From: a virus
Taxonomy: Duplodnaviria; Heunggongvirae; Uroviricota; Caudoviricetes
Reading direction: 5' to 3' (one strand)
Virus record (IMG/VR): IMGVR_UViG_3300037454_000941
Location: 138,063 to 202,062 of that record
Length of the DNA: 64,000 bases
Shown piece by piece: positions 1 through 64,000 of the stretch (positions within the stretch are counted from its first letter, which is position 1; every line of letters begins with the position of its first letter). The position numbers were made by a program, and so were the translations under genes. The notes under the pieces were generated by a model that saw nothing but the letters and a program-made list of their open reading frames with translations, searched no databases and had not been told where the DNA came from.

Positions 1-445
1 GCCAAGTAAGTACCTTCGTGAGTTCCGTCTTCTTTGTATGGACTTCAATAGATTTAAGGTCGCCTTTCTTGTGTCCCTTGGCATTTATCTTGTAGAACGA
101 TGGAACAAGTTCTTCTACCTTCACGAATTCAATCTTTTTGCGAATTGCATCAAACCGTAGCTGGTATGCCCTCCATACATCTTCTACTGCCTTCTTCAAG
201 TAGTGGCTGGAAAGCCGGGTGTTGAATGTAGGATTGAAGAAGTTAAACGCCTCGAACTTGGACATGTCCTGAAAGGCGAGCATATTCGAAAAGAACACGT
301 CGGATATGCCGTTCCTTACTGCACGGATTTCCTCTGCCCTATGGATGATTTCTGCTCGCTTAGTGTCGGACAGCATGATAGGATAGAACGCAGCGGAGAA
401 CTGCGATTCGTACCTATCTTTCAATGTCCAACAGTGTTTACTCAT
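1..445 (-). CDS. hypothetical protein, partial (start codon about 443-445, runs off the window edge)
   Basis: Uninterrupted minus-strand reading frame from ATG (complement of 443-445) to position 1; not in ORF track because it is truncated by the window. Confidence 0.35.
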   Translation of the reverse strand, partial: MSKHCWTLKDRYESQFSAAFYPIMLSDTKRAEIIHRAEEIRAVRNGISDVFFSNMLAFQDMSKFEAFNFFNPTFNTRLSSHYLKKAVEDVWRAYQLRFDAIRKKIEFVKVEELVPSFYKINAKGHKKGDLKSIEVHTKKTELTKVLTW

Positions 446-600
446 TATCCATTTGCCTATACCATTCTAATCGTTCTCGCATAAACTTGGGTTCCCGTTC
501 ATTAACAGGAGTGCTACGCCACCAGTCCATAAATCGTTTAGGGCAACGAAGAATGCTGCCATCAGCAAGTTTCATACGACATACGAGCGGCTCCATACCA

Positions 601-966
601 TTATCCTTTCCCAAGAGATGCAATGACCTCATCTTCCAGCTGACTAATAGCAACTATGTCCTCGTGCTCAATGATGCGACCGGCACACAGATGAACTTCA
701 AACATCGAACTCATGCTATATCCCTTGTACCGTTCCGGGTGATTTTGCGAATCCAGCTTTGCCATTATGCCCACGGCGCAGCGATATGCTTCATTGTGCT
801 CTTCGCCAAAATGCTCTGCACAATAATCAACGAACTCACGGCATTCGTTGACCAAGTGCGATGCAATGTTCATCGCATTTTTGTCTTTCATAAGACGATT
901 ATATATCTGCGACCGTACTTCTGACTTAAATGCAGCTGATGCCATATTCATATCTCCTTTAGGCAA
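601..966 (-). CDS. hypothetical protein
   Basis: 121-aa ORF directly downstream of the recombinase gene on the same strand. Confidence 0.4.
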   Translation of the reverse strand: MPKGDMNMASAAFKSEVRSQIYNRLMKDKNAMNIASHLVNECREFVDYCAEHFGEEHNEAYRCAVGIMAKLDSQNHPERYKGYSMSSMFEVHLCAGRIIEHEDIVAISQLEDEVIASLGKG

Positions 967-1600
967 CGCCTATCTGTTTGAGTTCCTTCATCTTCAGCTT
1001 GTTTTCCTTGCTCCGCTTTCCGTACAGCTTGGCGGAGAACACCATAATGATTGACAGGATGTCCTTCACCAGGTCAGACTCGAACGATGTGCCGAGTACG
1101 GTGTCGAGGTATTCAACCTGCACACCATGCGACTCGAAGTATTCGACAAGGAACTCATAGTTGAACCTGGTGAGGCGGTCACACCGTTCGATGACCAGCT
1201 TACTGAACTTGTGCTCCCTAGCCAGTTTCATCAGCTTTCGGAGTTTCTTGCGCTTGTCGTTCATGCCGGAGCCAACTTCGTCCATGATATAGTCTACCCG
1301 ATAATGCTGGGTAGCGCAGTATTCCAACAGTCGCAACTTCTGTCGTTCAAGGTCACCATGCGACTTCTGGTCTGCCGATGATACTCTACAGTAGACCGCA
1401 ACGCCGAGGTCACTGGTTGTTTCCTCCTTGGCAATGCCTTGGTAGGCATCCAGTGCATCGGTATCATACCGGCGATGGCCACCTTTTTCCTTACGGATTG
1501 GCTTCAACCGACCTTCCTCGTCCCAACGGCGCAAGGTGCTCTTGGAAACGCCCAGTATCTCACTTGCCTTGCTGATGCTGACTTTCTTCCCCATCGTCAA
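959..1600 (-). CDS. serine recombinase (resolvase/invertase family) with N-terminal MerR-type HTH; IS607 TnpA-like
   Basis: 213 aa; N-terminal HTH (ISKASEILGVSKSTLRRW) followed by a YCRVSSADQ catalytic-serine motif typical of small serine recombinases. Confidence 0.7.
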   Translation of the reverse strand: MTMGKKVSISKASEILGVSKSTLRRWDEEGRLKPIRKEKGGHRRYDTDALDAYQGIAKEETTSDLGVAVYCRVSSADQKSHGDLERQKLRLLEYCATQHYRVDYIMDEVGSGMNDKRKKLRKLMKLAREHKFSKLVIERCDRLTRFNYEFLVEYFESHGVQVEYLDTVLGTSFESDLVKDILSIIMVFSAKLYGKRSKENKLKMKELKQIGVA

Positions 1601-1754
1601 CCTCGATACCTAGACAGTTGGCCGCATTGTCCCAGAGTTCCTGCATCTGCTCTACTGTAGGAACATAGTCCAGCTCGAACATCATCGGCTGGATGCTCCC
1701 GTCGTCGAACTCGACCTCGTCCTTTGTTACTCGCACTACTTTCATACGCTTCAT
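1560..1754 (-). CDS. hypothetical small protein
   Basis: 64-aa ORF overlapping the recombinase start; weak. Confidence 0.25.
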   Translation of the reverse strand: MKRMKVVRVTKDEVEFDDGSIQPMMFELDYVPTVEQMQELWDNAANCLGIEVDDGEESQHQQGK

Positions 1755-2415
1755 TGTGGTTGTCCTTAATAAAGTTTATAACTATGTGTGAGTAAATTTA
1801 GATAATTTTGGGGAAGAATGGTGAAAATTTTTATTTACAGTTGATAACCCATCCAGGTCCTTCATACAGAAAGGCGGGGCGGGATCGACTCAGATATACA
1901 GGGCTAATTTCAACATCGACAGGAACCACTATCTGTATATCGAGGTCAATCAGTGCCATGATGTCCCAGAAGGTGCGCCGGAGACTGTCGTCACGGTGTC
2001 CTGGACCAAACGGTTCGATGACAATGACGAAAACAAGCGGCAGACGCGGTATGACGGGACCTTCATAGAGTGGCTTACCGGCAAAATGGACGAGCTGGAA
2101 CCCGTGTATGCCGAGCGTTGCAAAGAAAGCATAGATAGGTTGTTGGTCTCGCTGGACAACATTCCCGCGAAGCGATAACTATTGTAAAAATCTTTTTACA
2201 TAAAAATGTGCATTTTACCCTTGAAACTTAGTGGAATTATTTCTATCATTGTATAAAACTTATGGCAAGGAAATAAAAAACCATGAAACAGCAACAGTCA
2301 CACTTGGGTTATTGTCTGATTAGTTTTGCCGCCGCGGCAGAACGTAATCTCGACTGGTCCAAGGAGGGGACCACGTTGCACCGGTAAAATTTCCTATCAA
2401 GGGTGGGTTTGAAAA

Positions 2416-2452
2416 CCAGGTTGCAACAAAAGAGCAACCTGGTTTTTTAATT
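2416..2452 (+). terminator. Rho-independent terminator
   Basis: CCAGGTTGC-loop-GCAACCTGG hairpin followed by TTTTTT. Confidence 0.6.
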
Positions 2453-2462
2453 AACCGCCGCA

Positions 2463-2755
2463 TATGGGGCCCCATGTTCCAAGGAGGCGATTGATCCTGG
2501 CAGGATCGATGTGTGGGATTCGATTTCCCAGGGTTCCATTATCGAAAAGCCCGTGAGGCTTTTCAGCAGATTGACATTTCGGATGACTTATAATTTTGGG
2601 CTCTCATGTTCCTTGGTGGCGACTTACCTTCGCAAGGTAGGTGTGACGAGATCGTTCCTCGTAGGGTCCAGTAACCACATGGGGCCGCATGTTCCAAGGA
2701 GGCGACCTGGCTTTGCAAGCCGGGTGGGTGGATTCGATTTCCACCGGTTCCACTA
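2463..2755 (+). repeat. three tandem structured repeat units (about 75-130 nt each) with T-arm-like hairpins
   Basis: Units begin ATGGGGCCCCATGTTCCAAGGAGGCGA / GGGCTCTCATGTTCCTTGGTGGCGA / ATGGGGCCGCATGTTCCAAGGAGGCGA. Each has a variable hairpin then a stem with loop ATTCGATTT / ATCGTTC. Stem pairs covary (TGGG/CCCA vs GTGG/CCAC). Confidence 0.55.
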
Positions 2756-2895
2756 ATAAAATGGTATAATTTAAGTAATGTATTAGAGATTACCAGGGGA
2801 CAGGTAACTGGCATTACTTGACTTGTCGTTCGAGTCTAACTCTGGTAATTCAAATTATTATAAACTACAATTAGAACATTGCCAGATGTTTTATT

Positions 2896-3570
2896 ATGAA
2901 TTATACTAGAATTTATGCAAGCATTGTATTGCGTGCTCAGTCTGAACGAACTGAACGGTTAGCCTTGAAAAAGCAAGGTAAGTATTTTGAAGACCATCAT
3001 ATTGTACCTCGGTCGTTGGGTGGTCGTGATGTTATTCAAAATATGGCATTATTAACTGGAAGAGAGCATTTCATATGTCACTGGTTATTGGTTAAAATAT
3101 ATCCAGTAAATAGTGATGAACGTGAGAAGATGTTGTATGCGCTGTGGCGAATGTCGACTAAAAATGAGTTTCACGTAGGTCGATATGTAAATTCGCATAT
3201 ATATGAATACTATAGAACTGAATTTGCTAAGCAAGTAAGCCAACGGATTTCATCTGTACAAACTGGAGAAAATAACTCTCAATATGGTACGCACTGGTAT
3301 ACTAACTGTTATACTGGTGAGACGATACGAACGCGGGACCAATTGATATATCCGTGGTATAAAGGCAAAAATTTGTTTCGTGGCGAGAGTCGTAAAATAA
3401 AATATTGGAATGCCAGTACACCATATAGGCACTCCGTTGCAAAGCGTAATCAAACCAGAAAGCGAATTCGTAAAGACGTTCACGGTAACTCATATATCGA
3501 ACGCACGTCTTTTGAAATTATGCAAGAATCAATATGCAAGGCAAAAAGATGGTGGGACGACAACAGATAA
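2896..3570 (+). CDS. HNH homing endonuclease
   Basis: 224 aa; HNH motif FEDHHIVPRSLGGRD...N...H; sits in an AT-rich island between mobile-element genes. Confidence 0.8.
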   Translation: MNYTRIYASIVLRAQSERTERLALKKQGKYFEDHHIVPRSLGGRDVIQNMALLTGREHFICHWLLVKIYPVNSDEREKMLYALWRMSTKNEFHVGRYVNSHIYEYYRTEFAKQVSQRISSVQTGENNSQYGTHWYTNCYTGETIRTRDQLIYPWYKGKNLFRGESRKIKYWNASTPYRHSVAKRNQTRKRIRKDVHGNSYIERTSFEIMQESICKAKRWWDDNR

Positions 3571-3776
3571 CATCGTTTCTACCAATAATTACCAAGTTTA
3601 ACCAGTATCCATTCACATTTTTCATGTAATAACATCTTGATTTTGAATAAAAATAATTGTAGATTGTTATAAACTTAAAGATGTATGCGAGTATGTGGTA
3701 GTTCTTGCATAACCCATTAGAACGGACTTTGAATGCCCGATGGACGCTAACTACCACAATAAGTGTTCATCGGGCA

Positions 3777-3788
3777 TTTGCTATATAG
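3777..3788 (+). promoter_or_regulatory. extended -10 promoter motif (TTTGCTATATAGG) upstream of tnpB
   Basis: variant of the recurrent TTTGCTATATTT motif 4 nt before the ATG. Confidence 0.4.
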
Positions 3789-3791
3789 GAT

Positions 3792-5183
3792 ATGGAACAG
3801 CATTGTGGAAGAAAGATATGCTTGAAACCGAGCAAGGCACAGGTACGGACGATGTACCGTATGTGTGCCGTTTCCCGCCGTGCCTACAACTGGAAACTGG
3901 CAGAACAGAACAAGGCTTACGAGGAGGCCAAGGCCAATACGCCGGAAGGCGAGAAGGTCAAGTGTACCCTTGGGACGCCGAGGGACTGGCATAAGGAATG
4001 GTGCATCTACAAGAAGCTCCCCGACAACAAGTGGATGACGGAAGTCTCCAAGTTCTGTGGCCAGGAGGCTTTAATCGACCTAGGCTCCGCATGGAAGCGG
4101 TTCTTCAAGGGTTTAGCCAAGCATCCCCGCTTCCACCGCTACAATCAGGACAATTCGTTCCGCTGCTCCGGTGGCGTATTCATTGGTCGAGATTTCGTCC
4201 AGCTTCCTACCCTCGGCAGAGTTAAGCTCCGTGAGAAGGACTATATAAAGATACCGAAGGATTCCGAGAAGATACCGCTTGCAATGGCGACGGTATCGGT
4301 CGATGCTGCTGGCAAGTGGTATGTATCATTCGCCTATGTAGCCGACATCGTTCCAGTCCACGAATCCATATCCTCGTTCGAGGAACAGGACATCGTAGGT
4401 GTCGATTTCGGTGTCAAGTACTTGGCAATCACGAGCGACGGTATCGTTTATGCCAATCCGAAAGCCTACCGTCATGCAAAGGCTAGGCTCCGCCGTGCCC
4501 AACGGGCACTATCCCGCAAGAAGAAACACTCCAAGAATAGGGAGCGCTGCCGTAGGCTGTTGGCTAGAATACATCGACGTATAACCAATATCCGTGTCAA
4601 TGCGGCACACCAGCTTACAGCTGACCTTACGAAGCACACCAAGCCGAAGGCCATCGTCCTAGAGGACTTGAAGCCGAAGAACATGTCCAAGAACCATAAA
4701 TTGGCTTCGGCTATCCTCGATGCCAACTTCGGTAGGATGAGACAGTTCCTCGAATACAAGTGTGCTTGGCTAGGCATCTTACTGTTCTTCGCACCGCAGT
4801 TCTATGCATCATCAAGATATTGCTCCCACTGCGGGCAATACTACAACACGGATTTGACCCTGGATGACAGGGAATGGGTATGCCCGGTATGTGGGCATAA
4901 GCATGATAGAGATTACAATGCAGCCAGGAACCTACAGTTCTATGGCCTGTGGCTACTAAACCTAGTAGTCCCGACTAATGACAATGCGGTGAGATACACC
5001 GTAAGTGGAGAAGTTCCCACGAATGCTTGCCCCCACGGCAACGCCCAGTGCGTTACCTATCGGGAAGGTATGGTTTACACCAACCCCAGAGACATGAGGT
5101 TGCAGTTCTTTGAAACACAAGAGCAGTGCATGGCGATGAAGCAAGAAATCACCAATACATATTTAATTGGTAAAAATGTGTAG
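3792..5183 (+). CDS. tnpB: IS605/IS1341-type transposase accessory protein TnpB (RuvC-like nuclease with Zn finger)
   Basis: 463 aa; OrfB/TnpB architecture: central GVDFGVKYLAITSDG RuvC motif, C-terminal CxxC...CxxC zinc finger, NAARN. Confidence 0.9.
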   Translation: MEQHCGRKICLKPSKAQVRTMYRMCAVSRRAYNWKLAEQNKAYEEAKANTPEGEKVKCTLGTPRDWHKEWCIYKKLPDNKWMTEVSKFCGQEALIDLGSAWKRFFKGLAKHPRFHRYNQDNSFRCSGGVFIGRDFVQLPTLGRVKLREKDYIKIPKDSEKIPLAMATVSVDAAGKWYVSFAYVADIVPVHESISSFEEQDIVGVDFGVKYLAITSDGIVYANPKAYRHAKARLRRAQRALSRKKKHSKNRERCRRLLARIHRRITNIRVNAAHQLTADLTKHTKPKAIVLEDLKPKNMSKNHKLASAILDANFGRMRQFLEYKCAWLGILLFFAPQFYASSRYCSHCGQYYNTDLTLDDREWVCPVCGHKHDRDYNAARNLQFYGLWLLNLVVPTNDNAVRYTVSGEVPTNACPHGNAQCVTYREGMVYTNPRDMRLQFFETQEQCMAMKQEITNTYLIGKNV

Positions 5184-5383
5184 AAATGATTTATCGGATG
5201 CGTTTCATGCCGGAAATTATAAAAACTTAGCAGAATTCGGACAAAATGTGAATCGAAGCAAAACATCTATATATCAATTGTTTAATTCATATATACCAGC
5301 ATTTAGTAGTGACCGAACTCATAGGCGCAGGCGTTTTTGTTCTAATATTGATTTGGTTGGTCAGTATGAATAATTAAATTTTT

Positions 5384-5455
5384 GCCCGTATAGCTTAACT
5401 GGAAGAGCCTCGGACTACGAATCCGACTATCGAGATTCGACTTCTCGTACGGGTA
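5384..5455 (+). tRNA. tRNA-Arg (anticodon ACG)
   Basis: hand-folded cloverleaf; acceptor GCCCGTA/TACGGGT, anticodon loop CTACGAA; no encoded CCA. Confidence 0.65.
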
Positions 5456-5463
5456 TTACTTTT

Positions 5464-5537
5464 GGCCTTGTCGACCACGTTGGCTAAGTCACCACCCTTT
5501 CACGGTGGAGAATCCGGATCGACACCGGACAAGGCTA
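5464..5537 (+). tRNA. tRNA-Glu (TTC)
   Basis: acceptor GGCCTTG/CAAGGCT, AC stem CCACC/GGTGG loop CTTTCAC, unusual T-loop ATCGACA. Confidence 0.6.
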
Positions 5538-5541
5538 CTAT

Positions 5542-5615
5542 ATTCGTCTAGCTCAATTGGTTAGAGTACCTGGCTGATATCCAGGCGGTTTCAAGTTCAA
5601 GTCTTGAGGCGAATA
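5542..5615 (+). tRNA. tRNA-Ile (GAT)
   Basis: AC stem CCTGG/CCAGG loop CTGATAT; T-arm TTGAGG... TTCAAGT. Confidence 0.65.
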
Positions 5616-5624
5616 CTAAATTAT

Positions 5625-5700
5625 GCACCATTAGCTCAGTTGGTTCTAGAGCAGTTGCCTCTTAAGCATCGGGTCCAAAGTTCAAGTCTTTGATGGTGCA
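5625..5700 (+). tRNA. tRNA-Lys (CTT)
   Basis: acceptor GCACCAT/ATGGTGC, AC loop CTCTTAA (one stem mismatch). Confidence 0.55.
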
Positions 5701-5712
5701 CTAACAAATTAT

Positions 5713-5788
5713 TGCGGTGTAGCTCAGTCCGGTTCAGAGCAGCGGAATCATAATCCGTTGGTCGAAGGTTCAAATCCTTCTTCCGCAA
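5713..5788 (+). tRNA. tRNA-Met/Ile2 (CAT)
   Basis: AC stem GCGGA/TCCGT loop ATCATAA; T-loop TTCAAAT. Confidence 0.6.
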
Positions 5789-5795
5789 CTATTGT

Positions 5796-5869
5796 GGGGC
5801 CATCGTCTAGTTGGCTAGGACACCAGCCTGTCACGCTGGAAATCACGGGTTCGAACCCCGTTGGTCCCG
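5796..5869 (+). tRNA. tRNA-Asp (GTC)
   Basis: acceptor GGGGCCA/TGGTCCC, AC loop CTGTCAC, T-loop TTCGAAC. Confidence 0.65.
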
Positions 5870-5873
5870 TTAC

Positions 5874-5946
5874 ACTCGGTTAGCTCAGTAGGGAGAGCGC
5901 CTGTTTTACACACAGATTGTCGGCAGTTCGATCCTGTCATCGAGTA
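5874..5946 (+). tRNA. tRNA-Val (TAC)
   Basis: AC loop TTTACAC, T-loop TTCGATC. Confidence 0.6.
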
Positions 5947-5950
5947 CTAT

Positions 5951-6022
5951 AGGGATTTAGGACAGTGGCTAGTCTAGCGCTCTCCAAAAGCGTCTACGGG
6001 AGTTCGAATCTCTCAGTCCCTG
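5951..6022 (+). tRNA. tRNA-Trp (CCA)
   Basis: acceptor AGGGATT/AGTCCCT, AC stem GCGCT/AGCGT loop CTCCAAA, T-loop TTCGAAT. Confidence 0.65.
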
Positions 6023-6029
6023 CTATCTT

Positions 6030-6106
6030 ATTCCACGGTCGGCAAGTGGTATGCCAGCGTGCTGTTAACGCGCCAGATTTTCGGTGGTTCGAGTCCCGGC
6101 AGAGCT
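6030..6106 (+). tRNA. tRNA-like, possibly Asn (GTT), irregular T-arm
   Basis: D-arm GGCA-AGTGGTA-TGCC, AC stem GCGTG/CGCGC loop CTGTTAA, GGTTCGAGTCC present but acceptor/T-stem pairing not resolved. Confidence 0.35.
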
Positions 6107-6113
6107 ACTAAGT

Positions 6114-6201
6114 AACGAGAACGAGATTGCGAGAAACCCGATGGTGACTCAGTTAGTGAGTATCTTGGCGGTTCTAAACCGCCCGCCATCTCGCTCTCGT
6201 T
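6114..6201. ncRNA. atypical cloverleaf-like element (three hairpins inside a 14-bp stem), not a canonical tRNA
   Basis: AACGAGAACGAGAT...ATCTCGCTCTCGTT long stem enclosing hairpins ACTCA-GTTAG-TGAGT and GGCGG-TTCTAAA-CCGCC; no T-arm on either strand. Confidence 0.4.
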
Positions 6202-6209
6202 ACAACATC

Positions 6210-6283
6210 CCCGCAGTAGTGTTAATTGGTTAGCACGCATGCTTGTGGCGCATGAAGTTCGGGTTCGAATCTCGGCTATGGGA
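6210..6283 (+). tRNA. tRNA-His (GTG)
   Basis: AC stem CATGC/GCATG loop TTGTGGC, T-loop TTCGAAT. Confidence 0.55.
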
Positions 6284-6305
6284 CTAACGAAGATAAATAA
6301 ATATG

Positions 6306-6422
6306 GGCTTCAAAGACAGTCGGGTTCTGTGTGACAAGAGACTGAATTTCTCAGCAAGTCTTCAACTGAGTCGATACTACTGAGACTCAAGCGCACGGGT
6401 CTGGTTCGAATCCAGGGAGGTC
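6306..6422 (+). tRNA. tRNA-like, over-long (about 117 nt), possibly interrupted
   Basis: canonical 3' half (TCTGG-TTCGAAT-CCAGG, acceptor GAGGTCC) but the only complementary 5' acceptor (GGGCTTC) is 117 nt upstream; internal hairpins with 11-nt loops. Confidence 0.3.
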
Positions 6423-6435
6423 CACTACTTTTTAA

Positions 6436-6509
6436 TCCACTTCAGTTCAATTGGTAGAACACACGCCTGTTAAGCGTTGAGGTTCTTGGTCCGAATCCAA
6501 GAGGTGGAG
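6436..6509 (+). tRNA. tRNA-Asn (GTT)
   Basis: acceptor TCCACTT/AGGTGGA, AC loop CTGTTAA, T-loop TCCGAAT. Confidence 0.6.
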
Positions 6510-6519
6510 CTATTTTTAT

Positions 6520-6603
6520 GCCGGTGCGCCGACGATGGCGAGTCGGGGGAGACTGTAAATCTCCTGCCTTCGGGCTTAGGGCGTTCGAATCGCTCCACCG
6601 GCA
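6520..6603 (+). tRNA. tRNA-Tyr (GTA), class II
   Basis: acceptor GCCGGTG/CACCGGC, AC stem GGAGA/TCTCC loop CTGTAAA, long variable arm, T-loop TTCGAAT. Confidence 0.7.
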
Positions 6604-6613
6604 CTAAAATTAT

Positions 6614-6686
6614 TCCACCTTAGCTCAGTAGGTAGAGCGGGCGACTGTTAATCGCCTGGTCCCACGTTCGAGTCGTGGAGGTGGAG
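6614..6686 (+). tRNA. tRNA-Asn (GTT), paralog of the gene at 6436
   Basis: acceptor TCCACCT/AGGTGGA, AC stem GGCGA/TCGCC loop CTGTTAA, T-loop TTCGAGT. Confidence 0.65.
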
Positions 6687-6693
6687 CTAATAT

Positions 6694-6769
6694 TGCCGAT
6701 TAGCCAAGCGGTAAGGCGCCGCGCTCTGAACGCGGGATTCTTTCGGTGGTTCGATCCCATCATCGGCAA
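6694..6769 (+). tRNA. tRNA-Gln (CTG)
   Basis: acceptor TGCCGAT/ATCGGCA, AC stem CCGCG/CGCGG loop CTCTGAA. Confidence 0.65.
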
Positions 6770-6779
6770 CTATTTATAT

Positions 6780-6850
6780 GCACCTATGTTGTAGTGGTAG
6801 CAAAACGCATTGCCTGTGCGTGAGCTCCGGTTCGAATCCGGATAGGTGCT
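6780..6850 (+). tRNA. tRNA-Gly (GCC)
   Basis: acceptor GCACCTA/TAGGTGC, AC stem ACGCA/TGCGT loop TTGCCTG, T-loop TTCGAAT. Confidence 0.6.
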
Positions 6851-6854
6851 CTAT

Positions 6855-6942
6855 CTCGATGTGATGGAACTGGTAGACATAACAGGTTGAGAGCCTGTGG
6901 CATATACAAACGTGCATGGCAGTCCGACTCTGCCCATCGAGA
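6855..6942 (+). tRNA. tRNA-Leu (GAG), class II
   Basis: acceptor CTCGATG/CATCGAG, AC stem ACAGG/CCTGT loop TTGAGAG, long variable arm. Confidence 0.65.
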
Positions 6943-6954
6943 CTAAACAACTTG

Positions 6955-7042
6955 CTCCCCGTGATGGAATGGGCATACATATGGGACTTAAAATCCCACG
7001 CGAAGAATAAATCGCATACCGGTTCGATGCCGGTCGGGGAGA
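6955..7042 (+). tRNA. tRNA-Leu (TAA), class II
   Basis: acceptor CTCCCCG/CGGGGAG, AC stem TGGGA/TCCCA loop CTTAAAA, T-arm ACCGG-TTCGATG-CCGGT. Confidence 0.65.
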
Positions 7043-7120
7043 CTATAGGAGAATCGAACATGAAGAAACTTAAATTGAAACGATTATAAAGGTGGCAGCT
7101 GCCTATCAGCTGTGATTTAT

Positions 7121-7213
7121 GCGGGTATAACTCAGCTGGTAGTGCGTTTTACGCCAAGAGTACGCGACTTTTAATCGCGGAGTCGGAATTGGGTTCGAAT
7201 CCCCCTACCCGCA
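7121..7213 (+). tRNA. tRNA-Lys (TTT) with about 15-nt insertion in the D-loop
   Basis: acceptor GCGGGTA/TACCCGC, AC stem CGCGA/TCGCG loop CTTTTAA; D-region carries extra TGCGTTTTACGCCAA. Confidence 0.5.
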
Positions 7214-7217
7214 CTAT

Positions 7218-7288
7218 GCATCATTGAGGTAATGGTAGCCCTGCAGAATTCCACTCTGCCTGTACGAGTTCGAGTCTCGTATGATGCT
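7218..7288 (+). tRNA. tRNA-Gly (TCC)
   Basis: acceptor GCATCAT/ATGATGC, AC stem GCAGA/TCTGC loop ATTCCAC. Confidence 0.6.
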
Positions 7289-7297
7289 CTATTTTAT

Positions 7298-7382
7298 CGC
7301 TCTGTGGCGGAATTGGCGATACGCGGCGCACTCAAAATGCGCTGTCCGAAAGGGCATGTGGGTTCGACTCCCACTTGAGCGA
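7298..7382 (+). tRNA. tRNA-Leu (CAA), class II
   Basis: AC stem GCGCA/TGCGC loop CTCAAAA, variable arm, T-loop TTCGACT. Confidence 0.6.
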
Positions 7383-7391
7383 CTAATCTAT

Positions 7392-7475
7392 CGGCATGTG
7401 GAGTAACTGGTAGCCTCGTCAGATTCAGGTTCTGATGGCCGCAAGGTCGTGAGGGTTCGATTCCCTCTGTGCCGA
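7392..7475 (+). tRNA. tRNA-Leu (CAG), class II
   Basis: acceptor CGGCATG/TGTGCCG, AC stem TCAGA/TCTGA loop TTCAGGT, T-loop TTCGATT. Confidence 0.55.
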
Positions 7476-7481
7476 CTATTT

Positions 7482-7553
7482 GGCCCTTTAGACCAGCGGT
7501 TAAGTCACGGGATTCTCAATCCCGGCACCCGAGTTCGAGCCTCGGAGGGGCTA
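7482..7553 (+). tRNA. tRNA-Glu (CTC)
   Basis: AC stem CGGGA/TCCCG loop TTCTCAA, T-loop TTCGAGC. Confidence 0.6.
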
Positions 7554-7557
7554 CTAT

Positions 7558-7631
7558 TGAGCCTTGGTGCAATTTGGTAGCACGCAAGATTTTGAGTCTT
7601 GATGTTGTTGGTTCGAGTCCAGCCGGCTCAA
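7558..7631 (+). tRNA. tRNA-Gln (TTG)
   Basis: AC stem CAAGA/TCTTG loop TTTTGAG, T-loop TTCGAGT. Confidence 0.6.
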
Positions 7632-7634
7632 TTA

Positions 7635-7724
7635 CCCGAGGTGGTGGAATTGGTAGACACCCCGGACTTAGGATCCGGCGCTGTATTCGCATGCAGCATG
7701 CAGGTTCGACGCCTGTCTTCGGGA
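7635..7724 (+). tRNA. tRNA-Leu (TAG), class II
   Basis: acceptor CCCGAGG/CTTCGGG, AC stem CCGGA/TCCGG loop CTTAGGA, long variable arm. Confidence 0.65.
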
Positions 7725-7739
7725 CTAACGGATTTTTAT

Positions 7740-7812
7740 GCACCCTTAGCCAAGCCTGGTAAGGCATGTGGTTGCAACCCACCGACCGGCGGTTCGAATC
7801 CGTCAGGGTGCT
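7740..7812 (+). tRNA. tRNA-Cys (GCA)
   Basis: acceptor GCACCCT/AGGGTGC, AC stem TGTGG/CCACC loop TTGCAAC, T-loop TTCGAAT. Confidence 0.7.
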
Positions 7813-7821
7813 CTAACTTTT

Positions 7822-7892
7822 ATCGCACTGATGTAATGGTAGCATGACTGTCTCCAAAACAGTTCGTAGGGGTCCGAATCCTTTGTGCGGTG
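7822..7892 (+). tRNA. tRNA-Trp (CCA), second copy
   Basis: AC stem ACTGT/ACAGT loop CTCCAAA, T-loop TCCGAAT. Confidence 0.55.
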
Positions 7893-7907
7893 TTATTTTT
7901 TCTTTAT

Positions 7908-7980
7908 GGGGCTCTGGCAGAGTTGGTCAATGCGCTGGACTGAAAATCCGGAGATTGGGGTTCGAATCCCCGGGGCCCCA
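7908..7980 (+). tRNA. tRNA-Phe (GAA)
   Basis: acceptor GGGGCTC/GGGCCCC, AC stem CTGGA/TCCGG loop CTGAAAA, T-loop TTCGAAT. Confidence 0.6.
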
Positions 7981-7986
7981 CTATTT

Positions 7987-8078
7987 GGAAGTGTCCCATA
8001 ATTGGTTATTGGCCCTCCTTGGAAAGGAGCGTGGTGGGGTAAATTCCCTGCATGGAGGTTCGAGCCCTCCCATTTCCG
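7987..8078 (+). tRNA. tRNA-Ser (GGA), class II
   Basis: acceptor GGAAGTG/CATTTCC, AC loop TTGGAAA, long variable arm, T-loop TTCGAGC. Confidence 0.65.
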
Positions 8079-8085
8079 CGAATTT

Positions 8086-8172
8086 GGAAGCGTAGACCTA
8101 ATTGGTAAGGCCCCCGGCTCGAACCCGGTGGTGAGGAAGTTCCTCATGTAGGTTCAAGTCCTGCCGCTTCCG
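8086..8172 (+). tRNA. tRNA-Ser (CGA), class II
   Basis: acceptor GGAAGCG/CGCTTCC, AC loop CTCGAAC, T-loop TTCAAGT. Confidence 0.65.
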
Positions 8173-8176
8173 CTAT

Positions 8177-8260
8177 GGAAGCGCACGAGATTGGTGACTC
8201 AAGCGGACTTGAAATCCGTGGTTCCGCAAGGGCTTGGGGGTTCGAATCCCTCCGCTTCCG
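8177..8260 (+). tRNA. tRNA-Ser (TGA), class II
   Basis: acceptor GGAAGCG/CGCTTCC, AC stem GCGGA/TCCGT loop CTTGAAA, T-loop TTCGAAT. Confidence 0.65.
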
Positions 8261-8266
8261 CGAAAT

Positions 8267-8339
8267 CAGTGTGTAGCTCAGCCGGTAGAGCGCATGCTTC
8301 GGGAGCATGAGGTCGGTGGATCGTTCCCACCCACGCTGA
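8267..8339 (+). tRNA. tRNA-Pro (CGG)
   Basis: AC stem CATGC/GCATG loop TTCGGGA. Confidence 0.6.
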
Positions 8340-8343
8340 CTAT

Positions 8344-8416
8344 TCCGACATAGCTCAATTGGCAGAGCAGTTCATTAGTAATGAACCGGTTACTCGTTCG
8401 ATGCGAGTTGTCGGAG
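8344..8416 (+). tRNA. tRNA-Thr (AGT)
   Basis: acceptor TCCGACA/TGTCGGA, AC stem GTTCA/TGAAC loop TTAGTAA; A34 anticodon is unusual for bacteria. Confidence 0.55.
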
Positions 8417-8422
8417 CTATTT

Positions 8423-8511
8423 GGAGAGGTAGCCTAATTGGTAAGGCAGGAGAGTGCTAATCTCCCGTGGCCCTCAAAAGCTGCTTGCAGGTTCAATCCC
8501 TGTCCTCTCCG
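8423..8511 (+). tRNA. tRNA-Ser (GCT), class II
   Basis: acceptor GGAGAGG/CCTCTCC, AC stem GGAGA/TCTCC loop GTGCTAA, T-loop TTCAATC. Confidence 0.65.
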
Positions 8512-8518
8512 CTATTAT

Positions 8519-8593
8519 GTTGAAGGTAGCTCAACTGGTAGAGTTCTGGCTTGTGACGCCAGAGGTTGCCGGATCATACCCGGTCCTTCAACC
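8519..8593 (+). tRNA. tRNA-His (GTG)-like, divergent T-loop
   Basis: acceptor GTTGAAG/CTTCAAC, AC stem CTGGC/GCCAG loop TTGTGAC, T-loop ATCATAC. Confidence 0.45.
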
Positions 8594-8640
8594 TATTAGT
8601 CATCCGAAATGTCGCGCTATTACCCAACAAAGGATACATT

Positions 8641-8970
8641 ATGGTGACCGTAGCCCAGATCAACGAATTGCGCAAGGCGACCCAAGTGAGCATGCTTCTT
8701 TGCAAGCAGGCTCTCGAAGCGACCGGCGGCGACTTCGATGCCGCCAGGGAATGGCTCCGAGGCCAGGGTCGCGAGGTCGCCGGGGAGGCCGGCGTGTTCG
8801 GGGTCACCCTGTTCGCTGACGGTGCAACGACCGGTTCCGAGGTGACATCGGGTTACGTGTACAATGACGGCCATACAGCAATCGACATCCGCGGATTCAG
8901 TGGAACCACCCCCACTTGCGTATGGGGCGATTTGAGACACCAAGTAATTTTGCGTCCTGCGAAAAATTGA
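8641..8970 (+). CDS. small protein with elongation factor Ts N-terminal (UBA-like) domain
   Basis: N-terminus VTVAQINELRKATQVSMLLCKQALEATGGDFDAAREWLRGQG matches the EF-Ts N-domain pattern (LRxxTGxxMxxCKKALxExxGDxExAxExLR); start preceded by AAAGGATACATT; embedded in tRNA array. Confidence 0.55.
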   Translation: MVTVAQINELRKATQVSMLLCKQALEATGGDFDAAREWLRGQGREVAGEAGVFGVTLFADGATTGSEVTSGYVYNDGHTAIDIRGFSGTTPTCVWGDLRHQVILRPAKN

Positions 8971-8975
8971 TCTTC

Positions 8976-9051
8976 GCCGGCGTAGCTCAATGGACTTTAG
9001 AGCAAGTGGCTTCTAACCACTAGGTTGCCAGTTCGACTCTGGCCGTCGGTA
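8976..9051 (+). tRNA. tRNA-Arg (TCT)
   Basis: AC stem AGTGG/CCACT loop CTTCTAA, T-loop TTCGACT. Confidence 0.6.
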
Positions 9052-9157
9052 TTTTTGTTATTAAAATGTTGGCAATGTTGACAAACTTTGAAAATAATGC
9101 TATATTATCGGCATCGGACAAGATGTCCATTATTAACAACCAACAAAAGGATACAAA

Positions 9158-9403
9158 ATGACAAAGACCACTGTTGCGTCTGCTCCCAAGATTACCGCCG
9201 CTGCGACCAAGTGCGTGTGTGACAAGGACACCAAGAAGCTCGTCGCCGAAAAGGCAAAGCTCGAAAAGGCCCTCGCCTCCGCCAACGCCAAGGCCGCGAA
9301 GGCTGCCAAGGTTTCCGCTGACAAGCTCGCCAAGGCCCAGGCAATGATCTCCAAGCTGAAGGGCACCGTGGCTGCCCTCAAGGCCGCCAAGAAGGCAAAG
9401 TAA
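9158..9403 (+). CDS. Ala/Lys-rich histone H1-like DNA-binding protein
   Basis: 81 aa, low-complexity AKKAAK repeats; same AAAGGATACA..ATG start context as the 8641 gene. Confidence 0.5.
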   Translation: MTKTTVASAPKITAAATKCVCDKDTKKLVAEKAKLEKALASANAKAAKAAKVSADKLAKAQAMISKLKGTVAALKAAKKAK

Positions 9404-9429
9404 TCCAAATTACTTTTGTTTACATCAGG

Positions 9430-9460
9430 CAACCGGGCGACCGGTTGCCATTGTTGTTTT
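9430..9460 (+). terminator. putative terminator hairpin
   Basis: CAACCGG-GCGA-CCGGTTG followed by a T-rich run. Confidence 0.4.
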
Positions 9461-9462
9461 CG

Positions 9463-9476
9463 GTTGCTATATTTTT
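9463..9476 (+). promoter_or_regulatory. extended -10 promoter motif (GTTGCTATATTTTT)
   Basis: recurrent motif 5 nt upstream of ATG 9481. Confidence 0.5.
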
Positions 9477-9480
9477 AAGC

Positions 9481-10455
9481 ATGAGAAAGATTACCACTAC
9501 ACATACTGGAATTATCGTGTCGGACACCGACATGGAACTGGAATACCTTTACGTGGGCGACTACGGCAAGGAAAACAATATCAAAGCTGATTTCCTGGGT
9601 TACACCAAGAAAATCAAAAAGGTAGAACATCGTCCGGTGGATATTACTGACAAGTTGGTTGTCACGGTATCTACACAGAAGGGATGCTTGGAAAAGTGCA
9701 AGTTTTGTGACTGTCCCAAGTATGGGTTCAAGGGGAACGTGCCGTATTTTCAACTCATGTCCGAGATTATAAATGGAGTGGCATTGTCCAAGATACAGCA
9801 GGGTCAACGTCTTAACGTGCATTTTGCCAGAATGGGTGAACCGACCTGGAATCCTGATGTAATCTCTGTAGCCCGTGACATCGGAACTATAATGAATGGT
9901 GCGCAGAAGTTTATCGAGTATCATCCGGTGGTATCGACCATGCTTCCGAAAAATAACAAGAAGCTTATTCAGTTCCTGCATGCCTGGTGTGAACTAGGAA
10001 ACATGAACTTGTGGAACGGCGGTATCGGCCTCCAATTCTCCATCAACACCCTGGATGAAGCCGACCGTAATGACATGTTCAACAATTGCTCCCTTTCACT
10101 TGCGGAAATTTCAGAAATCGGGAAGCAGCTCCCGATGCCGACGGGACGAAAGTATACACTGAACTTTGCAGTGACCGGTAAGTGCAATTTGGATCCGGAA
10201 ATAATGGGAAGGTATTTTGACAAGGATAAGTTTCTTGTCAAGATCACACCTATCCATGCGACCGAGGAAGCTATCAAGAACGATTTTGCAACTGAATTTG
10301 ACTTCGATGTGTACGAGAAGTTCGAACGTCCTCTGGTCGAGGCTGGGTGGGACGTAATCGTGTTCATCCCGTCATTTGAAGAGGATTCTGACAGGATTAC
10401 ATGTGGTAACTCGCTGATTGCGCTGGGGGCTGCCGATGAAGGTTCTGCTGGTTAA
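9481..10455 (+). CDS. radical SAM enzyme, RlmN/Cfr-like RNA methyltransferase family
   Basis: STQKGCLEKCKFCDC (compare RlmN SSQVGCALECKFCST), RMGEPTWN, C-terminal ITCGNS resembling the RlmN catalytic Cys region. Confidence 0.7.
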   Translation: MRKITTTHTGIIVSDTDMELEYLYVGDYGKENNIKADFLGYTKKIKKVEHRPVDITDKLVVTVSTQKGCLEKCKFCDCPKYGFKGNVPYFQLMSEIINGVALSKIQQGQRLNVHFARMGEPTWNPDVISVARDIGTIMNGAQKFIEYHPVVSTMLPKNNKKLIQFLHAWCELGNMNLWNGGIGLQFSINTLDEADRNDMFNNCSLSLAEISEIGKQLPMPTGRKYTLNFAVTGKCNLDPEIMGRYFDKDKFLVKITPIHATEEAIKNDFATEFDFDVYEKFERPLVEAGWDVIVFIPSFEEDSDRITCGNSLIALGAADEGSAG

Positions 10456-11071
10456 TGGAAGTCCAAGGCAGCATGGGTGTACCGAGCGTGCGCTCATTGA
10501 AGTGCGTGATGCGCTTTCCGGTCTATGTGATGATACCGAACTGATATGGCTGGGTACTCAGGTTTCCTGCTGTACCAACTGCAGGTGTTGCAAGGGTACA
10601 GATGCAACCCGACGGTGCGTCGAGGGCGGCATAGTGAACAAGTTTCTTGATATGCTACCGGGCACTGATGCGGTGGTGTTCGGTTCACCGGTGTATTACG
10701 GTGGCCTAAGTGGCCAGATGGTTAACTTTCTCACTTGGTGCTTCTATTCGTCCCCGAAATCGTTCGTGGGAAAATATGTGGCGGGTATAACTAGCTCACG
10801 CAGGGCCGGTGGGCCGTCGGCGTTGGCATCTTTCAACCAGTTTTTCCTGATGCATAGCATGGTGGTCGTGGGGAGCCAATATTGGAACGAGGTCCATGGG
10901 GATAACCCGGAAGAACTAAAATATGATGTCGAGGGAATGCAGTCGATGCGCAGGCTGGCATACAATATCCACAATGCTGTCCACGGCACTAATGTGGAGT
11001 TCCCGGAAAAGCATATTCACACCAATTTCATTAGCAGGGAATTTTTAAAATTGCAAGAGGAAGGAAAATGA
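10436..11071 (+). CDS. flavodoxin-like NAD(P)H-dependent FMN reductase / iron-sulfur flavoprotein
   Basis: MKVLLVNGSPRQHGCTERAL N-terminus typical of the NADPH-dependent FMN reductase family; overlaps radical SAM gene end. Confidence 0.7.
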   Translation: MKVLLVNGSPRQHGCTERALIEVRDALSGLCDDTELIWLGTQVSCCTNCRCCKGTDATRRCVEGGIVNKFLDMLPGTDAVVFGSPVYYGGLSGQMVNFLTWCFYSSPKSFVGKYVAGITSSRRAGGPSALASFNQFFLMHSMVVVGSQYWNEVHGDNPEELKYDVEGMQSMRRLAYNIHNAVHGTNVEFPEKHIHTNFISREFLKLQEEGK

Positions 11072-11778
11072 AAATCGACATACTCACTGGAAATATCGGT
11101 TCCGGCAAGAGCACCGTGGCCGAAGAGCTCCGCAATATGGGCATCCCGGTCATCAGTGCGGACTGCATGATGAAGGACATCTACCGCAATGACCCGAATA
11201 TTCGCGGCACAGTGACGGCGATTTGGGGTCCCGAGGCCCTGGATCCGGTCATCGGGCTGGGGGAGAAGGTGCGCAATGCGGCCCTCGATGACCCGTCGGT
11301 CTATGAATATCTCACGCGCATCCTCCATTATCCAATGTATGCGAACCTGTGCCAGATTTTACGTGCGCTGGAGATGCTGAGGCCGAAAGTGACCCATGCG
11401 GTAATCGAGTCGGCCACTATCGCCGAATGGATGTTTGCCTGGATAAACCCGGGCATCAAGGTCGGACACACATTCAGGGTGTCCACTTCTAACAAGGATG
11501 CACGCATTGACCGTGTGGTTGAACGGTACAAGAAGCGATTCAGCCTGCATACTGAACGTACGGGTTTCCCCCAATATCCGGAGGAAGTCTACGAAGGGAA
11601 CCGCAAGGTCCTCGCCAAGTATAGGGAGATGGTCATCCGCACGGACGATCTGCAGAACCATGTCAATGCGAAGTGGGAAGGTGATGACCGTATCGGAACG
11701 GTGCACGATTTCCTGAATGACAGCGAGAATGACCCGCTGAGCATCGCATGCAGCATCCGGGATTGTCTTATCGGCTAG
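11068..11778 (+). CDS. P-loop kinase, dephospho-CoA kinase (CoaE)-like; possible nucleotide kinase
   Basis: MKIDILTGNIGSGKSTVAEEL...VISADCMMKD matches CoaE N-terminal Walker A block. Confidence 0.65.
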   Translation: MKIDILTGNIGSGKSTVAEELRNMGIPVISADCMMKDIYRNDPNIRGTVTAIWGPEALDPVIGLGEKVRNAALDDPSVYEYLTRILHYPMYANLCQILRALEMLRPKVTHAVIESATIAEWMFAWINPGIKVGHTFRVSTSNKDARIDRVVERYKKRFSLHTERTGFPQYPEEVYEGNRKVLAKYREMVIRTDDLQNHVNAKWEGDDRIGTVHDFLNDSENDPLSIACSIRDCLIG

Positions 11779-11834
11779 TGTAAACATACGTTAACATTGA
11801 TGGGAATCCGGCACAGGTGCCAAAACATGACACC

Positions 11835-11846
11835 TTTGCTATATTT
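11835..11846 (+). promoter_or_regulatory. extended -10 promoter motif (TTTGCTATATTT)
   Basis: 5 nt upstream of ATG 11852. Confidence 0.55.
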
Positions 11847-11851
11847 AGAAC

Positions 11852-13012
11852 ATGATGGACAAAAAGAAGACAAATGCCAATAAGACTGTGCGACTCAGCC
11901 ACGTTACGGAATTCCGCCCCGAGAAGCCGGTGATGTTTGATCCTCCCAAGTTGATGTTTGTTTGGGACGAAGATGACGTTGTGGAAGGCGACAATGGAGC
12001 GGCCCCGTATTTTGCCAGCGTGATCTACGTTAACCCGCGGATGGTCGGGCATGGCGTTCTCGCAGAGGGTGACGGGGCTTCTGCCAAGAATTTCGGCACA
12101 ACGTGGGACCATTGCGCCCTTATTGAAGAATGTAACAAGGCGCCAAGTTTCGGTTCCACGCTGGGCAAGCGTGATAATTCTGATCCCCGCTACCGGTCAA
12201 TCGACCACATTCCGCTTGCGGTTTATGAATATCTGCAAAGCAGTGACGCTTGCCATGTATCTCATGATGAAATTGTCACCCATCGAGAACTGTCCCAATG
12301 GGTTGGCGAGGGAAAGGGTGAGGTCCTTTACTGCAAGCGTGGCGAGAGCGACGTGTTCCCGCAGTACAGCAATTCGTTCAAGTACAGGGCCGAACGGGAG
12401 AACCTGCCCGTCGTGTGGGCGCGTACCGTATGCGGGGAAGATCTCTACGTCATGGTCAGGAAGTATGGCGACAAGCAACCGTCCCACCCGACCTACAAGT
12501 ACATGGGCCTGGCTGCCGAGGAAACTCCCGATATCATGCCGGTACCCGAGAAAAAGATGGCCACCCTGTCCAACGTGGTCTACTGGATTTGTGACCGCAT
12601 CAGGCCACTCGGGTTCAGTGTCGCCTACGGTGACAGCGAGGTTCTGATTCAAGGGACTGCGGAATGTAACGACAAGAGCCTCAATCTGTGTCCGATGCTA
12701 TGCGAATTCCTGCCCAAGGTAGCTAATGGTACAATGGAGCTCACTGACCGCGAGTACATCCCGCAAGAAGATGATACGGGTGTCCTTGTATACAATCCGT
12801 CCATGGACATGGACACCTACATCAGGACAATGGACCGGATTTTCTTCATCGAGCATTTGATTGTCAGGATGACCGGTCTCGGTAAGGAAAATTTGGGGAA
12901 ATACAGGTTCCCCGTGGAAATCGCGGATTCGCTGTGCAAGGCGTTCCCGTACCTGCGTGAGCACTACCATGAACTGATCCGTACCCCGGACTGGAACGAT
13001 TACACAAAATGA
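11852..13012 (+). CDS. hypothetical protein
   Basis: 386-aa ORF immediately after promoter motif. Confidence 0.65.
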   Translation: MMDKKKTNANKTVRLSHVTEFRPEKPVMFDPPKLMFVWDEDDVVEGDNGAAPYFASVIYVNPRMVGHGVLAEGDGASAKNFGTTWDHCALIEECNKAPSFGSTLGKRDNSDPRYRSIDHIPLAVYEYLQSSDACHVSHDEIVTHRELSQWVGEGKGEVLYCKRGESDVFPQYSNSFKYRAERENLPVVWARTVCGEDLYVMVRKYGDKQPSHPTYKYMGLAAEETPDIMPVPEKKMATLSNVVYWICDRIRPLGFSVAYGDSEVLIQGTAECNDKSLNLCPMLCEFLPKVANGTMELTDREYIPQEDDTGVLVYNPSMDMDTYIRTMDRIFFIEHLIVRMTGLGKENLGKYRFPVEIADSLCKAFPYLREHYHELIRTPDWNDYTK

Positions 13013-13797
13013 GGCCAACAATGACGAAAAACGGAAAAAGAGCCGAAAAAGCCAAGCTAAGAGATCTATTCGCCCCTCATGAAGTCGATGTATCTGGCTT
13101 CTCGCCGGTGGTACAGGCGCGGTTCGCTGAAGCCATTGAGCGCATCAAGGCGGAAAAAGACAAGATGTACTTCCTGGATGACATGGAACGCGCCATGATA
13201 GGCACCGCAATGGTCCAGTATGTGCCGCCCCGTGAGTCGGGTGCGGACAATGAAAAAACGGAATCGCCCGCGCCAATAACCAAATTGGTGGCCGTGTACG
13301 AAAGGGAACTTGCCATCAAGTGCAAGATGGAGAGCTATGGGTCGGACTGGGCGGACAACATCGGAACATATACCGCCGAAGAAAGGGCTGACGAGGGCTT
13401 TATGCAGGGCGAGCTATATACCCTCGCGTGTGATGATTTTGGTTTCAACACGCTCAGGTCGTTGCCGTATAAGCATGAGTATGCGCCGGTTATCTTCGAG
13501 GCGTTCCATGAAGGCGATGAACGCAGTGACCTTGATCAGTTTGACGAACCTGTCGTGGCTCATGGCGATAGTCGGTTTGACGATGCGCTTATCGGGACCT
13601 ACGAGAATGGAGACGGGGATATTGCCGCCGTATATGACATCGGCCTCCTCGGCGACAGGTTGGACGACCTCCTCAAAACGTTGGGGGATGGCCCGAAGCC
13701 CCTGTTGCTTAATCACTTCAAGGTCGATGACGGGCAGTTCGAGACCTTCCGCAAGACCGTTAACGAAGAAGAAATGGAGAAGCTGATGTATGCCTAG
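13009..13797 (+). CDS. hypothetical protein
   Basis: 262-aa ORF, 4-nt overlap with upstream gene. Confidence 0.6.
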   Translation: MRPTMTKNGKRAEKAKLRDLFAPHEVDVSGFSPVVQARFAEAIERIKAEKDKMYFLDDMERAMIGTAMVQYVPPRESGADNEKTESPAPITKLVAVYERELAIKCKMESYGSDWADNIGTYTAEERADEGFMQGELYTLACDDFGFNTLRSLPYKHEYAPVIFEAFHEGDERSDLDQFDEPVVAHGDSRFDDALIGTYENGDGDIAAVYDIGLLGDRLDDLLKTLGDGPKPLLLNHFKVDDGQFETFRKTVNEEEMEKLMYA

Positions 13798-14413
13798 ATA
13801 TGAGAAGCCCGAGTACGAAGGCGATTCCCGCCCGGAGACACAGAAGCATATCGATACCGTGAATGAAAACGGCAGGAAGTTCTGTGACAAGCTAATGGAA
13901 CGCCTGGGACGCCATGATGCATCCAAGCTGGTTGCGCCCGAGCACAAGTATTTCGACAAGGGCACCCCGGAGCTCGAAAAAAGCACGTATGGGGAAAAGT
14001 CATACGACGATGCCAAGGGCAAAATCAAGGAGGGCCTCAAGCACCATTACGCCAACAACGATCACCATCCGGAGCATTTCGGCGAAGAGGGTATTTCGGG
14101 CATGAACCTGTACCAGCTTGTCGAAATGTGGCTCGACTGGACCGCCGCGGTCAGGCGTCACGCGGACGGGAACATCTTCAATAGCATCATGGTGAACCGG
14201 TTCAAGCGCCCGGAGTTCCATATGGATGACCAGATTTTCAAGATCTTCTTGAATACGGCGACCGAGGATTTTCCCGAGCAGATGGACGGGGCCAACGACG
14301 ATTTCCAGCGGTATCTCATGGAGGAGATGCACAAGAGCGGAACCGGTGACGGCGATGCCGACAAGAGCACGGAGAAGGAAAAATCCGATGAGGAACAGAA
14401 GCCCGAGGAATAG
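13790..14413 (+). CDS. hypothetical protein
   Basis: 207-aa ORF, acidic C-terminus. Confidence 0.6.
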   Translation: MPRYEKPEYEGDSRPETQKHIDTVNENGRKFCDKLMERLGRHDASKLVAPEHKYFDKGTPELEKSTYGEKSYDDAKGKIKEGLKHHYANNDHHPEHFGEEGISGMNLYQLVEMWLDWTAAVRRHADGNIFNSIMVNRFKRPEFHMDDQIFKIFLNTATEDFPEQMDGANDDFQRYLMEEMHKSGTGDGDADKSTEKEKSDEEQKPEE

Positions 14414-14699
14414 CCGGAAGTACATCGAGTTTGACAGCAAACCGGAACTGGTGACCGTGGGGGAACTGTCTGATACGTTGGGCAATCCCGGCGAGCCGGT
14501 CGTAATCCCGTTGCCGATTATCATCAATCTGGGAGGCACCGATCGAGTGGCTACGCATGTCACCATCGTAAAGGGCGATGACGGAAAATTCATCTCGGTA
14601 TTTGCACACGTGGAAAATGGAGTGATCGCCCTTATAACCGAGATCGGTGAATCGGAAGATTCGGGAAGAAAGCTGTCTGGCAATGAAATAATCAACTGA
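14388..14699 (+). CDS. hypothetical protein
   Basis: ATG at 14388 in-frame with track ORF 14346..14699. Confidence 0.45.
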   Translation: MRNRSPRNSRKYIEFDSKPELVTVGELSDTLGNPGEPVVIPLPIIINLGGTDRVATHVTIVKGDDGKFISVFAHVENGVIALITEIGESEDSGRKLSGNEIIN

Positions 14700-14708
14700 G
14701 GAATTTGC

Positions 14709-15290
14709 GTGAGTAATACTTGTACATGCCCATGCTGTAGACATGGCAGGGGAGAACTGACCGAATATGAATACGGGTGGTATCTGCGCGGCTGTATAGA
14801 GATAGCCGCGATGGTACCACAGTCCGTCCTTGACTATTGCAAGGATACGACCAGGTCGGCCAAGGAAGAACAGGATTTCGAGATGGACCTGTGGACCGAC
14901 GATTCGGGAAACCGGATTATCCTGAAGGAAATTGCCGAACAGTGCCGCAAGAACAAGCTGGAAGTCCCGGAAGCGTTCGAGAAGCCTGATGAGCCCATCA
15001 AGATTACCGTATTTAACGGGATGACACAGCGAGAGCGCGGGTGGTATCTGAAAGGTTGTATCCAGACGGGTGCTTTTATTCCCGCTGTAATACTGGACAG
15101 GTGCAAGCTCGAATCGTCTTCTAGTGAAGAACGGGATTTTGTCGGCAAGCTACTTGGGAAACTTGCATCCGTCCGTTTCCAGTTAAAGAACTTGGTTGCC
15201 GAAATTACGGAACACCCGGAGCCGGCATTCCTGCATCCGGAAGAATATACACTCCCAAAGGAGAATTTTAATGCCAAGACAGGTTGTTGA
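14709..15290 (+). CDS. hypothetical protein with internal duplication (GWYL[RK]GCI...ILD[YR]CK twice)
   Basis: 193-aa ORF with GTG start; two homologous halves. Confidence 0.45.
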   Translation: MSNTCTCPCCRHGRGELTEYEYGWYLRGCIEIAAMVPQSVLDYCKDTTRSAKEEQDFEMDLWTDDSGNRIILKEIAEQCRKNKLEVPEAFEKPDEPIKITVFNGMTQRERGWYLKGCIQTGAFIPAVILDRCKLESSSSEERDFVGKLLGKLASVRFQLKNLVAEITEHPEPAFLHPEEYTLPKENFNAKTGC

Positions 15291-15927
15291 GCACGGGATC
15301 TACCGCCATTTCAAGGGAAAATTCTATATCGTCGAAGGAATTGCTAAGCATTCCGAGACCGGCGAGCCGATGGTAGTCTACCGCCATCTATACGGTGACC
15401 GTTCCCTTTGCGTGCGCCCGATGGACATGTTCCTGTCGGAAGTGGACCGCGAGAAGTACCCGGATGCGGAACAGCAGCACCGCTTCGAGCTTGTCGACGA
15501 GTACGGCGTAATCGCAAAGCCTACCGAGGAGGAGAATGAGCTGGAGAAAACCATCAAGGACACTACCTACATCAGCTTGACTGACTGGCTAGTCCTGTAT
15601 TTCTACATGCTCGACAACCGGCTGTGTAAGGATGGCGAGTTCGTTGATACCCTGAATGAACTGAGCGGGTTCAGGGAGGCGTTCATGCGCATCGGTTGGT
15701 GCCGATTTAACAAGAACATTGTTCTCAGCTACGGCCCGGAACACCTGGCACGGCTCTCGAAACAGGTTTTCGAGGTGGATACCGATACCGGGTACGTCAC
15801 GTGTAACCTTGAACGTGAACAGATGCAGCATTTTATAAACAAGTTGCCCGGCATCGTGTTCGAAATCACCAATGACGCTTTCCACCATGTGGAACAGATG
15901 AGGATTATCCGCGGTACCACCAAGTAA
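15271..15927 (+). CDS. DUF1653 domain protein
   Basis: N-terminus GIYRHFKGKFYIVEGIAKHSETGEPMVVYRHLYGD matches the DUF1653 signature; AAAGGAG RBS. Confidence 0.7.
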   Translation: MPRQVVEHGIYRHFKGKFYIVEGIAKHSETGEPMVVYRHLYGDRSLCVRPMDMFLSEVDREKYPDAEQQHRFELVDEYGVIAKPTEEENELEKTIKDTTYISLTDWLVLYFYMLDNRLCKDGEFVDTLNELSGFREAFMRIGWCRFNKNIVLSYGPEHLARLSKQVFEVDTDTGYVTCNLEREQMQHFINKLPGIVFEITNDAFHHVEQMRIIRGTTK

Positions 15928-15974
15928 CAATGACCGGTTCCTGTGCGGAACCCATCTAAGTACCCGGTTTATCG

Positions 15975-16008
15975 GGGCTTCCGACGCGGAGAATTAAAAC
16001 TTAACGGG
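15975..16008 (+). repeat. intergenic motif copy 1 (GGGGCTTCCGACGCGGAGAATTAAAA)
   Basis: near-identical to the motif at about 16272-16305. Confidence 0.4.
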
Positions 16009-16029
16009 GCCTAGACCCAAAGGGGCACT

Positions 16030-16227
16030 ATGTTAAAAACCATGTTCTACAAGAAACTCAAGACCTATAAGGCGAAAGACCTGCACCCAAACTGCGAGGT
16101 TGTCAAGAAAAAGAAGGTGGATATAGCTGTCAAGGAAATCAACCGCATCCTGTTTGACTACAAGTGGGACCTTGAACAAATCATGAGCCGGGTGTCCCGT
16201 TCGCTCGCCAAGATGACCGAAAAATGA
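16030..16227 (+). CDS. hypothetical small protein
   Basis: 65-aa ORF between the two motif copies. Confidence 0.4.
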   Translation: MLKTMFYKKLKTYKAKDLHPNCEVVKKKKVDIAVKEINRILFDYKWDLEQIMSRVSRSLAKMTEK

Positions 16228-16271
16228 CAGAGGCCCCGCGCCATATCCGACACCAGGCAGCCCATCGTTGG

Positions 16272-16305
16272 CTTACCGGGGCTTCCGGGACGAAGAATTA
16301 AATCT
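16272..16305 (+). repeat. intergenic motif copy 2 (GGGGCTTCCGGGACGAAGAATTAAAT)
   Basis: direct repeat of the 15975 motif. Confidence 0.4.
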
Positions 16306-16338
16306 ACAAGTGCAAACCATTGAATATGCTAATAGGAA

Positions 16339-16977
16339 GTGGATGGAACAATGATTGGAAATGAAGAGCAGCACTATCCGATATTACCCGGAATGGAACT
16401 CCCGCACAATATCAAGGTGGAGGTTCACAAGGGCGAACTCGAACACCTGAGACAGACCATTTCTGACTTCGGGCATATAGTCGAGGAGAACGATCGTCTT
16501 AGGGAAAAGGTCGCCTCCTTGCAACGCCAGATTGCCACGGGCACTCCATGGAACCCGTGGATCCCGGTCGAGGACAACCCGCCGAAGGTTTCTGATGGGT
16601 TGTTCTATATCATGTGGGAGGATGGGTGCTTAGATACCGGTCTCGTGGCACCGAGCACTGGAGAAATTGTTCCACAGACGCCCAGGTCGCTCTATGAACT
16701 GACCGGTGACGAGGGACATTCGATTGAATGGTGGATGCCCGCGCCACCGCGTCCCGAAAAGATATCGCCACCGGCTGAAATGCCTACAAAAACTCCGGAA
16801 AAGGCATATGTGGTTGTCTTGAAGATGATGGACTCATGGTGCCTTGTTGGAAAGAAGGTTTTCACAAAATTCGAGGATGCCGAGAGGTTCCGTTTGCGGG
16901 CACAGGAAAAGACTCAGAAAATACTGGATACGGAAGAGGTCAAGCTCCTGGATAGTTACACCCCGCCACAGAAATGA
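16339..16977 (+). CDS. hypothetical protein
   Basis: 212-aa ORF. Confidence 0.6.
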   Translation: MDGTMIGNEEQHYPILPGMELPHNIKVEVHKGELEHLRQTISDFGHIVEENDRLREKVASLQRQIATGTPWNPWIPVEDNPPKVSDGLFYIMWEDGCLDTGLVAPSTGEIVPQTPRSLYELTGDEGHSIEWWMPAPPRPEKISPPAEMPTKTPEKAYVVVLKMMDSWCLVGKKVFTKFEDAERFRLRAQEKTQKILDTEEVKLLDSYTPPQK

Positions 16978-16983
16978 GCATGC

Positions 16984-17010
16984 AGGTTGCCGCAAGGCAA
17001 CCTTTTTGCT
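16984..17010 (+). terminator. Rho-independent terminator overlapping next promoter
   Basis: GGTTGCC-GCAA-GGCAACC + TTTTT. Confidence 0.55.
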
Positions 17011-17016
17011 ACATTT
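17005..17016 (+). promoter_or_regulatory. extended -10 promoter motif (TTTGCTACATTT)
   Basis: 5 nt upstream of ATG 17022. Confidence 0.55.
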
Positions 17017-17021
17017 GGGAC

Positions 17022-18257
17022 ATGAAGATTGAAGAAAAGTACATTTCCGAGACAGTCAAGAAGGGTATCGGCTTGCTCGCCGAAATCCATAAGCGCGGAC
17101 ACGAGGCATACATTGCCGGTGGCGCCGTGCGCGACCTCGTAATTCGCCAGTTGCACATGGTGCCGGGTTCCGAAAATGAAGTTCCCGTGCATGACGTGGA
17201 CATAGCGACCAACATGCCCATCGAGGACCTGAAACTTGCCTTCCGCTGCGACTCCAATAACGGGGAAGCGCATGGCACGATCCTGGTCCATTATGATGGC
17301 CTGGTGTTCGAGGTGACCCAGTTCCGCGTCGATGGCAACTATTCCGACGGTCGCCACCCGGATTCGGTGAATTTCACCAAGTCCTTCAAGGAAGACTGCG
17401 CCCGGCGTGACTTTACCATTAACGCTATGGGTCTGGACAAGGACCTCAATGTCATCGACTATTTCGGCGGTATCGACGACCTGGTATTCCGTCGTCTCCG
17501 TGCAGTGGGCAACCCGTATGACCGCATGACCGAGGATTCCCTCCGTATCATTCGCGGTATGCGATTTGCCGCCCGTTTCGGTTTCGTGATTGACGACCTT
17601 ACCAAGTTGGCCATGCGCAGCCGCCTGCACCACATCAAGAGCGTGGCGATGGAGCGCATCCATGACGAATTGCACAAGTGTGCCGAGTATGGCGTGCTGC
17701 CTTTCGCGAACATGATTGGGTACCTGTCCGAGTATGGCATCGGAACAATTTTCCAGGATGTCGGCTTCTGCTTTGACCGTCAGCGCATGCTCGTGGAATC
17801 CTTGGTACACGGAAACGTGGATGCCGATACAATCATGTCGGTATTCATCTGCATGCTGCCGAAGAAGAGCATGGAATGGCTCCGCTGCACCCGTAAGGAA
17901 ATCCGCATGGCCGAGCGCATCAGGGATGGTCTTATTGGCATCATGTCCGGGAAGTTCGGTCTTGCCGATGAGCAGTTGCTCTATTCCGTTGAACTGGCCG
18001 CTTCCCCGGAATTCAGGCTCATTACCAACCTGTACCGCGAACTGAACCCGTATGGTACCGCCCTGGGTGATGGTGCGGCGACGATATGCGATGTCATTGC
18101 GCGTTGCAGGAAGGGCGAACCCGAATACGGAAAGCAGGTTGCCGCGGAAGGTATCCAGGAAGGGCCTGAATTTGGCAAGCGCCTGCGGGAAGTCATCCTC
18201 GCCGATTACAAGCGCATCAAGGATGGCTGGGACAAATCATGCAATAGGATGTGGTAA
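17022..18257 (+). CDS. cca: tRNA nucleotidyltransferase (CCA-adding enzyme)
   Basis: GGAVRDLV...DVDIATN head domain, RRDFTINA, DRMTEDSLRIIRGMRFAARFGF motifs of class II CCA enzymes/poly(A) polymerases. Confidence 0.85.
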   Translation: MKIEEKYISETVKKGIGLLAEIHKRGHEAYIAGGAVRDLVIRQLHMVPGSENEVPVHDVDIATNMPIEDLKLAFRCDSNNGEAHGTILVHYDGLVFEVTQFRVDGNYSDGRHPDSVNFTKSFKEDCARRDFTINAMGLDKDLNVIDYFGGIDDLVFRRLRAVGNPYDRMTEDSLRIIRGMRFAARFGFVIDDLTKLAMRSRLHHIKSVAMERIHDELHKCAEYGVLPFANMIGYLSEYGIGTIFQDVGFCFDRQRMLVESLVHGNVDADTIMSVFICMLPKKSMEWLRCTRKEIRMAERIRDGLIGIMSGKFGLADEQLLYSVELAASPEFRLITNLYRELNPYGTALGDGAATICDVIARCRKGEPEYGKQVAAEGIQEGPEFGKRLREVILADYKRIKDGWDKSCNRMW

Positions 18258-18259
18258 TT

Positions 18260-18598
18260 ATGGCAAAACCCACATGGACAGAAATTAGTGAGTTCAAGGA
18301 CTGGATGGTCGAGCGCGGTTATGAAACCGACCGTGGCCGCAGACGCTTCAAGAAGGGAAAGGATGGGATTTCGTTGGAATTCTGGATTGGCGAGTGTGCC
18401 AACGGTTCATTCAAGTGCCTCAATGCGCAGGTTCAACTGAATTTCGTTGACACATGGTTTCATACTGCCGGCATATTCCGTACCGGGGCGTTCATGCCGT
18501 GCAAGACACTCTCGCATGAGTATGTGCTCATGTGCGAACTCCAGCACCGCAAGATTGAACTGGAACCGAATCCTTCTTCGCCAAGGCAAATAACCTGA
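18260..18598 (+). CDS. hypothetical protein
   Basis: 112-aa ORF. Confidence 0.5.
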   Translation: MAKPTWTEISEFKDWMVERGYETDRGRRRFKKGKDGISLEFWIGECANGSFKCLNAQVQLNFVDTWFHTAGIFRTGAFMPCKTLSHEYVLMCELQHRKIELEPNPSSPRQIT

Positions 18599-18613
18599 TT
18601 GCCGAAACGACCG

Positions 18614-19486
18614 ATGAAATCAAGAAAATTAACCGCGGAGCACAGAATGCCTAACGACATCAGAAAGTACAACATCGGCATCTTCGAGAACACGATGGGC
18701 AAGATTAACGATGACCCTATGCTCGGGGATATCATCAAGAAGTCCATCTTGAACCAGGTGTTCCACCTGAAACCGGTGGATATCAAGTCCATCGCCCCGA
18801 TTTACGACGAGGATTGCCCGGTTACGGTCTCCCGCGACCGTTCGATTGACAGTGCCTTGAGGTGGAAGAAGGCCATTCCAGGTGGCAAGGTGGCCGTCCT
18901 CAACTTTGCGAGCGCGACCCGTCCCGGTGGCGGTGTGGTTACTGGGTCCTCTGCCCAGGAAGAGTGCATCTGCCGTTGCACCACGCTCTACCCGTGCCTT
19001 ACGACCCAGGAAGCGGATATCCGTTTCTATGACCCACACCGCAAGAACGTGGGCCCGTTGCACAACGACGACATCATCTATACGCCGAATGTCGCAATTC
19101 TCCGTAACGATGATTACGACTGGCTCCCTGAGCCGGTGTTCATCGACGTGATTACCTGCGCCGCGCCCAACCTGCGCGAGAAGAACATTTCCAAGTACAA
19201 CCAGGAACGTGAACCCGCGCCGGATATTTCTCCCGAGGAATTGAAGGCACTCCATGTGTCCCGTGCCCGTCAGATTTTGAACTCCGCGGCGCAGCAGTTT
19301 GCGGATGTGGTCATCCTCGGCGCGTTCGGATGCGGTGCCTTCCGTAATGACCCGGAAGTTGTCGCGGCTGCCTACAAGGAAGTCGTGCCGGAATTCCGTA
19401 AGCGCTTCAAGGCAATCGAGTTTGCCGTATATTGCCGTGGAGCGGACACCGAAAACTTTGAAGCGTTCCAGAAGGTGTTCGGATGA
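18614..19486 (+). CDS. bacterial-type poly(ADP-ribose) glycohydrolase-like protein (DUF2263 / macrodomain family)
   Basis: PARG signature GGG-X7-QEE present as GGGVVTGSSAQEE, preceded by VLNFASA. Confidence 0.7.
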   Translation: MKSRKLTAEHRMPNDIRKYNIGIFENTMGKINDDPMLGDIIKKSILNQVFHLKPVDIKSIAPIYDEDCPVTVSRDRSIDSALRWKKAIPGGKVAVLNFASATRPGGGVVTGSSAQEECICRCTTLYPCLTTQEADIRFYDPHRKNVGPLHNDDIIYTPNVAILRNDDYDWLPEPVFIDVITCAAPNLREKNISKYNQEREPAPDISPEELKALHVSRARQILNSAAQQFADVVILGAFGCGAFRNDPEVVAAAYKEVVPEFRKRFKAIEFAVYCRGADTENFEAFQKVFG

Positions 19487-20013
19487 TCGATTGCAAAGGT
19501 AATACTCTCGAAGCAATTGAGAAGGACTGTTCCCAACCGGGGTGGTATGCTATCTATTCGGATGGGCGCCCCAATGAGGCCGTATCTCCTGCCGTAATCG
19601 CCCAGGCGCGGCTCATTCAGCCGTTTGTCCCCATCGAAATGGAGCTTTTCCCGTGTCCGGACGGTTCCGTACAGTGGGAAGATGCCGACCATACCCTCGA
19701 AGTGTATGCCGACAAGTTCAAGTACGATGACGAGGAAGTGTCCTTCGGGGATGCGGTTGAAAAATTGAATGCTCTTGATTACAATGAGCGCGAGTTCAAG
19801 CTGGAACTTACGTTTCCAAAGGAATTCCGCGAACATTTCCAGCGTGACCAGTTCAAGGACTCGCTTGGGAGGCTCGCGTTCGATGCACGGGAGCTCTTCA
19901 AGGAAAAGATGCTGCACAAGCCGAATACGCCGTGCACGTTGAGTGGTCTTGAAGAGGTTGAACTCATTGAGAAAATCAGGGATGCGGTCGCGTCCGGGAG
20001 GATAGTCAAGTGA
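19483..20013 (+). CDS. hypothetical protein
   Basis: 176-aa ORF. Confidence 0.55.
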   Translation: MIDCKGNTLEAIEKDCSQPGWYAIYSDGRPNEAVSPAVIAQARLIQPFVPIEMELFPCPDGSVQWEDADHTLEVYADKFKYDDEEVSFGDAVEKLNALDYNEREFKLELTFPKEFREHFQRDQFKDSLGRLAFDARELFKEKMLHKPNTPCTLSGLEEVELIEKIRDAVASGRIVK

Positions 20014-20255
20014 TTGAATGGATCCAGGATAACAAGTGGCGCATCGTAATCCCGGAAGGGACGATGCACAAGTTCCGCGTTGACAACAAGCCGTATGTTG
20101 TGAACCTCATGTGCAACAGTTTCAATGCGTTCCGCAACTATCTGCAGACAGGACGCCTTGGCTTGTTCGATGGCCTGTCCGCAAAGGATTGGGAAACTGT
20201 AAGGAAGATAGCCATCGGCAGGCGGGACATTCCGTTGAAAGTCAACCTTGCGTAA
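20010..20255 (+). CDS. hypothetical protein
   Basis: 81-aa ORF. Confidence 0.45.
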   Translation: MIEWIQDNKWRIVIPEGTMHKFRVDNKPYVVNLMCNSFNAFRNYLQTGRLGLFDGLSAKDWETVRKIAIGRRDIPLKVNLA

Positions 20256-20290
20256 GATTTAACATAATGCGGTTTCCAAATGACCGCATT

Positions 20291-20303
20291 TTTGCTATAT
20301 TTT
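20291..20303 (+). promoter_or_regulatory. extended -10 promoter motif (TTTGCTATATTTT)
   Basis: 4 nt upstream of ATG 20308. Confidence 0.55.
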
Positions 20304-20307
20304 GAAC

Positions 20308-21654
20308 ATGAACGATAATAGCGAAATTTTCAAGAACAACATACCCGAACTCCCGCCATTCTCGAAGGAACTCGAACACTACTGGGAAGAACAGGTGACC
20401 AACGGTGCCATGTCCGAAACCGAGAAGAGGGTCCATGAAAAGGGTATCCTCCTCATCAAGGTGGCCGCGGGTTCGCAGTCGTTCGGTCTTGCCACCGAGA
20501 CTTCCGATGTGGACATTCACGGTGTGTATATCCTGAAATGGAGCGAGCGCATCAAGCACGATGCCCCGAGCCAGATTGCCGACGAGAAGAACAACGAGGT
20601 CTACTGGGACATCACGAAGTTCCTTACCGAGTTGAACTCCGCCAATCCCCAGGCCCTCGAAATGCTCTATGCTCCGAAGCATTGCGTATTTGTGGGCCAG
20701 TCTATCCTCGAAATCCTCCGAAAGAAATTTGACTTCCTCACCATGCGTTGTGACAAGTCGTTCTGCGAGTATGCCCGTGGCCAGGTTGACCGTGCGAAGG
20801 GCCTGAACAAGAAGGTATTCGATCCGCAGCCGGAGAGGCGCCCGCGTTTCGTCGATTTCATCTATGTCCTCGATGGCAACCTCGCCACTCCCCTCATGGA
20901 ATGGATTAAGGCCAATTATCGCGGCAAGCCGGAAGAAGTCCAGCGTTGGTTCTCCATCGCCCGGATCGACCATGGCGATTGCATCTACGCGGTGTATTTC
21001 CAGAAGAAGTCGCTGTCCATCAGTATCCGCGAATTCGTCCGGAAATGCCTCTCCAAGGTATTCAAGGGTGTCCGTCAGCTTCCCGAGCACAAGTGGCGTT
21101 GGGGCTATGGTGTCGTCCGTGACATCGAGCGCAGCGATGATATTCAACTCAACTCCATCCCGAAGGGTTTGAGCCCTGTTGCCCATATCTTTGTGAACCG
21201 CAACGACTTTGCGCGTAAGTGCAAGAAGTGGCACGAGTATTGGGACTGGGTCAAGGCCCGTAACGAGGAACGCTACAACACCACCTTGAAGCATGGCCAG
21301 GGCTACGATGCGAAGAACATCATGCACTGTGTCCGTCTGCTCCTTACCGCCTACGGTATCGCCACCGAGCATACCGTCCCGGTCTACCGTGCCGACAGGG
21401 ACCTCTGCAACAAGGTCTGCATGGATTACAACAAGCATCCGTACAGCAATGACCGTGACTTCCTCCTGGCAATCAAGAACGGTGACTGGACGTTCGATGA
21501 CATCATCGACTACATCGGCGAGCTTGGCAAGGAAGTGAACAAGGCGTTTGCCGCATCCGGATTGAAGGAAAGGGCATATACACCGGAAGAAATCGACAAG
21601 TTCTCCGTGGAACTTGCCGAGAAGTTGCTTCCGATGGATTGGGCTAATTTCTAA
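20308..21654 (+). CDS. pol-beta superfamily nucleotidyltransferase (predicted nucleotidyltransferase, PF10127-like)
   Basis: GSQSFGLATETSDVDIHGVYI = GS...SDxD nucleotidyltransferase motif. Confidence 0.65.
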   Translation: MNDNSEIFKNNIPELPPFSKELEHYWEEQVTNGAMSETEKRVHEKGILLIKVAAGSQSFGLATETSDVDIHGVYILKWSERIKHDAPSQIADEKNNEVYWDITKFLTELNSANPQALEMLYAPKHCVFVGQSILEILRKKFDFLTMRCDKSFCEYARGQVDRAKGLNKKVFDPQPERRPRFVDFIYVLDGNLATPLMEWIKANYRGKPEEVQRWFSIARIDHGDCIYAVYFQKKSLSISIREFVRKCLSKVFKGVRQLPEHKWRWGYGVVRDIERSDDIQLNSIPKGLSPVAHIFVNRNDFARKCKKWHEYWDWVKARNEERYNTTLKHGQGYDAKNIMHCVRLLLTAYGIATEHTVPVYRADRDLCNKVCMDYNKHPYSNDRDFLLAIKNGDWTFDDIIDYIGELGKEVNKAFAASGLKERAYTPEEIDKFSVELAEKLLPMDWANF

Positions 21655-21670
21655 CAAAAAAGGAAACAAT

Positions 21671-22384
21671 ATGAGAAACAATGATAATGCAGATATCAAT
21701 GAACGTGTTGGTGAAGTGCTTTCCAAGTATGGCATAGCACTAATCTGTGACGATCAGACCATGGTGTCCAAGTTGATCCGCGGCAACCAGACGGTGGGTG
21801 AACTCGACTACACCACGGATGTCGCCAGTGGGGCGAGGAAGATGGTGATCAATTTCGAAGATGCCGGTCTCTTTTACATTGCGGAGGGTGGCTCGGACAT
21901 GGAAGCGGACCTGGCGTATCTCGAAGACAAGCTCCCCGAGATGTTCGTGGGCGGTGGCTTGAAAGTCAAGGTACAGTACCTCAACGACCGGGTGAAGCGC
22001 CTCAGCATGAACGCCAAGGGTGACTGGGTGGACATGTACGCAGCCGAGACGGTTGAACTGAAGCAGGGCGAACACAAGCTCATCCACCTCGGCGTGGCCA
22101 TGAAGCTCCCGGAAGGCTACGAGGCCCATCTTGTGCCGCGTTCCTCCACCTTCAAGAAGTGGGGTATCATCCAGGCCAACCATGTCGGCATCATCGACAA
22201 CTCCTATTCCGGTCCGGAAGACTGGTGGAAGATGTCCGTCATCGCCATGCGCGACACCGTCATCAACAAGGATGACAAGATTTGCCAGTTCCGCATCGTG
22301 GAACGCCAACCGAAGCTCTCCTTCGTTGAAGGCAAGATGGAAGGCGAGTCTCGCGGTGGGTTCGGTTCAACGGGTTCCAAGTAG
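21671..22384 (+). CDS. dut: dUTP diphosphatase (dUTPase) with N-terminal extension
   Basis: dUTPase motif 3 GIIDNSYSG and motif 5 RGGFGSTG at C-terminus; RBS AAAAAGGAAAC. Confidence 0.75.
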   Translation: MRNNDNADINERVGEVLSKYGIALICDDQTMVSKLIRGNQTVGELDYTTDVASGARKMVINFEDAGLFYIAEGGSDMEADLAYLEDKLPEMFVGGGLKVKVQYLNDRVKRLSMNAKGDWVDMYAAETVELKQGEHKLIHLGVAMKLPEGYEAHLVPRSSTFKKWGIIQANHVGIIDNSYSGPEDWWKMSVIAMRDTVINKDDKICQFRIVERQPKLSFVEGKMEGESRGGFGSTGSK

Positions 22385-22387
22385 CCG

Positions 22388-22672
22388 ATGTATCTGTATC
22401 GTCACAGGGTAATCCACCTAAATGAATTCTACAGGGTCTTGGGGGACCGGGTGGTGAAATTCACCCTGGTCCGTGACTCGTACCGGTTCTTCAACGGGCT
22501 TATAGTGTATGAGACCAATTCCCTGCGTGACGATTTGGACCTGGATACGGTTCCAATGAAAAAGAGGTATGAGATGGCGATGCTGCTCAATGAGGCACGA
22601 TATGCTATCCTGTCCACGCATTGGAAAGCAATGGTATACAACCCTGATAGGTTCATCAGAACTTGTCGATAA
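22388..22672 (+). CDS. hypothetical protein
   Basis: 94-aa ORF. Confidence 0.35.
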   Translation: MYLYRHRVIHLNEFYRVLGDRVVKFTLVRDSYRFFNGLIVYETNSLRDDLDLDTVPMKKRYEMAMLLNEARYAILSTHWKAMVYNPDRFIRTCR

Positions 22673-22692
22673 CTAAACCCGGAGAGGAAACC

Positions 22693-23094
22693 ATGAAGTT
22701 CACTAAACTATCAACCGAAAAACAGATTGCTATATTTGAGAAGGTAAAAGCCATTTTTGGTGAATTCAAGGGGTTGGTCTGTAGGACGGCTGAACCATGT
22801 GATGGCATGGTTGGTGAATACAATATCGCCGCGTGCATTAAGCATCCGGCATTTATGGACGGGTCGGCGCTAATTGCAGTCTACGATGGCATTAGTGGAA
22901 AGCTATCGGTATATGATTACCTAAAAGTATGCTATGGCGGTCTGGGTTTCGGGTCGTGCGGAAAGGATCTTGATGTCGTTCGTGATCATGATGAGATCGT
23001 GAATAGAATCAATCAGGCCCTGTTAATTGCGTCCGCGCTTAAAGAAATTCCCATGGACATCAAATCCGTGGAAGCCCGGAATGCTGCGCGTTGA
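22693..23094 (+). CDS. hypothetical protein
   Basis: GGAGAGG RBS then ATG. Confidence 0.55.
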   Translation: MKFTKLSTEKQIAIFEKVKAIFGEFKGLVCRTAEPCDGMVGEYNIAACIKHPAFMDGSALIAVYDGISGKLSVYDYLKVCYGGLGFGSCGKDLDVVRDHDEIVNRINQALLIASALKEIPMDIKSVEARNAAR

Positions 23095-23105
23095 TAAGGT
23101 AAAAC

Positions 23106-23339
23106 ATGGATAACTCTGAATTATATAGGTCCATATGCAAACTACGGATAGCGCATGCCAAACTGAAAAAACACCTGGCATTTGAAAATTCTGACTATAA
23201 AAAATATGACGATTATATGCGGGAGCATTATTTCTGGAAGCATGCAGAAGAATACTGGCGCGCTAAATTATTAAGTTCTTGTAGTGTGCTGTCCATGAAA
23301 TCAAGTTTGCAAAAGGATGTCCAGCAACTATCCGCATAA
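23106..23339 (+). CDS. hypothetical protein
   Basis: 77-aa ORF. Confidence 0.4.
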   Translation: MDNSELYRSICKLRIAHAKLKKHLAFENSDYKKYDDYMREHYFWKHAEEYWRAKLLSSCSVLSMKSSLQKDVQQLSA

Positions 23340-23514
23340 TGTGGATCCGGAAGGTGTGCACATGCTGAAGAAGCGTGTAATGCGTTCGGCTCCGTTCACC
23401 TGCCCACGCGGCGCGAACCGGTATCTCGCAATGGACCACGCGACACACCTGACCGTGGAAGATATGCGTTTCGTTTTGTTCCCGGTGCGAGGCTAGTTGC
23501 CATATGGTTCCCGG

Positions 23515-23526
23515 TTTGCTACATTT
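23515..23526 (+). promoter_or_regulatory. extended -10 promoter motif (TTTGCTACATTT)
   Basis: 5 nt upstream of ATG 23532. Confidence 0.5.
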
Positions 23527-23531
23527 GCGGC

Positions 23532-24257
23532 ATGAATAGTATGCATACGATGAGTGACAAAGCCGACAGGTTGATTGATATCCTTGGAGCCGAGGATCCG
23601 GTACAGTCCATTCTCGACAATGGGGACCTGTTCCCGTTTGTCGAAAAGGAAATGATGGGGGTGGCTCATCCGAAGGTGCACTGCGAAGGGGACGTGTGGG
23701 AACACACTGCCCTCGTGATCCGCAGTTTGCGCCCAGGCCACGACTGGGTGGATGTCCTCATCGCCCTTTTCCACGATGCCGGCAAGAAGCGTGCGCTGGA
23801 AAGGAACCAGGGCAAGAACATGGCCGGGCATGAACTTTTTAGCCTGGACATATTCAACGAATGGATCCTGAAGGAAGTCGGGATGATGCTCCCGCCGATT
23901 GCACCGCTCAGGTGGGTAATCGAGAACCACATGAACGTGATTAACCTTGGCCAGGTGAAGTCGGAATACAAGGTCATGAAGATCGTGACCGACCAGAGTT
24001 TCCCCAGGCTCTGCACGCTCGGGTATGCGGATACCGCGGCCACTCTCGGGCCGGACATGAAGCCCATCCATGATTTCAAGAAGGAAGTGCTGGATGTGCC
24101 GAAGGTATCCGCTGGCTCGGCATGTACCAGCCGGCACCCATCGCGGTGGAAGAGGATTTCTACATCAATGGTGTCCCGGCGGTCTTCCTCAGGGAAGCGG
24201 TGGAGTTCGGGCTCAAACTGCAGATTAACGGAAGGATTACCGACCGTCAGTCGATAA
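23532..24257 (+). CDS. HD-domain phosphohydrolase (possible frameshift near 24100)
   Basis: AHPKVHCEGDVWEHT...ALFHDAGK HD motif; C-terminal 50 aa look like out-of-frame junk while overlapping ORF 24122..24352 continues plausibly. Confidence 0.6.
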   Translation: MNSMHTMSDKADRLIDILGAEDPVQSILDNGDLFPFVEKEMMGVAHPKVHCEGDVWEHTALVIRSLRPGHDWVDVLIALFHDAGKKRALERNQGKNMAGHELFSLDIFNEWILKEVGMMLPPIAPLRWVIENHMNVINLGQVKSEYKVMKIVTDQSFPRLCTLGYADTAATLGPDMKPIHDFKKEVLDVPKVSAGSACTSRHPSRWKRISTSMVSRRSSSGKRWSSGSNCRLTEGLPTVSR

Positions 24258-24351
24258 TCAACGGCGTACTCGGCGACAAGGCTTTCCGCAAGAGGATCGA
24301 CGAGTGGTGCAATATCAATGTCAAGATTGCCGAAGAAAGGAAGATGCACTG

Positions 24352-24633
24352 ATGGAAACGATTTACCTTGACAAGAAACACCGCGCAAAGAAAGATGGGT
24401 TTGTCTGGATTCCCCAGTGGAAGGGCCTGTTCTTCTGGCATCCGTACACCCTGTGGACTGCCGACACGTGGATGGGGGATGTCGTCATGTACAGCAAGAG
24501 GGCGACCCCGCCGTCATTCGACACCGGGGAGAACGCCATCAGGTTCATCGAGCGAGTGCTTGCTACAGGGAAGGACAGGGTTTTCCACCTTGATGATGAG
24601 AACGAATATTTACCTGGATTAAGGAGCTGGTAA
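24352..24633 (+). CDS. hypothetical protein
   Basis: ATG 24352 in-frame with track ORF 24304..24633. Confidence 0.45.
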   Translation: METIYLDKKHRAKKDGFVWIPQWKGLFFWHPYTLWTADTWMGDVVMYSKRATPPSFDTGENAIRFIERVLATGKDRVFHLDDENEYLPGLRSW

Positions 24634-25862
24634 TGAAACTCAAAAAGATTGCAGTATTCGGCGGTGCATTCGACCCGCTGACCGTCGGCCACGAAGCCAT
24701 CATCAATTCCCTTCTCGAACAGTACGAGACGGTACATCTCTATATCACCAACAACGACGAGAAGCACTATTCTGCTTCCTGGGAAGACCGACGTGGCATG
24801 GTCTCCGCCGCTTTCGGAAACGCGGTCGGTCGCACGCTCGAAGTGTTCCCCCAGAACACGCGGACATACGAGCTTCTTCAGTCCGGCTACAAGCCCGAGG
24901 ATATCGACCTTATTCTCGGGTACGACGAAATTGTCGCCCTGACGAACAAGACCTGGAAGAATTCCGATGAACTCCTGGGCACATACACCATCCGCGTGGT
25001 TCCGCGCGATTTCAATATGGTAAGGGAAGGCGAGTTTGCCAAGTTCGGGAATATTACGGGACTGACCCTCTGTGTGCCCGACGTGGCATCCACGGAGGTA
25101 CGCAACAAAATGTACATGAACCCCATGTACAATGGCAGCGACGTGTCCCTGTCGGTCGAGAAATATATCCGTATTAAGGGTCTATATCACCAGGTGCAGC
25201 CGCTCCGCCACTGGTTTGATGAATGGGCCGAACTGGCCAAGTACGAACCGGGCGACTACCCGAAACCATCGGTTACCGTGACCATGGTTGTCATCAACGC
25301 TCTCCGCGATGACCGCCTGGGTCGGCAGGACCAGGTGCTTCTTGTGCGCCGCAAGAAGTTCCCGTTTGCCAACTTCTGGTGTCTTCCGGGCGGGTTCACC
25401 AATCCCCATGAGAGTGTGGAGGAAAGCGCTGCCCGCGAACTGAAGGAGGAGACCGGTATTTCGATTGATGACCGGGCGTTCCACCAGTTGAAGGTGTATC
25501 TCCCGGATGACCCGCGAGCCGATCTCCGATACAGGGCCGAGCTTGAACAGAAGGTTCTTGATGCAAAGCGCCAGAAGCTGTATGACGACATCGCCAATGC
25601 AATTCCCGGATTGATCGATCCTGTCGTCAAGAAGATGAAACAGGACGAAATCGTGGCGGAACAGACCAAAATCGACACCATCCGCAACCACTGGGTGTAC
25701 GACGTGGCCCTCTATGTCAAGGGTTCTCTGTTCCCGCACGTATACGGCGCGGACGATGCGCTTGAAGCCACCTGGGTACCGCTGGAAGATGCCAGGAAGA
25801 CCAAGCTGGCCTTCCACCACAACAAGATTCTCGAAGACTATATCGCGGCTGTAGGGGGGTAG
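24633..25862 (+). CDS. bifunctional nicotinamide-nucleotide adenylyltransferase / Nudix hydrolase (NadM-Nudix-like)
   Basis: N-terminal IAVFGGAFDPLTVGH (GxFxPxHxGH) adenylyltransferase; C-terminal Nudix box LPGGFTNPHESVEESAARELKEETGI. Confidence 0.85.
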   Translation: MKLKKIAVFGGAFDPLTVGHEAIINSLLEQYETVHLYITNNDEKHYSASWEDRRGMVSAAFGNAVGRTLEVFPQNTRTYELLQSGYKPEDIDLILGYDEIVALTNKTWKNSDELLGTYTIRVVPRDFNMVREGEFAKFGNITGLTLCVPDVASTEVRNKMYMNPMYNGSDVSLSVEKYIRIKGLYHQVQPLRHWFDEWAELAKYEPGDYPKPSVTVTMVVINALRDDRLGRQDQVLLVRRKKFPFANFWCLPGGFTNPHESVEESAARELKEETGISIDDRAFHQLKVYLPDDPRADLRYRAELEQKVLDAKRQKLYDDIANAIPGLIDPVVKKMKQDEIVAEQTKIDTIRNHWVYDVALYVKGSLFPHVYGADDALEATWVPLEDARKTKLAFHHNKILEDYIAAVGG

Positions 25863-25863
25863 T

Positions 25864-26139
25864 ATGGTATACGAAGGTGGCGTCGACACGTTAGAAAAGA
25901 GGATTGTTGCCACTGACGGTGTCGAATATGCCGAATATTACCTTCCGGACGGGCTGTCCAAGGTTTGCCTTTTCAGGATTGAAGCCAAGGTGCCTTCCTG
26001 GGTCAAGATGAGCCAGGAAGAATGGACCAACGGCCAAAAGCTGTGTCTTGAATCCAGGATCCGCGGGAAGTGCTGGTTAGATGAACTGAAAGGAAAGGTA
26101 TGGGGCGGCGATATCATGAAGCCGACGCTTGTGGAGTGA
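25864..26139 (+). CDS. hypothetical protein
   Basis: 91-aa ORF. Confidence 0.45.
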   Translation: MVYEGGVDTLEKRIVATDGVEYAEYYLPDGLSKVCLFRIEAKVPSWVKMSQEEWTNGQKLCLESRIRGKCWLDELKGKVWGGDIMKPTLVE

Positions 26140-26142
26140 ACA

Positions 26143-26349
26143 ATGGCAGCGGAAACGAACGAAATCCCATTGAAGTCAATCAAGGCGAAGTATGATCCGG
26201 AACCCGGTTCCATACTGTATGCCCGTGGTTCCATGGATACTGATGTTGTTCTGGAAACGGACTTCTACTTCAAGGCCGACGTGGACCAGTACGTTGGAGG
26301 CCTGCTGAAACATATTGCCGAACTTGAAGCAAGGTTGGGGGAGAAGTGA
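26143..26349 (+). CDS. hypothetical protein
   Basis: 68-aa ORF. Confidence 0.4.
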   Translation: MAAETNEIPLKSIKAKYDPEPGSILYARGSMDTDVVLETDFYFKADVDQYVGGLLKHIAELEARLGEK

Positions 26350-26666
26350 CCGAAGAAACCTTCAAGATATGCGTAAGGGCGTATTTTCCTGATGCCGAGT
26401 TCGCGAAGTTGCCCGGTGGCAATGGATATCCCGTTGTTGAGGTGATGGTTGACGGGGAGTGGTTCCACACGATACACTGGGAAGACGGCAAGGCCCGCAA
26501 GTTCGGCTATGAATACATGGGCGAAAAGAAACTCCTGGGCTACCTGAAACAGGTGAATAAAACCAAACAGATGTATGACAGGTCACGTATCGTGCTTCCG
26601 CTGGATGCGTATGGCAGTCGTCACATCGCAATGATGCATTTTATCATGCAGCGAGGTAGAGAATGA
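26346..26666 (+). CDS. hypothetical protein
   Basis: 106-aa ORF, overlapping stops/starts. Confidence 0.45.
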   Translation: MTEETFKICVRAYFPDAEFAKLPGGNGYPVVEVMVDGEWFHTIHWEDGKARKFGYEYMGEKKLLGYLKQVNKTKQMYDRSRIVLPLDAYGSRHIAMMHFIMQRGRE

Positions 26667-27040
26667 GTGAACTTACTGAACTGACTGTATCCGGAAACGG
26701 TACTTGCATCCTGAGCTTCCAGGACGGGTTCATGTGCGGTACGATGGGTACGATTACCCGAGAGAAGATTCTCAATTACATCGAGAATGATGTGTATGAC
26801 AACGACAACCCCAGGAGCAAGAGGGTAAAGTTCGTCAAGGCTCGGTGGCAGAAGGTGCTGGATGATTTCGAGGCCGGCACTTTGAAGGACGGTCATTATC
26901 CTCTGTTCTTCGAGGACAAGCCCAAGCTCGAAAAGCTGATTACCAAGTTCCGCGGCGACCTGTTTAAACTGGGGTACCGGCTGGATGGCGGGTTCTCCGG
27001 ATGCATTGTCGAGGCGGAAAATGACATTCAGGGAATATAA
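26663..27040 (+). CDS. hypothetical protein
   Basis: 125-aa ORF. Confidence 0.5.
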   Translation: MSELTELTVSGNGTCILSFQDGFMCGTMGTITREKILNYIENDVYDNDNPRSKRVKFVKARWQKVLDDFEAGTLKDGHYPLFFEDKPKLEKLITKFRGDLFKLGYRLDGGFSGCIVEAENDIQGI

Positions 27041-27341
27041 GACAAGGCTGACGGGAATTTGGCGGGAATTCTTCGGTGATATGTCTATCCAGACAACTGA
27101 CATCGCGAAGGAACTCCGGATGATGGGTAAATTCGTGTGGTCACTGTGGGTTGGAGTATTCCTCATTCTTGTTTATTGTGCCGTACTATCCACGCCAATC
27201 ATCATAATGGCAGCGGTCTTTGACATGGGGAAATTCATGACATCACTGATTGGAATACCATGCATGATGGGATTGCTTGTCCTCACCGCGCCGTTCCTGG
27301 AACCGGTGCTCGACTGGTACTGTGACCACATACTGAATTAG
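26985..27341 (+). CDS. hypothetical membrane protein
   Basis: hydrophobic segments. Confidence 0.4.
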   Translation: MAGSPDALSRRKMTFREYKTRLTGIWREFFGDMSIQTTDIAKELRMMGKFVWSLWVGVFLILVYCAVLSTPIIIMAAVFDMGKFMTSLIGIPCMMGLLVLTAPFLEPVLDWYCDHILN

Positions 27342-27366
27342 CAAGTAGTTGCCGTTATCGTCGCCC

Positions 27367-27378
27367 TTTGCTATATTT
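27367..27378 (+). promoter_or_regulatory. extended -10 promoter motif (TTTGCTATATTT)
   Basis: 5 nt upstream of ATG 27384. Confidence 0.55.
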
Positions 27379-27383
27379 ATGGC

Positions 27384-27923
27384 ATGACGGAAATTTTCAT
27401 CGACATCGAAAATACGCTTATTGACGACCTGTGCAGCTGTAACCTGCTGCAGGAAAATACCAAGCGTATCGCCGACTTCATTGAGGCGAGGATCGAAATC
27501 CATCCGGCGGATCTGACCGCTAAGGTGAACCTGTTCACTTGGGGATGGAAGACCAAGGATGAAATCCGTGACTACATAGTCAACTGGCTTTTCGATGCAC
27601 TGGGCGTGCCCCAGGAAAACCGTGGGTTCGTATGGACCAAGGACGATTCCATCGAATGCGCTTACAGGAATGGATGGGTAAACACCAAGGACGAAGTTGA
27701 AATCGAGGACCTTCATGTTCCGGGAGCAATGAAGCGCTACGGGCTGGACAAGCAGACGTGCTTCATCAAGCAGGCGATGGAATATGCGGAATTTCCGGGT
27801 GGTGGGGGCAACGATGCCTACATTCTGATTGACGATACCAATCCCCCGTGGAATGAAACCCGGACATATTCTACCAATGACAGTGACCTTTCAATAACAT
27901 TCTATCACCCGGAGAAGTTTTGA
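27384..27923 (+). CDS. hypothetical protein
   Basis: 179-aa ORF. Confidence 0.6.
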   Translation: MTEIFIDIENTLIDDLCSCNLLQENTKRIADFIEARIEIHPADLTAKVNLFTWGWKTKDEIRDYIVNWLFDALGVPQENRGFVWTKDDSIECAYRNGWVNTKDEVEIEDLHVPGAMKRYGLDKQTCFIKQAMEYAEFPGGGGNDAYILIDDTNPPWNETRTYSTNDSDLSITFYHPEKF

Positions 27924-28318
27924 TGAACAGTTTAATCGGAAAGATGAACGAGAATTTCAGACCATTGAAATTCACCGCGGAAGAAATTGCCGAGGCAATT
28001 TCCCGCGCAAATGATAAGTACGGCGTGGAAGTATCCTACTGCCCCTCCGAAATCAAGTTTTACCCCAAGGACAAGAATTCCCTGAAAGATTCGGTGAAAC
28101 TGACCGTCGAGGAGTTCATCAAGGATCCGGGGAAAATCTGGCACATGGAATTGATGCCGGACATCACGTCGGAATCGGAATCGGAATGTCTGGAACTGCG
28201 CAACCACGTGCGTTGGGCGGGTATCCCGTTCACCGTGATGCTCGACAAGGTAATAGAATGCCTGGACTATGAGCCGGTTTTATTGTCGGCAGGAAAGAGC
28301 CTGGAGGAAAAATGTTAA
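27920..28318 (+). CDS. hypothetical protein
   Basis: 132-aa ORF. Confidence 0.5.
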   Translation: MMNSLIGKMNENFRPLKFTAEEIAEAISRANDKYGVEVSYCPSEIKFYPKDKNSLKDSVKLTVEEFIKDPGKIWHMELMPDITSESESECLELRNHVRWAGIPFTVMLDKVIECLDYEPVLLSAGKSLEEKC

Positions 28319-28695
28319 AGAAAATTGTCAATAAGCTGACTACCATCTGCGCCAACATCGCTAGTGATACCGTTAGGGTGAATGGAAAGACCTACAAGGT
28401 TCCTTCTGGATCCAGCATCACCATTGAAGGTGACAATGTCCACATCGGTGACCAGGTAGTATCCATCCACGACAAGATCATCAACATTTCCATCCAGGGG
28501 AATGTTGGTGCTGCGATGACCACGTCGGGTGACATCCACGTGACCGGCAATTCCGGCACCATCCAGAGTACAAGCGGTGACATTTCGGTCGGTCACGACT
28601 CAATGGACATCCAAACCACGTCGGGGGACGTGGAAGTGGGTGGAAAGGTCGAAGGAAACGTAACCACCGTATCCGGCTGTATCACACATCACTAA
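28312..28695 (+). CDS. hypothetical protein with beta-helix-like TSGD(I/V) repeats (bactofilin-like)
   Basis: repeats TTSGDIHVTG / STSGDISVGH / TTSGDVEVGG. Confidence 0.5.
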   Translation: MLKKIVNKLTTICANIASDTVRVNGKTYKVPSGSSITIEGDNVHIGDQVVSIHDKIINISIQGNVGAAMTTSGDIHVTGNSGTIQSTSGDISVGHDSMDIQTTSGDVEVGGKVEGNVTTVSGCITHH

Positions 28696-28770
28696 ACATG
28701 TGTATTTGGGGAGTCACGATTAAACCCCAATGCGAACACCCACATTTAAACTCAAATGAGTATAGGACGC

Positions 28771-29235
28771 ATGATGAACAAAAAGATTGTAATTGTTGAT
28801 GTTGACGGAACGATTGCTGACTGCACCGAACGCGCGGAGAAATTTCTTGGAGACAATCCAGACTGGGATGCCTTCTATGACGCGTGTGATCAGGACAAGC
28901 CCATACAAGTCATCTGTGATCTTGTTGCGCTTTTAAGTACGCATTTCCACATCCTCTTTGTCACTGGCCGCAGGGAATCCACGGACAAAAAGTCGCGCGA
29001 TTTTATCCAGAAGTACATATTTGGCGATGGCCGCCACGTAAACATTCTTTATCGCAAGAATGATGACGAGCGGCACGATATGTACGTGAAGCCTGAATTG
29101 CTGGATGCGTACTTGAAGGAAAATTGTCTCGAGAAGAGTATCGTGGAGTTCATTCTTGAAGATAGAAACTCTATGGTAGCCAAGTGGCGCGAACTTGGCT
29201 TCACGTGCCTCCAGACGCAGGAAGGGAACTTCTAA
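28771..29235 (+). CDS. HAD-superfamily phosphatase (polynucleotide 3'-phosphatase / nucleotidase-like)
   Basis: IVIVDVDGTIAD motif I near N-terminus. Confidence 0.65.
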   Translation: MMNKKIVIVDVDGTIADCTERAEKFLGDNPDWDAFYDACDQDKPIQVICDLVALLSTHFHILFVTGRRESTDKKSRDFIQKYIFGDGRHVNILYRKNDDERHDMYVKPELLDAYLKENCLEKSIVEFILEDRNSMVAKWRELGFTCLQTQEGNF

Positions 29236-29255
29236 CCATTAATTCAGGGGGCAAT

Positions 29256-29702
29256 ATGCCATGTGGAAGAAAGAAAGATGACAAGAAGACACAAGATGGA
29301 CTTTTCCGCATCTTTCCGGAACCGCTTCCGGAAATTGGACCGGAACATCACGTATTCTTCTTGAAGGTGTCCGAATCCATCACCGGGGATGGATTCCAGA
29401 GGGTGAACAATGTTGAACATATCGTTGGGGTATTCATAGGCAGGGATGCCCTTGAAGAATATGTCCAAAAGAAATGGAACATCTTTCTCGGGATGGACTG
29501 GGAACTGTACAAGCGTCAGCTGCATTATGTAGCTGGATTGACCCTGGAGATGCATTATGGATTTGATTCGTCAATGCCGTTTGACACCGTCGATGCGTAT
29601 GTCGGAATGGAGTACGAGAATCATCGGCCCGCTGTAACGCCACGCGAGCTCGGACAGATGTTATCCGGGCGGAGTCTCGAGGAAATTCACTGGAATGTTT
29701 AA
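29256..29702 (+). CDS. hypothetical protein
   Basis: ATG 29256 in-frame with track ORF. Confidence 0.5.
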   Translation: MPCGRKKDDKKTQDGLFRIFPEPLPEIGPEHHVFFLKVSESITGDGFQRVNNVEHIVGVFIGRDALEEYVQKKWNIFLGMDWELYKRQLHYVAGLTLEMHYGFDSSMPFDTVDAYVGMEYENHRPAVTPRELGQMLSGRSLEEIHWNV

Positions 29703-29715
29703 CGTAGGATGGAAA

Positions 29716-30153
29716 ATGAAACGTCGATTAATGAAGTTCTTCAAGTGGTTAGATTTGTCCGTCAGGCCAATATTAAATCCGGACCACGTAGCGTCGGTGT
29801 GTGCCTTTCTTATCTATGCGTCCCTGCTGTTGTTCACCGCTTGTTGTTTAGGCGCATTGTATAAATACAGTGTATTACCCATTACGGTTGACTACGTGAT
29901 CGGAATAGGGAACGCGCTTTTCAACGTAATCGGTTGCTACTTTTTGTACCTGAGCTATAAGAAAGGACCAAGCAAAACTGGGCGACTGGATGTCGGCGTA
30001 TGGTGCGCGGTAGCAATGGTATTATCGATACAGATCGGTCTTGCTATCTGTATTATGGGAATACTAAACAAGATCATTGGCGGCATTTCATGCTTGGTTG
30101 CCAAATTCATGAAATGGCTTTCAACGGCGGAACCCGGCAAAGGAAAATACTAG
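29716..30153 (+). CDS. hypothetical integral membrane protein
   Basis: multiple hydrophobic helices. Confidence 0.5.
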   Translation: MKRRLMKFFKWLDLSVRPILNPDHVASVCAFLIYASLLLFTACCLGALYKYSVLPITVDYVIGIGNALFNVIGCYFLYLSYKKGPSKTGRLDVGVWCAVAMVLSIQIGLAICIMGILNKIIGGISCLVAKFMKWLSTAEPGKGKY

Positions 30154-30264
30154 CACCCAAGCCCCCATACGTTGACGGTATGGAGGCATCACTTTTGTAA
30201 TGTTTCGGCTGAACTTGTGCCCATGCGTCGTTAAGTGCGAATGCCGGTTGCCAGGTTCCGCTTT

Positions 30265-30276
30265 ATTGCTATATTT
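30265..30276 (+). promoter_or_regulatory. extended -10 promoter motif (ATTGCTATATTT)
   Basis: about 75 nt upstream of the GGAGGA-led gene at 30351. Confidence 0.45.
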
Positions 30277-30350
30277 CACTAGTCTGGCCCATGTAGTGGC
30301 CATAACCCACACCAAGGTATCACTTGGGTGGACAATCCAGGAGGAAAACA

Positions 30351-30755
30351 ATGGATATCATCACAATCATCGCAATCGTATTGTTCATTCTCGGAGTAAT
30401 CTGCAAGATTCTTGCCAACCGCACGCCTGACTACAAGATTATCGGCGACCTTGCTAAGCTCATCGCATGCGGCCAGTACGAAGCTACAGTTAAGTTCGCC
30501 AAGTCAAGCGACAAGAAGCGGCTCGCCAAGGAACTGAAGCGGCTCATGAAGGATGCCGAAAAGAAGGACCGCAAGGGCGTAAAGATCAAATATGCCGGCA
30601 ATATGACACAGAAGAACCGTTTCCGCTTCGCATATGAACTTTATCTGCTCTTTGTTGGCGAATTGAAGGTGAATAAGGAATTTCTCGACAAGTGCGAACT
30701 TTCCGAAAGCCACAAGTATGACATCGACCACTTGAAGGAATGTATCCGTGATTAA
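30351..30755 (+). CDS. membrane-anchored hypothetical protein
   Basis: N-terminal TM helix, GGAGGA RBS. Confidence 0.55.
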   Translation: MDIITIIAIVLFILGVICKILANRTPDYKIIGDLAKLIACGQYEATVKFAKSSDKKRLAKELKRLMKDAEKKDRKGVKIKYAGNMTQKNRFRFAYELYLLFVGELKVNKEFLDKCELSESHKYDIDHLKECIRD

Positions 30756-31602
30756 GTCGGTAAAATTCCGTGACGGCTACCCGGTCGAGATTCGTGGGCA
30801 GGAAGGTGAGAACCATGAGCCCGGGGAGTGTCTCCTGAAGGGCCGCACCTTCAAGTTCACCCCCGGCCTCAATGTCCTCTTCGGACCCAACATGACCGGG
30901 AAGAGCACGATCTTGAAGACCATCGCGATCCACGGGCTCACGAGGTCCGCCTGGTCAAACCTGGACTTCATGGGTTACGAGGTCGGGAAGACCTTCGAGA
31001 CCCGCAACATGCAGGGATACTTTGACAAGCAGCTCAAATTCAACGCCAAGGTGGACATCGACGGACCGGTGTACTGGATGAATGATGAGGATGTCACCAG
31101 GCACCAGGACGGGAAGGGCAAAGGGTGCGGCTATGGACATGGCATGTTCGACTATGCGACCGAAAGCGTGATGACCATGGAGGGTTTCCGCCAGTCAGCT
31201 GGCGAGAAGGAAATGGTCCGGCAGTACAACACTCTCGCCAACATCTACGAGGGCAAGTGGGCTTTTTCCCTGGAAAAGTTCATGGAAGTCTACGAACAGC
31301 GCAAGGGTGCCGGGTTGAAGTATGTCAACACGATGCTCCGTTACGCGAAGCGCACTGTGCTGAAGGGCGGGCGACCGACAATCCTCCTGGATGAGCCGGA
31401 GCGACACCTCGGGTTCGAAAATGCGGACAGTGTATTCTCCGGGTTCCTTCCCCAGCTGGCCAACGAGTGCGGCTACCAGATTATCGTCGCCAGTCACTAC
31501 ATGATGCTGCCCTTCATGAAGGATTACAACATCATCTGGCTAGACCGTGACGAGAAGGCCTACAAGTCCCGTATTGCTGGTTTGGTTGCCAACGGGAAGT
31601 AG
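30748..31602 (+). CDS. P-loop ATPase (ABC/AAA_21-like ATPase domain only)
   Basis: Walker A GPNMTGKST, Walker B ILLDEPERHLG. Confidence 0.75.
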   Translation: MIKSVKFRDGYPVEIRGQEGENHEPGECLLKGRTFKFTPGLNVLFGPNMTGKSTILKTIAIHGLTRSAWSNLDFMGYEVGKTFETRNMQGYFDKQLKFNAKVDIDGPVYWMNDEDVTRHQDGKGKGCGYGHGMFDYATESVMTMEGFRQSAGEKEMVRQYNTLANIYEGKWAFSLEKFMEVYEQRKGAGLKYVNTMLRYAKRTVLKGGRPTILLDEPERHLGFENADSVFSGFLPQLANECGYQIIVASHYMMLPFMKDYNIIWLDRDEKAYKSRIAGLVANGK

Positions 31603-31646
31603 GAATGCTACATTTTGGGTATCAAAAACAAAAAAGGAAAAACACA

Positions 31647-32453
31647 ATGAAAAAAATCATCTCCATCTTCGCCCTGCTCATTCTCGTAATGTTCACGGGC
31701 TGCGCAAAAATCGACCAGACTGAACGCGGCGTCGTTCTTCACGGCGGTTCCGTATCCGGTACGGTTGAACCGGGCTACACGGCATACATTCCGATCTACA
31801 CCGAAATCGTGCACATGCCAGTCAAGGTACAGCTTGAATCCATGCGCATTGAGGCCGGCTCCCAGGACATGCAGCAGGTCACTGTCGGCGTGAACGTCAA
31901 CTATCATATCGATCCGGTCAAGGTTGCCGAAACATATTCCAAGTATGGTCGTGATGTTGTCGTGACGGCTCTTCAACCGAAAATGCGTGAAACCATTACC
32001 GGAGTGACCCCCCAATACAAGCCTGAGGAAATGTTGCAGAAGCGCGAAGAAGTTCGCCTCCGTATGGAAAACGCACTGCGCTCCAAGCTCGATTCGGCTG
32101 AATCGCACATCATTCTTGATGGTTTCACCATTTATGAATTCAAGTTCCTCGATAAGTTCAACCAGGCAATCGAAGACAAGCAGGTTGCTGAGCAGAATGC
32201 TGAAAAGGAGAAGAATGTTAAGCGGATGGTCGAATATCAGCGCGACCAGAAGGTTATTGCCGCACAAGCTGACTCATCAATCAAGGTCATGAATGCACAG
32301 GCTGACTCGATTGCAATCACCAAGGTATTGAAAGCACTCAATAACCCGAATGCGAGGATCTATATCGCCAAGCAGTGGATTGATGCATGGAACGGCGAAC
32401 TGCCGAAGGTCGGTGGCATTGACAAGATCATGCCCATTGTCGACATGAAATGA
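31647..32453 (+). CDS. SPFH/band-7 (prohibitin/stomatin-like) lipoprotein
   Basis: signal peptide with lipobox FTGC; coiled-coil C-terminal region typical of SPFH proteins. Confidence 0.75.
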   Translation: MKKIISIFALLILVMFTGCAKIDQTERGVVLHGGSVSGTVEPGYTAYIPIYTEIVHMPVKVQLESMRIEAGSQDMQQVTVGVNVNYHIDPVKVAETYSKYGRDVVVTALQPKMRETITGVTPQYKPEEMLQKREEVRLRMENALRSKLDSAESHIILDGFTIYEFKFLDKFNQAIEDKQVAEQNAEKEKNVKRMVEYQRDQKVIAAQADSSIKVMNAQADSIAITKVLKALNNPNARIYIAKQWIDAWNGELPKVGGIDKIMPIVDMK

Positions 32454-32488
32454 AAAAATTCTGAAAAATCATCAAATGTAGCTGAAAA

Positions 32489-32500
32489 TTTGCTACATTT
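32489..32500 (+). promoter_or_regulatory. extended -10 promoter motif (TTTGCTACATTT)
   Basis: heads an ORF-free GC-rich segment followed by tRNA-Gly. Confidence 0.5.
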
Positions 32501-32505
32501 GGATT

Positions 32506-32790
32506 GTAGTCGGTCGTTCTGCCCCAAGAATCAGGGGATACCTGGCAGGGATCATGACTCAGCCATGGTTGAGCGGCACGGAGCCATTCCGCGAAGTGGT
32601 ACTGCGCCATCGCAGTCGTACCGATGGCCGAGCACGCCTAGCTCGCCCCTCGTATACCGCGAATAGGACATTGCCAGCGGACCGGTGACGCACCGGTGCG
32701 CGGGGAGGGGAACATAGCGGCGCCCGCCCTGGGGTAAAGGGAAAACGGTTGAACCGCCCGTTATCGTGGAAGTGATTCTCCACGAAGGTT
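32506..32790 (+). ncRNA. candidate structured ncRNA (class unknown), co-transcribed with tRNA-Gly
   Basis: about 285 nt GC-rich, no ORF over 40 codons, long-range complementarity (ACCGGTGACGCACCGGTG hairpin, GGGG...CCCC blocks); lies between a promoter motif and a tRNA. Confidence 0.4.
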
Positions 32791-32793
32791 TAT

Positions 32794-32868
32794 GCGGGAG
32801 TAGCTCAGTTGGTAGAGCGCGGCATTCCCATTGCCGAGATTTCGAGGGTTCGAGTCCCTTCTCCCGCT
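32794..32868 (+). tRNA. tRNA-Gly (CCC)
   Basis: acceptor GCGGGAG/CTCCCGC, AC stem CGGCA/TGCCG loop TTCCCAT, T-loop TTCGAGT. Confidence 0.65.
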
Positions 32869-32887
32869 CGAATACGTGGAGATAACT

Positions 32888-33148
32888 ATGGCGTTGATTA
32901 AAACACCGGAAAAGAAGACCTGGACGGAGTTCCGCGAAAGCGGTCTTCTTCTTTTTGTAAATACATTTTTACACATCTTCGGATGGGTAATTGTCATCGA
33001 GATGGATGATGATGGAAACGAGAGCGCGTATCCGGCCCGCACGTCCTGGCGAGGGTTCCCCGAGGATGCGATGGACCGGGCGTACAAGCGAGTGACCAAG
33101 ACGATGGAGGACAACCTCCCTCAACTGCTCGAAGATACCAAGGAGTAG
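32888..33148 (+). CDS. hypothetical protein
   Basis: 86-aa ORF after GAGATAACT RBS-like. Confidence 0.45.
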   Translation: MALIKTPEKKTWTEFRESGLLLFVNTFLHIFGWVIVIEMDDDGNESAYPARTSWRGFPEDAMDRAYKRVTKTMEDNLPQLLEDTKE

Positions 33149-33151
33149 GTC

Positions 33152-33964
33152 ATGGCCGTAGATTTCGATGAACTCAATTTCAGCGACGTTGGCGAGAACC
33201 GCAAGGATGCCTTCTATAGATGGGCATTGTCCTATGATTTTTCACATACGCCTTGGTCTTCATTCCCTGATTCTTTCAAGGATGTCAAGTACCTGCGTTT
33301 CCGTTGGAATCCGCAGACCGAGAAGGGTTTCGAGGTTGCCGTTATAGCCGAACCGGACAAAGGTACCTACAGGGTATGCAACGTGACCCCTACCGTGATG
33401 TCCAAGTTTACCCCCACCGAATACAATGCCTGCCTTGCAATGTTCATTGACAATGTACTCGACAGGTACAATGCCGAGGAAGGTAACCATCTCCTGATCA
33501 ACCACGAAAAATTCGGCGGCAAGCTGACATACACGCACGGTGGTGACATCAAGGACAATTGGACGCATCAGGACGACCTGAACATGCTGAATGCCATGAT
33601 GCGAGAACTGTGCTATGGCCGACTCGAACTCATGGTCGATGTATATAACCGTCATTCACATGAAATCATGTCAATGGAAAGTTTCTCGCATATCGTTGAC
33701 CAGATTGTCGATATCATCACCGGGCAACTTCTGCGCCCCGGGGACTGCGACCTGGTCATGGCAACTCAGTGCTTTGTGGCCACGTGCATGAAGAAGCAGG
33801 TGCCGGATTCCAACCGGTTCGACGTGTTCCTTAGTGACGGGTTCCAGACTCAGCTCTCGACACTGCTTAACGTGGACTATGCCGCATTGGATGCAGCAAT
33901 TCGGGTTGGTAGCATTCACGTGGATCTCAAAACACTGTTCACCGAATCGAAGAAGGATGGGTGA
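33152..33964 (+). CDS. hypothetical protein
   Basis: 270-aa ORF. Confidence 0.6.
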   Translation: MAVDFDELNFSDVGENRKDAFYRWALSYDFSHTPWSSFPDSFKDVKYLRFRWNPQTEKGFEVAVIAEPDKGTYRVCNVTPTVMSKFTPTEYNACLAMFIDNVLDRYNAEEGNHLLINHEKFGGKLTYTHGGDIKDNWTHQDDLNMLNAMMRELCYGRLELMVDVYNRHSHEIMSMESFSHIVDQIVDIITGQLLRPGDCDLVMATQCFVATCMKKQVPDSNRFDVFLSDGFQTQLSTLLNVDYAALDAAIRVGSIHVDLKTLFTESKKDG

Positions 33965-34194
33965 CGATGAATTTAGAGGAGTTTCCCAAATTACCAAAAT
34001 TTAAAGTCGTAGACGGGTTTGGGTGTGAATGGACCGAGCACCAATTACGCATCGGTATATGGGCATTCGCAGTGATCGTCTTGATGGTCCTCCTGGTTTT
34101 GGGACTCTCAGCCATCACGACAAACATATTCGACCCATCGAACTTTGAGCGCATAGGGGATACAGACACATGGAAATTAAAGTTAGAGAAGTAG
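33961..34194 (+). CDS. hypothetical membrane protein
   Basis: 77 aa with TM helix. Confidence 0.4.
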   Translation: MTMNLEEFPKLPKFKVVDGFGCEWTEHQLRIGIWAFAVIVLMVLLVLGLSAITTNIFDPSNFERIGDTDTWKLKLEK

Positions 34195-34718
34195 AGAAGA
34201 TCCTCGAATTCATTGCCCTAAATGGCTATGATGCCGTCACCAAGGCAAATGAGGGAATTGATTCCATCAAGAAGTGGCAGCAAGTATCCATTGACGAGAT
34301 TCACCAGTTTGCATCCGTAATCAAGCGAATTGAGGAACCCGCCGTCAGGAAGATGTTGAAATCCGAGCTGCATTCCAGAAAGTTGCTTTACAAGAATTCC
34401 CTGCGGGCTATGATGAAGCGGCGCAGATTCTACAAGGCCGTGAAGGACTTCTTCTCATGGCAGCAGTATACCTATTATAGGCAATGCTTCAATATTGCTC
34501 AACCTGACCGGGCAGAACTTGCCGATACGATAGGATGGGAGGAAATATATGGTGATCTCAGGATGTTCATCCTTACCACTCCGTTCAAGCTGTATGGCAA
34601 ACCCATGCAGTTCATTGGACACCGCCTACCGCCTTGGATGGAGACTGCCCTGAAGCTCGATGCGGGATATGAGATCCATGCGGTAAAGTTTATTCCTAAG
34701 GACGAAAATAAGGCATAA
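34170..34718 (+). CDS. hypothetical protein
   Basis: 182-aa ORF. Confidence 0.55.
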   Translation: MEIKVREVEKILEFIALNGYDAVTKANEGIDSIKKWQQVSIDEIHQFASVIKRIEEPAVRKMLKSELHSRKLLYKNSLRAMMKRRRFYKAVKDFFSWQQYTYYRQCFNIAQPDRAELADTIGWEEIYGDLRMFILTTPFKLYGKPMQFIGHRLPPWMETALKLDAGYEIHAVKFIPKDENKA

Positions 34719-34719
34719 C

Positions 34720-35166
34720 ATGGGAATTAACTACTACCTGAAAAAGAAGAACCACCTGGCCGATGCAGCCGCCCGGCATGGCACCGGCCTCCATATCGGA
34801 CAGTCGGCCTACGGATGGGCATTTTCCCTCCACGTGGTACCCGGTATCGCGGAGAACCTGGAAGACTGGAAGGACCTGTGGTCCTCCCGTCCCTTTGTCA
34901 TCGTGGATGAATACGGGAACAAGGTTTCCAAGGAAGAAATGCTGTCCATCGTGACCGAGCGCGGAACCCTGTCACCCGAGCACGAGTATTCCAGCCATAA
35001 ACGTAGGAGCCCGGAAATCCCCAAGGACGAATGGGACAAGGATACGCACCTGCGACGGCATATTCCCGAGGTCAGGGCCGATGAAAGGGGATGCGTGGAA
35101 TATAAGGAATTGAACAAGATCAATTGGGGGTTGGGATATGACCTCCTGGTTGGGGAGTGGAGTTGA
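34720..35166 (+). CDS. hypothetical protein
   Basis: 148-aa ORF. Confidence 0.5.
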   Translation: MGINYYLKKKNHLADAAARHGTGLHIGQSAYGWAFSLHVVPGIAENLEDWKDLWSSRPFVIVDEYGNKVSKEEMLSIVTERGTLSPEHEYSSHKRRSPEIPKDEWDKDTHLRRHIPEVRADERGCVEYKELNKINWGLGYDLLVGEWS

Positions 35167-35168
35167 TT

Positions 35169-35330
35169 ATGGGATATACTGCGAAAGATTTGTATGAAGC
35201 GCTCGGGAAGATGATTGCCGACGGTCATGGCGACAGTTCGGTAAAGACAACGGACCAGGGCGGCAATGAGGGCGATGTTCTTGGGGTGTTCGTCAACGAC
35301 CTCGGCATCGTGGAAATTGAAATTGCATAA
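35169..35330 (+). CDS. hypothetical small protein (53 aa)
   Basis: fills the gap between genes, start 3 nt after previous stop. Confidence 0.3.
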   Translation: MGYTAKDLYEALGKMIADGHGDSSVKTTDQGGNEGDVLGVFVNDLGIVEIEIA

Positions 35331-35342
35331 CAGAGGTACAAC

Positions 35343-36716
35343 ATGGCACAGAAAGTAACCGAAAAGAAGAAACTCTCCCTTGCAATGCCGAACCGCAAGG
35401 GTCGTCGTAAGCCGAGCGCGAAGCTCATCACTCCTGCGGCGGCGAAACAGTATCGCCGCAATGATCCGAATAAATGGTGTGTCGATTACCTCACTAAGAC
35501 CGACACGTATAAATTCGGTATGGCCCAGCTTGTGTTCCACAAGCGCCGCAACGAGCGTTCCTACTGGGAATTCAAGCTCCGCTCCACCGGCGTGGACCTG
35601 ACCCCGTATTTCGACGAAATCAACCGTGAACTCGACCACCTCTGTACCCTCCGGTTTACCGAATGGGAAATCGAGGGCATTCGCAGGGTCATGCCGTGGC
35701 TTTCCGACGATTTTATCGAAAGTCTTAAAGATTTCCAGTTGAAGCGCGAGTATATCCATTGCGAGAAGAACCCGGCATATAACGGTGGGCTCCATATTTG
35801 GGCAGGCACCGCAGACCACAAGTGCATCCCGGCCATTCAGGCGACGTGGTTTGAAATCTATGTCCTCAAAATTATCCAGAACCTCTATTTCGATGACCTC
35901 GAAATTGACTGGGATGCCTCCAAGACGGCCCTGCGCGAAGCGGTCGCCAAGTGGAATGCCGCTCTCCGCCGGGGTGTGAAGTTTACCATTTCCGATTTCG
36001 GTGTCCGTCGTTCCATCGACGATGACTGGAACGAGTACATGGTGAAGTACATGATTGACTGCTGCCCGGCTTTCGTTGGCACATCCAACGTGTACCTGGC
36101 CATCAAGTGCGGCTGCAAGGCAATCGGGACATTTGCTCACGAACTCTATGCACTGTACCAGGGTATCGACACAATCCCCCTGCACCTGACCCAGGCTGCC
36201 GTTCTGAACGACTGGGCCGACGAGTTCCGCGGCAACCTCGGTATCGCGTTGTCCGACAACTTCGGATTCAAGGCGTTCCTCCGCGACTTTGACCGTTACC
36301 TGGCCAAGCTCTATGACGGATGCCGTCATGACTCCGGCGATCCGTTCGTGTGGGGACACATGCTCATCAACCATTACCGCCAGAACAACATCCCGTCCAA
36401 TACGAAGTGCGGATGCTGGTCCGATAGCCTCGACGTTGACCACTCCATCGCGATTGCTACCGAGTTCCACGAGGACATCAATGTCGCGTTCGGTATCGGC
36501 GGTTTTCTCGCTTGCAAGCTCGTACGTTTCAAGGGTGGCAAGACGCGGGATGCCCTCCGCATGATCATGAAGCTCATCATGTCCAATGGCAGATACTCGG
36601 TGAAACTCTCCGACTCTCCGGGCAAGGTGAACTGTCCCGATCCTAAGGTGGTCGAACGTGCGAAGGAAGCCTTCCACTACGAGCCCATTCCAGAAAACAA
36701 GGATGCCCTGGATTAG
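35343..36716 (+). CDS. nicotinate/nicotinamide phosphoribosyltransferase family protein (NadV/PncB-like)
   Basis: NAPRTase-family motifs TDTYKF, FTISDFGVRR (FxxFGxRR), AFVGTSNVYLA (GTSN). Confidence 0.75.
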   Translation: MAQKVTEKKKLSLAMPNRKGRRKPSAKLITPAAAKQYRRNDPNKWCVDYLTKTDTYKFGMAQLVFHKRRNERSYWEFKLRSTGVDLTPYFDEINRELDHLCTLRFTEWEIEGIRRVMPWLSDDFIESLKDFQLKREYIHCEKNPAYNGGLHIWAGTADHKCIPAIQATWFEIYVLKIIQNLYFDDLEIDWDASKTALREAVAKWNAALRRGVKFTISDFGVRRSIDDDWNEYMVKYMIDCCPAFVGTSNVYLAIKCGCKAIGTFAHELYALYQGIDTIPLHLTQAAVLNDWADEFRGNLGIALSDNFGFKAFLRDFDRYLAKLYDGCRHDSGDPFVWGHMLINHYRQNNIPSNTKCGCWSDSLDVDHSIAIATEFHEDINVAFGIGGFLACKLVRFKGGKTRDALRMIMKLIMSNGRYSVKLSDSPGKVNCPDPKVVERAKEAFHYEPIPENKDALD

Positions 36717-36718
36717 CG

Positions 36719-37297
36719 ATGGATATGAAGATGAGCAAGCTCGGGCCGCTGAACGATCTGTTCAGCAAGGACACCGTTACAATCACCTCTCCAGACGGAG
36801 AGGTTGTCCCCATTAAGTCGAACCGTCTCGCCAAGGTTAACCCGGAGAAGGTGGAGGCCCGCAAGGCCCTCGACCGTGCCCGCGAGGCACTGCGCGAAGC
36901 CGAGGAGCACTACCGTTCAGTGTCGAAGGATGACGAGGCTGCCCGCATCAAGGAGCTCGATGACTTCTACCATGGCAAGTGGGCCCTGGAATATGACCGC
37001 ATGTCCATGATGATTGGTGAAGGGCCGATAATCAAGGAAAATTTCACCATTACTAAGGTGGAGAAGGTCACCGGCATCGGCAACGGGTTCGTCTCGGTAA
37101 AGGGCAAGATGCTCCGGGTGGCCGAAAGTGACAAGTGCGATGTCCTTAGCGGTAAGAAGCAACTGGCCCTCTATACGAAGACAGGGAATGACCTCCGTAT
37201 TACCCGTGTTGACCAGGTTCTCACCGAGAACCAGCTCGACAAGACGCTCGACAAGGTACGGAATAACTTCTTCGGCAAGTTGGGTTCTATATGGTAG
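36719..37297 (+). CDS. hypothetical protein
   Basis: 192-aa ORF. Confidence 0.55.
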   Translation: MDMKMSKLGPLNDLFSKDTVTITSPDGEVVPIKSNRLAKVNPEKVEARKALDRAREALREAEEHYRSVSKDDEAARIKELDDFYHGKWALEYDRMSMMIGEGPIIKENFTITKVEKVTGIGNGFVSVKGKMLRVAESDKCDVLSGKKQLALYTKTGNDLRITRVDQVLTENQLDKTLDKVRNNFFGKLGSIW

Positions 37298-37608
37298 ACG
37301 AGGTATCCCTGTGTCCAATCAACTGGTCCGAATACCAGGGCAAGGTGGACGAAGCACTTGGAATCATATATGATTCCGGTCTCGACAAGGATACCAAGGA
37401 GAAAATCCGGGAACTCATCGAGGTGGAACGGATATGTGGACATCCGGATCCCGATCCGGCAACGGGCTGCCTGGTCGCCAGGAACGTTACCTGGGCCGAC
37501 GCACTCAACTACGTGGATGCGCTTGCGCCATCAACGGCATCCATTCCGGAAGTTGACTGGCTTCGTGCGCAGGTAAGGAAGCTAGTTGATGGAACTGTGC
37601 TGGAGTAG
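37291..37608 (+). CDS. hypothetical protein
   Basis: 105-aa ORF. Confidence 0.45.
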   Translation: MVDEVSLCPINWSEYQGKVDEALGIIYDSGLDKDTKEKIRELIEVERICGHPDPDPATGCLVARNVTWADALNYVDALAPSTASIPEVDWLRAQVRKLVDGTVLE

Positions 37609-37692
37609 AATCATACAGCTATTTGAATTCCTAATTCAACTGCATAACGTACAATACCGCAAGCCGCCCTTTTCGGGGCGGCTTTCTGCTCA

Positions 37693-38103
37693 TTATGCGG
37701 ATAGGCAGGCTACCGAATCTTTCCGGTTGGTTACCGGACGTACTCGGACGAATCCGGTGGATGTGTTGGCGCTCGTGCATTTGCTGCCGCCACCGCCGGC
37801 CTCCAGCATGAGTCCATTGCCCAGGGCAACCGCGACGTGAGTTATTTTCTTGGTCGATTGCCCAAAGAACAGCAGGTCACCGTCCTTGGCTTTCGATACA
37901 GGGATGGATTTCCACTTGGCTTTTTTGGTGAAATGATCGTAAATTCCTTGGGATGTGACATCCGGGCCGGAATAGATTCCTAGTGCCCAGAGACCTTCCA
38001 GTACCAGGCCAGAACAGTCGAATCCGGCGGAGCCTCCGCTTCCGTTCCCGCACCAGATATACGGTCGCCCAATGAAGTGTGTCAAGTATTCGGTAAGTGT
38101 CAT
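37693..38103 (-). CDS. NlpC/P60-family cell-wall peptidase (endolysin candidate)
   Basis: Cys-His catalytic pattern GFDCSGLV ... ITHVAVALG. Confidence 0.7.
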   Translation of the reverse strand: MTLTEYLTHFIGRPYIWCGNGSGGSAGFDCSGLVLEGLWALGIYSGPDVTSQGIYDHFTKKAKWKSIPVSKAKDGDLLFFGQSTKKITHVAVALGNGLMLEAGGGGSKCTSANTSTGFVRVRPVTNRKDSVACLSA

Positions 38104-38170
38104 TTTAACTCCGCGTTTCGCGAAGTTTTATAAGAACGGCGCACCCCGGTAGAGGGGTGCGCCGAGGATG

Positions 38171-38401
38171 CTATTCGGCAGTTTCCATCACCTTGACGGC
38201 CTTCGGGGATTGCTCCCCGTCGGCAACCTCGGTAATGGGGCCGAACATGGCCAGTGTCTCTATGGTCTTATGAACCCCATCGAGGAGGCGACGGGAGGAA
38301 ATCCTGCCCTCCGCCTGGTCAATTTCGTCCATGAGGTCCTCGAGATGCCTGGTCAGCGCGCACTTGGCGCGTTCCAACGCTGCTTTCATGGTATCCGTCA
38401 T
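38171..38401 (-). CDS. hypothetical protein (lysis cluster)
   Basis: 76-aa ORF in minus-strand cluster. Confidence 0.4.
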   Translation of the reverse strand: MTDTMKAALERAKCALTRHLEDLMDEIDQAEGRISSRRLLDGVHKTIETLAMFGPITEVADGEQSPKAVKVMETAE

Positions 38402-38730
38402 TGTACCACCTCCGAACCCTGCATCTTCGCGACCAGCGCGGCGGCATCATCGGAAGTGAACGTGAATCCGAAGTAGGAGATTTTGGGCACGTTCCGGAAC
38501 GCTTCGTCGAGCGCGAGCCTGAGGAGGTCGACGTTGACTTCGCCATTACTCACGATGCCCGCCATTTCGAGCCACGGCTTCACCTTGTTCACCAGGACAG
38601 CCGGATTGTTCTTCAGGGCGCCGAGGGCCGCGAAACCGAGGAAACGGTCGCCCATTTTCTGGATAGAAGACACGTTGTCGGCCATGAACCCGATGAACCC
38701 GTCAACCGCCTTGTCAATCGTTATATGCAT
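38398..38730 (-). CDS. hypothetical protein (lysis cluster)
   Basis: 110-aa ORF. Confidence 0.45.
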   Translation of the reverse strand: MHITIDKAVDGFIGFMADNVSSIQKMGDRFLGFAALGALKNNPAVLVNKVKPWLEMAGIVSNGEVNVDLLRLALDEAFRNVPKISYFGFTFTSDDAAALVAKMQGSEVVQ

Positions 38731-38740
38731 GGGTTACTCC

Positions 38741-39232
38741 TTAGCCATTGCTGGACGTGCTGGAAGTTGGAGTGGTTACCGTGCCGCCCTGCGTGGTGAC
38801 CGCTGCAGGAGGGAACGGGCTGACGAAAGCCGGTCCCCAACCGGGGGCGACGTTGCCATTCGGGATCATAGGCTGGACCAACCTGTTGACGGTGTTGCTC
38901 ACACAGCCGATCTGCTGCATGAGGATCTGCTCGCGGAGGGGTTCCGCAACCTCGATGGCCGCGACGCGCTGCTTCAGGTCCCCGACCTCGCGGGAGAGGA
39001 CCTTGATCTCGCCATCAGCGTAGCGTTCAGCCTTCAACTGGGCAATTTCGGTGTCCTTGGCGGAAAGCTGGTAACCGGCGGTGGCCGTCGGGTTGGAATT
39101 CCCGAATATGCCGCCGAGGTTGCCGCCACCGAGGATACCCGATGCCAGCGTGGTGCCGATGATGCCGAGCGTGAGCCCGGCGTTTCCTACACCCTTGGAA
39201 GTGAAGGAGTCGTTGTCATTGTATGTTGCCAT
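38741..39232 (-). CDS. hypothetical Gly-rich / coiled-coil protein (possible holin or spanin-like)
   Basis: Gly-rich N-terminal segment then coiled coil; first in the minus-strand cluster. Confidence 0.45.
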   Translation of the reverse strand: MATYNDNDSFTSKGVGNAGLTLGIIGTTLASGILGGGNLGGIFGNSNPTATAGYQLSAKDTEIAQLKAERYADGEIKVLSREVGDLKQRVAAIEVAEPLREQILMQQIGCVSNTVNRLVQPMIPNGNVAPGWGPAFVSPFPPAAVTTQGGTVTTPTSSTSSNG

Positions 39233-39436
39233 ATCGTACCTCTTGGTAAATGGTGAGCTGAAGTGCCCACACGTTAACTTGTTTATAAATGGCATTGCAT
39301 ACAACGTAATCAATTTTTGTTATCTTGTATGTAACTGAGTGGAGAAATGGCGTTAATTTGTTTAAAATGCCCATTTTTAGTATTTTTGTTAAATTATATT
39401 TACATTGTATTTTCGGTCCTTCCCTACAAAAAATGT

Positions 39437-39673
39437 ATGAAAAGAGCTAATTTTAATGTCGCTGTGGCAATCCAGTCACAGTATAACCCGAGGCCACCTA
39501 TGGTAAAGATGACCTTTTTAAATGCAGATGTCTATCCACCGGTCCCCGAGACAGTGGATGTTCCCGACCACCTTGTAGAATCGCTGCGTGACGTAGTGTA
39601 CATATGCGACGATCCGAGTGACTACATCGAGCCGTACCCTTATGACTGGATTGACTACGACGATAACGTCTAA
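39437..39673 (+). CDS. hypothetical protein
   Basis: 78-aa ORF after AT-rich divergent region. Confidence 0.4.
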   Translation: MKRANFNVAVAIQSQYNPRPPMVKMTFLNADVYPPVPETVDVPDHLVESLRDVVYICDDPSDYIEPYPYDWIDYDDNV

Positions 39674-39680
39674 TCAAGCG

Positions 39681-39706
39681 GCCCGGGTTCCAACCCGGGC
39701 TTTTTT
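39681..39706 (+). terminator. Rho-independent terminator
   Basis: GCCCGGG-TTCCAA-CCCGGGC + TTTTTT. Confidence 0.7.
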
Positions 39707-39732
39707 GTGCCCGGTTGCCGGTGCCGTAATTT

Positions 39733-39744
39733 TTTGCTATATTC
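39733..39744 (+). promoter_or_regulatory. extended -10 promoter motif (TTTGCTATATTC)
   Basis: precedes small ORF 39784. Confidence 0.5.
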
Positions 39745-39783
39745 GGAGCCGTAGATTACAGTGAGCCCAACGGAGGTAATGGC

Positions 39784-39957
39784 ATGAGGCGAATCGCAGT
39801 GAAACTGGTATACATTGGGTCGGACGGCAAGAATCGTTCCCATCGTTATGGGATACCCATGGCCAAAGTCAATCGCTCGAGTGAGCTGATGAAGGAACAT
39901 TGCTCTAAGATGGGCTGGACATTCGTATCCTGTACGGTCGCAGGTTCGGAAAATTAG
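39784..39957 (+). CDS. hypothetical small protein (57 aa)
   Basis: ORF between promoter motif and the next SD-led gene. Confidence 0.3.
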   Translation: MRRIAVKLVYIGSDGKNRSHRYGIPMAKVNRSSELMKEHCSKMGWTFVSCTVAGSEN

Positions 39958-39966
39958 GAGGAAGAT

Positions 39967-40236
39967 ATGAAGAAAATTATTCTGACCATTGCAATCATGG
40001 CTGCGTGTGCCTTCGCTGACACTAAGGGTGAGTTCGAGCTGAAGGTTGAACAGCATAACTGCCGTGTTGAACGGTGGCTTGAAAACGACTACGAAAGCGG
40101 GGTGAAATGGCGATATTATGCAAAAGTGGCCTGCGCGGATACTGCCCGTATGCCCATGCGCATCGCCGGCTTGAAGTTCCTGGATGTGTCCATGAACCTG
40201 AAGGGCGAATACATCTACACTTATGGAGATGAATAA
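39967..40236 (+). CDS. small secreted protein (signal peptide)
   Basis: AGGAGGAAGATATG RBS; N-terminal MKKIILTIAIMAACAFA signal peptide; paralog at 49283. Confidence 0.55.
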   Translation: MKKIILTIAIMAACAFADTKGEFELKVEQHNCRVERWLENDYESGVKWRYYAKVACADTARMPMRIAGLKFLDVSMNLKGEYIYTYGDE

Positions 40237-40832
40237 TGCGCCGCCTCTTCATTATCAGGAAGGACCTGAACCTGGCGCCGGGCAAGCTGGCTGCCATGGT
40301 CGCCCATTGCGCCGAGGGGTACTGGATTAACCTGCTCATGACATATGCTCGCCTGGGAGGTATCCAGGACAACGAGTTTGACACGTTGCCGGTCGGAACG
40401 GATGATGATCCGAACTACTGGATGCTCTACCGCCACCCGGCTCTGAGCAAGGCTGCCCGGGAAGCGCATGAACGTGGCGAGAAGGAGTTCAGGTGGAGGA
40501 GAATGGATGCAAGGCCGAGCGTGACGGTGGCGATGGAGATCCCGAAGGACATTTGGAATGACTATGTGAACGGCATCTTCACCAAGACCATATGCGAGGC
40601 CAGGAACCTGAATCACCTGATGAAGGTGGTGGACCTTGCCAAGCAGGCCGGCATGGTTGAAGGGATTGATTACGGTTTCATCGACGATGCCTGCAAGACT
40701 GACCTTACGCCGGAGTTTACCGACGAGAACGGTCAGGGACGTTGCAGGGTAGGCATCTGGTTCAAACCGCTGTCCGACGAGACCAGCCACGTCCTGAGCA
40801 AGAAGTATCAGTTGTACAAGGGGCGCGAATGA
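40236..40832 (+). CDS. peptidyl-tRNA hydrolase, PTH2-like
   Basis: N-terminal IIRKDLNLAPGKLAAMVAHCAEG resembles PTH2 signature (DLxxGxGKxAAQxxHA). Confidence 0.55.
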   Translation: MRRLFIIRKDLNLAPGKLAAMVAHCAEGYWINLLMTYARLGGIQDNEFDTLPVGTDDDPNYWMLYRHPALSKAAREAHERGEKEFRWRRMDARPSVTVAMEIPKDIWNDYVNGIFTKTICEARNLNHLMKVVDLAKQAGMVEGIDYGFIDDACKTDLTPEFTDENGQGRCRVGIWFKPLSDETSHVLSKKYQLYKGRE

Positions 40833-41023
40833 TGTTCCCCTGTATTGGTATGACGCTGTCCATAATAGATTGCATACTGTTGGGAATCGCCGCGGTGCTG
40901 GGTTACCAGTACGATATTCCGCAGTTGAGTGCCGTCATCGCGGTGCCATTCGTCGCATCGGCCATATGTCTGTGGCGAAACGCTAAGGACTTACGCGACG
41001 AAATCCGAAGAAGGAAGTGTTAG
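40829..41023 (+). CDS. small hydrophobic protein
   Basis: MMFPCIGMTLSIIDCILLGIAAVLG, in-frame with track ORF 40742. Confidence 0.4.
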   Translation: MMFPCIGMTLSIIDCILLGIAAVLGYQYDIPQLSAVIAVPFVASAICLWRNAKDLRDEIRRRKC

Positions 41024-41024
41024 C

Positions 41025-41540
41025 ATGGGCGAAACGGTTGATTTCGAGAAGATTTTCAACATCCTCCGCGATGAATATGGAACATTCATTGGGCTGGCTG
41101 AAGACGGAGGCGAAACGATAAAGATTCGCCGGGACCCGGACGAACCGAGTAAGTGGACATGTACCTTGGTCGCAGACGGGGAGGCGTACGTTAACGGGCA
41201 CTGGATTCCGTTGGATACTGTTACCGGGGCCGACATTGAGTCCATGAAGGCATATGTGTTTGAATGGCTTATCGGGCCGGGCGGTATTCCGAGCGATCGG
41301 GTGTATGAAAACCGGGTGTTCACTGAACAGATTGATACGTGCGACTGCCCGTATATCCCTAGCTTCACTCATATTGCACTTAAGGAACTGCGTCATGACG
41401 CTGCATACCTACTGAAAAATCGCGAATACTTGTCCAAGTTTTTCAGTAACGCGGAGTTAATGCACGCGGCCAGGTTCATGGAAAAACTGGACAAGATACC
41501 CATGGCGCCATTTGTTGAAAAGTTTGCCCGGACCAAGTAA
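41025..41540 (+). CDS. hypothetical protein
   Basis: ATG in-frame with track ORF 40929. Confidence 0.55.
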   Translation: MGETVDFEKIFNILRDEYGTFIGLAEDGGETIKIRRDPDEPSKWTCTLVADGEAYVNGHWIPLDTVTGADIESMKAYVFEWLIGPGGIPSDRVYENRVFTEQIDTCDCPYIPSFTHIALKELRHDAAYLLKNREYLSKFFSNAELMHAARFMEKLDKIPMAPFVEKFARTK

Positions 41541-41564
41541 TTTGGTTGCCAGGCGCCGCATCAT

Positions 41565-41576
41565 TTGCTACATTCG
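41565..41576 (+). promoter_or_regulatory. extended -10 promoter motif (TTTGCTACATTC)
   Basis: about 55 nt upstream of AGGGAGG-led ATG 41633. Confidence 0.45.
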
Positions 41577-41632
41577 GTTAAACGAGATTTCAGGCGAACT
41601 ACGATGTATGATGGTTCGCGCAGGGAGGAAAT

Positions 41633-42163
41633 ATGTCTGAAATGACGAGCAACGAAGAAAAACTCAAGACGCTTGCTAAACGTAAGGATGAGCTGGAAAA
41701 TATGCTGGATATCAGGGAGATTGCGCTAACCAAGGGTATTCCTGATGCAATTCGTCGTCTTACCGAGGTGAGTAAGGAATTGGAGGAACTCGATAGCGAG
41801 TTCAAGGTGATCGCGGCCAAGGAAAAATATGACGGGAAGTGGATCAAGGTTGACGATCGGTCATACGGACACGTTGAAACGGTGTTGAGGTATTGCCCTC
41901 GCGTCGGGAACATGGAATTTGGGAAATACGAAGTGAAGTTCTCCCATTACATCGAACTTTCCAGGCAGCAGTGTTATCTTGCGCTTGACCGAGGCGGGTC
42001 AACATGGCCGATTTCTCTTGATGAAAGTACGGAGACTGTTTCGGTCGGCACAATTCGTCGCATTCTTTCCGAATGGGAAGCCGTGTATGATGAACAGCGT
42101 AAGAAGTTCAAAGCCTCTCTCGACCTGGACATGGGCGATGGGTTGGATGATAACGAGGAATGA
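41633..42163 (+). CDS. hypothetical protein
   Basis: 176-aa ORF. Confidence 0.6.
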   Translation: MSEMTSNEEKLKTLAKRKDELENMLDIREIALTKGIPDAIRRLTEVSKELEELDSEFKVIAAKEKYDGKWIKVDDRSYGHVETVLRYCPRVGNMEFGKYEVKFSHYIELSRQQCYLALDRGGSTWPISLDESTETVSVGTIRRILSEWEAVYDEQRKKFKASLDLDMGDGLDDNEE

Positions 42164-42169
42164 TCACGC

Positions 42170-42616
42170 ATGATTCAAGTATGGGGTTTCGGAAAGGAAG
42201 AACTTGATTCGGTCGAGCAGTTTCGGCACCGGCTGCCTGAGATTGGACGGAAACACATCAAGGTGAACGCATCCATATCGTCCGTGCCTGCTGCGACAGG
42301 GGAGATCAGGCGAATGTTTTGTCGTCCGTTCGAGGATTCGGATGAGTGTGAGCGGTATTACGAATATTCAGTTAGCCTTGGCGAGAGACGGATCGTAGTT
42401 GAAACCGAGGATATCCTGACCCCCAATGGTGCCGGCACATTGCCATCGTTCACCAAGCGCTGCATGGACGCGGTCGACGGGCTGGCAATGCTCGCAACCG
42501 GTGGCGATGAAGAAAAGGCGTTCATCCTACTCGAAGCCGATCGCGAGGCGACTCGGTCATACATTAGGAAAGCCGTTGCATCCATAGTAGGACATGCTAC
42601 GGGCGACAAGACATAA
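42170..42616 (+). CDS. hypothetical protein
   Basis: 148-aa ORF. Confidence 0.5.
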   Translation: MIQVWGFGKEELDSVEQFRHRLPEIGRKHIKVNASISSVPAATGEIRRMFCRPFEDSDECERYYEYSVSLGERRIVVETEDILTPNGAGTLPSFTKRCMDAVDGLAMLATGGDEEKAFILLEADREATRSYIRKAVASIVGHATGDKT

Positions 42617-42685
42617 TAAGCCGTTCGGGAAGTGGCGGCATTCATCGGGTTGCCGCCCGAGCGGCAAAAATTCTATATATTGGAT

Positions 42686-43156
42686 ATGAAGAACATCGCA
42701 AATCATATTTTCCGGAACAAAGTCAGGCTATTCAAGGCAGCGGGCCAGGAACAGCTCGAAGATGCCATTAACGATTTTGGCAAGGAACATGACATCGTGT
42801 CTGTCAATGTGAACGCCAGTGACCACTGTCTGGTTGGAAGCGGCTTCATCCGCCCGTCTGACTACGTATTGGTTTGGTACGCTGCGGTAGTATACCGCTT
42901 TGATGTGACTGAGAAGGAAATCCAGCGGGACATCCAGAAGCATCTCAATGACAAGGTCAGTATCTTAAAGAAAAAACTTGACTCCATGGCCGGGGATTAT
43001 TCCGCCCGTATCGTTATCTTGGGTGGGCGGAGCGAGACTGCTTATATCAAAGAGCAGATTGATGCATATCTGCTTTCCGACGAATACAAGAATACGTGCG
43101 CAATGATTCGCAAGAAGCACGAGGCCGGTATTGATCTCGTGACGAGGGAGGAATAG
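42686..43156 (+). CDS. hypothetical protein
   Basis: ATG in-frame with track ORF 42632. Confidence 0.5.
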   Translation: MKNIANHIFRNKVRLFKAAGQEQLEDAINDFGKEHDIVSVNVNASDHCLVGSGFIRPSDYVLVWYAAVVYRFDVTEKEIQRDIQKHLNDKVSILKKKLDSMAGDYSARIVILGGRSETAYIKEQIDAYLLSDEYKNTCAMIRKKHEAGIDLVTREE

Positions 43157-44245
43157 ATGTTATCGTTTGGAGAATGCAAGAAAATCTCTGAAAGTGGTGA
43201 ACCATGTCAGATGCTCACCCCGGATGGAAAGTGGGTCAAGTTTGATGAATCTCAGGTCATCACTAAGTTCCGCAGAGCCCCGAGATTATTTAGCAATAGC
43301 GGCCCCAGGGTCCTCATGTACGCTTTGCACCGCCTCGAAGAGCTGGTTGAGGGACATTTCCGTAACCGCAGCAACTGGATCGATCTTCCAGCCGTCGGAT
43401 ACAAGACTGACTGGACTGTCACCGGTGGTTCTAAAGGAAAATTGGGTGGATATGTTCCCCGCGATTATCCGAGTCTCGAGGACCAGGTATACCAGGCCAG
43501 GGGACACACATTGCCGGATGGTGTCAATATGACGGATGTCCGTCTCCGCGACATCTTCAGGACGTATTTCCGTATCGTGAAGGATGGCAAAGACTACGTT
43601 GTTGAAATGCGCAATCTTGAATATGCCCTCAATAGATGGATTGAGGTATTTCGGGTCACTAAAGATTACTTCAAGCCGAACGACAACTTCAACTGTACTA
43701 CCGATAAGGCCGGCAATGGATGGAGCTGGTGCATTGACTGCGATGGACTGAGATTGAATTACCATGTGCCAAAAGCATGGAAATCGAAGATTGCACAGTA
43801 CCTGGATACCTTCTCTAACTTCTCATGGGAACATTGTAAGCGCATGGTCACGAAACAACGAATCCAGACCGTTTCACGTATCCATCCATCCGGCACCGAG
43901 GTTCTTAACAACATCGCCCTTTATGTGTGCAACTATCTGTCCATTATCAGCCAGGTGGATATGCATATGAAGGAGTTCAGCGACTTTATTGAGACCAATA
44001 TGGCAAAAAGTGATGACCCGACTCACCACGTGTCCAAGCCGGAGTGGGTACCCGACAATCGTAGTCTGGTCATATACAATCAGTTCGATGAATTCGCTAA
44101 TTATCGAGATGCTTCGCTCGGAAAGCGAAAACATGATGCGGAAGGGAGACTTGACCATACGCAGGCGAAGATGATTCTTCTCCGGTATTTCAATCAAAAA
44201 TATCATGGCACTATCTATGCAGTGCGTGACGGCGAGGGGAATTAA
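43157..44245 (+). CDS. hypothetical protein
   Basis: 362-aa ORF. Confidence 0.65.
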   Translation: MLSFGECKKISESGEPCQMLTPDGKWVKFDESQVITKFRRAPRLFSNSGPRVLMYALHRLEELVEGHFRNRSNWIDLPAVGYKTDWTVTGGSKGKLGGYVPRDYPSLEDQVYQARGHTLPDGVNMTDVRLRDIFRTYFRIVKDGKDYVVEMRNLEYALNRWIEVFRVTKDYFKPNDNFNCTTDKAGNGWSWCIDCDGLRLNYHVPKAWKSKIAQYLDTFSNFSWEHCKRMVTKQRIQTVSRIHPSGTEVLNNIALYVCNYLSIISQVDMHMKEFSDFIETNMAKSDDPTHHVSKPEWVPDNRSLVIYNQFDEFANYRDASLGKRKHDAEGRLDHTQAKMILLRYFNQKYHGTIYAVRDGEGN

Positions 44246-44248
44246 AAC

Positions 44249-44572
44249 ATGACCATCCAATCATTCATCATCCGTAATGCGGCCAACCTCCGGTGCCGGT
44301 TCAAGACGCGCCAGCGTGACGCCAAGGAGGCCAAGCACAACGTGCGCATGGAGTTCTACCGTGTTGTACAGATCGAACTCAAGAAATTCGTGAACTGGGC
44401 GTACTCCAAGGCGAGCGAGGAAACGAGGCGTGAATTGGACACGCTGTATCGACCGGAGGGTGACTGCACGATCCGATGGATCGGCGGTCCGTCGGGTTGG
44501 ATGAACGACATCCATGCCAGGACCAGACAGGTACCTAACGGCGGTAGCGGCTGCACAATCAAGGAGGCCTAG
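44249..44572 (+). CDS. hypothetical protein
   Basis: 107-aa ORF. Confidence 0.45.
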   Translation: MTIQSFIIRNAANLRCRFKTRQRDAKEAKHNVRMEFYRVVQIELKKFVNWAYSKASEETRRELDTLYRPEGDCTIRWIGGPSGWMNDIHARTRQVPNGGSGCTIKEA

Positions 44573-44573
44573 T

Positions 44574-44915
44574 ATGGACGGAAAGCAATTCCTCAAAGAA
44601 GCCAAGGAAGCATACTCGGAAAACTACCAGGTGGACTTTTCCAATTTTACCGTGGAGGAGTTTAAGCGGTCAATCTACCATTATACCGGAAGGTGTGATA
44701 CGGCCATTAACTACATGATTGCTCTCCTTCGTCAGAAAAACAGGGAAGAACGTAAGCAATATGAAGTCCTCACTCTCCATGGTGGCCGACAGGCTGACGT
44801 GGACAATGCATTGAAAAGGGCAAAGGAAGAAACGGATTCATGGGATGTAGTGCGGTGTCTCGATTTGCCAGTAGTTGCCTTCTTCGTCGTAATATTCTCT
44901 GCCGATGCTCATTGA
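44574..44915 (+). CDS. hypothetical protein
   Basis: ATG in-frame with track ORF 44514. Confidence 0.45.
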   Translation: MDGKQFLKEAKEAYSENYQVDFSNFTVEEFKRSIYHYTGRCDTAINYMIALLRQKNREERKQYEVLTLHGGRQADVDNALKRAKEETDSWDVVRCLDLPVVAFFVVIFSADAH

Positions 44916-44945
44916 TGGCCTCCTTTGTGCATGAAATATAGTAAA

Positions 44946-44957
44946 GTTGCTATATTT
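44946..44957 (+). promoter_or_regulatory. extended -10 promoter motif (GTTGCTATATTT)
   Basis: upstream of AAAGGAG-led ATG 44975. Confidence 0.5.
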
Positions 44958-44974
44958 CAGCCAAAGGAGTTATC

Positions 44975-45169
44975 ATGAAAGGATCCGAACTTGTTGCCGA
45001 GATACAGGAACTGATTAAGAAGCATGGCGATTTCGACGTCGCCAGGGCCGTGCGCGAGGAAGGTGCGCTGTATGATACGTTCGAGCCCATCAGCGGTGTG
45101 GACGTAGGACAGGAATATAACGCCTACCGCGGGGAGAATGTGGGCCCGAAATACATCGTAATCGGTTAG
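44975..45169 (+). CDS. hypothetical small protein
   Basis: 64 aa. Confidence 0.5.
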   Translation: MKGSELVAEIQELIKKHGDFDVARAVREEGALYDTFEPISGVDVGQEYNAYRGENVGPKYIVIG

Positions 45170-45409
45170 TTTCTTACGTGGAGCTTACAGAAAACTTATT
45201 TAATTCTTATTTCTTCAAAAAGCGGTCAAAAACCCTTTACAGCCGGAAATAAATTTGCTAAACTTATAGTCACAAGGAATACTTATGAACCAGAGAATTA
45301 CGACAATCATTACGAAGAAGCCCACCGGCTGGATGAAACCAGGCCGCGGTTTCGATGGTATTGATGGAATGATTCAATGTGTTCACCGGTAGTCCAAGTA
45401 CCCAGTTTT

Positions 45410-45460
45410 CTGCAGAAGAAAGGGGTCCCGGTGAAAACACCGGGACCCCTTCTGCATTCG
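45410..45460. other. long near-perfect hairpin (about 20-bp stem)
   Basis: TGCAGAAG(AAA)GGGGTCCCGGTG-AAAA-CACCGGGACCCCTTCTGCA. Confidence 0.6.
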
Positions 45461-45552
45461 CTGGTAAGCGCCGGGAGCCGTCGGACGGACAACTCGAGTA
45501 AGGTCGCCCGCTCCTCCCGGCGCCGGGACAGTCAGCACATGTCCCACCCCCT

Positions 45553-45624
45553 AGCCCTCGGGTGTGACTGGTAGCATCGCAGACTCCAAATCTGCAGGAT
45601 GGCGTTCGAAGCGTCAGGGGGCTG
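45553..45624 (+). tRNA. tRNA-Trp (CCA)-like, third copy
   Basis: acceptor AGCCCTC/GGGGGCT, AC stem GCAGA/TCTGC loop CTCCAAA, T-loop TTCGAAG. Confidence 0.45.
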
Positions 45625-45628
45625 TTAC

Positions 45629-45701
45629 GCATCTGTAGCTCAGTTGGTAGAGCGCATCCTTGCCATGGATGAGGTCACCGGATCGAAGCCGGCCAGATGC
45701 T
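45629..45701 (+). tRNA. tRNA-Gly (GCC)
   Basis: acceptor GCATCTG/CAGATGC, AC stem CATCC/GGATG loop TTGCCAT, T-loop ATCGAAG. Confidence 0.6.
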
Positions 45702-45710
45702 CGAAATTAC

Positions 45711-45781
45711 GCGCCTATGGTGTATTGGCTGCATCGCTGCCTTCCAAGCAGCGGGATCCGTTTCGACTACGGATAGGCGCT
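45711..45781 (+). tRNA. tRNA-Gly (TCC)
   Basis: acceptor GCGCCTA/TAGGCGC, AC stem GCTGC/GCAGC loop CTTCCAA. Confidence 0.6.
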
Positions 45782-45788
45782 TTAAAAT

Positions 45789-45859
45789 GCTTCTATATGC
45801 TAATGGTAGACGAGCGGACTCTTAATCCGTGGGTTCTGGTTCGAGTCCAGATAGGAGCA
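45789..45859 (+). tRNA. tRNA-Lys (CTT)
   Basis: AC stem GCGGA/TCCGT loop CTCTTAA, T-loop TTCGAGT. Confidence 0.55.
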
Positions 45860-45866
45860 CTAACAT

Positions 45867-45938
45867 TCCGGCGTAGCTCAGTTGGTAGAGCGGCCCCTTC
45901 ATACGGGGTTGGTCGCAGGTTCGAGCCCTGCCACCGGG
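45867..45938 (+). tRNA. tRNA-Met (CAT)
   Basis: AC stem GCCCC/GGGGT loop TTCATAC, T-loop TTCGAGC. Confidence 0.6.
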
Positions 45939-45951
45939 ACTAACAATCAAC

Positions 45952-46027
45952 TTCGATGCGTGGTGTAATTGGTTAGCACGCCGCTCTGATAAGGCGGTAG
46001 TTGTTGGTTCGAGTCCAGCCGTATCGA
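45952..46027 (+). tRNA. tRNA-Ile (GAT)
   Basis: acceptor TCGATGC/GTATCGA, AC stem CCGCT/GGCGG loop CTGATAA. Confidence 0.55.
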
Positions 46028-46041
46028 CTAAGGAGTAAGAA

Positions 46042-46076
46042 TATGAACAGACGAAAACGTAATACCTCGCGAATTT
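46042..46076 (+). other. tiny SD-led ORF (MNRRKRNTSRI, 11 codons) inside tRNA array
   Basis: AAGGAG 6 nt upstream of ATG; similar tiny basic ORF (MKKLKLKRL) at 7058-7087. Confidence 0.25.
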
Positions 46077-46081
46077 GACTT

Positions 46082-46154
46082 CACGGGTGTGGCGAAATTG
46101 GTATCGCAATAGACTTTTAATCTATGGGCTGCGGGTTCGATCCCCGTCACCCGT
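46082..46154 (+). tRNA. tRNA-Lys (TTT)
   Basis: acceptor ACGGGTG/CACCCGT, AC stem ATAGA/TCTAT loop CTTTTAA, T-loop TTCGATC. Confidence 0.65.
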
Positions 46155-46159
46155 ATAAC

Positions 46160-46234
46160 TGGGGCCATAGTTCAGTTGGCTAGAACGCCGGCTTGTCACG
46201 CCGGAAATCGCGGGTTCGAGCCCCGCTGGTCCCG
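46160..46234 (+). tRNA. tRNA-Asp (GTC), paralog of 5796
   Basis: acceptor GGGGCCA/TGGTCCC, AC stem CCGGC/GCCGG loop TTGTCAC. Confidence 0.65.
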
Positions 46235-46238
46235 CTAC

Positions 46239-46312
46239 GGTGCCGTAGCTCAGTTGGACAGAGCAGCCGTCTTCTAAACGGCCGGTCGAATGTTCGACTC
46301 ATTCCGGCATCA
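46239..46312 (+). tRNA. tRNA-Arg (TCT)
   Basis: AC stem GCCGT/ACGGC loop CTTCTAA, T-loop TTCGACT. Confidence 0.65.
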
Positions 46313-46321
46313 CGAATTTTT

Positions 46322-46394
46322 CGGCGTATAGCGCAGTTGGTAGCGCACATGCTTCGGGAGCATGGGGTCGCTGGTTCGAGTCCAGCTACGCCGA
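46322..46394 (+). tRNA. tRNA-Pro (CGG)
   Basis: acceptor CGGCGTA/TACGCCG, AC stem CATGC/GCATG loop TTCGGGA. Confidence 0.65.
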
Positions 46395-46404
46395 CTAGAC
46401 TTTC

Positions 46405-46477
46405 CGGGGTGTAGCTCAGATGGTAGAGCGCCTGCTTTGGGAGCAGGATGTCGCAGGTTCGAGCCCTGCTACCCCGA
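46405..46477 (+). tRNA. tRNA-Pro (TGG)
   Basis: acceptor CGGGGTG/TACCCCG, AC stem CCTGC/GCAGG loop TTTGGGA. Confidence 0.65.
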
Positions 46478-46480
46478 TAT

Positions 46481-46553
46481 GCCGTCGTAGCTCAGTTGGT
46501 AGAGCAGCGCACCTGTAATGCGCCGGTCGCTGGTTCGATGCCGGCCGACGGCT
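46481..46553 (+). tRNA. tRNA-Thr (TGT)
   Basis: acceptor GCCGTCG/CGACGGC, AC stem GCGCA/TGCGC loop CCTGTAA. Confidence 0.6.
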
Positions 46554-46556
46554 TAT

Positions 46557-46629
46557 GCCGGGTTAGCTCACTTGGCAGAGCGGCGCATTCGTAATGCGCA
46601 GGTCGCAGGTTCGAGCCCTGCACCCGGCT
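46557..46629 (+). tRNA. tRNA-Thr (CGT)
   Basis: acceptor GCCGGGT/ACCCGGC, AC stem GCGCA/TGCGC loop TTCGTAA. Confidence 0.65.
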
Positions 46630-46637
46630 CTCGCTTT

Positions 46638-46649
46638 TTTGCTATATTT
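46638..46649 (+). promoter_or_regulatory. extended -10 promoter motif (TTTGCTATATTT)
   Basis: 5 nt upstream of ATG 46655. Confidence 0.55.
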
Positions 46650-46654
46650 CAGGC

Positions 46655-47494
46655 ATGAAGCAATCCGAATTTACCAGACTACTTGACTGTTTTGTCGTGC
46701 ACGAAGGTTCGTCCGACAAGAAACCCCTCGAAGACTACTGCCATACCGGCCTCCTCGTCGACGCAAAGGGCGACCCGGATGCCGAAATCAGGCATGTCGT
46801 CACCGGCGTCAGCCTCCGCAAGGAACTCATCCTCCGCGCCATCGAACAGAAGGCCGACGCAATCATCGTCCATCACCCGAACGGCTTCTGGAAATCCGAG
46901 AAGGACAAGCGCCTCATCGGTACCCACGGCGAATACATGCGCCTCCTCATCCAGAACGGCATCAACCTCTACGGCTACCACCTCCACCTCGACCGCCATT
47001 ACCTGGTGGGCAACAACTTCACCATTGGCCGTCTCATCCAGTGCGAAGATCCGCAGCACCGCATGACGTTCACCCCGTTCCTCGACGGCATCGGCGTGAT
47101 GTTCGACGGTTGCCCGGCGAAGGAAACAATCGACAACGTGTTCCCGAACGGCTGGAACGTGGCGGGGGACCCTGAAGCTGTGAAACGCTTGCTCGATCCG
47201 TCCGTCGACAAGAAGTTCGCCGTATGCTCCGGCAGCTGCGGCCCGTCCGGCCTCGAAGAGGCCGAAATGCTCGGCGCCGACGTGCTCGTCACCGGGGAAA
47301 TCCGCGAATCCATGCCGATCTACGCCGAAGAGCACGGCATGGCGATTATCTACGCCGGCCACCACCGTTCCGAAATCTTCTGTGTCCAGTTCCTCGCCGA
47401 CTACATCATGGGCGCTGGCCAGTTCGAGGGCATGGGTGACAAGCGCTTCGAAGGCGTCACCGCGGAATTCATCGACATCGACAATCCTGTATAA
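46655..47494 (+). CDS. Nif3-family dinuclear metal center protein (YqfO/YbgI-like; GTP cyclohydrolase I type 2 homolog)
   Basis: RAIEQKADAIIVHHP ... GHHRSE motifs of the Nif3/DUF34 family. Confidence 0.7.
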   Translation: MKQSEFTRLLDCFVVHEGSSDKKPLEDYCHTGLLVDAKGDPDAEIRHVVTGVSLRKELILRAIEQKADAIIVHHPNGFWKSEKDKRLIGTHGEYMRLLIQNGINLYGYHLHLDRHYLVGNNFTIGRLIQCEDPQHRMTFTPFLDGIGVMFDGCPAKETIDNVFPNGWNVAGDPEAVKRLLDPSVDKKFAVCSGSCGPSGLEEAEMLGADVLVTGEIRESMPIYAEEHGMAIIYAGHHRSEIFCVQFLADYIMGAGQFEGMGDKRFEGVTAEFIDIDNPV

Positions 47495-47985
47495 TGACCG
47501 AAGAACAGTTCATCGCCATCCTCCCGCTGTTCCGCGGGACGCCCAAGCAGGTAAAGGCTGCGCTTGCGCCATACCCGGAAATCCACCGTATCGACATCGG
47601 CGTGATTCGCAAGATTCTGGGTTACACCGGCGAGCCGACCAAGACCAACGGGACGCCCGAAGTCCTTGCCGAGATGGTGGACAGGTACCGCAACGGGGAG
47701 GGGACGCTGCGCGGCCTCGCCGTCGAGTACCACGTCGCGCCCAAGACGTTCCAGCGGGCCTTGCACAAGGCGGGGTTCGACACCTCCAGGCAGGATACGT
47801 GGACCACCATAAAGGAAAAGCGCTTCCTGAAATACATTTCCGACGGGATGAGCTATACCGCGATCGCAAAACTGTTCAACATTAGCGTCTCGGCGGTGTC
47901 CCAGAAGGCCCACCGTCTCGGGGTTCCCAATGTCAAGCCGGGCCATCCCTGCAAGTTCAAGGGTGTGCGGCTGAGCAAGAAATAA
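47494..47985 (+). CDS. HTH DNA-binding protein
   Basis: C-terminal MSYTAIAKLFNISVSAVSQKAHRLG helix-turn-helix. Confidence 0.5.
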   Translation: MTEEQFIAILPLFRGTPKQVKAALAPYPEIHRIDIGVIRKILGYTGEPTKTNGTPEVLAEMVDRYRNGEGTLRGLAVEYHVAPKTFQRALHKAGFDTSRQDTWTTIKEKRFLKYISDGMSYTAIAKLFNISVSAVSQKAHRLGVPNVKPGHPCKFKGVRLSKK

Positions 47986-48033
47986 CTATTCACTCTCTAA
48001 CGGGCTGCTCGGAAGGCAGCAAAGGATAACAAA

Positions 48034-48861
48034 ATGGATATTCAGCTCCAAAAGCACAACGAAAAGGTTCCTGACAGCATCATGGAACATGTCCGCCGGG
48101 TCCCGACAAAGAACCTTTCCGAGCTCAACGCGGAACTCGCTCCGCTCGGCTTCGCCGCAATCGAAGTCGTCCAGGGCAAGGTTGACTGGAAGAACGACAC
48201 CACCCCGTATCCGAAGCCGGACCACTACATGGAAATCTTCGAAATCCATGACTATGTTGACCGCATGGTCGGCATCGCGCTCGAAAAGCCGGACGACGCC
48301 CGCGACCTTGTCACCAAGCTCCGCGGACTTCGCGAAACGCTCAAAAGCTGGGGTGCGAACGAAGGGGTCATCCGTTATGCACTTCCTTCCGCATGCAGGG
48401 AACGCGTCGCAAGCGATGCCGGCTTCATCAACAATATCACGGTCAAGGACATCCTGGTCAAGATTGAAGAGCTCCGCAAGGTCGCGGTACAGCTCCGCGC
48501 TCTCGACGGCGTGAAGGCTGCCGATGAAATGGCGTTAAAGTTCGCCGGCAAGTGGATCAAGCTCCATGAAAACTGCTATGGCAAGGTAAAGGACGTGGTG
48601 TCGTGCAACAACGACACTTTCGCCCAGGTTACCGGCGAAAAGTATGGCGTCGAACTCGATCTCGTTGTCGAACGGAGCAATACGGACAATTATCTCTCCC
48701 TCGACGACAAGAACGACATGGCATATCCGGTCTGCCTTGAAGATGCAGTGGAAGTCGCCCCGCACGACGTCCGCCAGATGGTGTGGGAATGGGAATCCCG
48801 TTTCGACCAGCACCGCAAGGATTTCCGCGACAAGTTCGATGCGGCCTGCGTGGGGAGGTAG
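48034..48861 (+). CDS. hypothetical protein
   Basis: 275-aa ORF. Confidence 0.6.
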   Translation: MDIQLQKHNEKVPDSIMEHVRRVPTKNLSELNAELAPLGFAAIEVVQGKVDWKNDTTPYPKPDHYMEIFEIHDYVDRMVGIALEKPDDARDLVTKLRGLRETLKSWGANEGVIRYALPSACRERVASDAGFINNITVKDILVKIEELRKVAVQLRALDGVKAADEMALKFAGKWIKLHENCYGKVKDVVSCNNDTFAQVTGEKYGVELDLVVERSNTDNYLSLDDKNDMAYPVCLEDAVEVAPHDVRQMVWEWESRFDQHRKDFRDKFDAACVGR

Positions 48862-48863
48862 TC

Positions 48864-49316
48864 ATGCTTAAGTCGAAGCTCGGCGTCATGGACACGCAGT
48901 CCGGCGAAATCAAGTGGACCGGCGAGCAGGACGTCGCGGAAACGGTCGAGTTCCTGGTCGAGAAGGGCGAGATGAAGGCTACATTCTGGCCCGACAAGGG
49001 TCCGATGTCGTCGGTCAAGGAGTTGCTTGACGCCTTGAAACCGTTGCGCGAACGCGTCCTTTCCCCGCGAGGGACGATCGAAGTCCTTACCAAGGGCAAG
49101 ATGACGTGCTACAAGTACGGCGTCCCCCGCAAGGAAGACGGCAGGGAAGTGCAGGACCTGACCATGACGGTGATTACGGGCAAGGTGGTAATCAGTGTCG
49201 GGGACCGCATCCGCCCGATCCGCGCAATCGAAAAGAAACAATTAAAGGCCGCCATGCGGCAAAGGATAGCAAGGAGAGAACCATGCTTAAGAATACCATT
49301 ATCATCTGTGCGCTAG
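48864..49316 (+). CDS. hypothetical protein
   Basis: ATG in-frame with track ORF 48783. Confidence 0.5.
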   Translation: MLKSKLGVMDTQSGEIKWTGEQDVAETVEFLVEKGEMKATFWPDKGPMSSVKELLDALKPLRERVLSPRGTIEVLTKGKMTCYKYGVPRKEDGREVQDLTMTVITGKVVISVGDRIRPIRAIEKKQLKAAMRQRIARREPCLRIPLSSVR

Positions 49317-49591
49317 TCGCAGCATCGGCATTTGCCGACCTTTGTGCCGATTTCGTCGTGGTCAACATCGCCACGAACGATACGACCCTCCACTTCTCCC
49401 AGAAGGGCCTCAACAAGGGCGACGTTACCAACGGCGACTGCCATTACGAAACCGACTGGTTCGGTAGCGGCGTGCAGTGGCGATGCGAGAACATGTACCT
49501 TATCAAGGACGGCCAGTCCCTCTACATCCCCAAGCGCAACGGGGAGTTCTCGCAGAAGCAGTTCACGTTCGCCTGCGAAAGCATCTGGTAG
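49283..49591 (+). CDS. small secreted protein (paralog of 39967)
   Basis: AAGGAGAGAACCATG; signal peptide ...CALVAASAFAD. Confidence 0.5.
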   Translation: MLKNTIIICALVAASAFADLCADFVVVNIATNDTTLHFSQKGLNKGDVTNGDCHYETDWFGSGVQWRCENMYLIKDGQSLYIPKRNGEFSQKQFTFACESIW

Positions 49592-49611
49592 GACTTATCC
49601 GATAGAGAGAG

Positions 49612-49636
49612 AAACAACAAGCCCCGGCTTCTGCCG
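49612..49636. terminator. bidirectional Rho-independent terminator between convergent genes
   Basis: AGCCCCGGC-TTCT-GCCGGGGCT flanked by A/T runs. Confidence 0.6.
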
Positions 49637-49647
49637 GGGCTTTCATG

Positions 49648-50463
49648 TTATTTGACGCGCTTGATGAACTTTTCCTCGTATTTGTCGAGCAGTGCCCGTT
49701 TCTTGTCGTCGATGGGGTAGCGTTCGCAGCCCTTGGGCTTCATGAACCTGACCAACGCGCGGATGAAATCGGGCGTCACCGTCTCGTAGTGCCTGAACGG
49801 GGATTTGAACCTATCCAGGAGCCTCTCGAAGGCGTCCACGGTATACTTGCTGTCCTCGGAAGCGGCTTTCCATACAGTCTGCATTTCCCCGAGGACGTTG
49901 TTGGTGTCGTGGTAGCCGTACATGAAGCCGAGGTCTTTCAGCTTGCCTTCGTAGGGGTCGTCGAGCACGCAGTTGGTGTCGTCGACGATGTAGCGGACGC
50001 AGTCGCGGTATTTCCCCTTCGTGTCGAACGCCATGCCCTGGATTTCGACGAACTCGATGCGCCTGACACGGACGGTGTGGTCCTCGCGGTCAATCTCGAC
50101 GTCGGGGAAGAAGTTCTCTCCCCACCCGTCCGAAATCTGCCCGTTGAGGTACTTGACGACTTCCTGGGTGAACGAGTAGAAGTTCGCCATCTCGTCCGCG
50201 GTGACGGTGAAGCATACGTAGAGCTGCTTGTCGCGGGCGCTGACGTGGGTCGTGATTTCCCTGATTACGTTGCCCTTGCTGGTGTCCCCTTCGTGGAGGC
50301 AGTCGGCGAGCGAGGGTGCGCAGGAGAACGCGATGACTTCCTTGTCGCATTCGAGCTCCTCGATTATTTCGAGCAGTTTCCAGTGGGGCGGGTCGATTTC
50401 ATCGTCGTCGGACCTGCGGGTGAACGTGAGCGGGGCGAAAAATTTGAGTTGGTGCTGTATCAT
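49648..50463 (-). CDS. hypothetical protein
   Basis: minus-strand ORF; its ATG lies about 20 nt downstream of a minus-strand TTTGCTATATTTT motif (complement of 50481-50493). Confidence 0.6.
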   Translation of the reverse strand: MIQHQLKFFAPLTFTRRSDDDEIDPPHWKLLEIIEELECDKEVIAFSCAPSLADCLHEGDTSKGNVIREITTHVSARDKQLYVCFTVTADEMANFYSFTQEVVKYLNGQISDGWGENFFPDVEIDREDHTVRVRRIEFVEIQGMAFDTKGKYRDCVRYIVDDTNCVLDDPYEGKLKDLGFMYGYHDTNNVLGEMQTVWKAASEDSKYTVDAFERLLDRFKSPFRHYETVTPDFIRALVRFMKPKGCERYPIDDKKRALLDKYEEKFIKRVK

Positions 50464-50480
50464 TGTAAAACCTCTGCAAT

Positions 50481-50514
50481 AAAATATAGCAAACTCGCGC
50501 ATTTTGCTATATTT
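50481..50514. promoter_or_regulatory. back-to-back divergent promoter motifs (minus-strand TTTGCTATATTTT; plus-strand TTTGCTATATTT at 50503-50514)
   Basis: two copies of the motif in opposite orientation 10 nt apart. Confidence 0.5.
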
Positions 50515-50580
50515 CATGGCATGGATATTTACTTAATTACGGCGAGTGCGCACTGATGCTCGAACCGGCATGAGGCATAT

Positions 50581-50994
50581 ATGGAAGCACACAACATTCT
50601 TGTCACTGTCCATGGCCATGAATACAGCGTCAAGCAGAAAAACGGTGGTTGGTGCGTATTTCCGACCCCGTTGCATGCGGACGATGAAATCGAAGTCCTG
50701 CGCAAGGCCAACCGGACGGTCAACGGCTATTACGAATCCCTCCAGGGTTCCATCATTTACATGGAAGGACTTGGCTCGGCAACCCGCATCACGATGCAGG
50801 TCGCCAAGCTGATCGGGGATCTCCTTGCCAACATCGTCATCGACGAGGACCCGACCCGGTCCGGGTACGACACTGCATATTCCCCGAAAATCGTGTTCCA
50901 TAATCGGGAAGATTTGCTTGTGTATGTGGAAAAATATGCTCCATTTGCGATGGAACTGATAAAGCAGCTTGGAAAAGATTATAAGCTGCAATAA
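50581..50994 (+). CDS. hypothetical protein
   Basis: 137-aa ORF. Confidence 0.55.
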   Translation: MEAHNILVTVHGHEYSVKQKNGGWCVFPTPLHADDEIEVLRKANRTVNGYYESLQGSIIYMEGLGSATRITMQVAKLIGDLLANIVIDEDPTRSGYDTAYSPKIVFHNREDLLVYVEKYAPFAMELIKQLGKDYKLQ

Positions 50995-51010
50995 ATTTCG
51001 CTCTTTTTGG

Positions 51011-51040
51011 TTGACATTCGTAGTTTAAATTGCTACATTT
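51011..51040 (+). promoter_or_regulatory. sigma70-like promoter (TTGACA-18nt-TACATT) overlapping the phage motif AATTGCTACATTT
   Basis: heads the ORF-free 51050-53810 region. Confidence 0.5.
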
Positions 51041-51049
51041 AGGTCAGCC

Positions 51050-51465
51050 GGAAAGACCGGTGGTTTGGCCGTGAGCCATATCGGAAGATTGACATTCTGG
51101 AAGTGTTTTAAATTTGCAGCGGTGGTACGGGTATTTAACCGGGTTAACTCCCCTATGATTTTACCTGCCCGTACCGCCGAAAAGTTTGAAAGTGGCCGCC
51201 TGCAGCGGCATCGTAGTTCCTCGTCGTACCAAAACATGGCATGGTCTTGATAGTAAAGAGTGCAGGGTTGCATGCGACCCGGGTATTCTCCCATGTACTG
51301 GGCGTGCAAACTGTACGCCGACGTAACGACCTAAGCCCCTCGGCTGGGGGCGTTGTTCCTGGACTGACCGTAGTACGTTGGAAAGGGGACGATCGTAGAA
51401 GTAGGAAGAGTCAGCCCCCTCTGGGAGATCTTGCCGTCAAAGGCGCCGTGAGGCAAAGGGGCACC
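51050..51465 (+). ncRNA. candidate structured ncRNA segment A (unknown class)
   Basis: no ORF over 65 codons; 11-bp long-range helix GGTGGTACGGG...CCCGTACCGCC; GC-rich; ends at tRNA-Pro. Confidence 0.4.
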
Positions 51466-51467
51466 TA

Positions 51468-51543
51468 CGGGATGTAGTTCAGCCTGATTTAGAACGCTCG
51501 CTTTGGGAGCGAGAAGTCCCTGGTTTAAATCCAGGTATCCCGA
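51468..51543 (+). tRNA. tRNA-Pro (TGG)
   Basis: acceptor CGGGATG/TATCCCG, AC stem CTCGC/GCGAG loop TTTGGGA, T-arm CCTGG-TTTAAAT-CCAGG. Confidence 0.6.
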
Positions 51544-51554
51544 TATATAACGCC

Positions 51555-52025
51555 GATGGGACGATTGAGTTTCCTGGATACTCGTTCGACCGGTTCCTTG
51601 CGGCGATAGGAAACTAGTCGCATGTTTGGTGAGATGTTTAGTTTCGACTGGGCATCGGACCATCAGCTACCCAACGGGGAAACCCGTTGAAATTGAAGGA
51701 AACTTTGATTTCATAGTTGATTAGACTCAGTAATGCATAGCAATATGCTGAACTACGTTAGGAAGGTCATGGCACCCTGGGATGTACGGTCAAGTCCCCC
51801 GCCCTGCCGTCCGTGGTTAAACAGTCCTGATGGGTAGGGACAGTGCTGCGGGCATGACAAGCCTTCCTAACATTGTCGATGACCACCCACAGGGGCAACC
51901 CCTGCATTACCCGATTAAGTTCGGGTTCCCGTAAAGGGCCAACGCCGGGACGCCGCTCACACATCTTCAGTGGGTGAGTTCCCGCCCCGGCAAAGGTTTT
52001 CTATATTGAAACAGGTGGACTATGT
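51555..52025 (+). ncRNA. candidate structured ncRNA segment B with tmRNA-like 5' motif
   Basis: contains GGTGAGATGTTTAGTTTCGACTGGGCATCGGACC, similar to the tmRNA 5' end GGGGGTGCTTGGTTTCGACTGGACATCTGACC; GNRA loops (GGGAAACCC); no canonical tmRNA 3' end found. Confidence 0.35.
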
Positions 52026-52028
52026 ATT

Positions 52029-52387
52029 TGGGGGTGCTTGGTTTCGACTGGACATCTGACCTCATAGACCTCGCCCGAAGTTGGTCTGTGGCTTCGTAAA
52101 AACGGACTGAAAAAATAAATGCTAACGATGCATTCGCCTGCCGCATGGCTGCCTAATCGGTAGTTATGCTGCTGCCTGGGACAAGCGAGAGGAATAAATC
52201 CTGGGACCAAGTGCATATCTCTCAAATCTAGGTCGGAGTTATGGATTGGATGGCCTACCTTACCTTAATCCAGACCCCTCACTGGTTAGATCACCTTGGG
52301 CAACAGGTCAGGGCCCGAATAGATTGATGGCGATATGGTTGAACTGGAATGGCGTTTAGGACAGGGGTTCGACTCCCCTCACCTCCA
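52029..52387 (+). ncRNA. ssrA: tmRNA (ssrA), one-piece; tag reading frame GCU AAC GAU GCA UUC GCC UGC CGC AUG GCU GCC UAA (ANDAFACRMAA)
   Basis: 5' GGGGGTG..GGTTTCGACTGG and 3' GGGGTTCGACTCCCCTCACCTCCAC give a tRNA-like domain with a 7-bp acceptor (GGGGGTG/CACCTCC, one GU); internal short ORF ending in AA-stop. Confidence 0.75.
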
Positions 52388-52389
52388 CG

Positions 52390-53808
52390 AATTTATGTCC
52401 TTCCACCGGTAGGACCGCCCTTCAGCACGGGGTAGAGTGCGCATACGGTTTCGAGTGTTGCCGATGCTGCATGAAGGTGGTGGACCAAAGTATGACCTGA
52501 GGACCCATCCAGGTGGGATGGGCGTGGCAAGATGCTTCGTAACAGATTCGCAAGGTCAGAGGCTCCCGTAAGGGTTACCGTCGAATATAGGTTAATGAAG
52601 ACGGGTAAAATCGAGAATATCCGGATTATTCCAGCCCAGGATATGCCTAATAATTTCTCTCCTGCCCCCTTCGAGGGTACGGTTGCGCCGTGGGCTGCGT
52701 ACCAGTCACGGCTGCGTAAAGCGGTAGGCCGGCGCTATATCCGGCAGTGTGTTTGAAAAATGGATACTGAGCATGGTTTCTCGTAGCATTACGCCCGAGG
52801 GTCGCGCCCTCTAAGGTATCCGCAGTTTCCGAAATTCGCAGACCAGTGCAGGATGCGCATCCGGCTGGCCGGGACACGTAGGGGACGGAAGAAAATGCTA
52901 CTATCCATTGAACGCGGTCGTCTAAATGAGCAGGCGTTAATATCGCCTGTGCTTAGGACTCCGGCGCCATCGTGGCCACCAGGCATTAACAGGTGTGGCA
53001 AACAGCGCGGGCAATATAGGGACAGATCCTATCCGCGAAACCTATGGAACGCCTTATTATTAAGTACGGTGAGAGTCCGGGCGGCGGGGCAACCCGCAGC
53101 CGAAGTAGGAAATTTTAAGATTCCGGGATGTTCTATAAAACGTCATCGGTGAAGATTGTTGGGGAACATCGTCTGGTCGAGGGCGAAAGCCTGTGGAGAC
53201 CCACGCCTAACCGCGCCGATGGCAAACTTTTAACGCCGCAGACCAAGATACGCCACCGTGTATGCATTTTACGCGTTTCCTTTATCACACGGAAGTATCG
53301 CCCCACCGGGCTACGGTCGCGGTATCAGTTTAGCACCGTATGGCCAAGTTGCTCATGGGCATCTCGAGAAGACCCATGGGTGACGCCCCGACTAGGAGCT
53401 GGGCCGCGGCCACAGTCGCATGCCGACTAGCACCCTCGGGGGAGCGATCCGAAACGAGGCGCCTCTGTGAGCGAAAAATGTGTGAAAAAGCATGCGGCAA
53501 GGGGCGAGACCTCCACTGGTAAAAACCTTGGCCTCGCCCCGGCGCTTTTGTTGCTTCCCGTTGCCAGCGGGGGGAACAGACGGTACCTGGCTCCGTGAAA
53601 ACCAGGTTATGCCCGGCACCAGGCAAACCGGACGGTGCCCATTGGCGATGTCCCTGCCGGAATAAGGGATGGCGGTGAAGGCAAGATATCCGCACGCTGT
53701 GGTAAATCCTTCTCGTACAGAGGGACGAGGGGTAATACACGGCAACCGAGGTGGCATCTCGGTTTCTTCCATGTGGGGGCTATCCGATGGCCATCGGATG
53801 CTCCTTTC
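52390..53808 (+). ncRNA. candidate large structured ncRNA segment C (about 1.4 kb, unknown class)
   Basis: GC-rich, many GNRA tetraloop hairpins (GGGCGAAAGCC, CCGTAAAGGG, GCGTAAAGC, CCGTGAAAACCAGG); only short ORFs in all frames; flanked by tmRNA and tRNA-Thr. Confidence 0.4.
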
Positions 53809-53810
53809 CT

Positions 53811-53883
53811 TCCGGGGTAGCTCAGTTGGCAGAGCAGTTGCTTTGTAAGCAAACTGTCGGGAGTTCGAGCCTCTCCCCCGGAG
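53811..53883 (+). tRNA. tRNA-Thr (TGT)
   Basis: acceptor TCCGGGG/CCCCGGA, AC stem GTTGC/GCAAA loop TTTGTAA, T-loop TTCGAGC. Confidence 0.65.
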
Positions 53884-53960
53884 CTAGTAGAGAGGAATGG
53901 TAAAAACTTGCTGGCCTTCCTATAAACTGCATATATGAATGATAAAACACATATATGTAA

Positions 53961-54194
53961 GATTTCTTAGATTTTGCATGGCCGGCACGTAAAATTGATA
54001 TTGAAGTTGATGGCGAACAGCATTACACTACTAAAGGACTGGAACACGATAAGATAAGAACCGAACGCCTTATGCAAAGTGGATGGAGGCTTGTTAAACG
54101 CATAAGATGGTCACAGTTCCAAAAGTTAAATAAAGATGAGCGAAAACAATTTATAAATGAAATTTTTACACTTCTAAATAATGATGCGAGTTGA
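53961..54194 (+). pseudogene. DUF559 (Vsr-like) endonuclease-domain gene remnant, lacks start
   Basis: frame translates ...IDIEVDGEQHYTTKGLEHDKIRTERLMQSGWRLVKRIRW... (DUF559 core) but opens right after a TAA with no in-frame ATG; AT-rich. Confidence 0.45.
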
Positions 54195-54257
54195 TGCAGT
54201 GGTTAGCAAGCAAGGCCCATAACCTTGAAGTCGGGAGTTCGAATCTCTCACTCGCTA
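54186..54257 (+). tRNA. tRNA-Met/Ile2 (CAT)
   Basis: acceptor GCGAGTT/ACTCGCT, AC stem CAAGG/CCTTG loop CCCATAA, T-loop TTCGAAT. Confidence 0.6.
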
Positions 54258-54450
54258 TAGTATTGATTTTTGAGATAGAACAAGGTCTAAGCAGAAAGTC
54301 GCGGGTCTTTAGTTCCAAATGACTAGAACACCGACCGGGGCAACCCTCGTTGGAGGTTCTGGGTTCAAGTCCCAGTTGATCCGAATAGCGGCGCGAGCTG
54401 TCGAACGAGTAGGCTAGGTCACAGTGAGAAAGGACTGTTTGAAAGTGTAA

Positions 54451-54524
54451 GGACGAGTAGCTCAATTGGTGAGAGCGGCGGACTCATAACCCGTAGGTTA
54501 CTGGATCATGCCCAGTCTCGTCCA
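54451..54524 (+). tRNA. tRNA-Met (CAT)-like, divergent
   Basis: acceptor GGACGAG/CTCGTCC, D-arm GCTCAATTGGTGAGAGC, AC loop CTCATAA with imperfect stem, T-loop ATCATGC. Confidence 0.4.
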
Positions 54525-54535
54525 TTAGTCCCCAT

Positions 54536-54945
54536 GGAGATGAAGCAGGTGCCCGTGTCAAGGTAGATCCTGTTGGGCCATCCCGTAGCATAAGTGGGCA
54601 ATAAGTAACCGGAAGCGACAGGGCAAGCCGGGTAATGCGCCATGTGGACATGCAGTTTAATATGAAACATATTCGGTATATCGTACCTGAGGTGACGTAA
54701 ACAAGCCAGCCACGAGAGGTGGATAGATTCCTCGGTACTCCGGGCTGTCGTATTGTTCGGAGGGAAGGCCATTTGCTTGTTAGTCGCAGGTACGGTATAC
54801 CGGAATGAAAAACTCTGGTATCGGCGGAGATGATGTAAGGGAACTCCCGCAGGTAGATCCTTTGGGGAGCGTGCAGTAGCATAAGTTGCGGAATAAGTGC
54901 TTGGGTACCGTTCGGGGAAGCCAAGTAATGCGCCGCCGATGCCTT
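54536..54945 (+). repeat. two tandem copies of a structured element of about 110 nt upstream of the tnpB element
   Basis: shared blocks GGAGATGA, CAGGTAGATCCT, GTAGCATAAGT, AATAAGT, AAGCC, GTAATGCGCC with divergent intervening segments; copies at about 54536-54650 and 54825-54945. Confidence 0.5.
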
Positions 54946-54949
54946 TTGA

Positions 54950-56430
54950 AATTGGTGACAAATAGGCGGTCGCAAGCTCACGCCCTTTAGGGCGTGGGTA
55001 AGACCCGCCGATAGTAAATGTAAGAAATAAATAACATTTGAAAGCCTCATAATTATTGTATATTTGAGTTAAGATACTATAAACTTTAATTGAAGTCAAG
55101 AAATTTATTATGGAAGCAGTAAGAAGCGAAAATACGAAGGCCAAGATACGGGCAAGCATGTCCGCGACGAAGGCCAGACGACAGGCACAGGTCTGTCGCG
55201 TATTTGAGCTTAAAGTATCCATAAGGCATAATCCGAAGGAAACCTTCAAAAAATTAGCCCAATGTTTCAAGGAAGCTAAATGGGTAATCAACGACATGCT
55301 GTCATTATCCAAGGACAATCCCGACAATAGCATGTTCGACTACAAGTACACAGAGCACAAAGATGTAGTCCACTACGACAAGGACAAGAACCCGATAACG
55401 GATACGGTCACATTGCCATCGGTGCTTCATCGTGCTACAGTAGCTCAGAAGAAGACGGATATTGTCAACCTTGCCAAGGCCAAGAAGAAAGGCATCAAGG
55501 TCGGTGCGTTGAAGTTCAAGTCGGAAGTCAACTGCCTACCAATTATTACCGGATTTACGCAGATTCTGGACGGATGTCGAATAACCATTCCTGGCTTTCG
55601 TAAGCTCCGTGTACACGGCCTTAATCAATTACATCAATTCGAGAAGTGTGAACTTGCCGATGCCAAGCTGATTAGGAAGGCATCCGGCTACTACGTGAAG
55701 ATTAGCGTAATGCTACCGAAGGAGAAGAGGATTCCTACCAACCGCAACGTTGGTCTCGACTTCGGAATAAAGGATTCCATAACGACATCGTACGGTGACA
55801 AGTACAAGTGTAATGTGCGAGAAACAGACCGCCTAAAATTCCTGTCGCGGAAACTTAATCGTAGAGGGAAGAAAAAGAACGAGAAGGGGTCGAAGCTGTA
55901 TTACAAGTGTCTTCGTCAACTGAATCGTGAGTATGAACATATTGCCAATGTCCGCAAGGACATTGCCAATAAAATCTACCACAAACTGGTAACCGATTAT
56001 GATGTTATCTACTTTCAAGACGAGCAGATAAAGAACTGGCATAAGGGCTTGTTCGGAAAACAGGTGCAGTCATCGTGTCTTGGCACATTGAAGCAGAGGC
56101 TAGTTGCATTGGAAACAAGTGGCCGTAGCTTCAAGATTTCCAAGTGGGAACCGACTACCAAGCTATGTCCAGTATGCGGTACTATCAACCATCCTACTCT
56201 TGCCGACCGTATCTATAAGTGTGAATGTGGTTATACGATGGATAAGGATGTTCATTCTGCCCGTGTAGTCTTGATGATTGGCTCATCAAAAAGAGCTGAG
56301 TGCTTGGAACAAGCCTCGCCGGAGCTGAGTCCGCTACCGACTTGCAATCCGATTGCAACTAGGCAAGACTTGGCGTCGATGACACAACACGAAGCTCACC
56401 GCCTTTAGGCGGTGGGTAGTTCACAAGGAA
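54950..56430 (+). mobile_element. IS200/IS605-family tnpB-only element with subterminal hairpins
   Basis: LE-like hairpin GCAAGCTCACGCCCTTTAGGGCGTGGG (about 54972-54998), tnpB, RE-like hairpin AAGCTCACCGCCTTTAGGCGGTGGGTAGTTC (about 56391-56422). Confidence 0.55.
55110..56408 (+). CDS. tnpB: TnpB (IS605/IS1341-type RuvC-like nuclease with Zn finger)
   Basis: 432 aa; GLDFGIKD RuvC motif, CPVCG...CECG zinc finger, HSARVVL. Confidence 0.9.
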   Translation: MEAVRSENTKAKIRASMSATKARRQAQVCRVFELKVSIRHNPKETFKKLAQCFKEAKWVINDMLSLSKDNPDNSMFDYKYTEHKDVVHYDKDKNPITDTVTLPSVLHRATVAQKKTDIVNLAKAKKKGIKVGALKFKSEVNCLPIITGFTQILDGCRITIPGFRKLRVHGLNQLHQFEKCELADAKLIRKASGYYVKISVMLPKEKRIPTNRNVGLDFGIKDSITTSYGDKYKCNVRETDRLKFLSRKLNRRGKKKNEKGSKLYYKCLRQLNREYEHIANVRKDIANKIYHKLVTDYDVIYFQDEQIKNWHKGLFGKQVQSSCLGTLKQRLVALETSGRSFKISKWEPTTKLCPVCGTINHPTLADRIYKCECGYTMDKDVHSARVVLMIGSSKRAECLEQASPELSPLPTCNPIATRQDLASMTQHEAHRL

Positions 56431-56915
56431 CGGATGGGCAAACGTGATATACACATGAATAGTCGCAGAAAGAATGGGAGCAAATCATCTCGCCGCAAGG
56501 GGGACACCCGCTCACCTGGCTACCCGTCAGGCGCTTTGGAGTAATAGCCTAAGAGCATAAATGCACAGCCCAGATGCAAGGTCGAACCTTGTCGTCACTT
56601 TTTCAGACGATTGATATCGAATCAGACGGTTGACATCGACTGGAAATTCCGGTACCGGGACAGCCATCCCTTTGGCCGGAATCGGTTTCGGCATACGTTA
56701 GCCGACGTACACACCTGACAGGCGTGGCCCGGACGAGAACGGGGTGGGGCAATCCGGATTGTACGATCCGGTAAGGATGGCGAACCTTAAGTTGCGTACC
56801 GTCCTGTCAACAGCATGCACAATCGTCTAACTACCACAGGATACCCGGGGAATCCTCCGGGAGACGCGGTCCGGAATCCGCATTGTATGCTGTTCACAAG
56901 TTTGGTGTAATAGCA
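56410..56915 (+). ncRNA. candidate TnpB-associated omega/right-end RNA region (unverified)
   Basis: about 500 nt ORF-free GC-rich sequence from the RE hairpin to the next tRNA; TnpB guide RNAs derive from this position. Confidence 0.3.
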
Positions 56916-56919
56916 GTCT

Positions 56920-56992
56920 TCCGGGGTAGCTCAGTTGGTAGAGCGGCTGCATCGTAAGCAGCGGGTCGGGGGTTCGAGTCCCTCTCCCGGAG
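56920..56992 (+). tRNA. tRNA-Thr (CGT)
   Basis: acceptor TCCGGGG/TCCCGGA, AC stem GCTGC/GCAGC loop ATCGTAA, T-loop TTCGAGT. Confidence 0.6.
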
Positions 56993-57000
56993 CTAAACTC

Positions 57001-57073
57001 GTCCTGTTAGTTAAGGTGGATATAACGGGTCCCTCCTAAGGACCAGTCTCACGTTCAAGTCGTGAACGGGATA
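57001..57073 (+). tRNA. tRNA-Arg (CCT)
   Basis: acceptor GTCCTGT/ACGGGAT, AC stem GGTCC/GGACC loop CTCCTAA, T-loop TTCAAGT. Confidence 0.6.
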
Positions 57074-57094
57074 CTAATTTCATAGGAGAATGCA

Positions 57095-57307
57095 ATGCAA
57101 GGAAATCAAGTGAACAATGGGAATGCGAGCCAGATAAAACCGGAGCGCAAAGTCGAGACAATGGAGGAGAAGTGTGCTCGGTGGGAAAAACAGGCCAAGA
57201 TGGCAAAGAAGTTCGCGATTAATAGTGGGCTTGATCTGAAGAAGATTGCCCGTGAGCGCACTACAAACGAACTGGTGAAACGACGGAACCATGAGTTTTA
57301 TGTCTGA
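57095..57307 (+). CDS. hypothetical protein
   Basis: 70 aa, TAGGAGAATGCAATG RBS. Confidence 0.5.
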   Translation: MQGNQVNNGNASQIKPERKVETMEEKCARWEKQAKMAKKFAINSGLDLKKIARERTTNELVKRRNHEFYV

Positions 57308-57347
57308 TCGGAAACGCTTCCAGGAATGCAAAATTAAGTGTCCATGA

Positions 57348-57380
57348 AAAGGCATCCCGTTGCCACGGGATGCCTTTTTT
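57348..57380 (+). terminator. Rho-independent terminator fused to next promoter
   Basis: AAAGGCATCCCGT-TGCC-ACGGGATGCCTTT + TTTT. Confidence 0.65.
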
Positions 57381-57390
57381 GCTATATATT
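57378..57390 (+). promoter_or_regulatory. extended -10 promoter motif (TTTGCTATATATT)
   Basis: 4 nt upstream of ATG 57395. Confidence 0.5.
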
Positions 57391-57394
57391 GTAC

Positions 57395-58078
57395 ATGAAA
57401 TACGACATGTTACAAAGGTCTGTGGCCAAACGTATCCTCGATGCTTTCTATGGGCGTTCCTTTTTCATAAATAAAAAGTATGAGGGGTACCGTAAGGTCA
57501 ACAAGTATTGGAACTCTGACCGCGAACGTTTCGCTGGCCGGTTCTTCAAGCAACTTGAGGGGAAATACTTTGCCTTGATGGACATCGAGATCGTCGCCTT
57601 TACGGATGGCAACTATGCAACATGGTTGGATACTCCGCAATCCGTATTCGGTGATGATTCGCAGGTGTACTATTTTCCTAACGGAGGGACCCCCGTCAAA
57701 AAAGCCGTCAAGAAGTTCCTCAGGGTAGACTATGTACATGCGGAGAACGAAGCAAGCGGTGACGGGTATGTCGCAGTTGGGTGCCATGATCATCTAGGGA
57801 ATAATTTCCGCCTGCGCATTAACAAATGGACCCTGCCTAAGTTCCAGTTCAAGGAAATAACGCAGGATGAATTCGACGCCGTTGCCGCGGTGTTCCAGGA
57901 TGATCGCGATACCAGGCCGTTCAAGGTTACCCGTTACCTTACCGTTGAGGAAATGAAGGAACGGGGCCTGTTCGAAGGCAGCTCGGGCGCGATTAAGGAA
58001 ACCGTCATTGTTGACGCGAAGGACGCGGATGACGCATACACCAAGCTCAGCAACACCATAGAGGTCGAAACATGCTGA
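57395..58078 (+). CDS. hypothetical protein
   Basis: ATG in-frame with track ORF 57338. Confidence 0.6.
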   Translation: MKYDMLQRSVAKRILDAFYGRSFFINKKYEGYRKVNKYWNSDRERFAGRFFKQLEGKYFALMDIEIVAFTDGNYATWLDTPQSVFGDDSQVYYFPNGGTPVKKAVKKFLRVDYVHAENEASGDGYVAVGCHDHLGNNFRLRINKWTLPKFQFKEITQDEFDAVAAVFQDDRDTRPFKVTRYLTVEEMKERGLFEGSSGAIKETVIVDAKDADDAYTKLSNTIEVETC

Positions 58079-58302
58079 AGTACCTTGTGGGAACATTTAA
58101 TGAATCCGAGGCGGCATTCACCCCGCCGTTCCGAATAGTCCATGCGGTCGATCGCGACGCGGCGTGTTCTCAGTATAACGAACGGTTCGAGAATGGCCGC
58201 GTCCTGGCACTGATGTCATTATGCGGGCCGGTGTGTAGGGATAAATACTGCACCCATGCTGCGGCAGTTGCTGCCGTAGCCGAGGCGGAGGAAATGACGT
58301 AA
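58072..58302 (+). CDS. hypothetical protein
   Basis: 76-aa ORF. Confidence 0.4.
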   Translation: MLKYLVGTFNESEAAFTPPFRIVHAVDRDAACSQYNERFENGRVLALMSLCGPVCRDKYCTHAAAVAAVAEAEEMT

Positions 58303-58562
58303 TGCCCTATTTAGCATCAATAGTATACAAGGCCGAGAACGACGGGCAGAAGTACATCACGTTCCTCGGTTTGCCCGGAAACGATTCGGACGACCACGAC
58401 GAATATTTTGCCAAGCAAGTCTGCATGCGCCATGGATGGGTGCACATCTCGTCGAGAAAGGAATCCCATTCTTCGCGAGCCCTTACCAAGGACGAGCGGG
58501 AAGCCGGAATCATACGAAAGCCGCATGCATTCTTTGTTGCCGGCACCGACATCGATTTGTAG
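58302..58562 (+). CDS. hypothetical protein
   Basis: 86-aa ORF. Confidence 0.4.
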   Translation: MPYLASIVYKAENDGQKYITFLGLPGNDSDDHDEYFAKQVCMRHGWVHISSRKESHSSRALTKDEREAGIIRKPHAFFVAGTDIDL

Positions 58563-58572
58563 GAGGATGACG

Positions 58573-60024
58573 ATGCTCGACCAGGCGGCGATACAGGACA
58601 AGTTGTCCCGGGCTGCATTGGACATGTCCAGGAAGACACCTGAGCTTCTCGGGCTGTATGTCACTTTGGAGAAGAAGATGACATCGGATACCAGTATCAC
58701 GATGCGTGTCGGGTGTAGGGACGGGAAGCCGTTTCTGGTATATGGGGACTGGTTTGTCAACATGTTGGAGCCTACCTTGCTTGGCATGGTGCTTCACATG
58801 AACTGTCTGAGGATAGCGCTCCATCACTGTGACAAGAGGGTGCGCCAGCCGGAGGCCCTGTATCGCCTGGCAAGCGATCTGGTGGTACGTGAATATTCCC
58901 AGTCGATTGCCGACGTGGACGCGGGGGACAATTCGGCCATATTGTCGCAGGTGATGCCTAGCATATGGGCGTATTCGGGTGTTTTCGATAAGTTTGACTT
59001 TGATCCGGCCAGGGACCTTACCTTGGAGAAAGTGTTCGACATGTTGTGCCAGGCCGACGTGGAATCCGAGAATGAAACCGACAGGGAATCGGAGAATGGT
59101 CCTGCAAATGGTGACGGGGAGGGGACCGGAGATCCGGGGAGCGACACCGGCGAGGACGGGAATGATGATGCCGATAGACCCGGCGGTGATTCCGACCCAT
59201 GGGACGATGACGCCGATGGGGGTGAAGGCGGAGAAGGGGACAATCCATTCGGGGAGTCATTGGACGAGGGGAACGGCCACGGGGAAACCGCCGAGCCGAG
59301 CCCAAGTTACATGGCGATGCAGCAGATGTTCAGCCCGGAAACTGCAGCGGCTGACCTTGCCGAGTGGGGTAGGGATGACGAGGCGAGCGCCGAAATACGG
59401 AACGCGATCCCCATGCAGTCCACCGGGGGGCACGCGGGAACCCCCGGAAGGGTACAGCTCGCCATCCGGACCGCGAACAGGGTGAGGGTCGATGCCGCTC
59501 GGGTGTTCAGGATGTTCATATCGAGTAATTTCAGTCCGTCGTTCACCGCCTCATGGTCTATGCCGAACCTGATGCTTCGCCGGTTTGGACCGATTGCCCC
59601 TGGACATGTCAGGAAGAGGGACCGCCCGCATATTCTCTTTGCCATAGACGTGTCCATGTCGATGGTTGCCGAGGGTCTGATTGAACAGTGCATATCTGCG
59701 GTCGGCGGGTTCATAGGGAAGTCAAAAATGGACCTGTGTTCATGGGACGGGGAGTGCAGCGAGATAGCTAGGGACGTGAAGGACATCGATACGAGCCGGC
59801 TGTATGGAGGCGGCTGTACGGATCCGCAGTGCGTCTTGAAGCGGGTTGAACGCGAGCACCTATCATATGACGGCATGGTGTTCCTTACCGACTGTGAGTT
59901 CGACTGGCCTGCCCCGGTACATCCCGAGAGGATTTGTATAATTCGTACCCGGGGAAGCAGTGGCACGATACCGGCATGGTGTAAGTGGAAGATGGAAATG
60001 GATGACCTTTTGCGGGCCGTCTAG
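58573..60024 (+). CDS. DUF2201-type protein: N-terminal putative metallopeptidase-like domain, acidic linker, C-terminal VWA-like domain
   Basis: GGAGG RBS; long D/E/G-rich linker; C-terminal ILFAIDVSMSM (VWA MIDAS-like); partner of downstream MoxR ATPase. Confidence 0.6.
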   Translation: MLDQAAIQDKLSRAALDMSRKTPELLGLYVTLEKKMTSDTSITMRVGCRDGKPFLVYGDWFVNMLEPTLLGMVLHMNCLRIALHHCDKRVRQPEALYRLASDLVVREYSQSIADVDAGDNSAILSQVMPSIWAYSGVFDKFDFDPARDLTLEKVFDMLCQADVESENETDRESENGPANGDGEGTGDPGSDTGEDGNDDADRPGGDSDPWDDDADGGEGGEGDNPFGESLDEGNGHGETAEPSPSYMAMQQMFSPETAAADLAEWGRDDEASAEIRNAIPMQSTGGHAGTPGRVQLAIRTANRVRVDAARVFRMFISSNFSPSFTASWSMPNLMLRRFGPIAPGHVRKRDRPHILFAIDVSMSMVAEGLIEQCISAVGGFIGKSKMDLCSWDGECSEIARDVKDIDTSRLYGGGCTDPQCVLKRVEREHLSYDGMVFLTDCEFDWPAPVHPERICIIRTRGSSGTIPAWCKWKMEMDDLLRAV

Positions 60025-60041
60025 GACAAAAGTGGAAAACA

Positions 60042-60053
60042 TTTGCTATATTT
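60042..60053 (+). promoter_or_regulatory. extended -10 promoter motif (TTTGCTATATTT)
   Basis: 5 nt upstream of ATG 60059. Confidence 0.55.
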
Positions 60054-60058
60054 GAATT

Positions 60059-61315
60059 ATGATTCGTTGTACGATAGCCGAATTTAAGAAATTCCTGAAG
60101 ATTGTCCCGACCGACAAGCCCATATTGCTGATAGGCGACACTGGCATCGGGAAGACCACGATATGCCGGCGCGCCGCGGAAGAGGCCGGCGTCCACTACG
60201 CGTATGTCCCCTGCATGTCCATATCGGATACGGTGCTCCTGTCCGGCATACCGGATGTTTCCGGGACGCATACCGTGTACAAGCCGATGGAATGGTATGA
60301 ACCCGGTGTCGTCACCTTGCTCCTCATTGATGAAATCAACCGCAGCGAGGCCATCATCAATTCGCTGATGGAGCTCGCCACCGATCAGCACATAGGCAGT
60401 GTCAAGCTGGCACCGGGTTCCCGGGTCATCGCCGCGATGAACCCGTCAACTGAGAACTACCAGATGGTGAAGGAACTTGAACTGTCCCACATGTCCAGGT
60501 TTTTTGTCATCGAGCTTGCCCCTACGGTCGACGAATTCCTCGACGTGGCCGAGGAGGAAAAGATCCATCCGGTAATCTTGAAGTACATCAGGATGCATCG
60601 TGAGGCCGCGCTCGATCCGAATCCGGATGGCGCAAAGCGCAGGGAGAGGCGCTTCTACACCAACCTGGATGCGACCCGCCGTGGCTGGTACACCATGTCG
60701 GCGACGATTTACAACGGCGAAAAGGCTAACGAATTCGACCCGAACTCGGAGGAAGGCCGTAGGATGCTTGCCTTGACTGTCGCCGGCTATGTCGGCCCGG
60801 AATTTTCCGACTCCTTCTCCGAGATGTACTATGCCACCAAATATTCGCTGAGCGTGGAGGATATGAGCAGGCGTTCCGACCCTGACATCACCCCGTACAT
60901 GCTGATGGAAGCCGGCGATGACAGATGGAAAAGCGAGCTGCCCAACAAGGTAGCCGATTTGTGCAGGAATCGACCGTTGGAGGCCGCCCGGTTGGTCACG
61001 TCCGTGGCGCAGTACATCGCAAGTAAGTTGACCGTCCTGGTGAATACGACAACGAACCGTATATCTAAGATAGGGATACGTTACGCGATAAATTTTTATA
61101 AGTTCGTCCATTCGTGTACCCCGGAGATGGCCGCTCAGATGTATTTTTCCCACGTCAAGCCGTTGATGGCGAACCGAAAGGATGACTCCGAGGTGCTATG
61201 GGTAGACGTGATGGTGGCCGGGTGTCCGGAATTGCGGAAATTGTTCGAGGAGATCAGGAAGCCCCCAAAGAAATGTTCACAAAAAAGCGTGGGCAGGAAG
61301 ATGCCGTCCCTTTAG
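60059..61315 (+). CDS. MoxR-like AAA+ ATPase (AAA_5 family)
   Basis: Walker A GDTGIGKTT, Walker B LLLIDEINRS, sensor AAMNP. Confidence 0.75.
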   Translation: MIRCTIAEFKKFLKIVPTDKPILLIGDTGIGKTTICRRAAEEAGVHYAYVPCMSISDTVLLSGIPDVSGTHTVYKPMEWYEPGVVTLLLIDEINRSEAIINSLMELATDQHIGSVKLAPGSRVIAAMNPSTENYQMVKELELSHMSRFFVIELAPTVDEFLDVAEEEKIHPVILKYIRMHREAALDPNPDGAKRRERRFYTNLDATRRGWYTMSATIYNGEKANEFDPNSEEGRRMLALTVAGYVGPEFSDSFSEMYYATKYSLSVEDMSRRSDPDITPYMLMEAGDDRWKSELPNKVADLCRNRPLEAARLVTSVAQYIASKLTVLVNTTTNRISKIGIRYAINFYKFVHSCTPEMAAQMYFSHVKPLMANRKDDSEVLWVDVMVAGCPELRKLFEEIRKPPKKCSQKSVGRKMPSL

Positions 61316-61635
61316 GGCGGCATAGGAATGCCCACGAAAGCACTTGCATTTTGAAAAGATATAAACTATATTGTACATGACGCTGAAAGTCTTGCTGAAA
61401 TAAAAGGCACTCATCTAAAAGTCCAAAAGAGGCTCGTGGCTTGGTGAGGAAACAGTTTGATTGGATTCGGTAGCCACATACATAACGAGTTCAAGATGCA
61501 TTATGAGTATAGCGGATTGCTGAAATGCAGTCTAACCATCCCGACTCGTATGCCTATGCATACTTGACGGGCAGGCCGCAAGTCAACCGGCCAATCGTAT
61601 GTAAGTCTCCTACGTGGAAACGCGCTGGAGCTTTA

Positions 61636-61670
61636 CAAGCTCACCGCATTTAGGCGGTGCGTAGTTGACA
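61636..61670 (+). repeat. solo copy of IS605-type subterminal hairpin (CAAGCTCACCGCATTTAGGCGGTGCGTAGTTGACA)
   Basis: near-identical to the RE hairpin at 56391-56422. Confidence 0.55.
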
Positions 61671-61696
61671 TACAAATCAACAAGAGGATAACAATC

Positions 61697-61993
61697 ATGA
61701 AAAATCCATTTAAGGCAGTATTGTCCAACAACACAGCACGTTCCGCGGCCATTGTCGTGGGGTCCGCGGTGGCCTACATCGCGCTCGCCAAGGGATTTGG
61801 CGTATTCCGCAAGAAGTTCGGCAAGTCCCCGAAGCTCAAGCCGCTCTTCGATGCATTCGGTGGTCCTCGCGGCGAAGAAAATGCTCAGTCCAATGCCGTG
61901 CATGGCATTCGCCGCGCCGCCGAGAATGCTTGCGAGGTGACCGACTGTGCTCGTCCGAAGGCCGAAGGTACTTGCGAGTGCGCCGGCTATTAG
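61697..61993 (+). CDS. hypothetical protein
   Basis: 98 aa; lies between two IS-end hairpin copies. Confidence 0.5.
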   Translation: MKNPFKAVLSNNTARSAAIVVGSAVAYIALAKGFGVFRKKFGKSPKLKPLFDAFGGPRGEENAQSNAVHGIRRAAENACEVTDCARPKAEGTCECAGY

Positions 61994-62011
61994 TTGCCGG
62001 ACTCCTGAGTG

Positions 62012-62023
62012 TTTGCTATATTA
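62012..62023 (+). promoter_or_regulatory. extended -10 promoter motif (TTTGCTATATTA)
   Basis: upstream of AGGAG-led ATG 62049. Confidence 0.45.
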
Positions 62024-62048
62024 ACGGCAAACAACCAGGAGAAACTCT

Positions 62049-62672
62049 ATGTTAAATTTATTCAAGCGCCAGTGGTTACCGACATACGTGAGGGACATGC
62101 TGAATAGCACGTTCCCTTCTTCTGTATTCAAGGTCGAATTCCGCATTGATGGCAAGATGGTTGACCTGGACGACGTGAAGGGAAACGAACGTCACATTGA
62201 CGAGGGTACGGTTACTTACACTGACACGAACGGGGACAAGACGGTGGCCCGCCTCATGCTGTACAACGGTAAGGTGACGGAGGGCACAATTCGTTGCGCG
62301 AATGACACGTTCATACTACTGGGCATCGAACCCGGTGTCCGCGAATTGCCGACGGTGGGTAAGCCCGGGGATGTTGAGAAATATCGGGAAAAGCTGAAAC
62401 GGAAACTATCGGATGCGATTGGTTACTGTCCGGGGTCCTTCCTGGACCGCAACCAACAGTATCCGGTCACCGATATACCCAGGTGGGGTCGCGGTCGACT
62501 GTTGAACCTGTTGGCCAACATGGGTACGGAGGGTATCACCGCGTTCGTGTCCTTTGACCTGGATGATGCATCATTGAGCCAGCTGGAAAAGTTTAATGAC
62601 GAACTGGAGCTGGCCATGCTGGTGGAAGACTCGCCGAAGCCTGAGCTGATTGATGCCGCAGGCACGGTATAA
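62049..62672 (+). CDS. hypothetical protein
   Basis: 207-aa ORF. Confidence 0.55.
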   Translation: MLNLFKRQWLPTYVRDMLNSTFPSSVFKVEFRIDGKMVDLDDVKGNERHIDEGTVTYTDTNGDKTVARLMLYNGKVTEGTIRCANDTFILLGIEPGVRELPTVGKPGDVEKYREKLKRKLSDAIGYCPGSFLDRNQQYPVTDIPRWGRGRLLNLLANMGTEGITAFVSFDLDDASLSQLEKFNDELELAMLVEDSPKPELIDAAGTV

Positions 62673-62680
62673 TGACGTGA

Positions 62681-62725
62681 TGCATTTGTGAACTACCCAC
62701 GCCCTAAAGGGCGTGAGCTTGCGAC
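62681..62725 (-). repeat. inverted copy of IS605-type LE-like hairpin (complement reads GGCGGTCGCAAGCTCACGCCCTTTAGGGCGTGGGTAGTTC)
   Basis: matches 54966-54998 in reverse orientation. Confidence 0.55.
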
Positions 62726-62789
62726 CGCCTCTTTGTCAAATTTGTACAAAAAACACCGGGAACTCCCGGTGTTTTCTGTGTGAAGTCAT

Positions 62790-63686
62790 CTAGCGGGTGA
62801 GACGATCTACCGAATTGAAGCAGATTGCTTTGATGGAATCGTCGGAGAGGTGAGAGGAGTCCCCGAACACGCTCTCGAAGCAGGCTCGGAGGTCAGACGT
62901 GGTAACTGATTCCTCGGCCACCTTGCCGCTCATCATGAAGTCCTTCACCGCACCGGCTGCTTTCTTGAGGCCGGCCTTGAGACCGCTCAGTTTGCCCTTC
63001 TTCGGTTCAGCGGACTTGGTTTCCGGCTTGGTGTCCGGTTTCTTCTCGTCTTTCTTGTCCTCTTTTTTGTCATCCTTCGGGGCATTCTTTGCGCTGTCGG
63101 CATCTTTCTTGCCCTGCTTGTCGCCCTTGAACTTCTCGCCGAAATTCTTGCGATCTTCATCGTACTGCGCCCTCTTCATGGCCGGGGTAATGAACCCGCC
63201 CGGTCCGCGGCGGCGCTTGACTTTCCCCTGGTTCTGGTCGTCCCACATGAGACCGCCATCCTCGCTGGCCAGGTATTCTTCGATAGTGGGGCGGAGAACG
63301 TTCTCGACCCAGGCATCCAGTTCACCCGGGGCAATCTCCGCATAGCGTTCAAGGGTGTGCTCAGCCGACTTTACGCTGCGCTTGAGGGTGCCAACCTGGC
63401 GCCTCCACTGTTTCTCCATGGAATGGATATCCGCGTTGTGGGCGGACAGTTCCTCCGGGGTCATCGTCTTGGCTTTAGGACCGGCGTGGGTCCCGCCGAA
63501 GGTGTTCTGGCCGAGCGATGCCGATGTCCCGTTGGGAATCCTTACATCCATAGTTGCGCCAGTGCCTTCCAGCTTGGCGAACATGCCCCTGGCCGAGTTG
63601 ATCAGGTCGCGTTCCTTGTCGGTAGTGGCCACGCTTTCCAGCTGGGCCGTAAATTCTAGGAGTCGCTTGTAGTTTTCGAGTTGCAT
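62790..63686 (-). CDS. hypothetical protein with Lys/Asp-rich low-complexity C-terminal half
   Basis: 298-aa minus-strand ORF. Confidence 0.55.
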   Translation of the reverse strand: MQLENYKRLLEFTAQLESVATTDKERDLINSARGMFAKLEGTGATMDVRIPNGTSASLGQNTFGGTHAGPKAKTMTPEELSAHNADIHSMEKQWRRQVGTLKRSVKSAEHTLERYAEIAPGELDAWVENVLRPTIEEYLASEDGGLMWDDQNQGKVKRRRGPGGFITPAMKRAQYDEDRKNFGEKFKGDKQGKKDADSAKNAPKDDKKEDKKDEKKPDTKPETKSAEPKKGKLSGLKAGLKKAAGAVKDFMMSGKVAEESVTTSDLRACFESVFGDSSHLSDDSIKAICFNSVDRLTR

Positions 63687-63755
63687 GGATTACTCCGTAA
63701 AAGTCATGTTCCGCTATAGCTTATATGGGTGGCGTAATTGCCATTCGGGGCATTT

Positions 63756-63767
63756 TTTGCTATATTC
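63756..63767 (+). promoter_or_regulatory. extended -10 promoter motif (TTTGCTATATTC)
   Basis: 5 nt upstream of ATG 63773. Confidence 0.5.
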
Positions 63768-63772
63768 ATCGC

Positions 63773-64000
63773 ATGGAAAAGAACAAGAAAGACCGCAGGA
63801 TGGCCAAGACGAACGCCAAACTGCTGAACGAGGTCGGCGAACTGTCCAGGGCGCTGAGCGAGGTTAAGCGGGGGCGATGTTTCTATATGCTCACTAGCGA
63901 GAACACCCGCAAGCTGGGTGGGGTGCATACGATCACGGGACTGAGGAAATTCTTTTGCCGCAAGGCAGATGCGCTGTCGTACATGAATTCCCTAATTGCC
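63773..64000 (+). CDS. hypothetical protein, 3'-partial at window end
   Basis: open frame MEKNKKDRRMAKTNAKLLNEVGELSRAL... continues past 64000. Confidence 0.4.
   Translation, partial: MEKNKKDRRMAKTNAKLLNEVGELSRALSEVKRGRCFYMLTSENTRKLGGVHTITGLRKFFCRKADALSYMNSLIA

Follow-up and report, generated by a model that had tools for sequence, protein, structure and literature searches.

Conserved structured RNAs and an ORF-less HEARO insertion in a gene-free tRNA-tmRNA block of a giant phage

A gene-free block of 2.8 kb (51011-53884, + strand), filled wall to wall with RNA features, lies in the window, the 64,000-nucleotide stretch of a tRNA-rich giant phage genome that was analyzed (Table 1). On balance, we think it probable that the block is a promoter-driven, protein-free operon of stable RNAs, from which segment A (upstream of tRNA-Pro) and pieces of segment C (between the tmRNA and tRNA-Thr) are released as stable RNAs that act in trans. 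Its 5' part consists, in order, of segment A, tRNA-Pro, the leader of the tmRNA gene, an ORF-less HEARO RNA with a copy of the tmRNA 5' end on either side, and the tmRNA itself, which is followed by a 1.16-kb chain of segment C modules, a 260-nt variable domain and tRNA-Thr. The spacers are nearly nil, with 1 nt between segment A and tRNA-Pro, 2 nt between the tmRNA and module C1, and 1 nt between C-II and tRNA-Thr. Giant phages are known to carry large sets of tRNAs as well as tmRNAs, but beyond these their RNAs have hardly been mapped; the block supplies bounded candidates with comparative support, namely a 424-nt RNA and the small modules C1, M1 and M2-M4.

Table 1. Features of the block, with positions in the window.
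Feature	Position	Strand	Evidence or remark
Sigma-70-type promoter: TTGACA, 17 nt, TACATT, TG extended -10	51011..51039	+	10/12 consensus positions
Segment A, 424-nt conserved structured RNA, promoter to 1 nt before tRNA-Pro	51043..51466	+	nhmmer profile boundaries
tRNA-Pro (UGG)	51468..51543	+	ARAGORN; Rfam tRNA 57.8 bits
Conserved hairpin leader, precedes tmRNA gene in all lineages	51551..51621	+	77-82% identity, 7 relatives
Degenerate first copy of tmRNA 5' end	51622..51661	+	direct repeat with 52022-52061, 75% identity
HEARO RNA (IscB omega-RNA scaffold), complete	51662..51890	+	RF02033, 121.6 bits, E = 1e-24
HEARO 3' extension, four or five more hairpins, ends AGGTGG-N4-ATG	51891..52021	+	
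tmRNA, tag ANDAFACRMAA	52030..52390	+	RF00023 111.7 bits, full model; ARAGORN
C1, three-hairpin domain right after tmRNA	52392..52485	+	31-nt invariant stretch
Lineage-specific insert, C1 to M1	52486..52653	+	common to L102 contig only
M1, structured element of about 95 nt	52654..52762	+	13 distinct sequences, 4 lineages
Optional domain, closing helix 52783-52790/52894-52901	52763..52910	+	in 10 other sequences
M2 + M3 (52915-53037, 53043-53137, 53142-53223)	52911..53249	+	78-97% identity in relatives
Lineage-specific domain	53250..53414	+	common to L100 and L120 only
M4, ends in covarying hairpin 53501-53540, then GGCGC-UUUU	53415..53549	+	12 sequences
C-II, 260-nt variable structured segment, to 1 nt before tRNA-Thr	53550..53810	+	
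tRNA-Thr (UGU)	53811..53884	+	ARAGORN; Rfam 59.3 bits

The first-pass annotation, which was made from the sequence by eye, had described a non-coding region downstream of a strong promoter, and both parts of that description were borne out. The two promoter hexamers are kept in seven relatives (alignment A6), and two sites of this type occur in the 64-kb window versus 0.12 expected. No ORF longer than 150 codons was found in any frame of segments A, B (between tRNA-Pro and the tmRNA) and C, and readthrough of TGA, TAG or TAA rescued none. A protein-coding reading, through an alternative genetic code or short ORFs, might be entertained given that the gene callers of public collections did predict ORFs here, which were used for finding homologues, but we regard it as effectively refuted. 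All three stop types are frequent in every frame, and the best single reassignment opens at most 165 codons; no suppressor tRNA is present among the 54 tRNA and tmRNA genes identified by ARAGORN; the called 'proteins' contain no Pfam domain; and, in the alignment of relatives, one-nucleotide indels occur within the most conserved stretches of segment A, while the observed changes are compensatory in RNA helices.

Other early impressions of the block fared unevenly. The tRNA-Pro, tmRNA and tRNA-Thr were confirmed at their positions by ARAGORN and Rfam, but the statement that tRNA-Pro and the tmRNA are the only interruptions had to be abandoned because a complete HEARO RNA is also present. A GC content above the local average holds relative to the immediate flanks (0.43-0.49) but not relative to the coding DNA at 46.5-50 kb (0.55-0.61). 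The apparent density of GNRA hairpins was not significant: five whose stem has 4 bp or more were counted versus 2.5 ± 1.5 after dinucleotide shuffling, where five or more turned up in 27 of 300 shuffles, and three of the five fall within the HEARO RNA.

Homologues were drawn from 20 related loci in independent assemblies (IMG/VR, JGI, ENA, NCBI WGS and Logan), and segment A and the C modules proved to be kept in a clade of metagenomic phage contigs. These homologues are fairly close (75-97% identity), so that many helices show no variation, and recent shared ancestry or exchange between phages could explain some of the conservation. Distant blastn searches of GenBank phages (INPHARED) returned tRNA-sized matches only, the downstream 538-aa protein used as a query found no relatives, and exact-pattern scans of viral contigs with a 22-mer from M3 and a 27-mer from segment A gave no matches, the latter having missed because L094 carries one extra C. 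An anchor at the tmRNA 3' end identified about 90 mostly unrelated loci, which were assumed to be prophage attachment sites; one real relative, L083, was included in that number. In a literature search with incomplete coverage, no description of the A or C RNAs was found.

Segment A has no Rfam match, and comparison of its eight homologues (81-94% identity) indicates that it is a genuine structured RNA kept by conservation. Its consensus structure has 101 pairs in 17 helices, with 99.4% of cells paired, and both-sided changes were present at 11 pairs distributed over seven helices, versus 3.2 ± 1.4 pairs in shuffles (0 of 500 reached 11) and 0-3 in slid controls. Among these helices is GGTGGTACGGG/CCCGTACCGCC (51121-51131/51168-51178), which had already been noticed by eye and in which four of the 11 pairs covary. 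Folding of the single sequence was unexceptional (z = -1.14), and the case for structure in segment A therefore comes from the comparison with relatives. G-U pairs account for 14% of the paired cells of segment A (11-14% for A and C), and the alifold energy is 40 kcal/mol better on the + than on the - strand (40-47 kcal/mol for A and C). The nhmmer profile found segment A in the closer lineage only; in distant lineages there was a marginal match only (E = 8e-4, 69 profile positions, 25-93).

Segment C comprises about nine locally folded modules of ~50-140 nt each, and its consensus of 298 pairs in about 40 helices is 95.4% paired, with 47 covarying pairs versus 5-13 in slid controls. The window, L094 and L083, three aligned lineages with tmRNAs that are 79-93% identical, have exactly the same 31-nt stretch in C1, CCGGTAGGACCGCCCTTCAGCACGGGGTAGA; three pairs covary in the closing helix of C1 (52397-52407/52476-52485) and seven in its inner hairpin (52438-52448/52461-52471). 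M1, in which the motifs GCGUACC, GCGUAAAG and AGUGUGUUUGA are invariant, has 29 pairs (95.5% paired) with both-sided changes at 11, versus 4.3 ± 1.6 in shuffles (0 of 500 reached 11) and 1-6 in slid controls. The optional domain that follows it is missing from L102, L108 and L110. Within M2 and M3, three pairs covary and many one-sided changes are G-U compatible; a larger hairpin substitutes for one hairpin in L113 and L120, and positions 53046-53141 are deleted in L103, L105, L107 and L121. Three further covarying pairs are found in the helix 53247-53252/53294-53299, and another three in the M4 hairpin, which is GGGGCGAG/CTCGCCCC in the window and GGGGTGGCTC/GAGCCACCCC in relatives. C-II has a full-length homologue in L100 only (86% over 52993-53886), that of L120 extending to 53579, and compensatory changes are present in two of its hairpins (CCGAG/CTCGG to CCGGG/CCCGG, and ATCCGAT/ATCGGAT to ACCCGAT/ATCGGGT).

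The leading idea of the first-pass annotation was a GOLLD-like segment C, a single ornate RNA of giant size (~1.4 kb). Segment C does run without a break or an ORF from one processing landmark to the next and is structured, and it adjoins tRNAs in a phage, as do GOLLD and ROOL, which PMC5737381 and PMC12286853 describe as large, ornate, protein-free structured RNAs located beside tRNAs in phages and prophages. We nevertheless consider a single giant RNA improbable, and did not retain it, given that whole modules are gained and lost among relatives and that no long-range helix covaries. The covarying helices of C all span at most 119 alignment columns, and only two long-range helices were predicted, neither of which covaries. 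The span from the tmRNA to the M4 hairpin varies among relatives from 422 to 1161 nt; at the lower extreme, L117 is missing everything from mid-M1 to M4, between two AGCGGTA repeats (by eye), and hence most of C is dispensable, at least in L117. In most relatives that reach there, a tRNA (by eye Asn-GUU), with or without ~170 nt of unrelated sequence, occupies the position of the last 260 nt. What the distant lineages L108 and L110 have in common with C is limited to C1, M1 and, in L108, a portion of M2; in L112 the leader, M1 and the D unit are present and the tmRNA, C1 and M2 are missing.

Searches with known RNA families also argue against a giant RNA of a described class. Segments A and C match no Rfam 15 family, even at E<=10. 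GOLLD (RF01998) gave no match at its gathering score, nor at E<=10 over 50900-54000; ROOL (RF03087) gave none at its gathering score or at E<=10, and none in six related loci at E<=1; and the window contains no covariance-model match to group I or group II introns. The view that these segments are not RNase P likewise stood, there being no RNase P covariance-model match at E<=10 in the window region. Like GOLLD and ROOL, A and C are large, rich in conserved helices and flanked by tRNAs in a phage. The known RNAs have a fixed architecture and form multimers, whereas the locally folded modules of segment C make up a chain that varies between relatives; segment A, at 424 nt, is shorter than the known RNAs. 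A likeness of an extension in L112 to RNase P, seen by eye, was dismissed, as cmscan of the compact L112 version gave no match at E<=10.

The island that contains the block is mosaic. A search with the upstream ORF gave L002 and L003 as the closest IMG/VR relatives; both share 98% identity with the window over 44933-50915 and are unrelated beyond 50915. In this neighbourhood there are HEARO, two TnpB genes and the remnant of a DUF559 endonuclease gene, and relatives have intact DUF559 and GIY-YIG endonuclease genes. These observations, together with the large deletion in L117, would suit the view that A and C are non-functional debris of a recombination hotspot (left-over pieces of mobile elements and of homing-endonuclease cassettes, and defunct RNA genes) that look conserved through kinship or exchange. 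We judge this to be very unlikely, because compensatory changes exceed both shuffled and slid controls in A, in M1 and in C as a whole, because the C1 31-nt core is invariant across lineages with tmRNAs that differ by 21%, and because the candidates are better conserved than the adjacent tRNA: identity to full-coverage relatives is 91-97% for the 3' core of segment A (five relatives), 88-97% for M1 and 82-97% for M2, compared with 68-75% for tRNA-Pro. The check suggested in the first-pass annotation, conservation and covariation of A and C in homologues, came out in its favor. In addition, the patterns of C1 and M1 were absent from the 185,579 bacterial and archaeal species genomes scanned; the C1 21-mer matched 11 metagenome stretches, and the gapped M1 pattern matched the 222-kb contig L112.

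It is more difficult to decide whether A and C are independent RNAs or act in cis only, as a 5' leader and 3' trailer for the embedded tRNAs and tmRNA, with roles in processive antitermination, protection from nucleases or scaffolding of ordered processing. Segment A always opens the block, immediately following the conserved promoter; C1 always follows directly on the tmRNA 3' end wherever a tmRNA exists; and the M4 hairpin and U run directly precede a tRNA, which begins 3 nt past the U run in L106, L102, L103, L105, L107, L114, L117 and L119. A long, hairpin-rich operon would presumably profit from antitermination. A purely cis role nonetheless seems unlikely to us. In L114, L116 and L118, what comes after segment A is an ORF (for an endonuclease or another one) and not a tRNA; L112 keeps its leader, M1 and D unit without a tmRNA; and known signals for antitermination or processing generally get by with far less than 424 nt and ~17 helices.

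Under the stable-RNA operon that we favor, the whole block would be transcribed as one precursor, which RNase P and the 3' tRNA-processing enzymes would cut at the tRNA and tmRNA borders. Out of this cutting would come discrete RNAs, stable and highly folded, from segment A and from parts of C, and these may act in trans during infection, probably in a role tied to phage translation or to the phage's RNA toolkit. Several findings weigh against this reading: the homologues are fairly close, segment A was found in the closer lineage only, L117 does without most of C, and the M4 hairpin with its U run, as well as two weaker terminator-like sites, could stop transcription before the end of the block. 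In the tRNA cluster of phage T4, two small stable non-tRNA RNAs are co-transcribed with the tRNAs and released by tRNA-processing enzymes. The parallel lies in the presence of structured non-tRNA RNAs among phage tRNAs; however, the T4 RNAs are about 120-140 nt, whereas those here total about 1.8 kb, have no detectable similarity to them and are presumed to be processed. The nearest parallel to stable A and C RNAs may be GOLLD and ROOL, which may likewise survive as stable RNAs.

Segment B is not an unclassified RNA; it is the tmRNA leader plus an ORF-less HEARO insertion. The leader stem TTTCCT/AGGAAA becomes TTGCTT/AAGCAA, TTGTCT/AGACAA or ATTTCTG/CAGGAAT in relatives (by eye), and the leader is kept in L112 although the tmRNA is absent there. 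The HEARO RNA matches RF02033 (gathering score 83) over model positions 1-211 of 211, and five further copies in relatives score 90-117 bits. No ORF, for IscB or otherwise, separates it from the tmRNA, 140 nt downstream; there was no IscB-like Pfam match among the 20 large window ORFs scanned and, by eye only, no IscB-like N-terminus on any of the 29 ORFs in related loci that reach 280 aa. HEARO is absent at the tmRNA site of L102, L104, L106, L109, L111, L114, L108 and L110, and present in L103, L105, L117 and L118, with two different insertion sites among relatives: the tmRNA and, in L118, segment A. This distribution indicates that the element behaves as a mobile insertion, missing from most relatives, and that omega-RNA elements move within phage RNA genes without their nuclease. 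With respect to the proposed operon, HEARO would be a secondary mobile insertion that is separate from A and C. Its 3' extension accompanies it in L117 and in both L118 copies and is missing from empty sites, and the first hairpin of the extension keeps its pairing despite differing stems and GNRA loops (GGGGCAACCCC, GAGCGAAAGCTC, GGGGGAAACCCCC and GGGCGCAAGCCC; by eye).

Upstream of HEARO is the degenerate copy of the tmRNA 5' end, in which the acceptor-stem part is disrupted (alignment A9), and downstream is the second, intact copy, which is the 5' end of the tmRNA (within 52022-52061). The 16-mer GACTGGGCATCGGACC (51646-51661), directly 5' of the HEARO scaffold, occupies the guide position of an omega-RNA. 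In L106 and L114, which are free of HEARO, the tmRNA gene contains this 16-mer without a mismatch, and in L102 and L110 with one base changed; the match is followed by ATGGAG in HEARO-free relatives (GTGGAG in L110); the window's own tmRNA has two mismatches to the guide, followed by TCATAG in place of ATGGAG. The flank of the second insertion in L118 is identical to uninterrupted segment A, where ATGGCA comes next. A third near-match to the guide, at 62317-62332, was taken as chance, having two mismatches, a location inside a coding ORF and no ATGG after it. The target motif reported for OgeuIscB is NWRRNA (PMC12660989), which ATGGCA at the segment A site fits and ATGGAG at the tmRNA site nearly fits.

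We tentatively raise a further possibility, which we consider rather doubtful when taken as a whole: that the A and C modules are new phage-specific RNA classes and that HEARO is an RNA-guided homing cassette. The modules would then form a further layer of the giant-phage RNA toolkit beside the tRNAs and tmRNA, and the cassette would invade the RNA genes of competing phages. Its guide would target the uninterrupted tmRNA allele (in L118, the uninterrupted segment A allele) beside ATGG, cleavage of that allele would fall to a nuclease provided in trans, and the diverged copy that the cassette carries would escape the guide and keep the RNA gene working. If functional, a guide, target and 'immune copy' arranged in this way would bring RNA-guided homing into the competition between phages and, if the homing reading is true, nature would here have its own version of a 'home-and-rescue' gene drive. 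To our knowledge, IS200/IS605 elements do not make duplications, and we know of no described counterpart there of the duplicated 'rescue' copy.

Omega-RNA-only elements without a protein, for which the nuclease is needed in trans, have already been described (PMC10055086). Like these PATE-like elements, the window's HEARO is full-length, lacks IscB and moves as an insertion; it differs from them in being located in a phage, inside RNA genes (the tmRNA; segment A in L118), and in having at its flank a diverged duplicate of the interrupted stretch, through which the tmRNA is intact again. The putative guide also matches the uninterrupted allele, as in homing endonuclease and intron cassettes and in donor-joint homing by TnpB/IscB (PMC10055086; PMC10690162), and HEARO's own downstream copy differs in the target and adjacent motif, as in those systems. 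Unlike homing cassettes, no nuclease gene was found with the window's HEARO, and its target is a predicted one. Among the relatives, L106 also carries a group I intron (4117-4381), which is located outside the homologous part.

The structured stretch behind a promoter that the first-pass annotation described is real, and its first reading was right in part: the block contains a known RNA in unusual surroundings, a new structured RNA of 424 nt (segment A), for which the evidence is convincing, and a modular series of smaller new structured elements (segment C). As had been noted from the sequence, a strong promoter sequence opens the block (TTGACA, 17 nt, TACATT, with a TG extended -10); there are only two such sites in the 64 kb versus 0.12 expected, and the two hexamers recur in seven relatives. 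The tRNA-Pro, tmRNA and tRNA-Thr genes were all at their annotated positions. No credible ORF is present, given that every frame of segments A, B (tRNA-Pro to tmRNA) and C has at most 150 open codons, nor does an alternative code supply one, with read-through of TGA, TAG or TAA never opening more than 165. The conserved stretches of segment A contain one-nucleotide indels, which excludes coding there, and a coding function for the segments in general is hardly conceivable. Two of the original arguments have to be given up wholly or partly. GNRA hairpins, thought to be dense, numbered 5 versus 2.5 ± 1.5 in shuffles, which is no enrichment, and three of the five lie inside one known RNA; the GC content is elevated relative to the immediate flanks only.

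Homologues were sought by several routes. GenBank phages gave matches to the tRNAs only. The tmRNA 3' end, used as an anchor, identified one true relative (L083), and a 25-mer directly after the tmRNA, common to L083 and the window, led to a 203-kb contig (L094). A 21-mer from the stretch just after the tmRNA returned 11 metagenome stretches, a gapped pattern for module M1 of segment C returned a 222-kb contig (L112), and spurious "proteins" called by gene callers in this region, used as queries, returned nine further contigs (ENA, Logan). The total set comprised 20 related loci from independent assemblies, each covering parts of the region. The patterns for modules C1 and M1 had no matches among 185,579 bacterial and archaeal species genomes.

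Features of the block and its surroundings (window coordinates)
Feature	Position	Strand	Remarks
TnpB gene (OrfB_IS605 / Cas12f-like TNB)	3792-5183
CCA-adding-enzyme-like gene	16974-18257		PolyA_pol head domain
Cassette	44933-50915		6 kb; tRNA array and five or six ORFs
Promoter	51011-51039
Segment A	51043-51466	+	424 nt; alignment runs from promoter to 1 nt before tRNA-Pro
Intact 16-mer, first copy	51646-51661		GACTGGGCATCGGACC
HEARO RNA	51662-51890
tmRNA gene 3' end	52380-52390		...CCTCCACGA; 3' CCA not encoded
C1	52392-52485		directly 3' of tmRNA; holds 31-nt invariant stretch
M1	52654-52762		found in four lineages
M2 and M3	52911-53249		high conservation, few changes
M4	53415-53549		3' end a covarying hairpin, then GGCGC-UUUU
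Domains present in some relatives only	52486-52653; 52763-52910; 53250-53414		between modules
C-II	53550-53810		last 260 nt of segment C; full-length homologue only in L100; two compensatory hairpins
Truncated DUF559-type endonuclease reading frame	~53991-54194		between tRNA-Thr and tRNA-Met
Tandem units	54525-55110		two units, ~290 nt each; first ~115 nt at 54527-54642 and 54818-54934
TnpB gene (OrfB_IS605 / Cas12f-like TNB)	55110-56408
Repeats resembling IS ends	54956-55000; 56392-56425; 61637-61670; 62686-62738		short, 88-98% identical

Folding of segment A as a single sequence was unremarkable (z = -1.14), and we therefore drew no structural conclusion from it. In an alignment of eight sequences (81-94% identical), 17 helices with 101 pairs make up the consensus fold, 99.4% of cells are paired, and 11 pairs show two-sided changes versus 3.2 ± 1.4 in shuffles (11 was reached in 0 of 500) and 0-3 in slid controls. 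Four of these 11 pairs belong to the long perfect helix (51121-51131/51168-51178) to which attention had already been drawn. The 3' 230 nt are 91-97% identical to five relatives with full coverage, while the adjoining tRNA-Pro is 68-75% identical. The orientation is fixed as +, because G-U accounts for 14% of paired cells and folding favours that strand by 40 kcal/mol. Segment A, which was detected in the closer lineage only, matches no Rfam family at E<=10, in agreement with the earlier view that it belongs to no known RNA class.

Segment C (52391-53810) had been put forward as a candidate large RNA of 1.4 kb. Twelve aligned sequences gave 298 consensus pairs (95.4% paired), with compensatory changes in 47 versus 5-13 in slid controls, in which pairing partners were moved by 1-3 columns. 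All of the supported helices are local (<=119 alignment columns), and neither of the only two long-range helices predicted shows covariation. Within M1, 11 pairs covary versus 4.3 ± 1.6 in shuffles, and the invariant stretch of C1 is unchanged across lineages whose tmRNAs are just 79% identical. The modules vary between relatives: the end of M4 lies between 422 and 1161 nt from the tmRNA; of the window's modules, L108 and L110, both distant lineages, have just C1 and M1, to which L108 adds part of M2; and in L112, which is without C1, M1 directly adjoins a further unit that in the window sits 2 kb downstream (54818-54934). In most relatives reaching that point, the position of C-II is taken by a tRNA that starts 3 nt after the U run. 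Since the helices are local and the modules variable, segment C is a string of small structured elements of differing age, old as well as recent. That it forms a single giant RNA is improbable, given this modular build and the long-range helices without covariation. Most relatives also carry, directly after the tmRNA and ahead of C1, an extra structured insert of ~105 nt (L106 1912-2016, for example) that the window lacks; 10 of its pairs covary, and its partial matches to the permuted-tmRNA model are weak (33.7 bits, E = 0.004).

Behind a conserved promoter, the block carries structured RNA features one after another on a single strand, with selection acting on RNA helices; that the segments are debris is very improbable. 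We propose that the whole block would be made as one precursor transcript, which RNase P and 3' tRNA-processing enzymes would cut at the tRNA and tmRNA borders. Segment A and C-II each end 1 nt before a tRNA (tRNA-Pro and tRNA-Thr, respectively), and C1 starts 2 nt after the tmRNA; such cuts would therefore set A and parts of C free as discrete RNAs. The most likely reading, held with slightly better than even confidence, is that these RNAs are stable and work in trans. Its main rival, in which A and C serve only in cis as leader and trailer, is unlikely, if still worth weighing.

The nearest kind of RNA is the large ornate RNAs GOLLD and ROOL, which are likewise protein-free, lie beside tRNAs in phages and have no known function (PMC5737381, PMC12286853). 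Membership in either is excluded, as neither covariance model matches in this region, and the models for RNase P and group I and II introns, for which a scan had been suggested, exclude those families likewise. No account of A, C1 or M1 turned up in the literature searched, whose coverage is incomplete. A group I intron (RF00028), which at 55.4 bits exceeds the gathering score, was identified in the equivalent RNA island of the HEARO-free relative L106 (4117-4381), but none in the window.

Only tRNA-Pro and the tmRNA had been thought to interrupt the stretch, and a complete HEARO RNA was missed (RF02033, 121.6 bits versus a gathering score of 83, model covered in full at 211 positions). The IscB nuclease is guided by an omega-RNA whose scaffold is HEARO (PMC10055086). 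Segment B holds a family member by covariance model, but without the defining neighbour IscB: no ORF lies downstream, the next feature being the tmRNA; neither the element nor the large ORFs of the window yielded an IscB gene, and none was apparent by eye in the related loci. Protein-less omega-RNA elements needing a nuclease in trans are known (PMC10055086). The order in the HEARO-free relatives L106 and L114 is leader, GGGGGTGCTTGGTTTCGACTGGGCATCGGACC, then ATGGAGACC..., with a few bases different in L102 and L110. In the window and relatives L117 and L118, the first copy of that stretch has a wrecked acceptor stem and an intact 16-mer, HEARO lies directly 3' of it together with its accompanying 130-nt extension, and a second copy, its 16-mer with two mismatches and TCATAG in place of ATGGAG, starts the intact tmRNA. 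The tmRNA allele of L106 and L114 accordingly reads GACTGGGCATCGGACC then ATGGAG, and the phage's own copy GACTGGACATCTGACC then TCATAG. HEARO occupies the same tmRNA site in L103 and L105. In L118, a second HEARO interrupts segment A; its flank (...GTACCAAAAC) is that of uninterrupted A (GTCGTACCAAAAC then ATGGCA), and 3' of the element there is again a diverged version of the stretch before it. At two independent sites, then, the sequence at the omega-RNA guide position is that of the uninterrupted allele, where it adjoins ATGG, and an altered duplicate is present in the occupied allele. As to the OgeuIscB target motif, reported as NWRRNA (PMC12660989), ATGGCA fits, ATGGAG agrees at 5 of 6 positions and TCATAG does not fit. 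Guide-directed homing has been shown for IscB and TnpB (PMC10055086), and the HEARO arrangement, judged by sequence, reads like such homing, supplemented by a copy that evades the guide. The HEARO-free relative L104 (- strand) already has the "immune" tmRNA allele GGACATCTGACCTCATAG found in phages that carry HEARO; either recombination between the flanking repeats removed the element there, or the allele is older than the element. A third near-match to the guide 16-mer (62317-62332; 2 mismatches, inside ORF 62049-62672, no ATGG after it) was rejected as probably due to chance.

In view of its gene content (53 tRNA genes, one tmRNA gene, two TnpB genes, a CCA-adding-enzyme-like ORF and NAD-salvage genes) and of its relatives, which are IMG/VR viral contigs of 75-222 kb, the window was treated as a piece of a tRNA-rich giant phage genome. 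The closest IMG/VR contigs, L002 and L003, found via the upstream ORF, are 98% identical across the cassette and unrelated to the window on both sides of it, which points to recent cassette exchange between different phages. The island is a mosaic, since this identity ends at 50915, and the junction is not an assembly artefact because an independent Logan contig crosses it at 100% identity. The mosaicism is probably driven by free-standing homing endonucleases. Besides the truncated frame in the window, intact DUF559 genes lie 3' of segment A in two relatives (L116 1876-2565; L118 1195-2004) and a SegE-like GIY-YIG gene in the island of a third (L121 1094-2023). The two TnpB genes flank tRNA islands, and the IS-end-like repeats sit near the second and again at 61.6-62.7 kb.

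Further RNA candidates lie downstream. The 193 nt between two tRNA-Met genes (54258-54450) are 92-98% identical in nine related loci, above the surrounding tRNAs, and may be an unusual tRNA-like RNA; the only Rfam signal is a sub-threshold tRNA match (54303-54383; 28 bits versus a gathering score of 29). The tandem units and their L112 counterpart have no Rfam match. The first ~115 nt of the units recur in at least 10 related loci, and a stem, CTTGG/CCAAG, covaries by eye (CTAGG/CCTAG, CCGG/CCGG). In L112 (1613-2145, - strand), a unit of this type directly follows M1 and runs on into a 330-nt extension common to L108 and L110 at 86-87%.

Follow-up and report, generated by a model that had tools for sequence, protein, structure and literature searches.

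A one-piece tmRNA gene in a tRNA-rich phage lineage, with a protein-less IscB element at its 5' end

In bacterial one-piece tmRNA, a tRNA-like domain is joined to a short tag-coding frame; the tag of E. coli SsrA is ANDENYALAA. Phages also carry such genes, among them the Bxz1-type mycobacteriophages. In huge phages, tmRNAs and SmpB have been described among the translation genes (Al-Shayeb et al. 2020, PMC7162821).

The tmRNA gene analyzed here lies in a stretch of 64,000 nucleotides of a viral genome record from IMG/VR, which we call the window. Compared to bacterial one-piece tmRNA (Rfam family RF00023), it has the same tRNA-like domain with a G3.U70 pair, a predicted pseudoknot before a GCN resume codon, and a tag that likewise starts with AND-, ends in hydrophobic-Ala-Ala and has its UAA in a hairpin loop. 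It differs in the middle of the tag (-AFACRM-), in that CCA is not encoded, and in being borne by a phage; away from the two ends, its body is not detectably similar to any of the bacterial tmRNAs that we recovered. With the tmRNAs of huge phages it shares a large genome, many tRNAs and translation-related genes. In contrast to these, no SmpB was seen in the window, the gene has been interrupted and rebuilt by a transposon derivative, and the lineage has no match in the phage reference collection.

The transposon derivative belongs with the IscB elements. In these, the omega-RNA is located at one transposon end, with the guide outside the element and the target-adjacent motif (TAM) on the other side (Meers et al., bioRxiv 10.1101/2023.03.14.532601). 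The same study reports that the TAM is of the YCAT type, that the elements prefer the orientation of the upstream gene and are therefore transcribed, and that derivatives lacking the protein exist (Meers et al., bioRxiv 10.1101/2023.03.14.532601). Our locus resembles IscB omega-RNA and PATE-like derivatives in its full HEARO scaffold, in the guide position immediately 5' of the transposon end and outside it, in the ATGR far-side flank of the full copies, and in being co-oriented with the upstream transcription unit. On the other hand, the 64 kb contain no iscB, either adjacent to it or farther away, the sequence on its own far side (ATATTG) is off-motif, and it sits inside an RNA gene whose 5' end is duplicated and restored downstream.

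A further comparison is offered by the free-standing homing endonucleases of T-even phages, which bias the inheritance of neighboring genes, as SegB does in the tRNA region of T4 (review PMC13565253). Here, too, a nuclease-linked selfish element is found in the tRNA/tmRNA region of a phage, its presence or absence is polymorphic among close relatives, and the resident allele is a few substitutions away from the sibling allele, exactly at the presumed recognition site. In contrast to SegB-type enzymes, recognition would be by a guide RNA rather than by a protein, the nuclease gene is not adjacent, and cleavage and homing are presumed.

The tmRNA gene and its relatives

ARAGORN called a standard (non-permuted) one-piece tmRNA with the tag ANDAFACRMAA followed by a stop codon, and Rfam returned a full-length match to RF00023 (52030-52390, model positions 1-374, 111.7 bits against a gathering score of 47, E = 8.5e-43). 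Both agree with a preliminary description, made from the letters alone, which had proposed a one-piece tmRNA with this very tag. ARAGORN folded the tRNA-like domain and placed the tag at gene positions 92-127, where the preliminary description had it, and RF00023 aligns the same GCU with the resume codon of the model. The 7-bp acceptor stem and the T-arm that it had pointed out are evident both in the sequence and in the consensus fold. Its coordinates were right within one base: the start had been set one position early, at 52029, which is a T, and the run of G begins at 52030. The coordinates of the gene and of the other features discussed below are collected in Table 1.

Table 1. Positions of the tmRNA gene, the IscB-type element and selected genes in the window
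Feature	Position	Strand	Basis or description
tmRNA (ssrA) gene, one-piece	52030-52388	+	ARAGORN; Rfam RF00023; 14-sequence consensus fold
Acceptor stem	52030-52036 / 52380-52386		GGGGGUG/CACCUCC, 7 bp, G3.U70
T-arm of tRNA-like domain	52363-52379	+	AGGGG-UUCGACU-CCCCU
Tag frame	52121-52156	+	GCU AAC GAU GCA UUC GCC UGC CGC AUG GCU GCC UAA = ANDAFACRMAA, stop
Decayed older copy of tmRNA 5' end	51625-51661	+	Continuous with ancestral upstream flank
IscB omega-RNA scaffold	51662-51925	+	Rfam 51662-51890; conservation with IscB-linked copies to ~51925
Element tail, protein-less	51926-52002	+	iscB ribosome-binding-region remnant joined to far transposon end; comparison with L109, L112
New leader, 27 nt	52003-52029	+	Only in element-bearing loci; starts ATATTG
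Allele B cluster	52052-52065	+	Six substitutions: 52052, 52057, 52062-52065
CCA-adding-type tRNA nucleotidyltransferase	16974-18257	+	Pfam PolyA_pol 6e-29; NCBIfam
RlaP-family nucleotidyltransferase	20302-21654	+	
NadR-like protein; nicotinate phosphoribosyltransferase	in window	+	
TnpB-like ORFs, two	3792-5183, 55110-56408	+	Pfam OrfB_IS605 + Cas12f1-like TNB
Homing endonuclease, PHROG 655	2896-3570	+	7.8e-37

To recover relatives we used internal 18-20-mers, which worked better than a 30-nt probe from the 3' end. The latter matched 90 viral contigs with tmRNAs of many unrelated types, and the only true relative among them was a contig designated L080 (L numbers denote contigs throughout). 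In all, we found 14 distinct tmRNA relatives, 80-99% identical, beside tRNA arrays; the contigs were viral ones from IMG/VR (75-203 kb) and metagenome ones of up to 399 kb. Since full-length relatives were found only in viral and metagenome contigs and in this company, a large phage is the reasonable reading. Megablast and blastn against the phage reference collection INPHARED gave no match to the tmRNA region, and a single scan of IMG/VR contigs produced ~67 further tmRNA calls. We also looked for a host or donor ssrA by scanning bacterial genome contigs with the 5' 19-mer; this returned 15 tmRNAs from unrelated phyla, none of which was alike over the full length, the likeness to the phage tmRNA being lost in the body between both ends.

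The consensus fold of 14 sequences contains 91 pairs. Double changes that compensate each other occur in nine of these, and two of the nine are in the hairpin at the end of the tag. The acceptor stem with its G.U at the third pair is invariant across the 14 sequences. The discriminator A is 52387 and the next letters are C-G-A; the gene thus ends in ...CCUCC-A-CGA and CCA is not encoded. In the covariance-model alignment the PK1 region has a high posterior probability and pseudoknots 2-4 have a low one; for the PK2-PK4 region the consensus fold, which is blind to pseudoknots, gives hairpins with compensatory pairs (for example, columns 204/228 and 206/226). The identity of the tmRNA, its conservation and covariation and the lack of an encoded CCA are direct results of these comparisons. 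We consider it very probable that the one-piece tmRNA is functional and belongs to a lineage of large, tRNA-rich phages, with its gene rebuilt around a protein-less IscB element. Phage tmRNAs are already known, and the gene adds one well-supported lineage to that set.

Two signals for a permuted tmRNA were rejected as artefacts of the shared T-arm: an ARAGORN call of that type overlapping the L080 gene, and a sub-threshold Rfam match to tmRNA_permuted at 51989-52156 (24 bits against 47). A scan for consensus sigma-70 promoters, which is uninformative for phage promoters, found none before either 5' end.

The PK2-3 region (alignment columns 204-247, approximately 52232-52273 in the window) occurs as two haplotypes with the compensatory pairs just named, and these are shuffled irrespective of which 5' allele and which tag variant accompany them. 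Outside its 5' region the tmRNA is a mosaic of reassorting haplotypes, pointing to frequent recombination among these phages.

The IscB omega-RNA element and the duplicated 5' end

As shown in Table 1, the tmRNA gene is preceded by an element that the preliminary description had missed. Rfam places a full-length HEARO (IscB omega-RNA) 140 nt upstream of the tmRNA and on the same strand (RF02033, model 1-211, 121.6 bits against a gathering score of 83). Its score is close to the 125.8 bits of the IscB-linked copies, it starts in the same register (ATCARCTACCC) as those in L109 and L112, and 15 of the 81 predicted pairs of the scaffold are compensatory among four copies. The iscB ORF is deleted, no ORF follows the scaffold, and the tail has a hairpin (51956-51978) and a ...TTTCT terminus that resemble the far end of full elements. 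The combination of an omega-RNA scaffold, an iscB remnant and a far-end hairpin and terminus suggests an internal-deletion, PATE-like derivative. Its far boundary was set by analogy with the full elements because IMG/VR held no other copies of the solo-element tail. A tblastn search of the 64-kb window with the IscB of L109 found no IscB (best E 0.15).

In related HEARO copies of L109, L111 and L112, iscB lies directly downstream. The ORF in L109 (5252-6538) qualifies as a genuine IscB (NCBIfam guided_IscB, 350 bits with a cut-off of 175; Pfam RRXRR and HNH). The far-side flanks of these full elements are ATGGAC in L109, where it rejoins an interrupted ORF in frame, ATGAGT in L112, where it is the start codon of the next gene, and ATGGAA in L111. 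The ATGR that they have in common is the reverse complement of YCAT. The far-side flank of the solo element is ATATTG, not ATGR.

We found the element at four loci, in the window and in L109, L096 and L101. It is absent from ten (L099, L095, L103, L102, L110, L091, L105, L108, L098 and L080), and there the conserved upstream flank runs directly into the tmRNA (GGGGGTGC...). In the window, an older tmRNA copy breaks off after its first ~32 nt, where the element (51662-52002) begins, and the new leader and an intact 5' end come next. Within the older copy, the 21 nt adjoining the element (51641-51661, GTTTCGACTGGGCATCGGACC) are at the position expected for an omega-RNA guide and are identical to the sibling tmRNA sequence that we call allele A. 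The acceptor-stem G-run of the older copy is destroyed (GGGGGTGCTTG to GGTGAGATGTTTA, 5 changes in 11 nt); a Fisher test of the 21 unchanged nucleotides against the 5 changes in the adjoining 11 nt gave p ~5e-4, as a post hoc test.

The intact 5' end carries a different allele, B: its 5' region reads GGACATCTGACCTCATAG, and that of allele A in siblings reads GGGCATCGGACCATGGAG. The counterpart of the 21-nt stretch in allele B is GTTTCGACTGGACATCTGACC, followed by TCATAG, and in allele A the 21 nt are followed by ATGGAG. As the flanks of the full elements are of this kind, allele A is a legitimate insertion site. When six B genes were compared to the four nearest A genes, the only fixed differences were the six columns of the allele B cluster. 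Two of these substitutions are in the guide-matched target, the 16 nt next to the scaffold-proximal end of the match, and four turn the adjacent ATGG into TCAT. In gene pairs such as L101/L105 or L109/L110, eight columns differ in each pair and six of the eight are the A/B columns. None of the six substitutions breaks a predicted pair, as one changes a G.U into an A-U and the others are unpaired.

Allele B was found at all four element-bearing loci, and none of the eight distinct non-B loci had the element (Fisher p = 0.015, not corrected for phylogeny). Allele B also occurs with the ancestral leader and without the element in L095 and L099, the closest relatives of the window. Such element-free B loci are what recombination between the two direct copies would leave.

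These comparisons show that the tmRNA gene has been rebuilt, with what appears to be a protein-less, IscB-type IS200/IS605 deletion derivative in the old 5' end and a new 5' end after it. The patch of ~57 nt that follows the element (new leader plus duplicated tmRNA 5' end) was not made by simple insertion, because IS200/IS605 insertion makes no target duplication. The safe reading is that the tmRNA gene received a protein-less IscB element and was restored by a duplicated and diverged 5' end.

The HEARO copy that precedes the tmRNA in L096 (3446-3813, - strand) is a chimera. Its 5' third is like the IscB-linked copies, its 3' part and tail are like the solo type, and the sequence that borders it upstream has no relation to the ancestral tmRNA flank, which suggests a rearrangement by recombination between HEARO copies.

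The solo omega-RNA as a candidate guide

The pattern of guide match, alleles and element suggests, although it does not prove, RNA-guided allele exclusion between phages. It could be speculated that the solo omega-RNA is an active guide which, together with IscB acting in trans, cuts the allele A tmRNA genes of competing phages and spares the resident allele B. The IscB would be encoded at another locus of the genome or contributed by a relative infecting the same cell, and repair of the cut would spread the element along with allele B. Such a process would be the RNA-guided counterpart of intronless homing and marker exclusion in T-even phages. We regard it as possible but doubtful.

In this mechanism, IscB would act in trans and the stump of the tmRNA gene that was once interrupted would serve as the guide. 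Transcription of the tRNA/tmRNA unit would yield the guide RNA, which might be released by the RNase P cut at the tmRNA 5' end.

Several observations are consistent with an active guide. The scaffold is of full length, has kept 15 compensatory pairs and scores like the IscB-linked copies (121.6 as compared to 125.8 bits). There is no mismatch to allele A in the 21 nt where the guide is expected, and the 11 nt next to them have accumulated 5 changes. After the target, allele A continues with ATGGAG; the flanks of three independent full elements (ATGGAC, ATGAGT and ATGGAA) are the reverse complement of the YCAT-type TAM of IscB elements. The fixed differences between A and B are confined to two positions in the target and four in the motif and are structurally neutral. 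The element accompanies allele B in 4/4 cases and is found at 0/8 distinct non-B loci. Sibling genomes (L109, L111 and L112) do have IscB genes, and the element is co-oriented with the tRNA/tmRNA unit, as IscB elements prefer.

Other observations speak against an active guide. The 64-kb window is without IscB. The guide of an IS200/IS605 element is its own flank by construction, so that matching allele A does not by itself indicate that the guide is used. In L109, an otherwise near-identical element has a deletion of precisely the 28 guide-bearing nt. The four motif positions are in an unpaired loop and also vary in other clades (ACGGAG in L108; TGTGGAG in L080 and L098), A2 alleles share one of the two target changes, and allele B exists without the element in L095 and L099. 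Judged on these sequences, we would entertain only tentatively that a guide RNA without a nuclease gene of its own has been kept as an allele-specific weapon or homing device against the sibling tmRNA, with the phage's own tmRNA escaping through the six substitutions.

The adjoining element is a natural case of an IscB guide RNA that has become parted from its nuclease and is placed in a conserved RNA gene of a phage. Close relatives supply both the matching, sensitive allele and the mismatched, resident allele, and this makes the element a more useful lead than the tmRNA. If it is active, OMEGA-type RNA-guided nucleases would have a part in competition between phages, or in homing, beyond keeping the transposon in place, and the two alleles would provide a ready-made natural pair of target and escape sequences for experiment.

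Tag, processing and genome surroundings

We infer from established tmRNA biology how the gene would act in trans-translation, from processing and charging through SmpB to tagging and proteolysis. The tmRNA would be transcribed along with the neighboring tRNA genes on the + strand, RNase P would trim its 5' end and the 3' end would also be trimmed. CCA would then be added by a CCA-adding enzyme, of which the phage encodes one, and the host AlaRS would charge the RNA with alanine by virtue of G3.U70. Together with SmpB, the tmRNA would enter stalled ribosomes. SmpB is presumably that of the host, as none was found in the window; the search was by tblastn of the 64 kb with an approximate E. coli SmpB query, which makes it a weak negative. 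Translation would resume at the GCU at 52121 and add ANDAFACRMAA, and the hydrophobic-Ala-Ala end should send the tagged product to host AAA+ proteases. The preliminary description had proposed that the phage must rescue ribosomes stalled on its own transcripts, many of them apparently leaderless; none of the present results supports this rationale.

The stop codon is presented by a hairpin whose 5' strand is made up of codons 7-11 of the tag. According to the Rfam alignment and the consensus fold, this hairpin has the UAA in its loop, and its 11-bp stem includes compensatory changes. None of the 14 distinct relatives departs from this tag length, frame, UAA stop or final AA, and their tags conform to the 11-codon pattern A[ND][ND]A[FY]A[CY][RA][MVA]AA. 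The tags found were ANDAFACRMAA, ADNAFACRMAA, ANNAYACRMAA and, in more distant members of the clade, ADNAFAYAVAA and ADNAFAYAAAA. Changes such as N/D and F/Y are conservative. Alignment column 112, the second position of the Cys/Tyr codon, changes in concert with column 144, as does column 117, the first position of the Met/Val-Ala codon, with column 139. As the Cys and Met codons are inside the stop-codon hairpin and co-vary with their partners, CRM is constrained by the helix as much as by the peptide. CRM is a derived state in a clade whose deeper members have an ordinary-looking YAVAA.

The tag had been described at the outset as atypical, and this holds in part. Cys is rare in tags, being present in only one of ~67 other viral tags; however, the AND- start and the -AA end are canonical, and -MAA ends are found elsewhere, in AEPQLKMAA of the viral contigs L064/L077 and in GNDNLLMAA of a Cloacimonadota MAG.

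In E. coli SsrA, the N-terminus of the tag and its C-terminal hydrophobic-Ala-Ala are recognized by adaptors and ClpX. One alternative to the pathway above is that the phage tag is not a conventional degradation signal, either because the tmRNA mainly frees ribosomes and the RNA hairpin chiefly shapes the tag, or because a phage-specific protease is targeted. It could account for the Cys/Tyr and Met/Val-Ala swaps, each of which comes with a compensatory change in the opposite hairpin strand, and for the central residues, which vary (CRM, YAV, YAA) as the RNA pairing is kept. A protein of the ClpP family is encoded in relatives, a few kb past the right end of the window. However, every relative has kept the A-N/D-N/D N-terminus and the hydrophobic-Ala-Ala C-terminus, and the ClpP-like protein is below every NCBIfam cut-off and matched equally well by head-maturation proteases. 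We therefore find this alternative unlikely and favor a conventional degradation tag. The variant tags (CRMAA as compared to YAVAA and YAAAA) could be used to test which features of a tag phages need.

The ClpP-family ORF is itself worth recording. It encodes 180 amino acids, matches Pfam CLP_protease and is located at 14350-14892 in L128 and at 9946-10488 in L129, on the - strand in both of these related contigs, which places it ~4 kb beyond the right end of the window. PHROGs and NCBIfam leave undecided whether it is ClpP or a head-maturation protease, with scores below the curated cut-offs. It may bear on the fate of tagged proteins.

The 3' end of tmRNA is a classic integration site. It is nevertheless highly improbable that the gene is a host ssrA, with bacterial DNA or the flank of a prophage around it, or that it is a non-functional relic in decay: its 30-nt 3' end is indeed common to many unrelated tmRNAs, but it lies among 53 tRNA genes with phage-type genes around it, its full-length relatives are in viral and metagenome contigs only, the 15 bacterial tmRNAs with the same 5' 19-mer resemble it only at both ends of the tRNA-like domain, and decay is disfavored by the compensatory changes and the invariant tag frame.

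The tRNA genes of the window had been put at about 60. The region is tRNA-rich, as that figure implied, but ARAGORN finds 53, to which Rfam adds one match above threshold and one just below. All of the tRNA genes and the listed ORFs are on the + strand. CCA is encoded by only one of the 53 tRNA genes, and most are followed by TAT or TAA. A CCA-adding-type enzyme is needed because CCA is absent from the tmRNA gene and from 52 of the 53 tRNA genes. The candidate for this role (Table 1) scores 219 bits with the NCBIfam CCA tRNA nucleotidyltransferase model, below its equivalog cut-off of 290.

The tRNA genes include those at 5383-9051 and 45552-46630, among others. The tRNA-like Rfam matches without an ARAGORN call are at 7121-7213 (43.1 bits, above threshold) and 54303-54383 (28 bits, just below). 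The PHROG 655 homing endonuclease ORF is just upstream of the first TnpB-like ORF and the first tRNA array, and the second TnpB-like ORF lies between tRNA genes. With two TnpB-like ORFs and the IscB-type element, the tRNA regions hold several elements of the IS200/IS605 family.

Further non-coding sequences are present on both sides of the tmRNA gene. Between tRNA-Pro and the tmRNA leader, many siblings have a non-coding block of ~200 nt (CAAGAAGAGCGGTTTGAAATCGG...GGGATTCCCCTTGTTCC), located ~100-330 nt upstream of the tmRNA in L099, L103, L105, L110, L091 and others. It is missing in the window (between 51543 and 51551), in L109 and L095 and partly in L102; it has no Rfam match and may be another mobile or structured RNA element. 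Directly 3' of the tmRNA, the non-coding stretch 52391-52544 has no Rfam match and is 91% conserved relative to 7437-7591 of L091, which has an extra insert of ~97 nt between the tmRNA 3' end and this stretch. In the sibling L102, a match to a group I intron (RF00028, 4117-4381, 55.4 bits against 50) lies downstream of the tmRNA.
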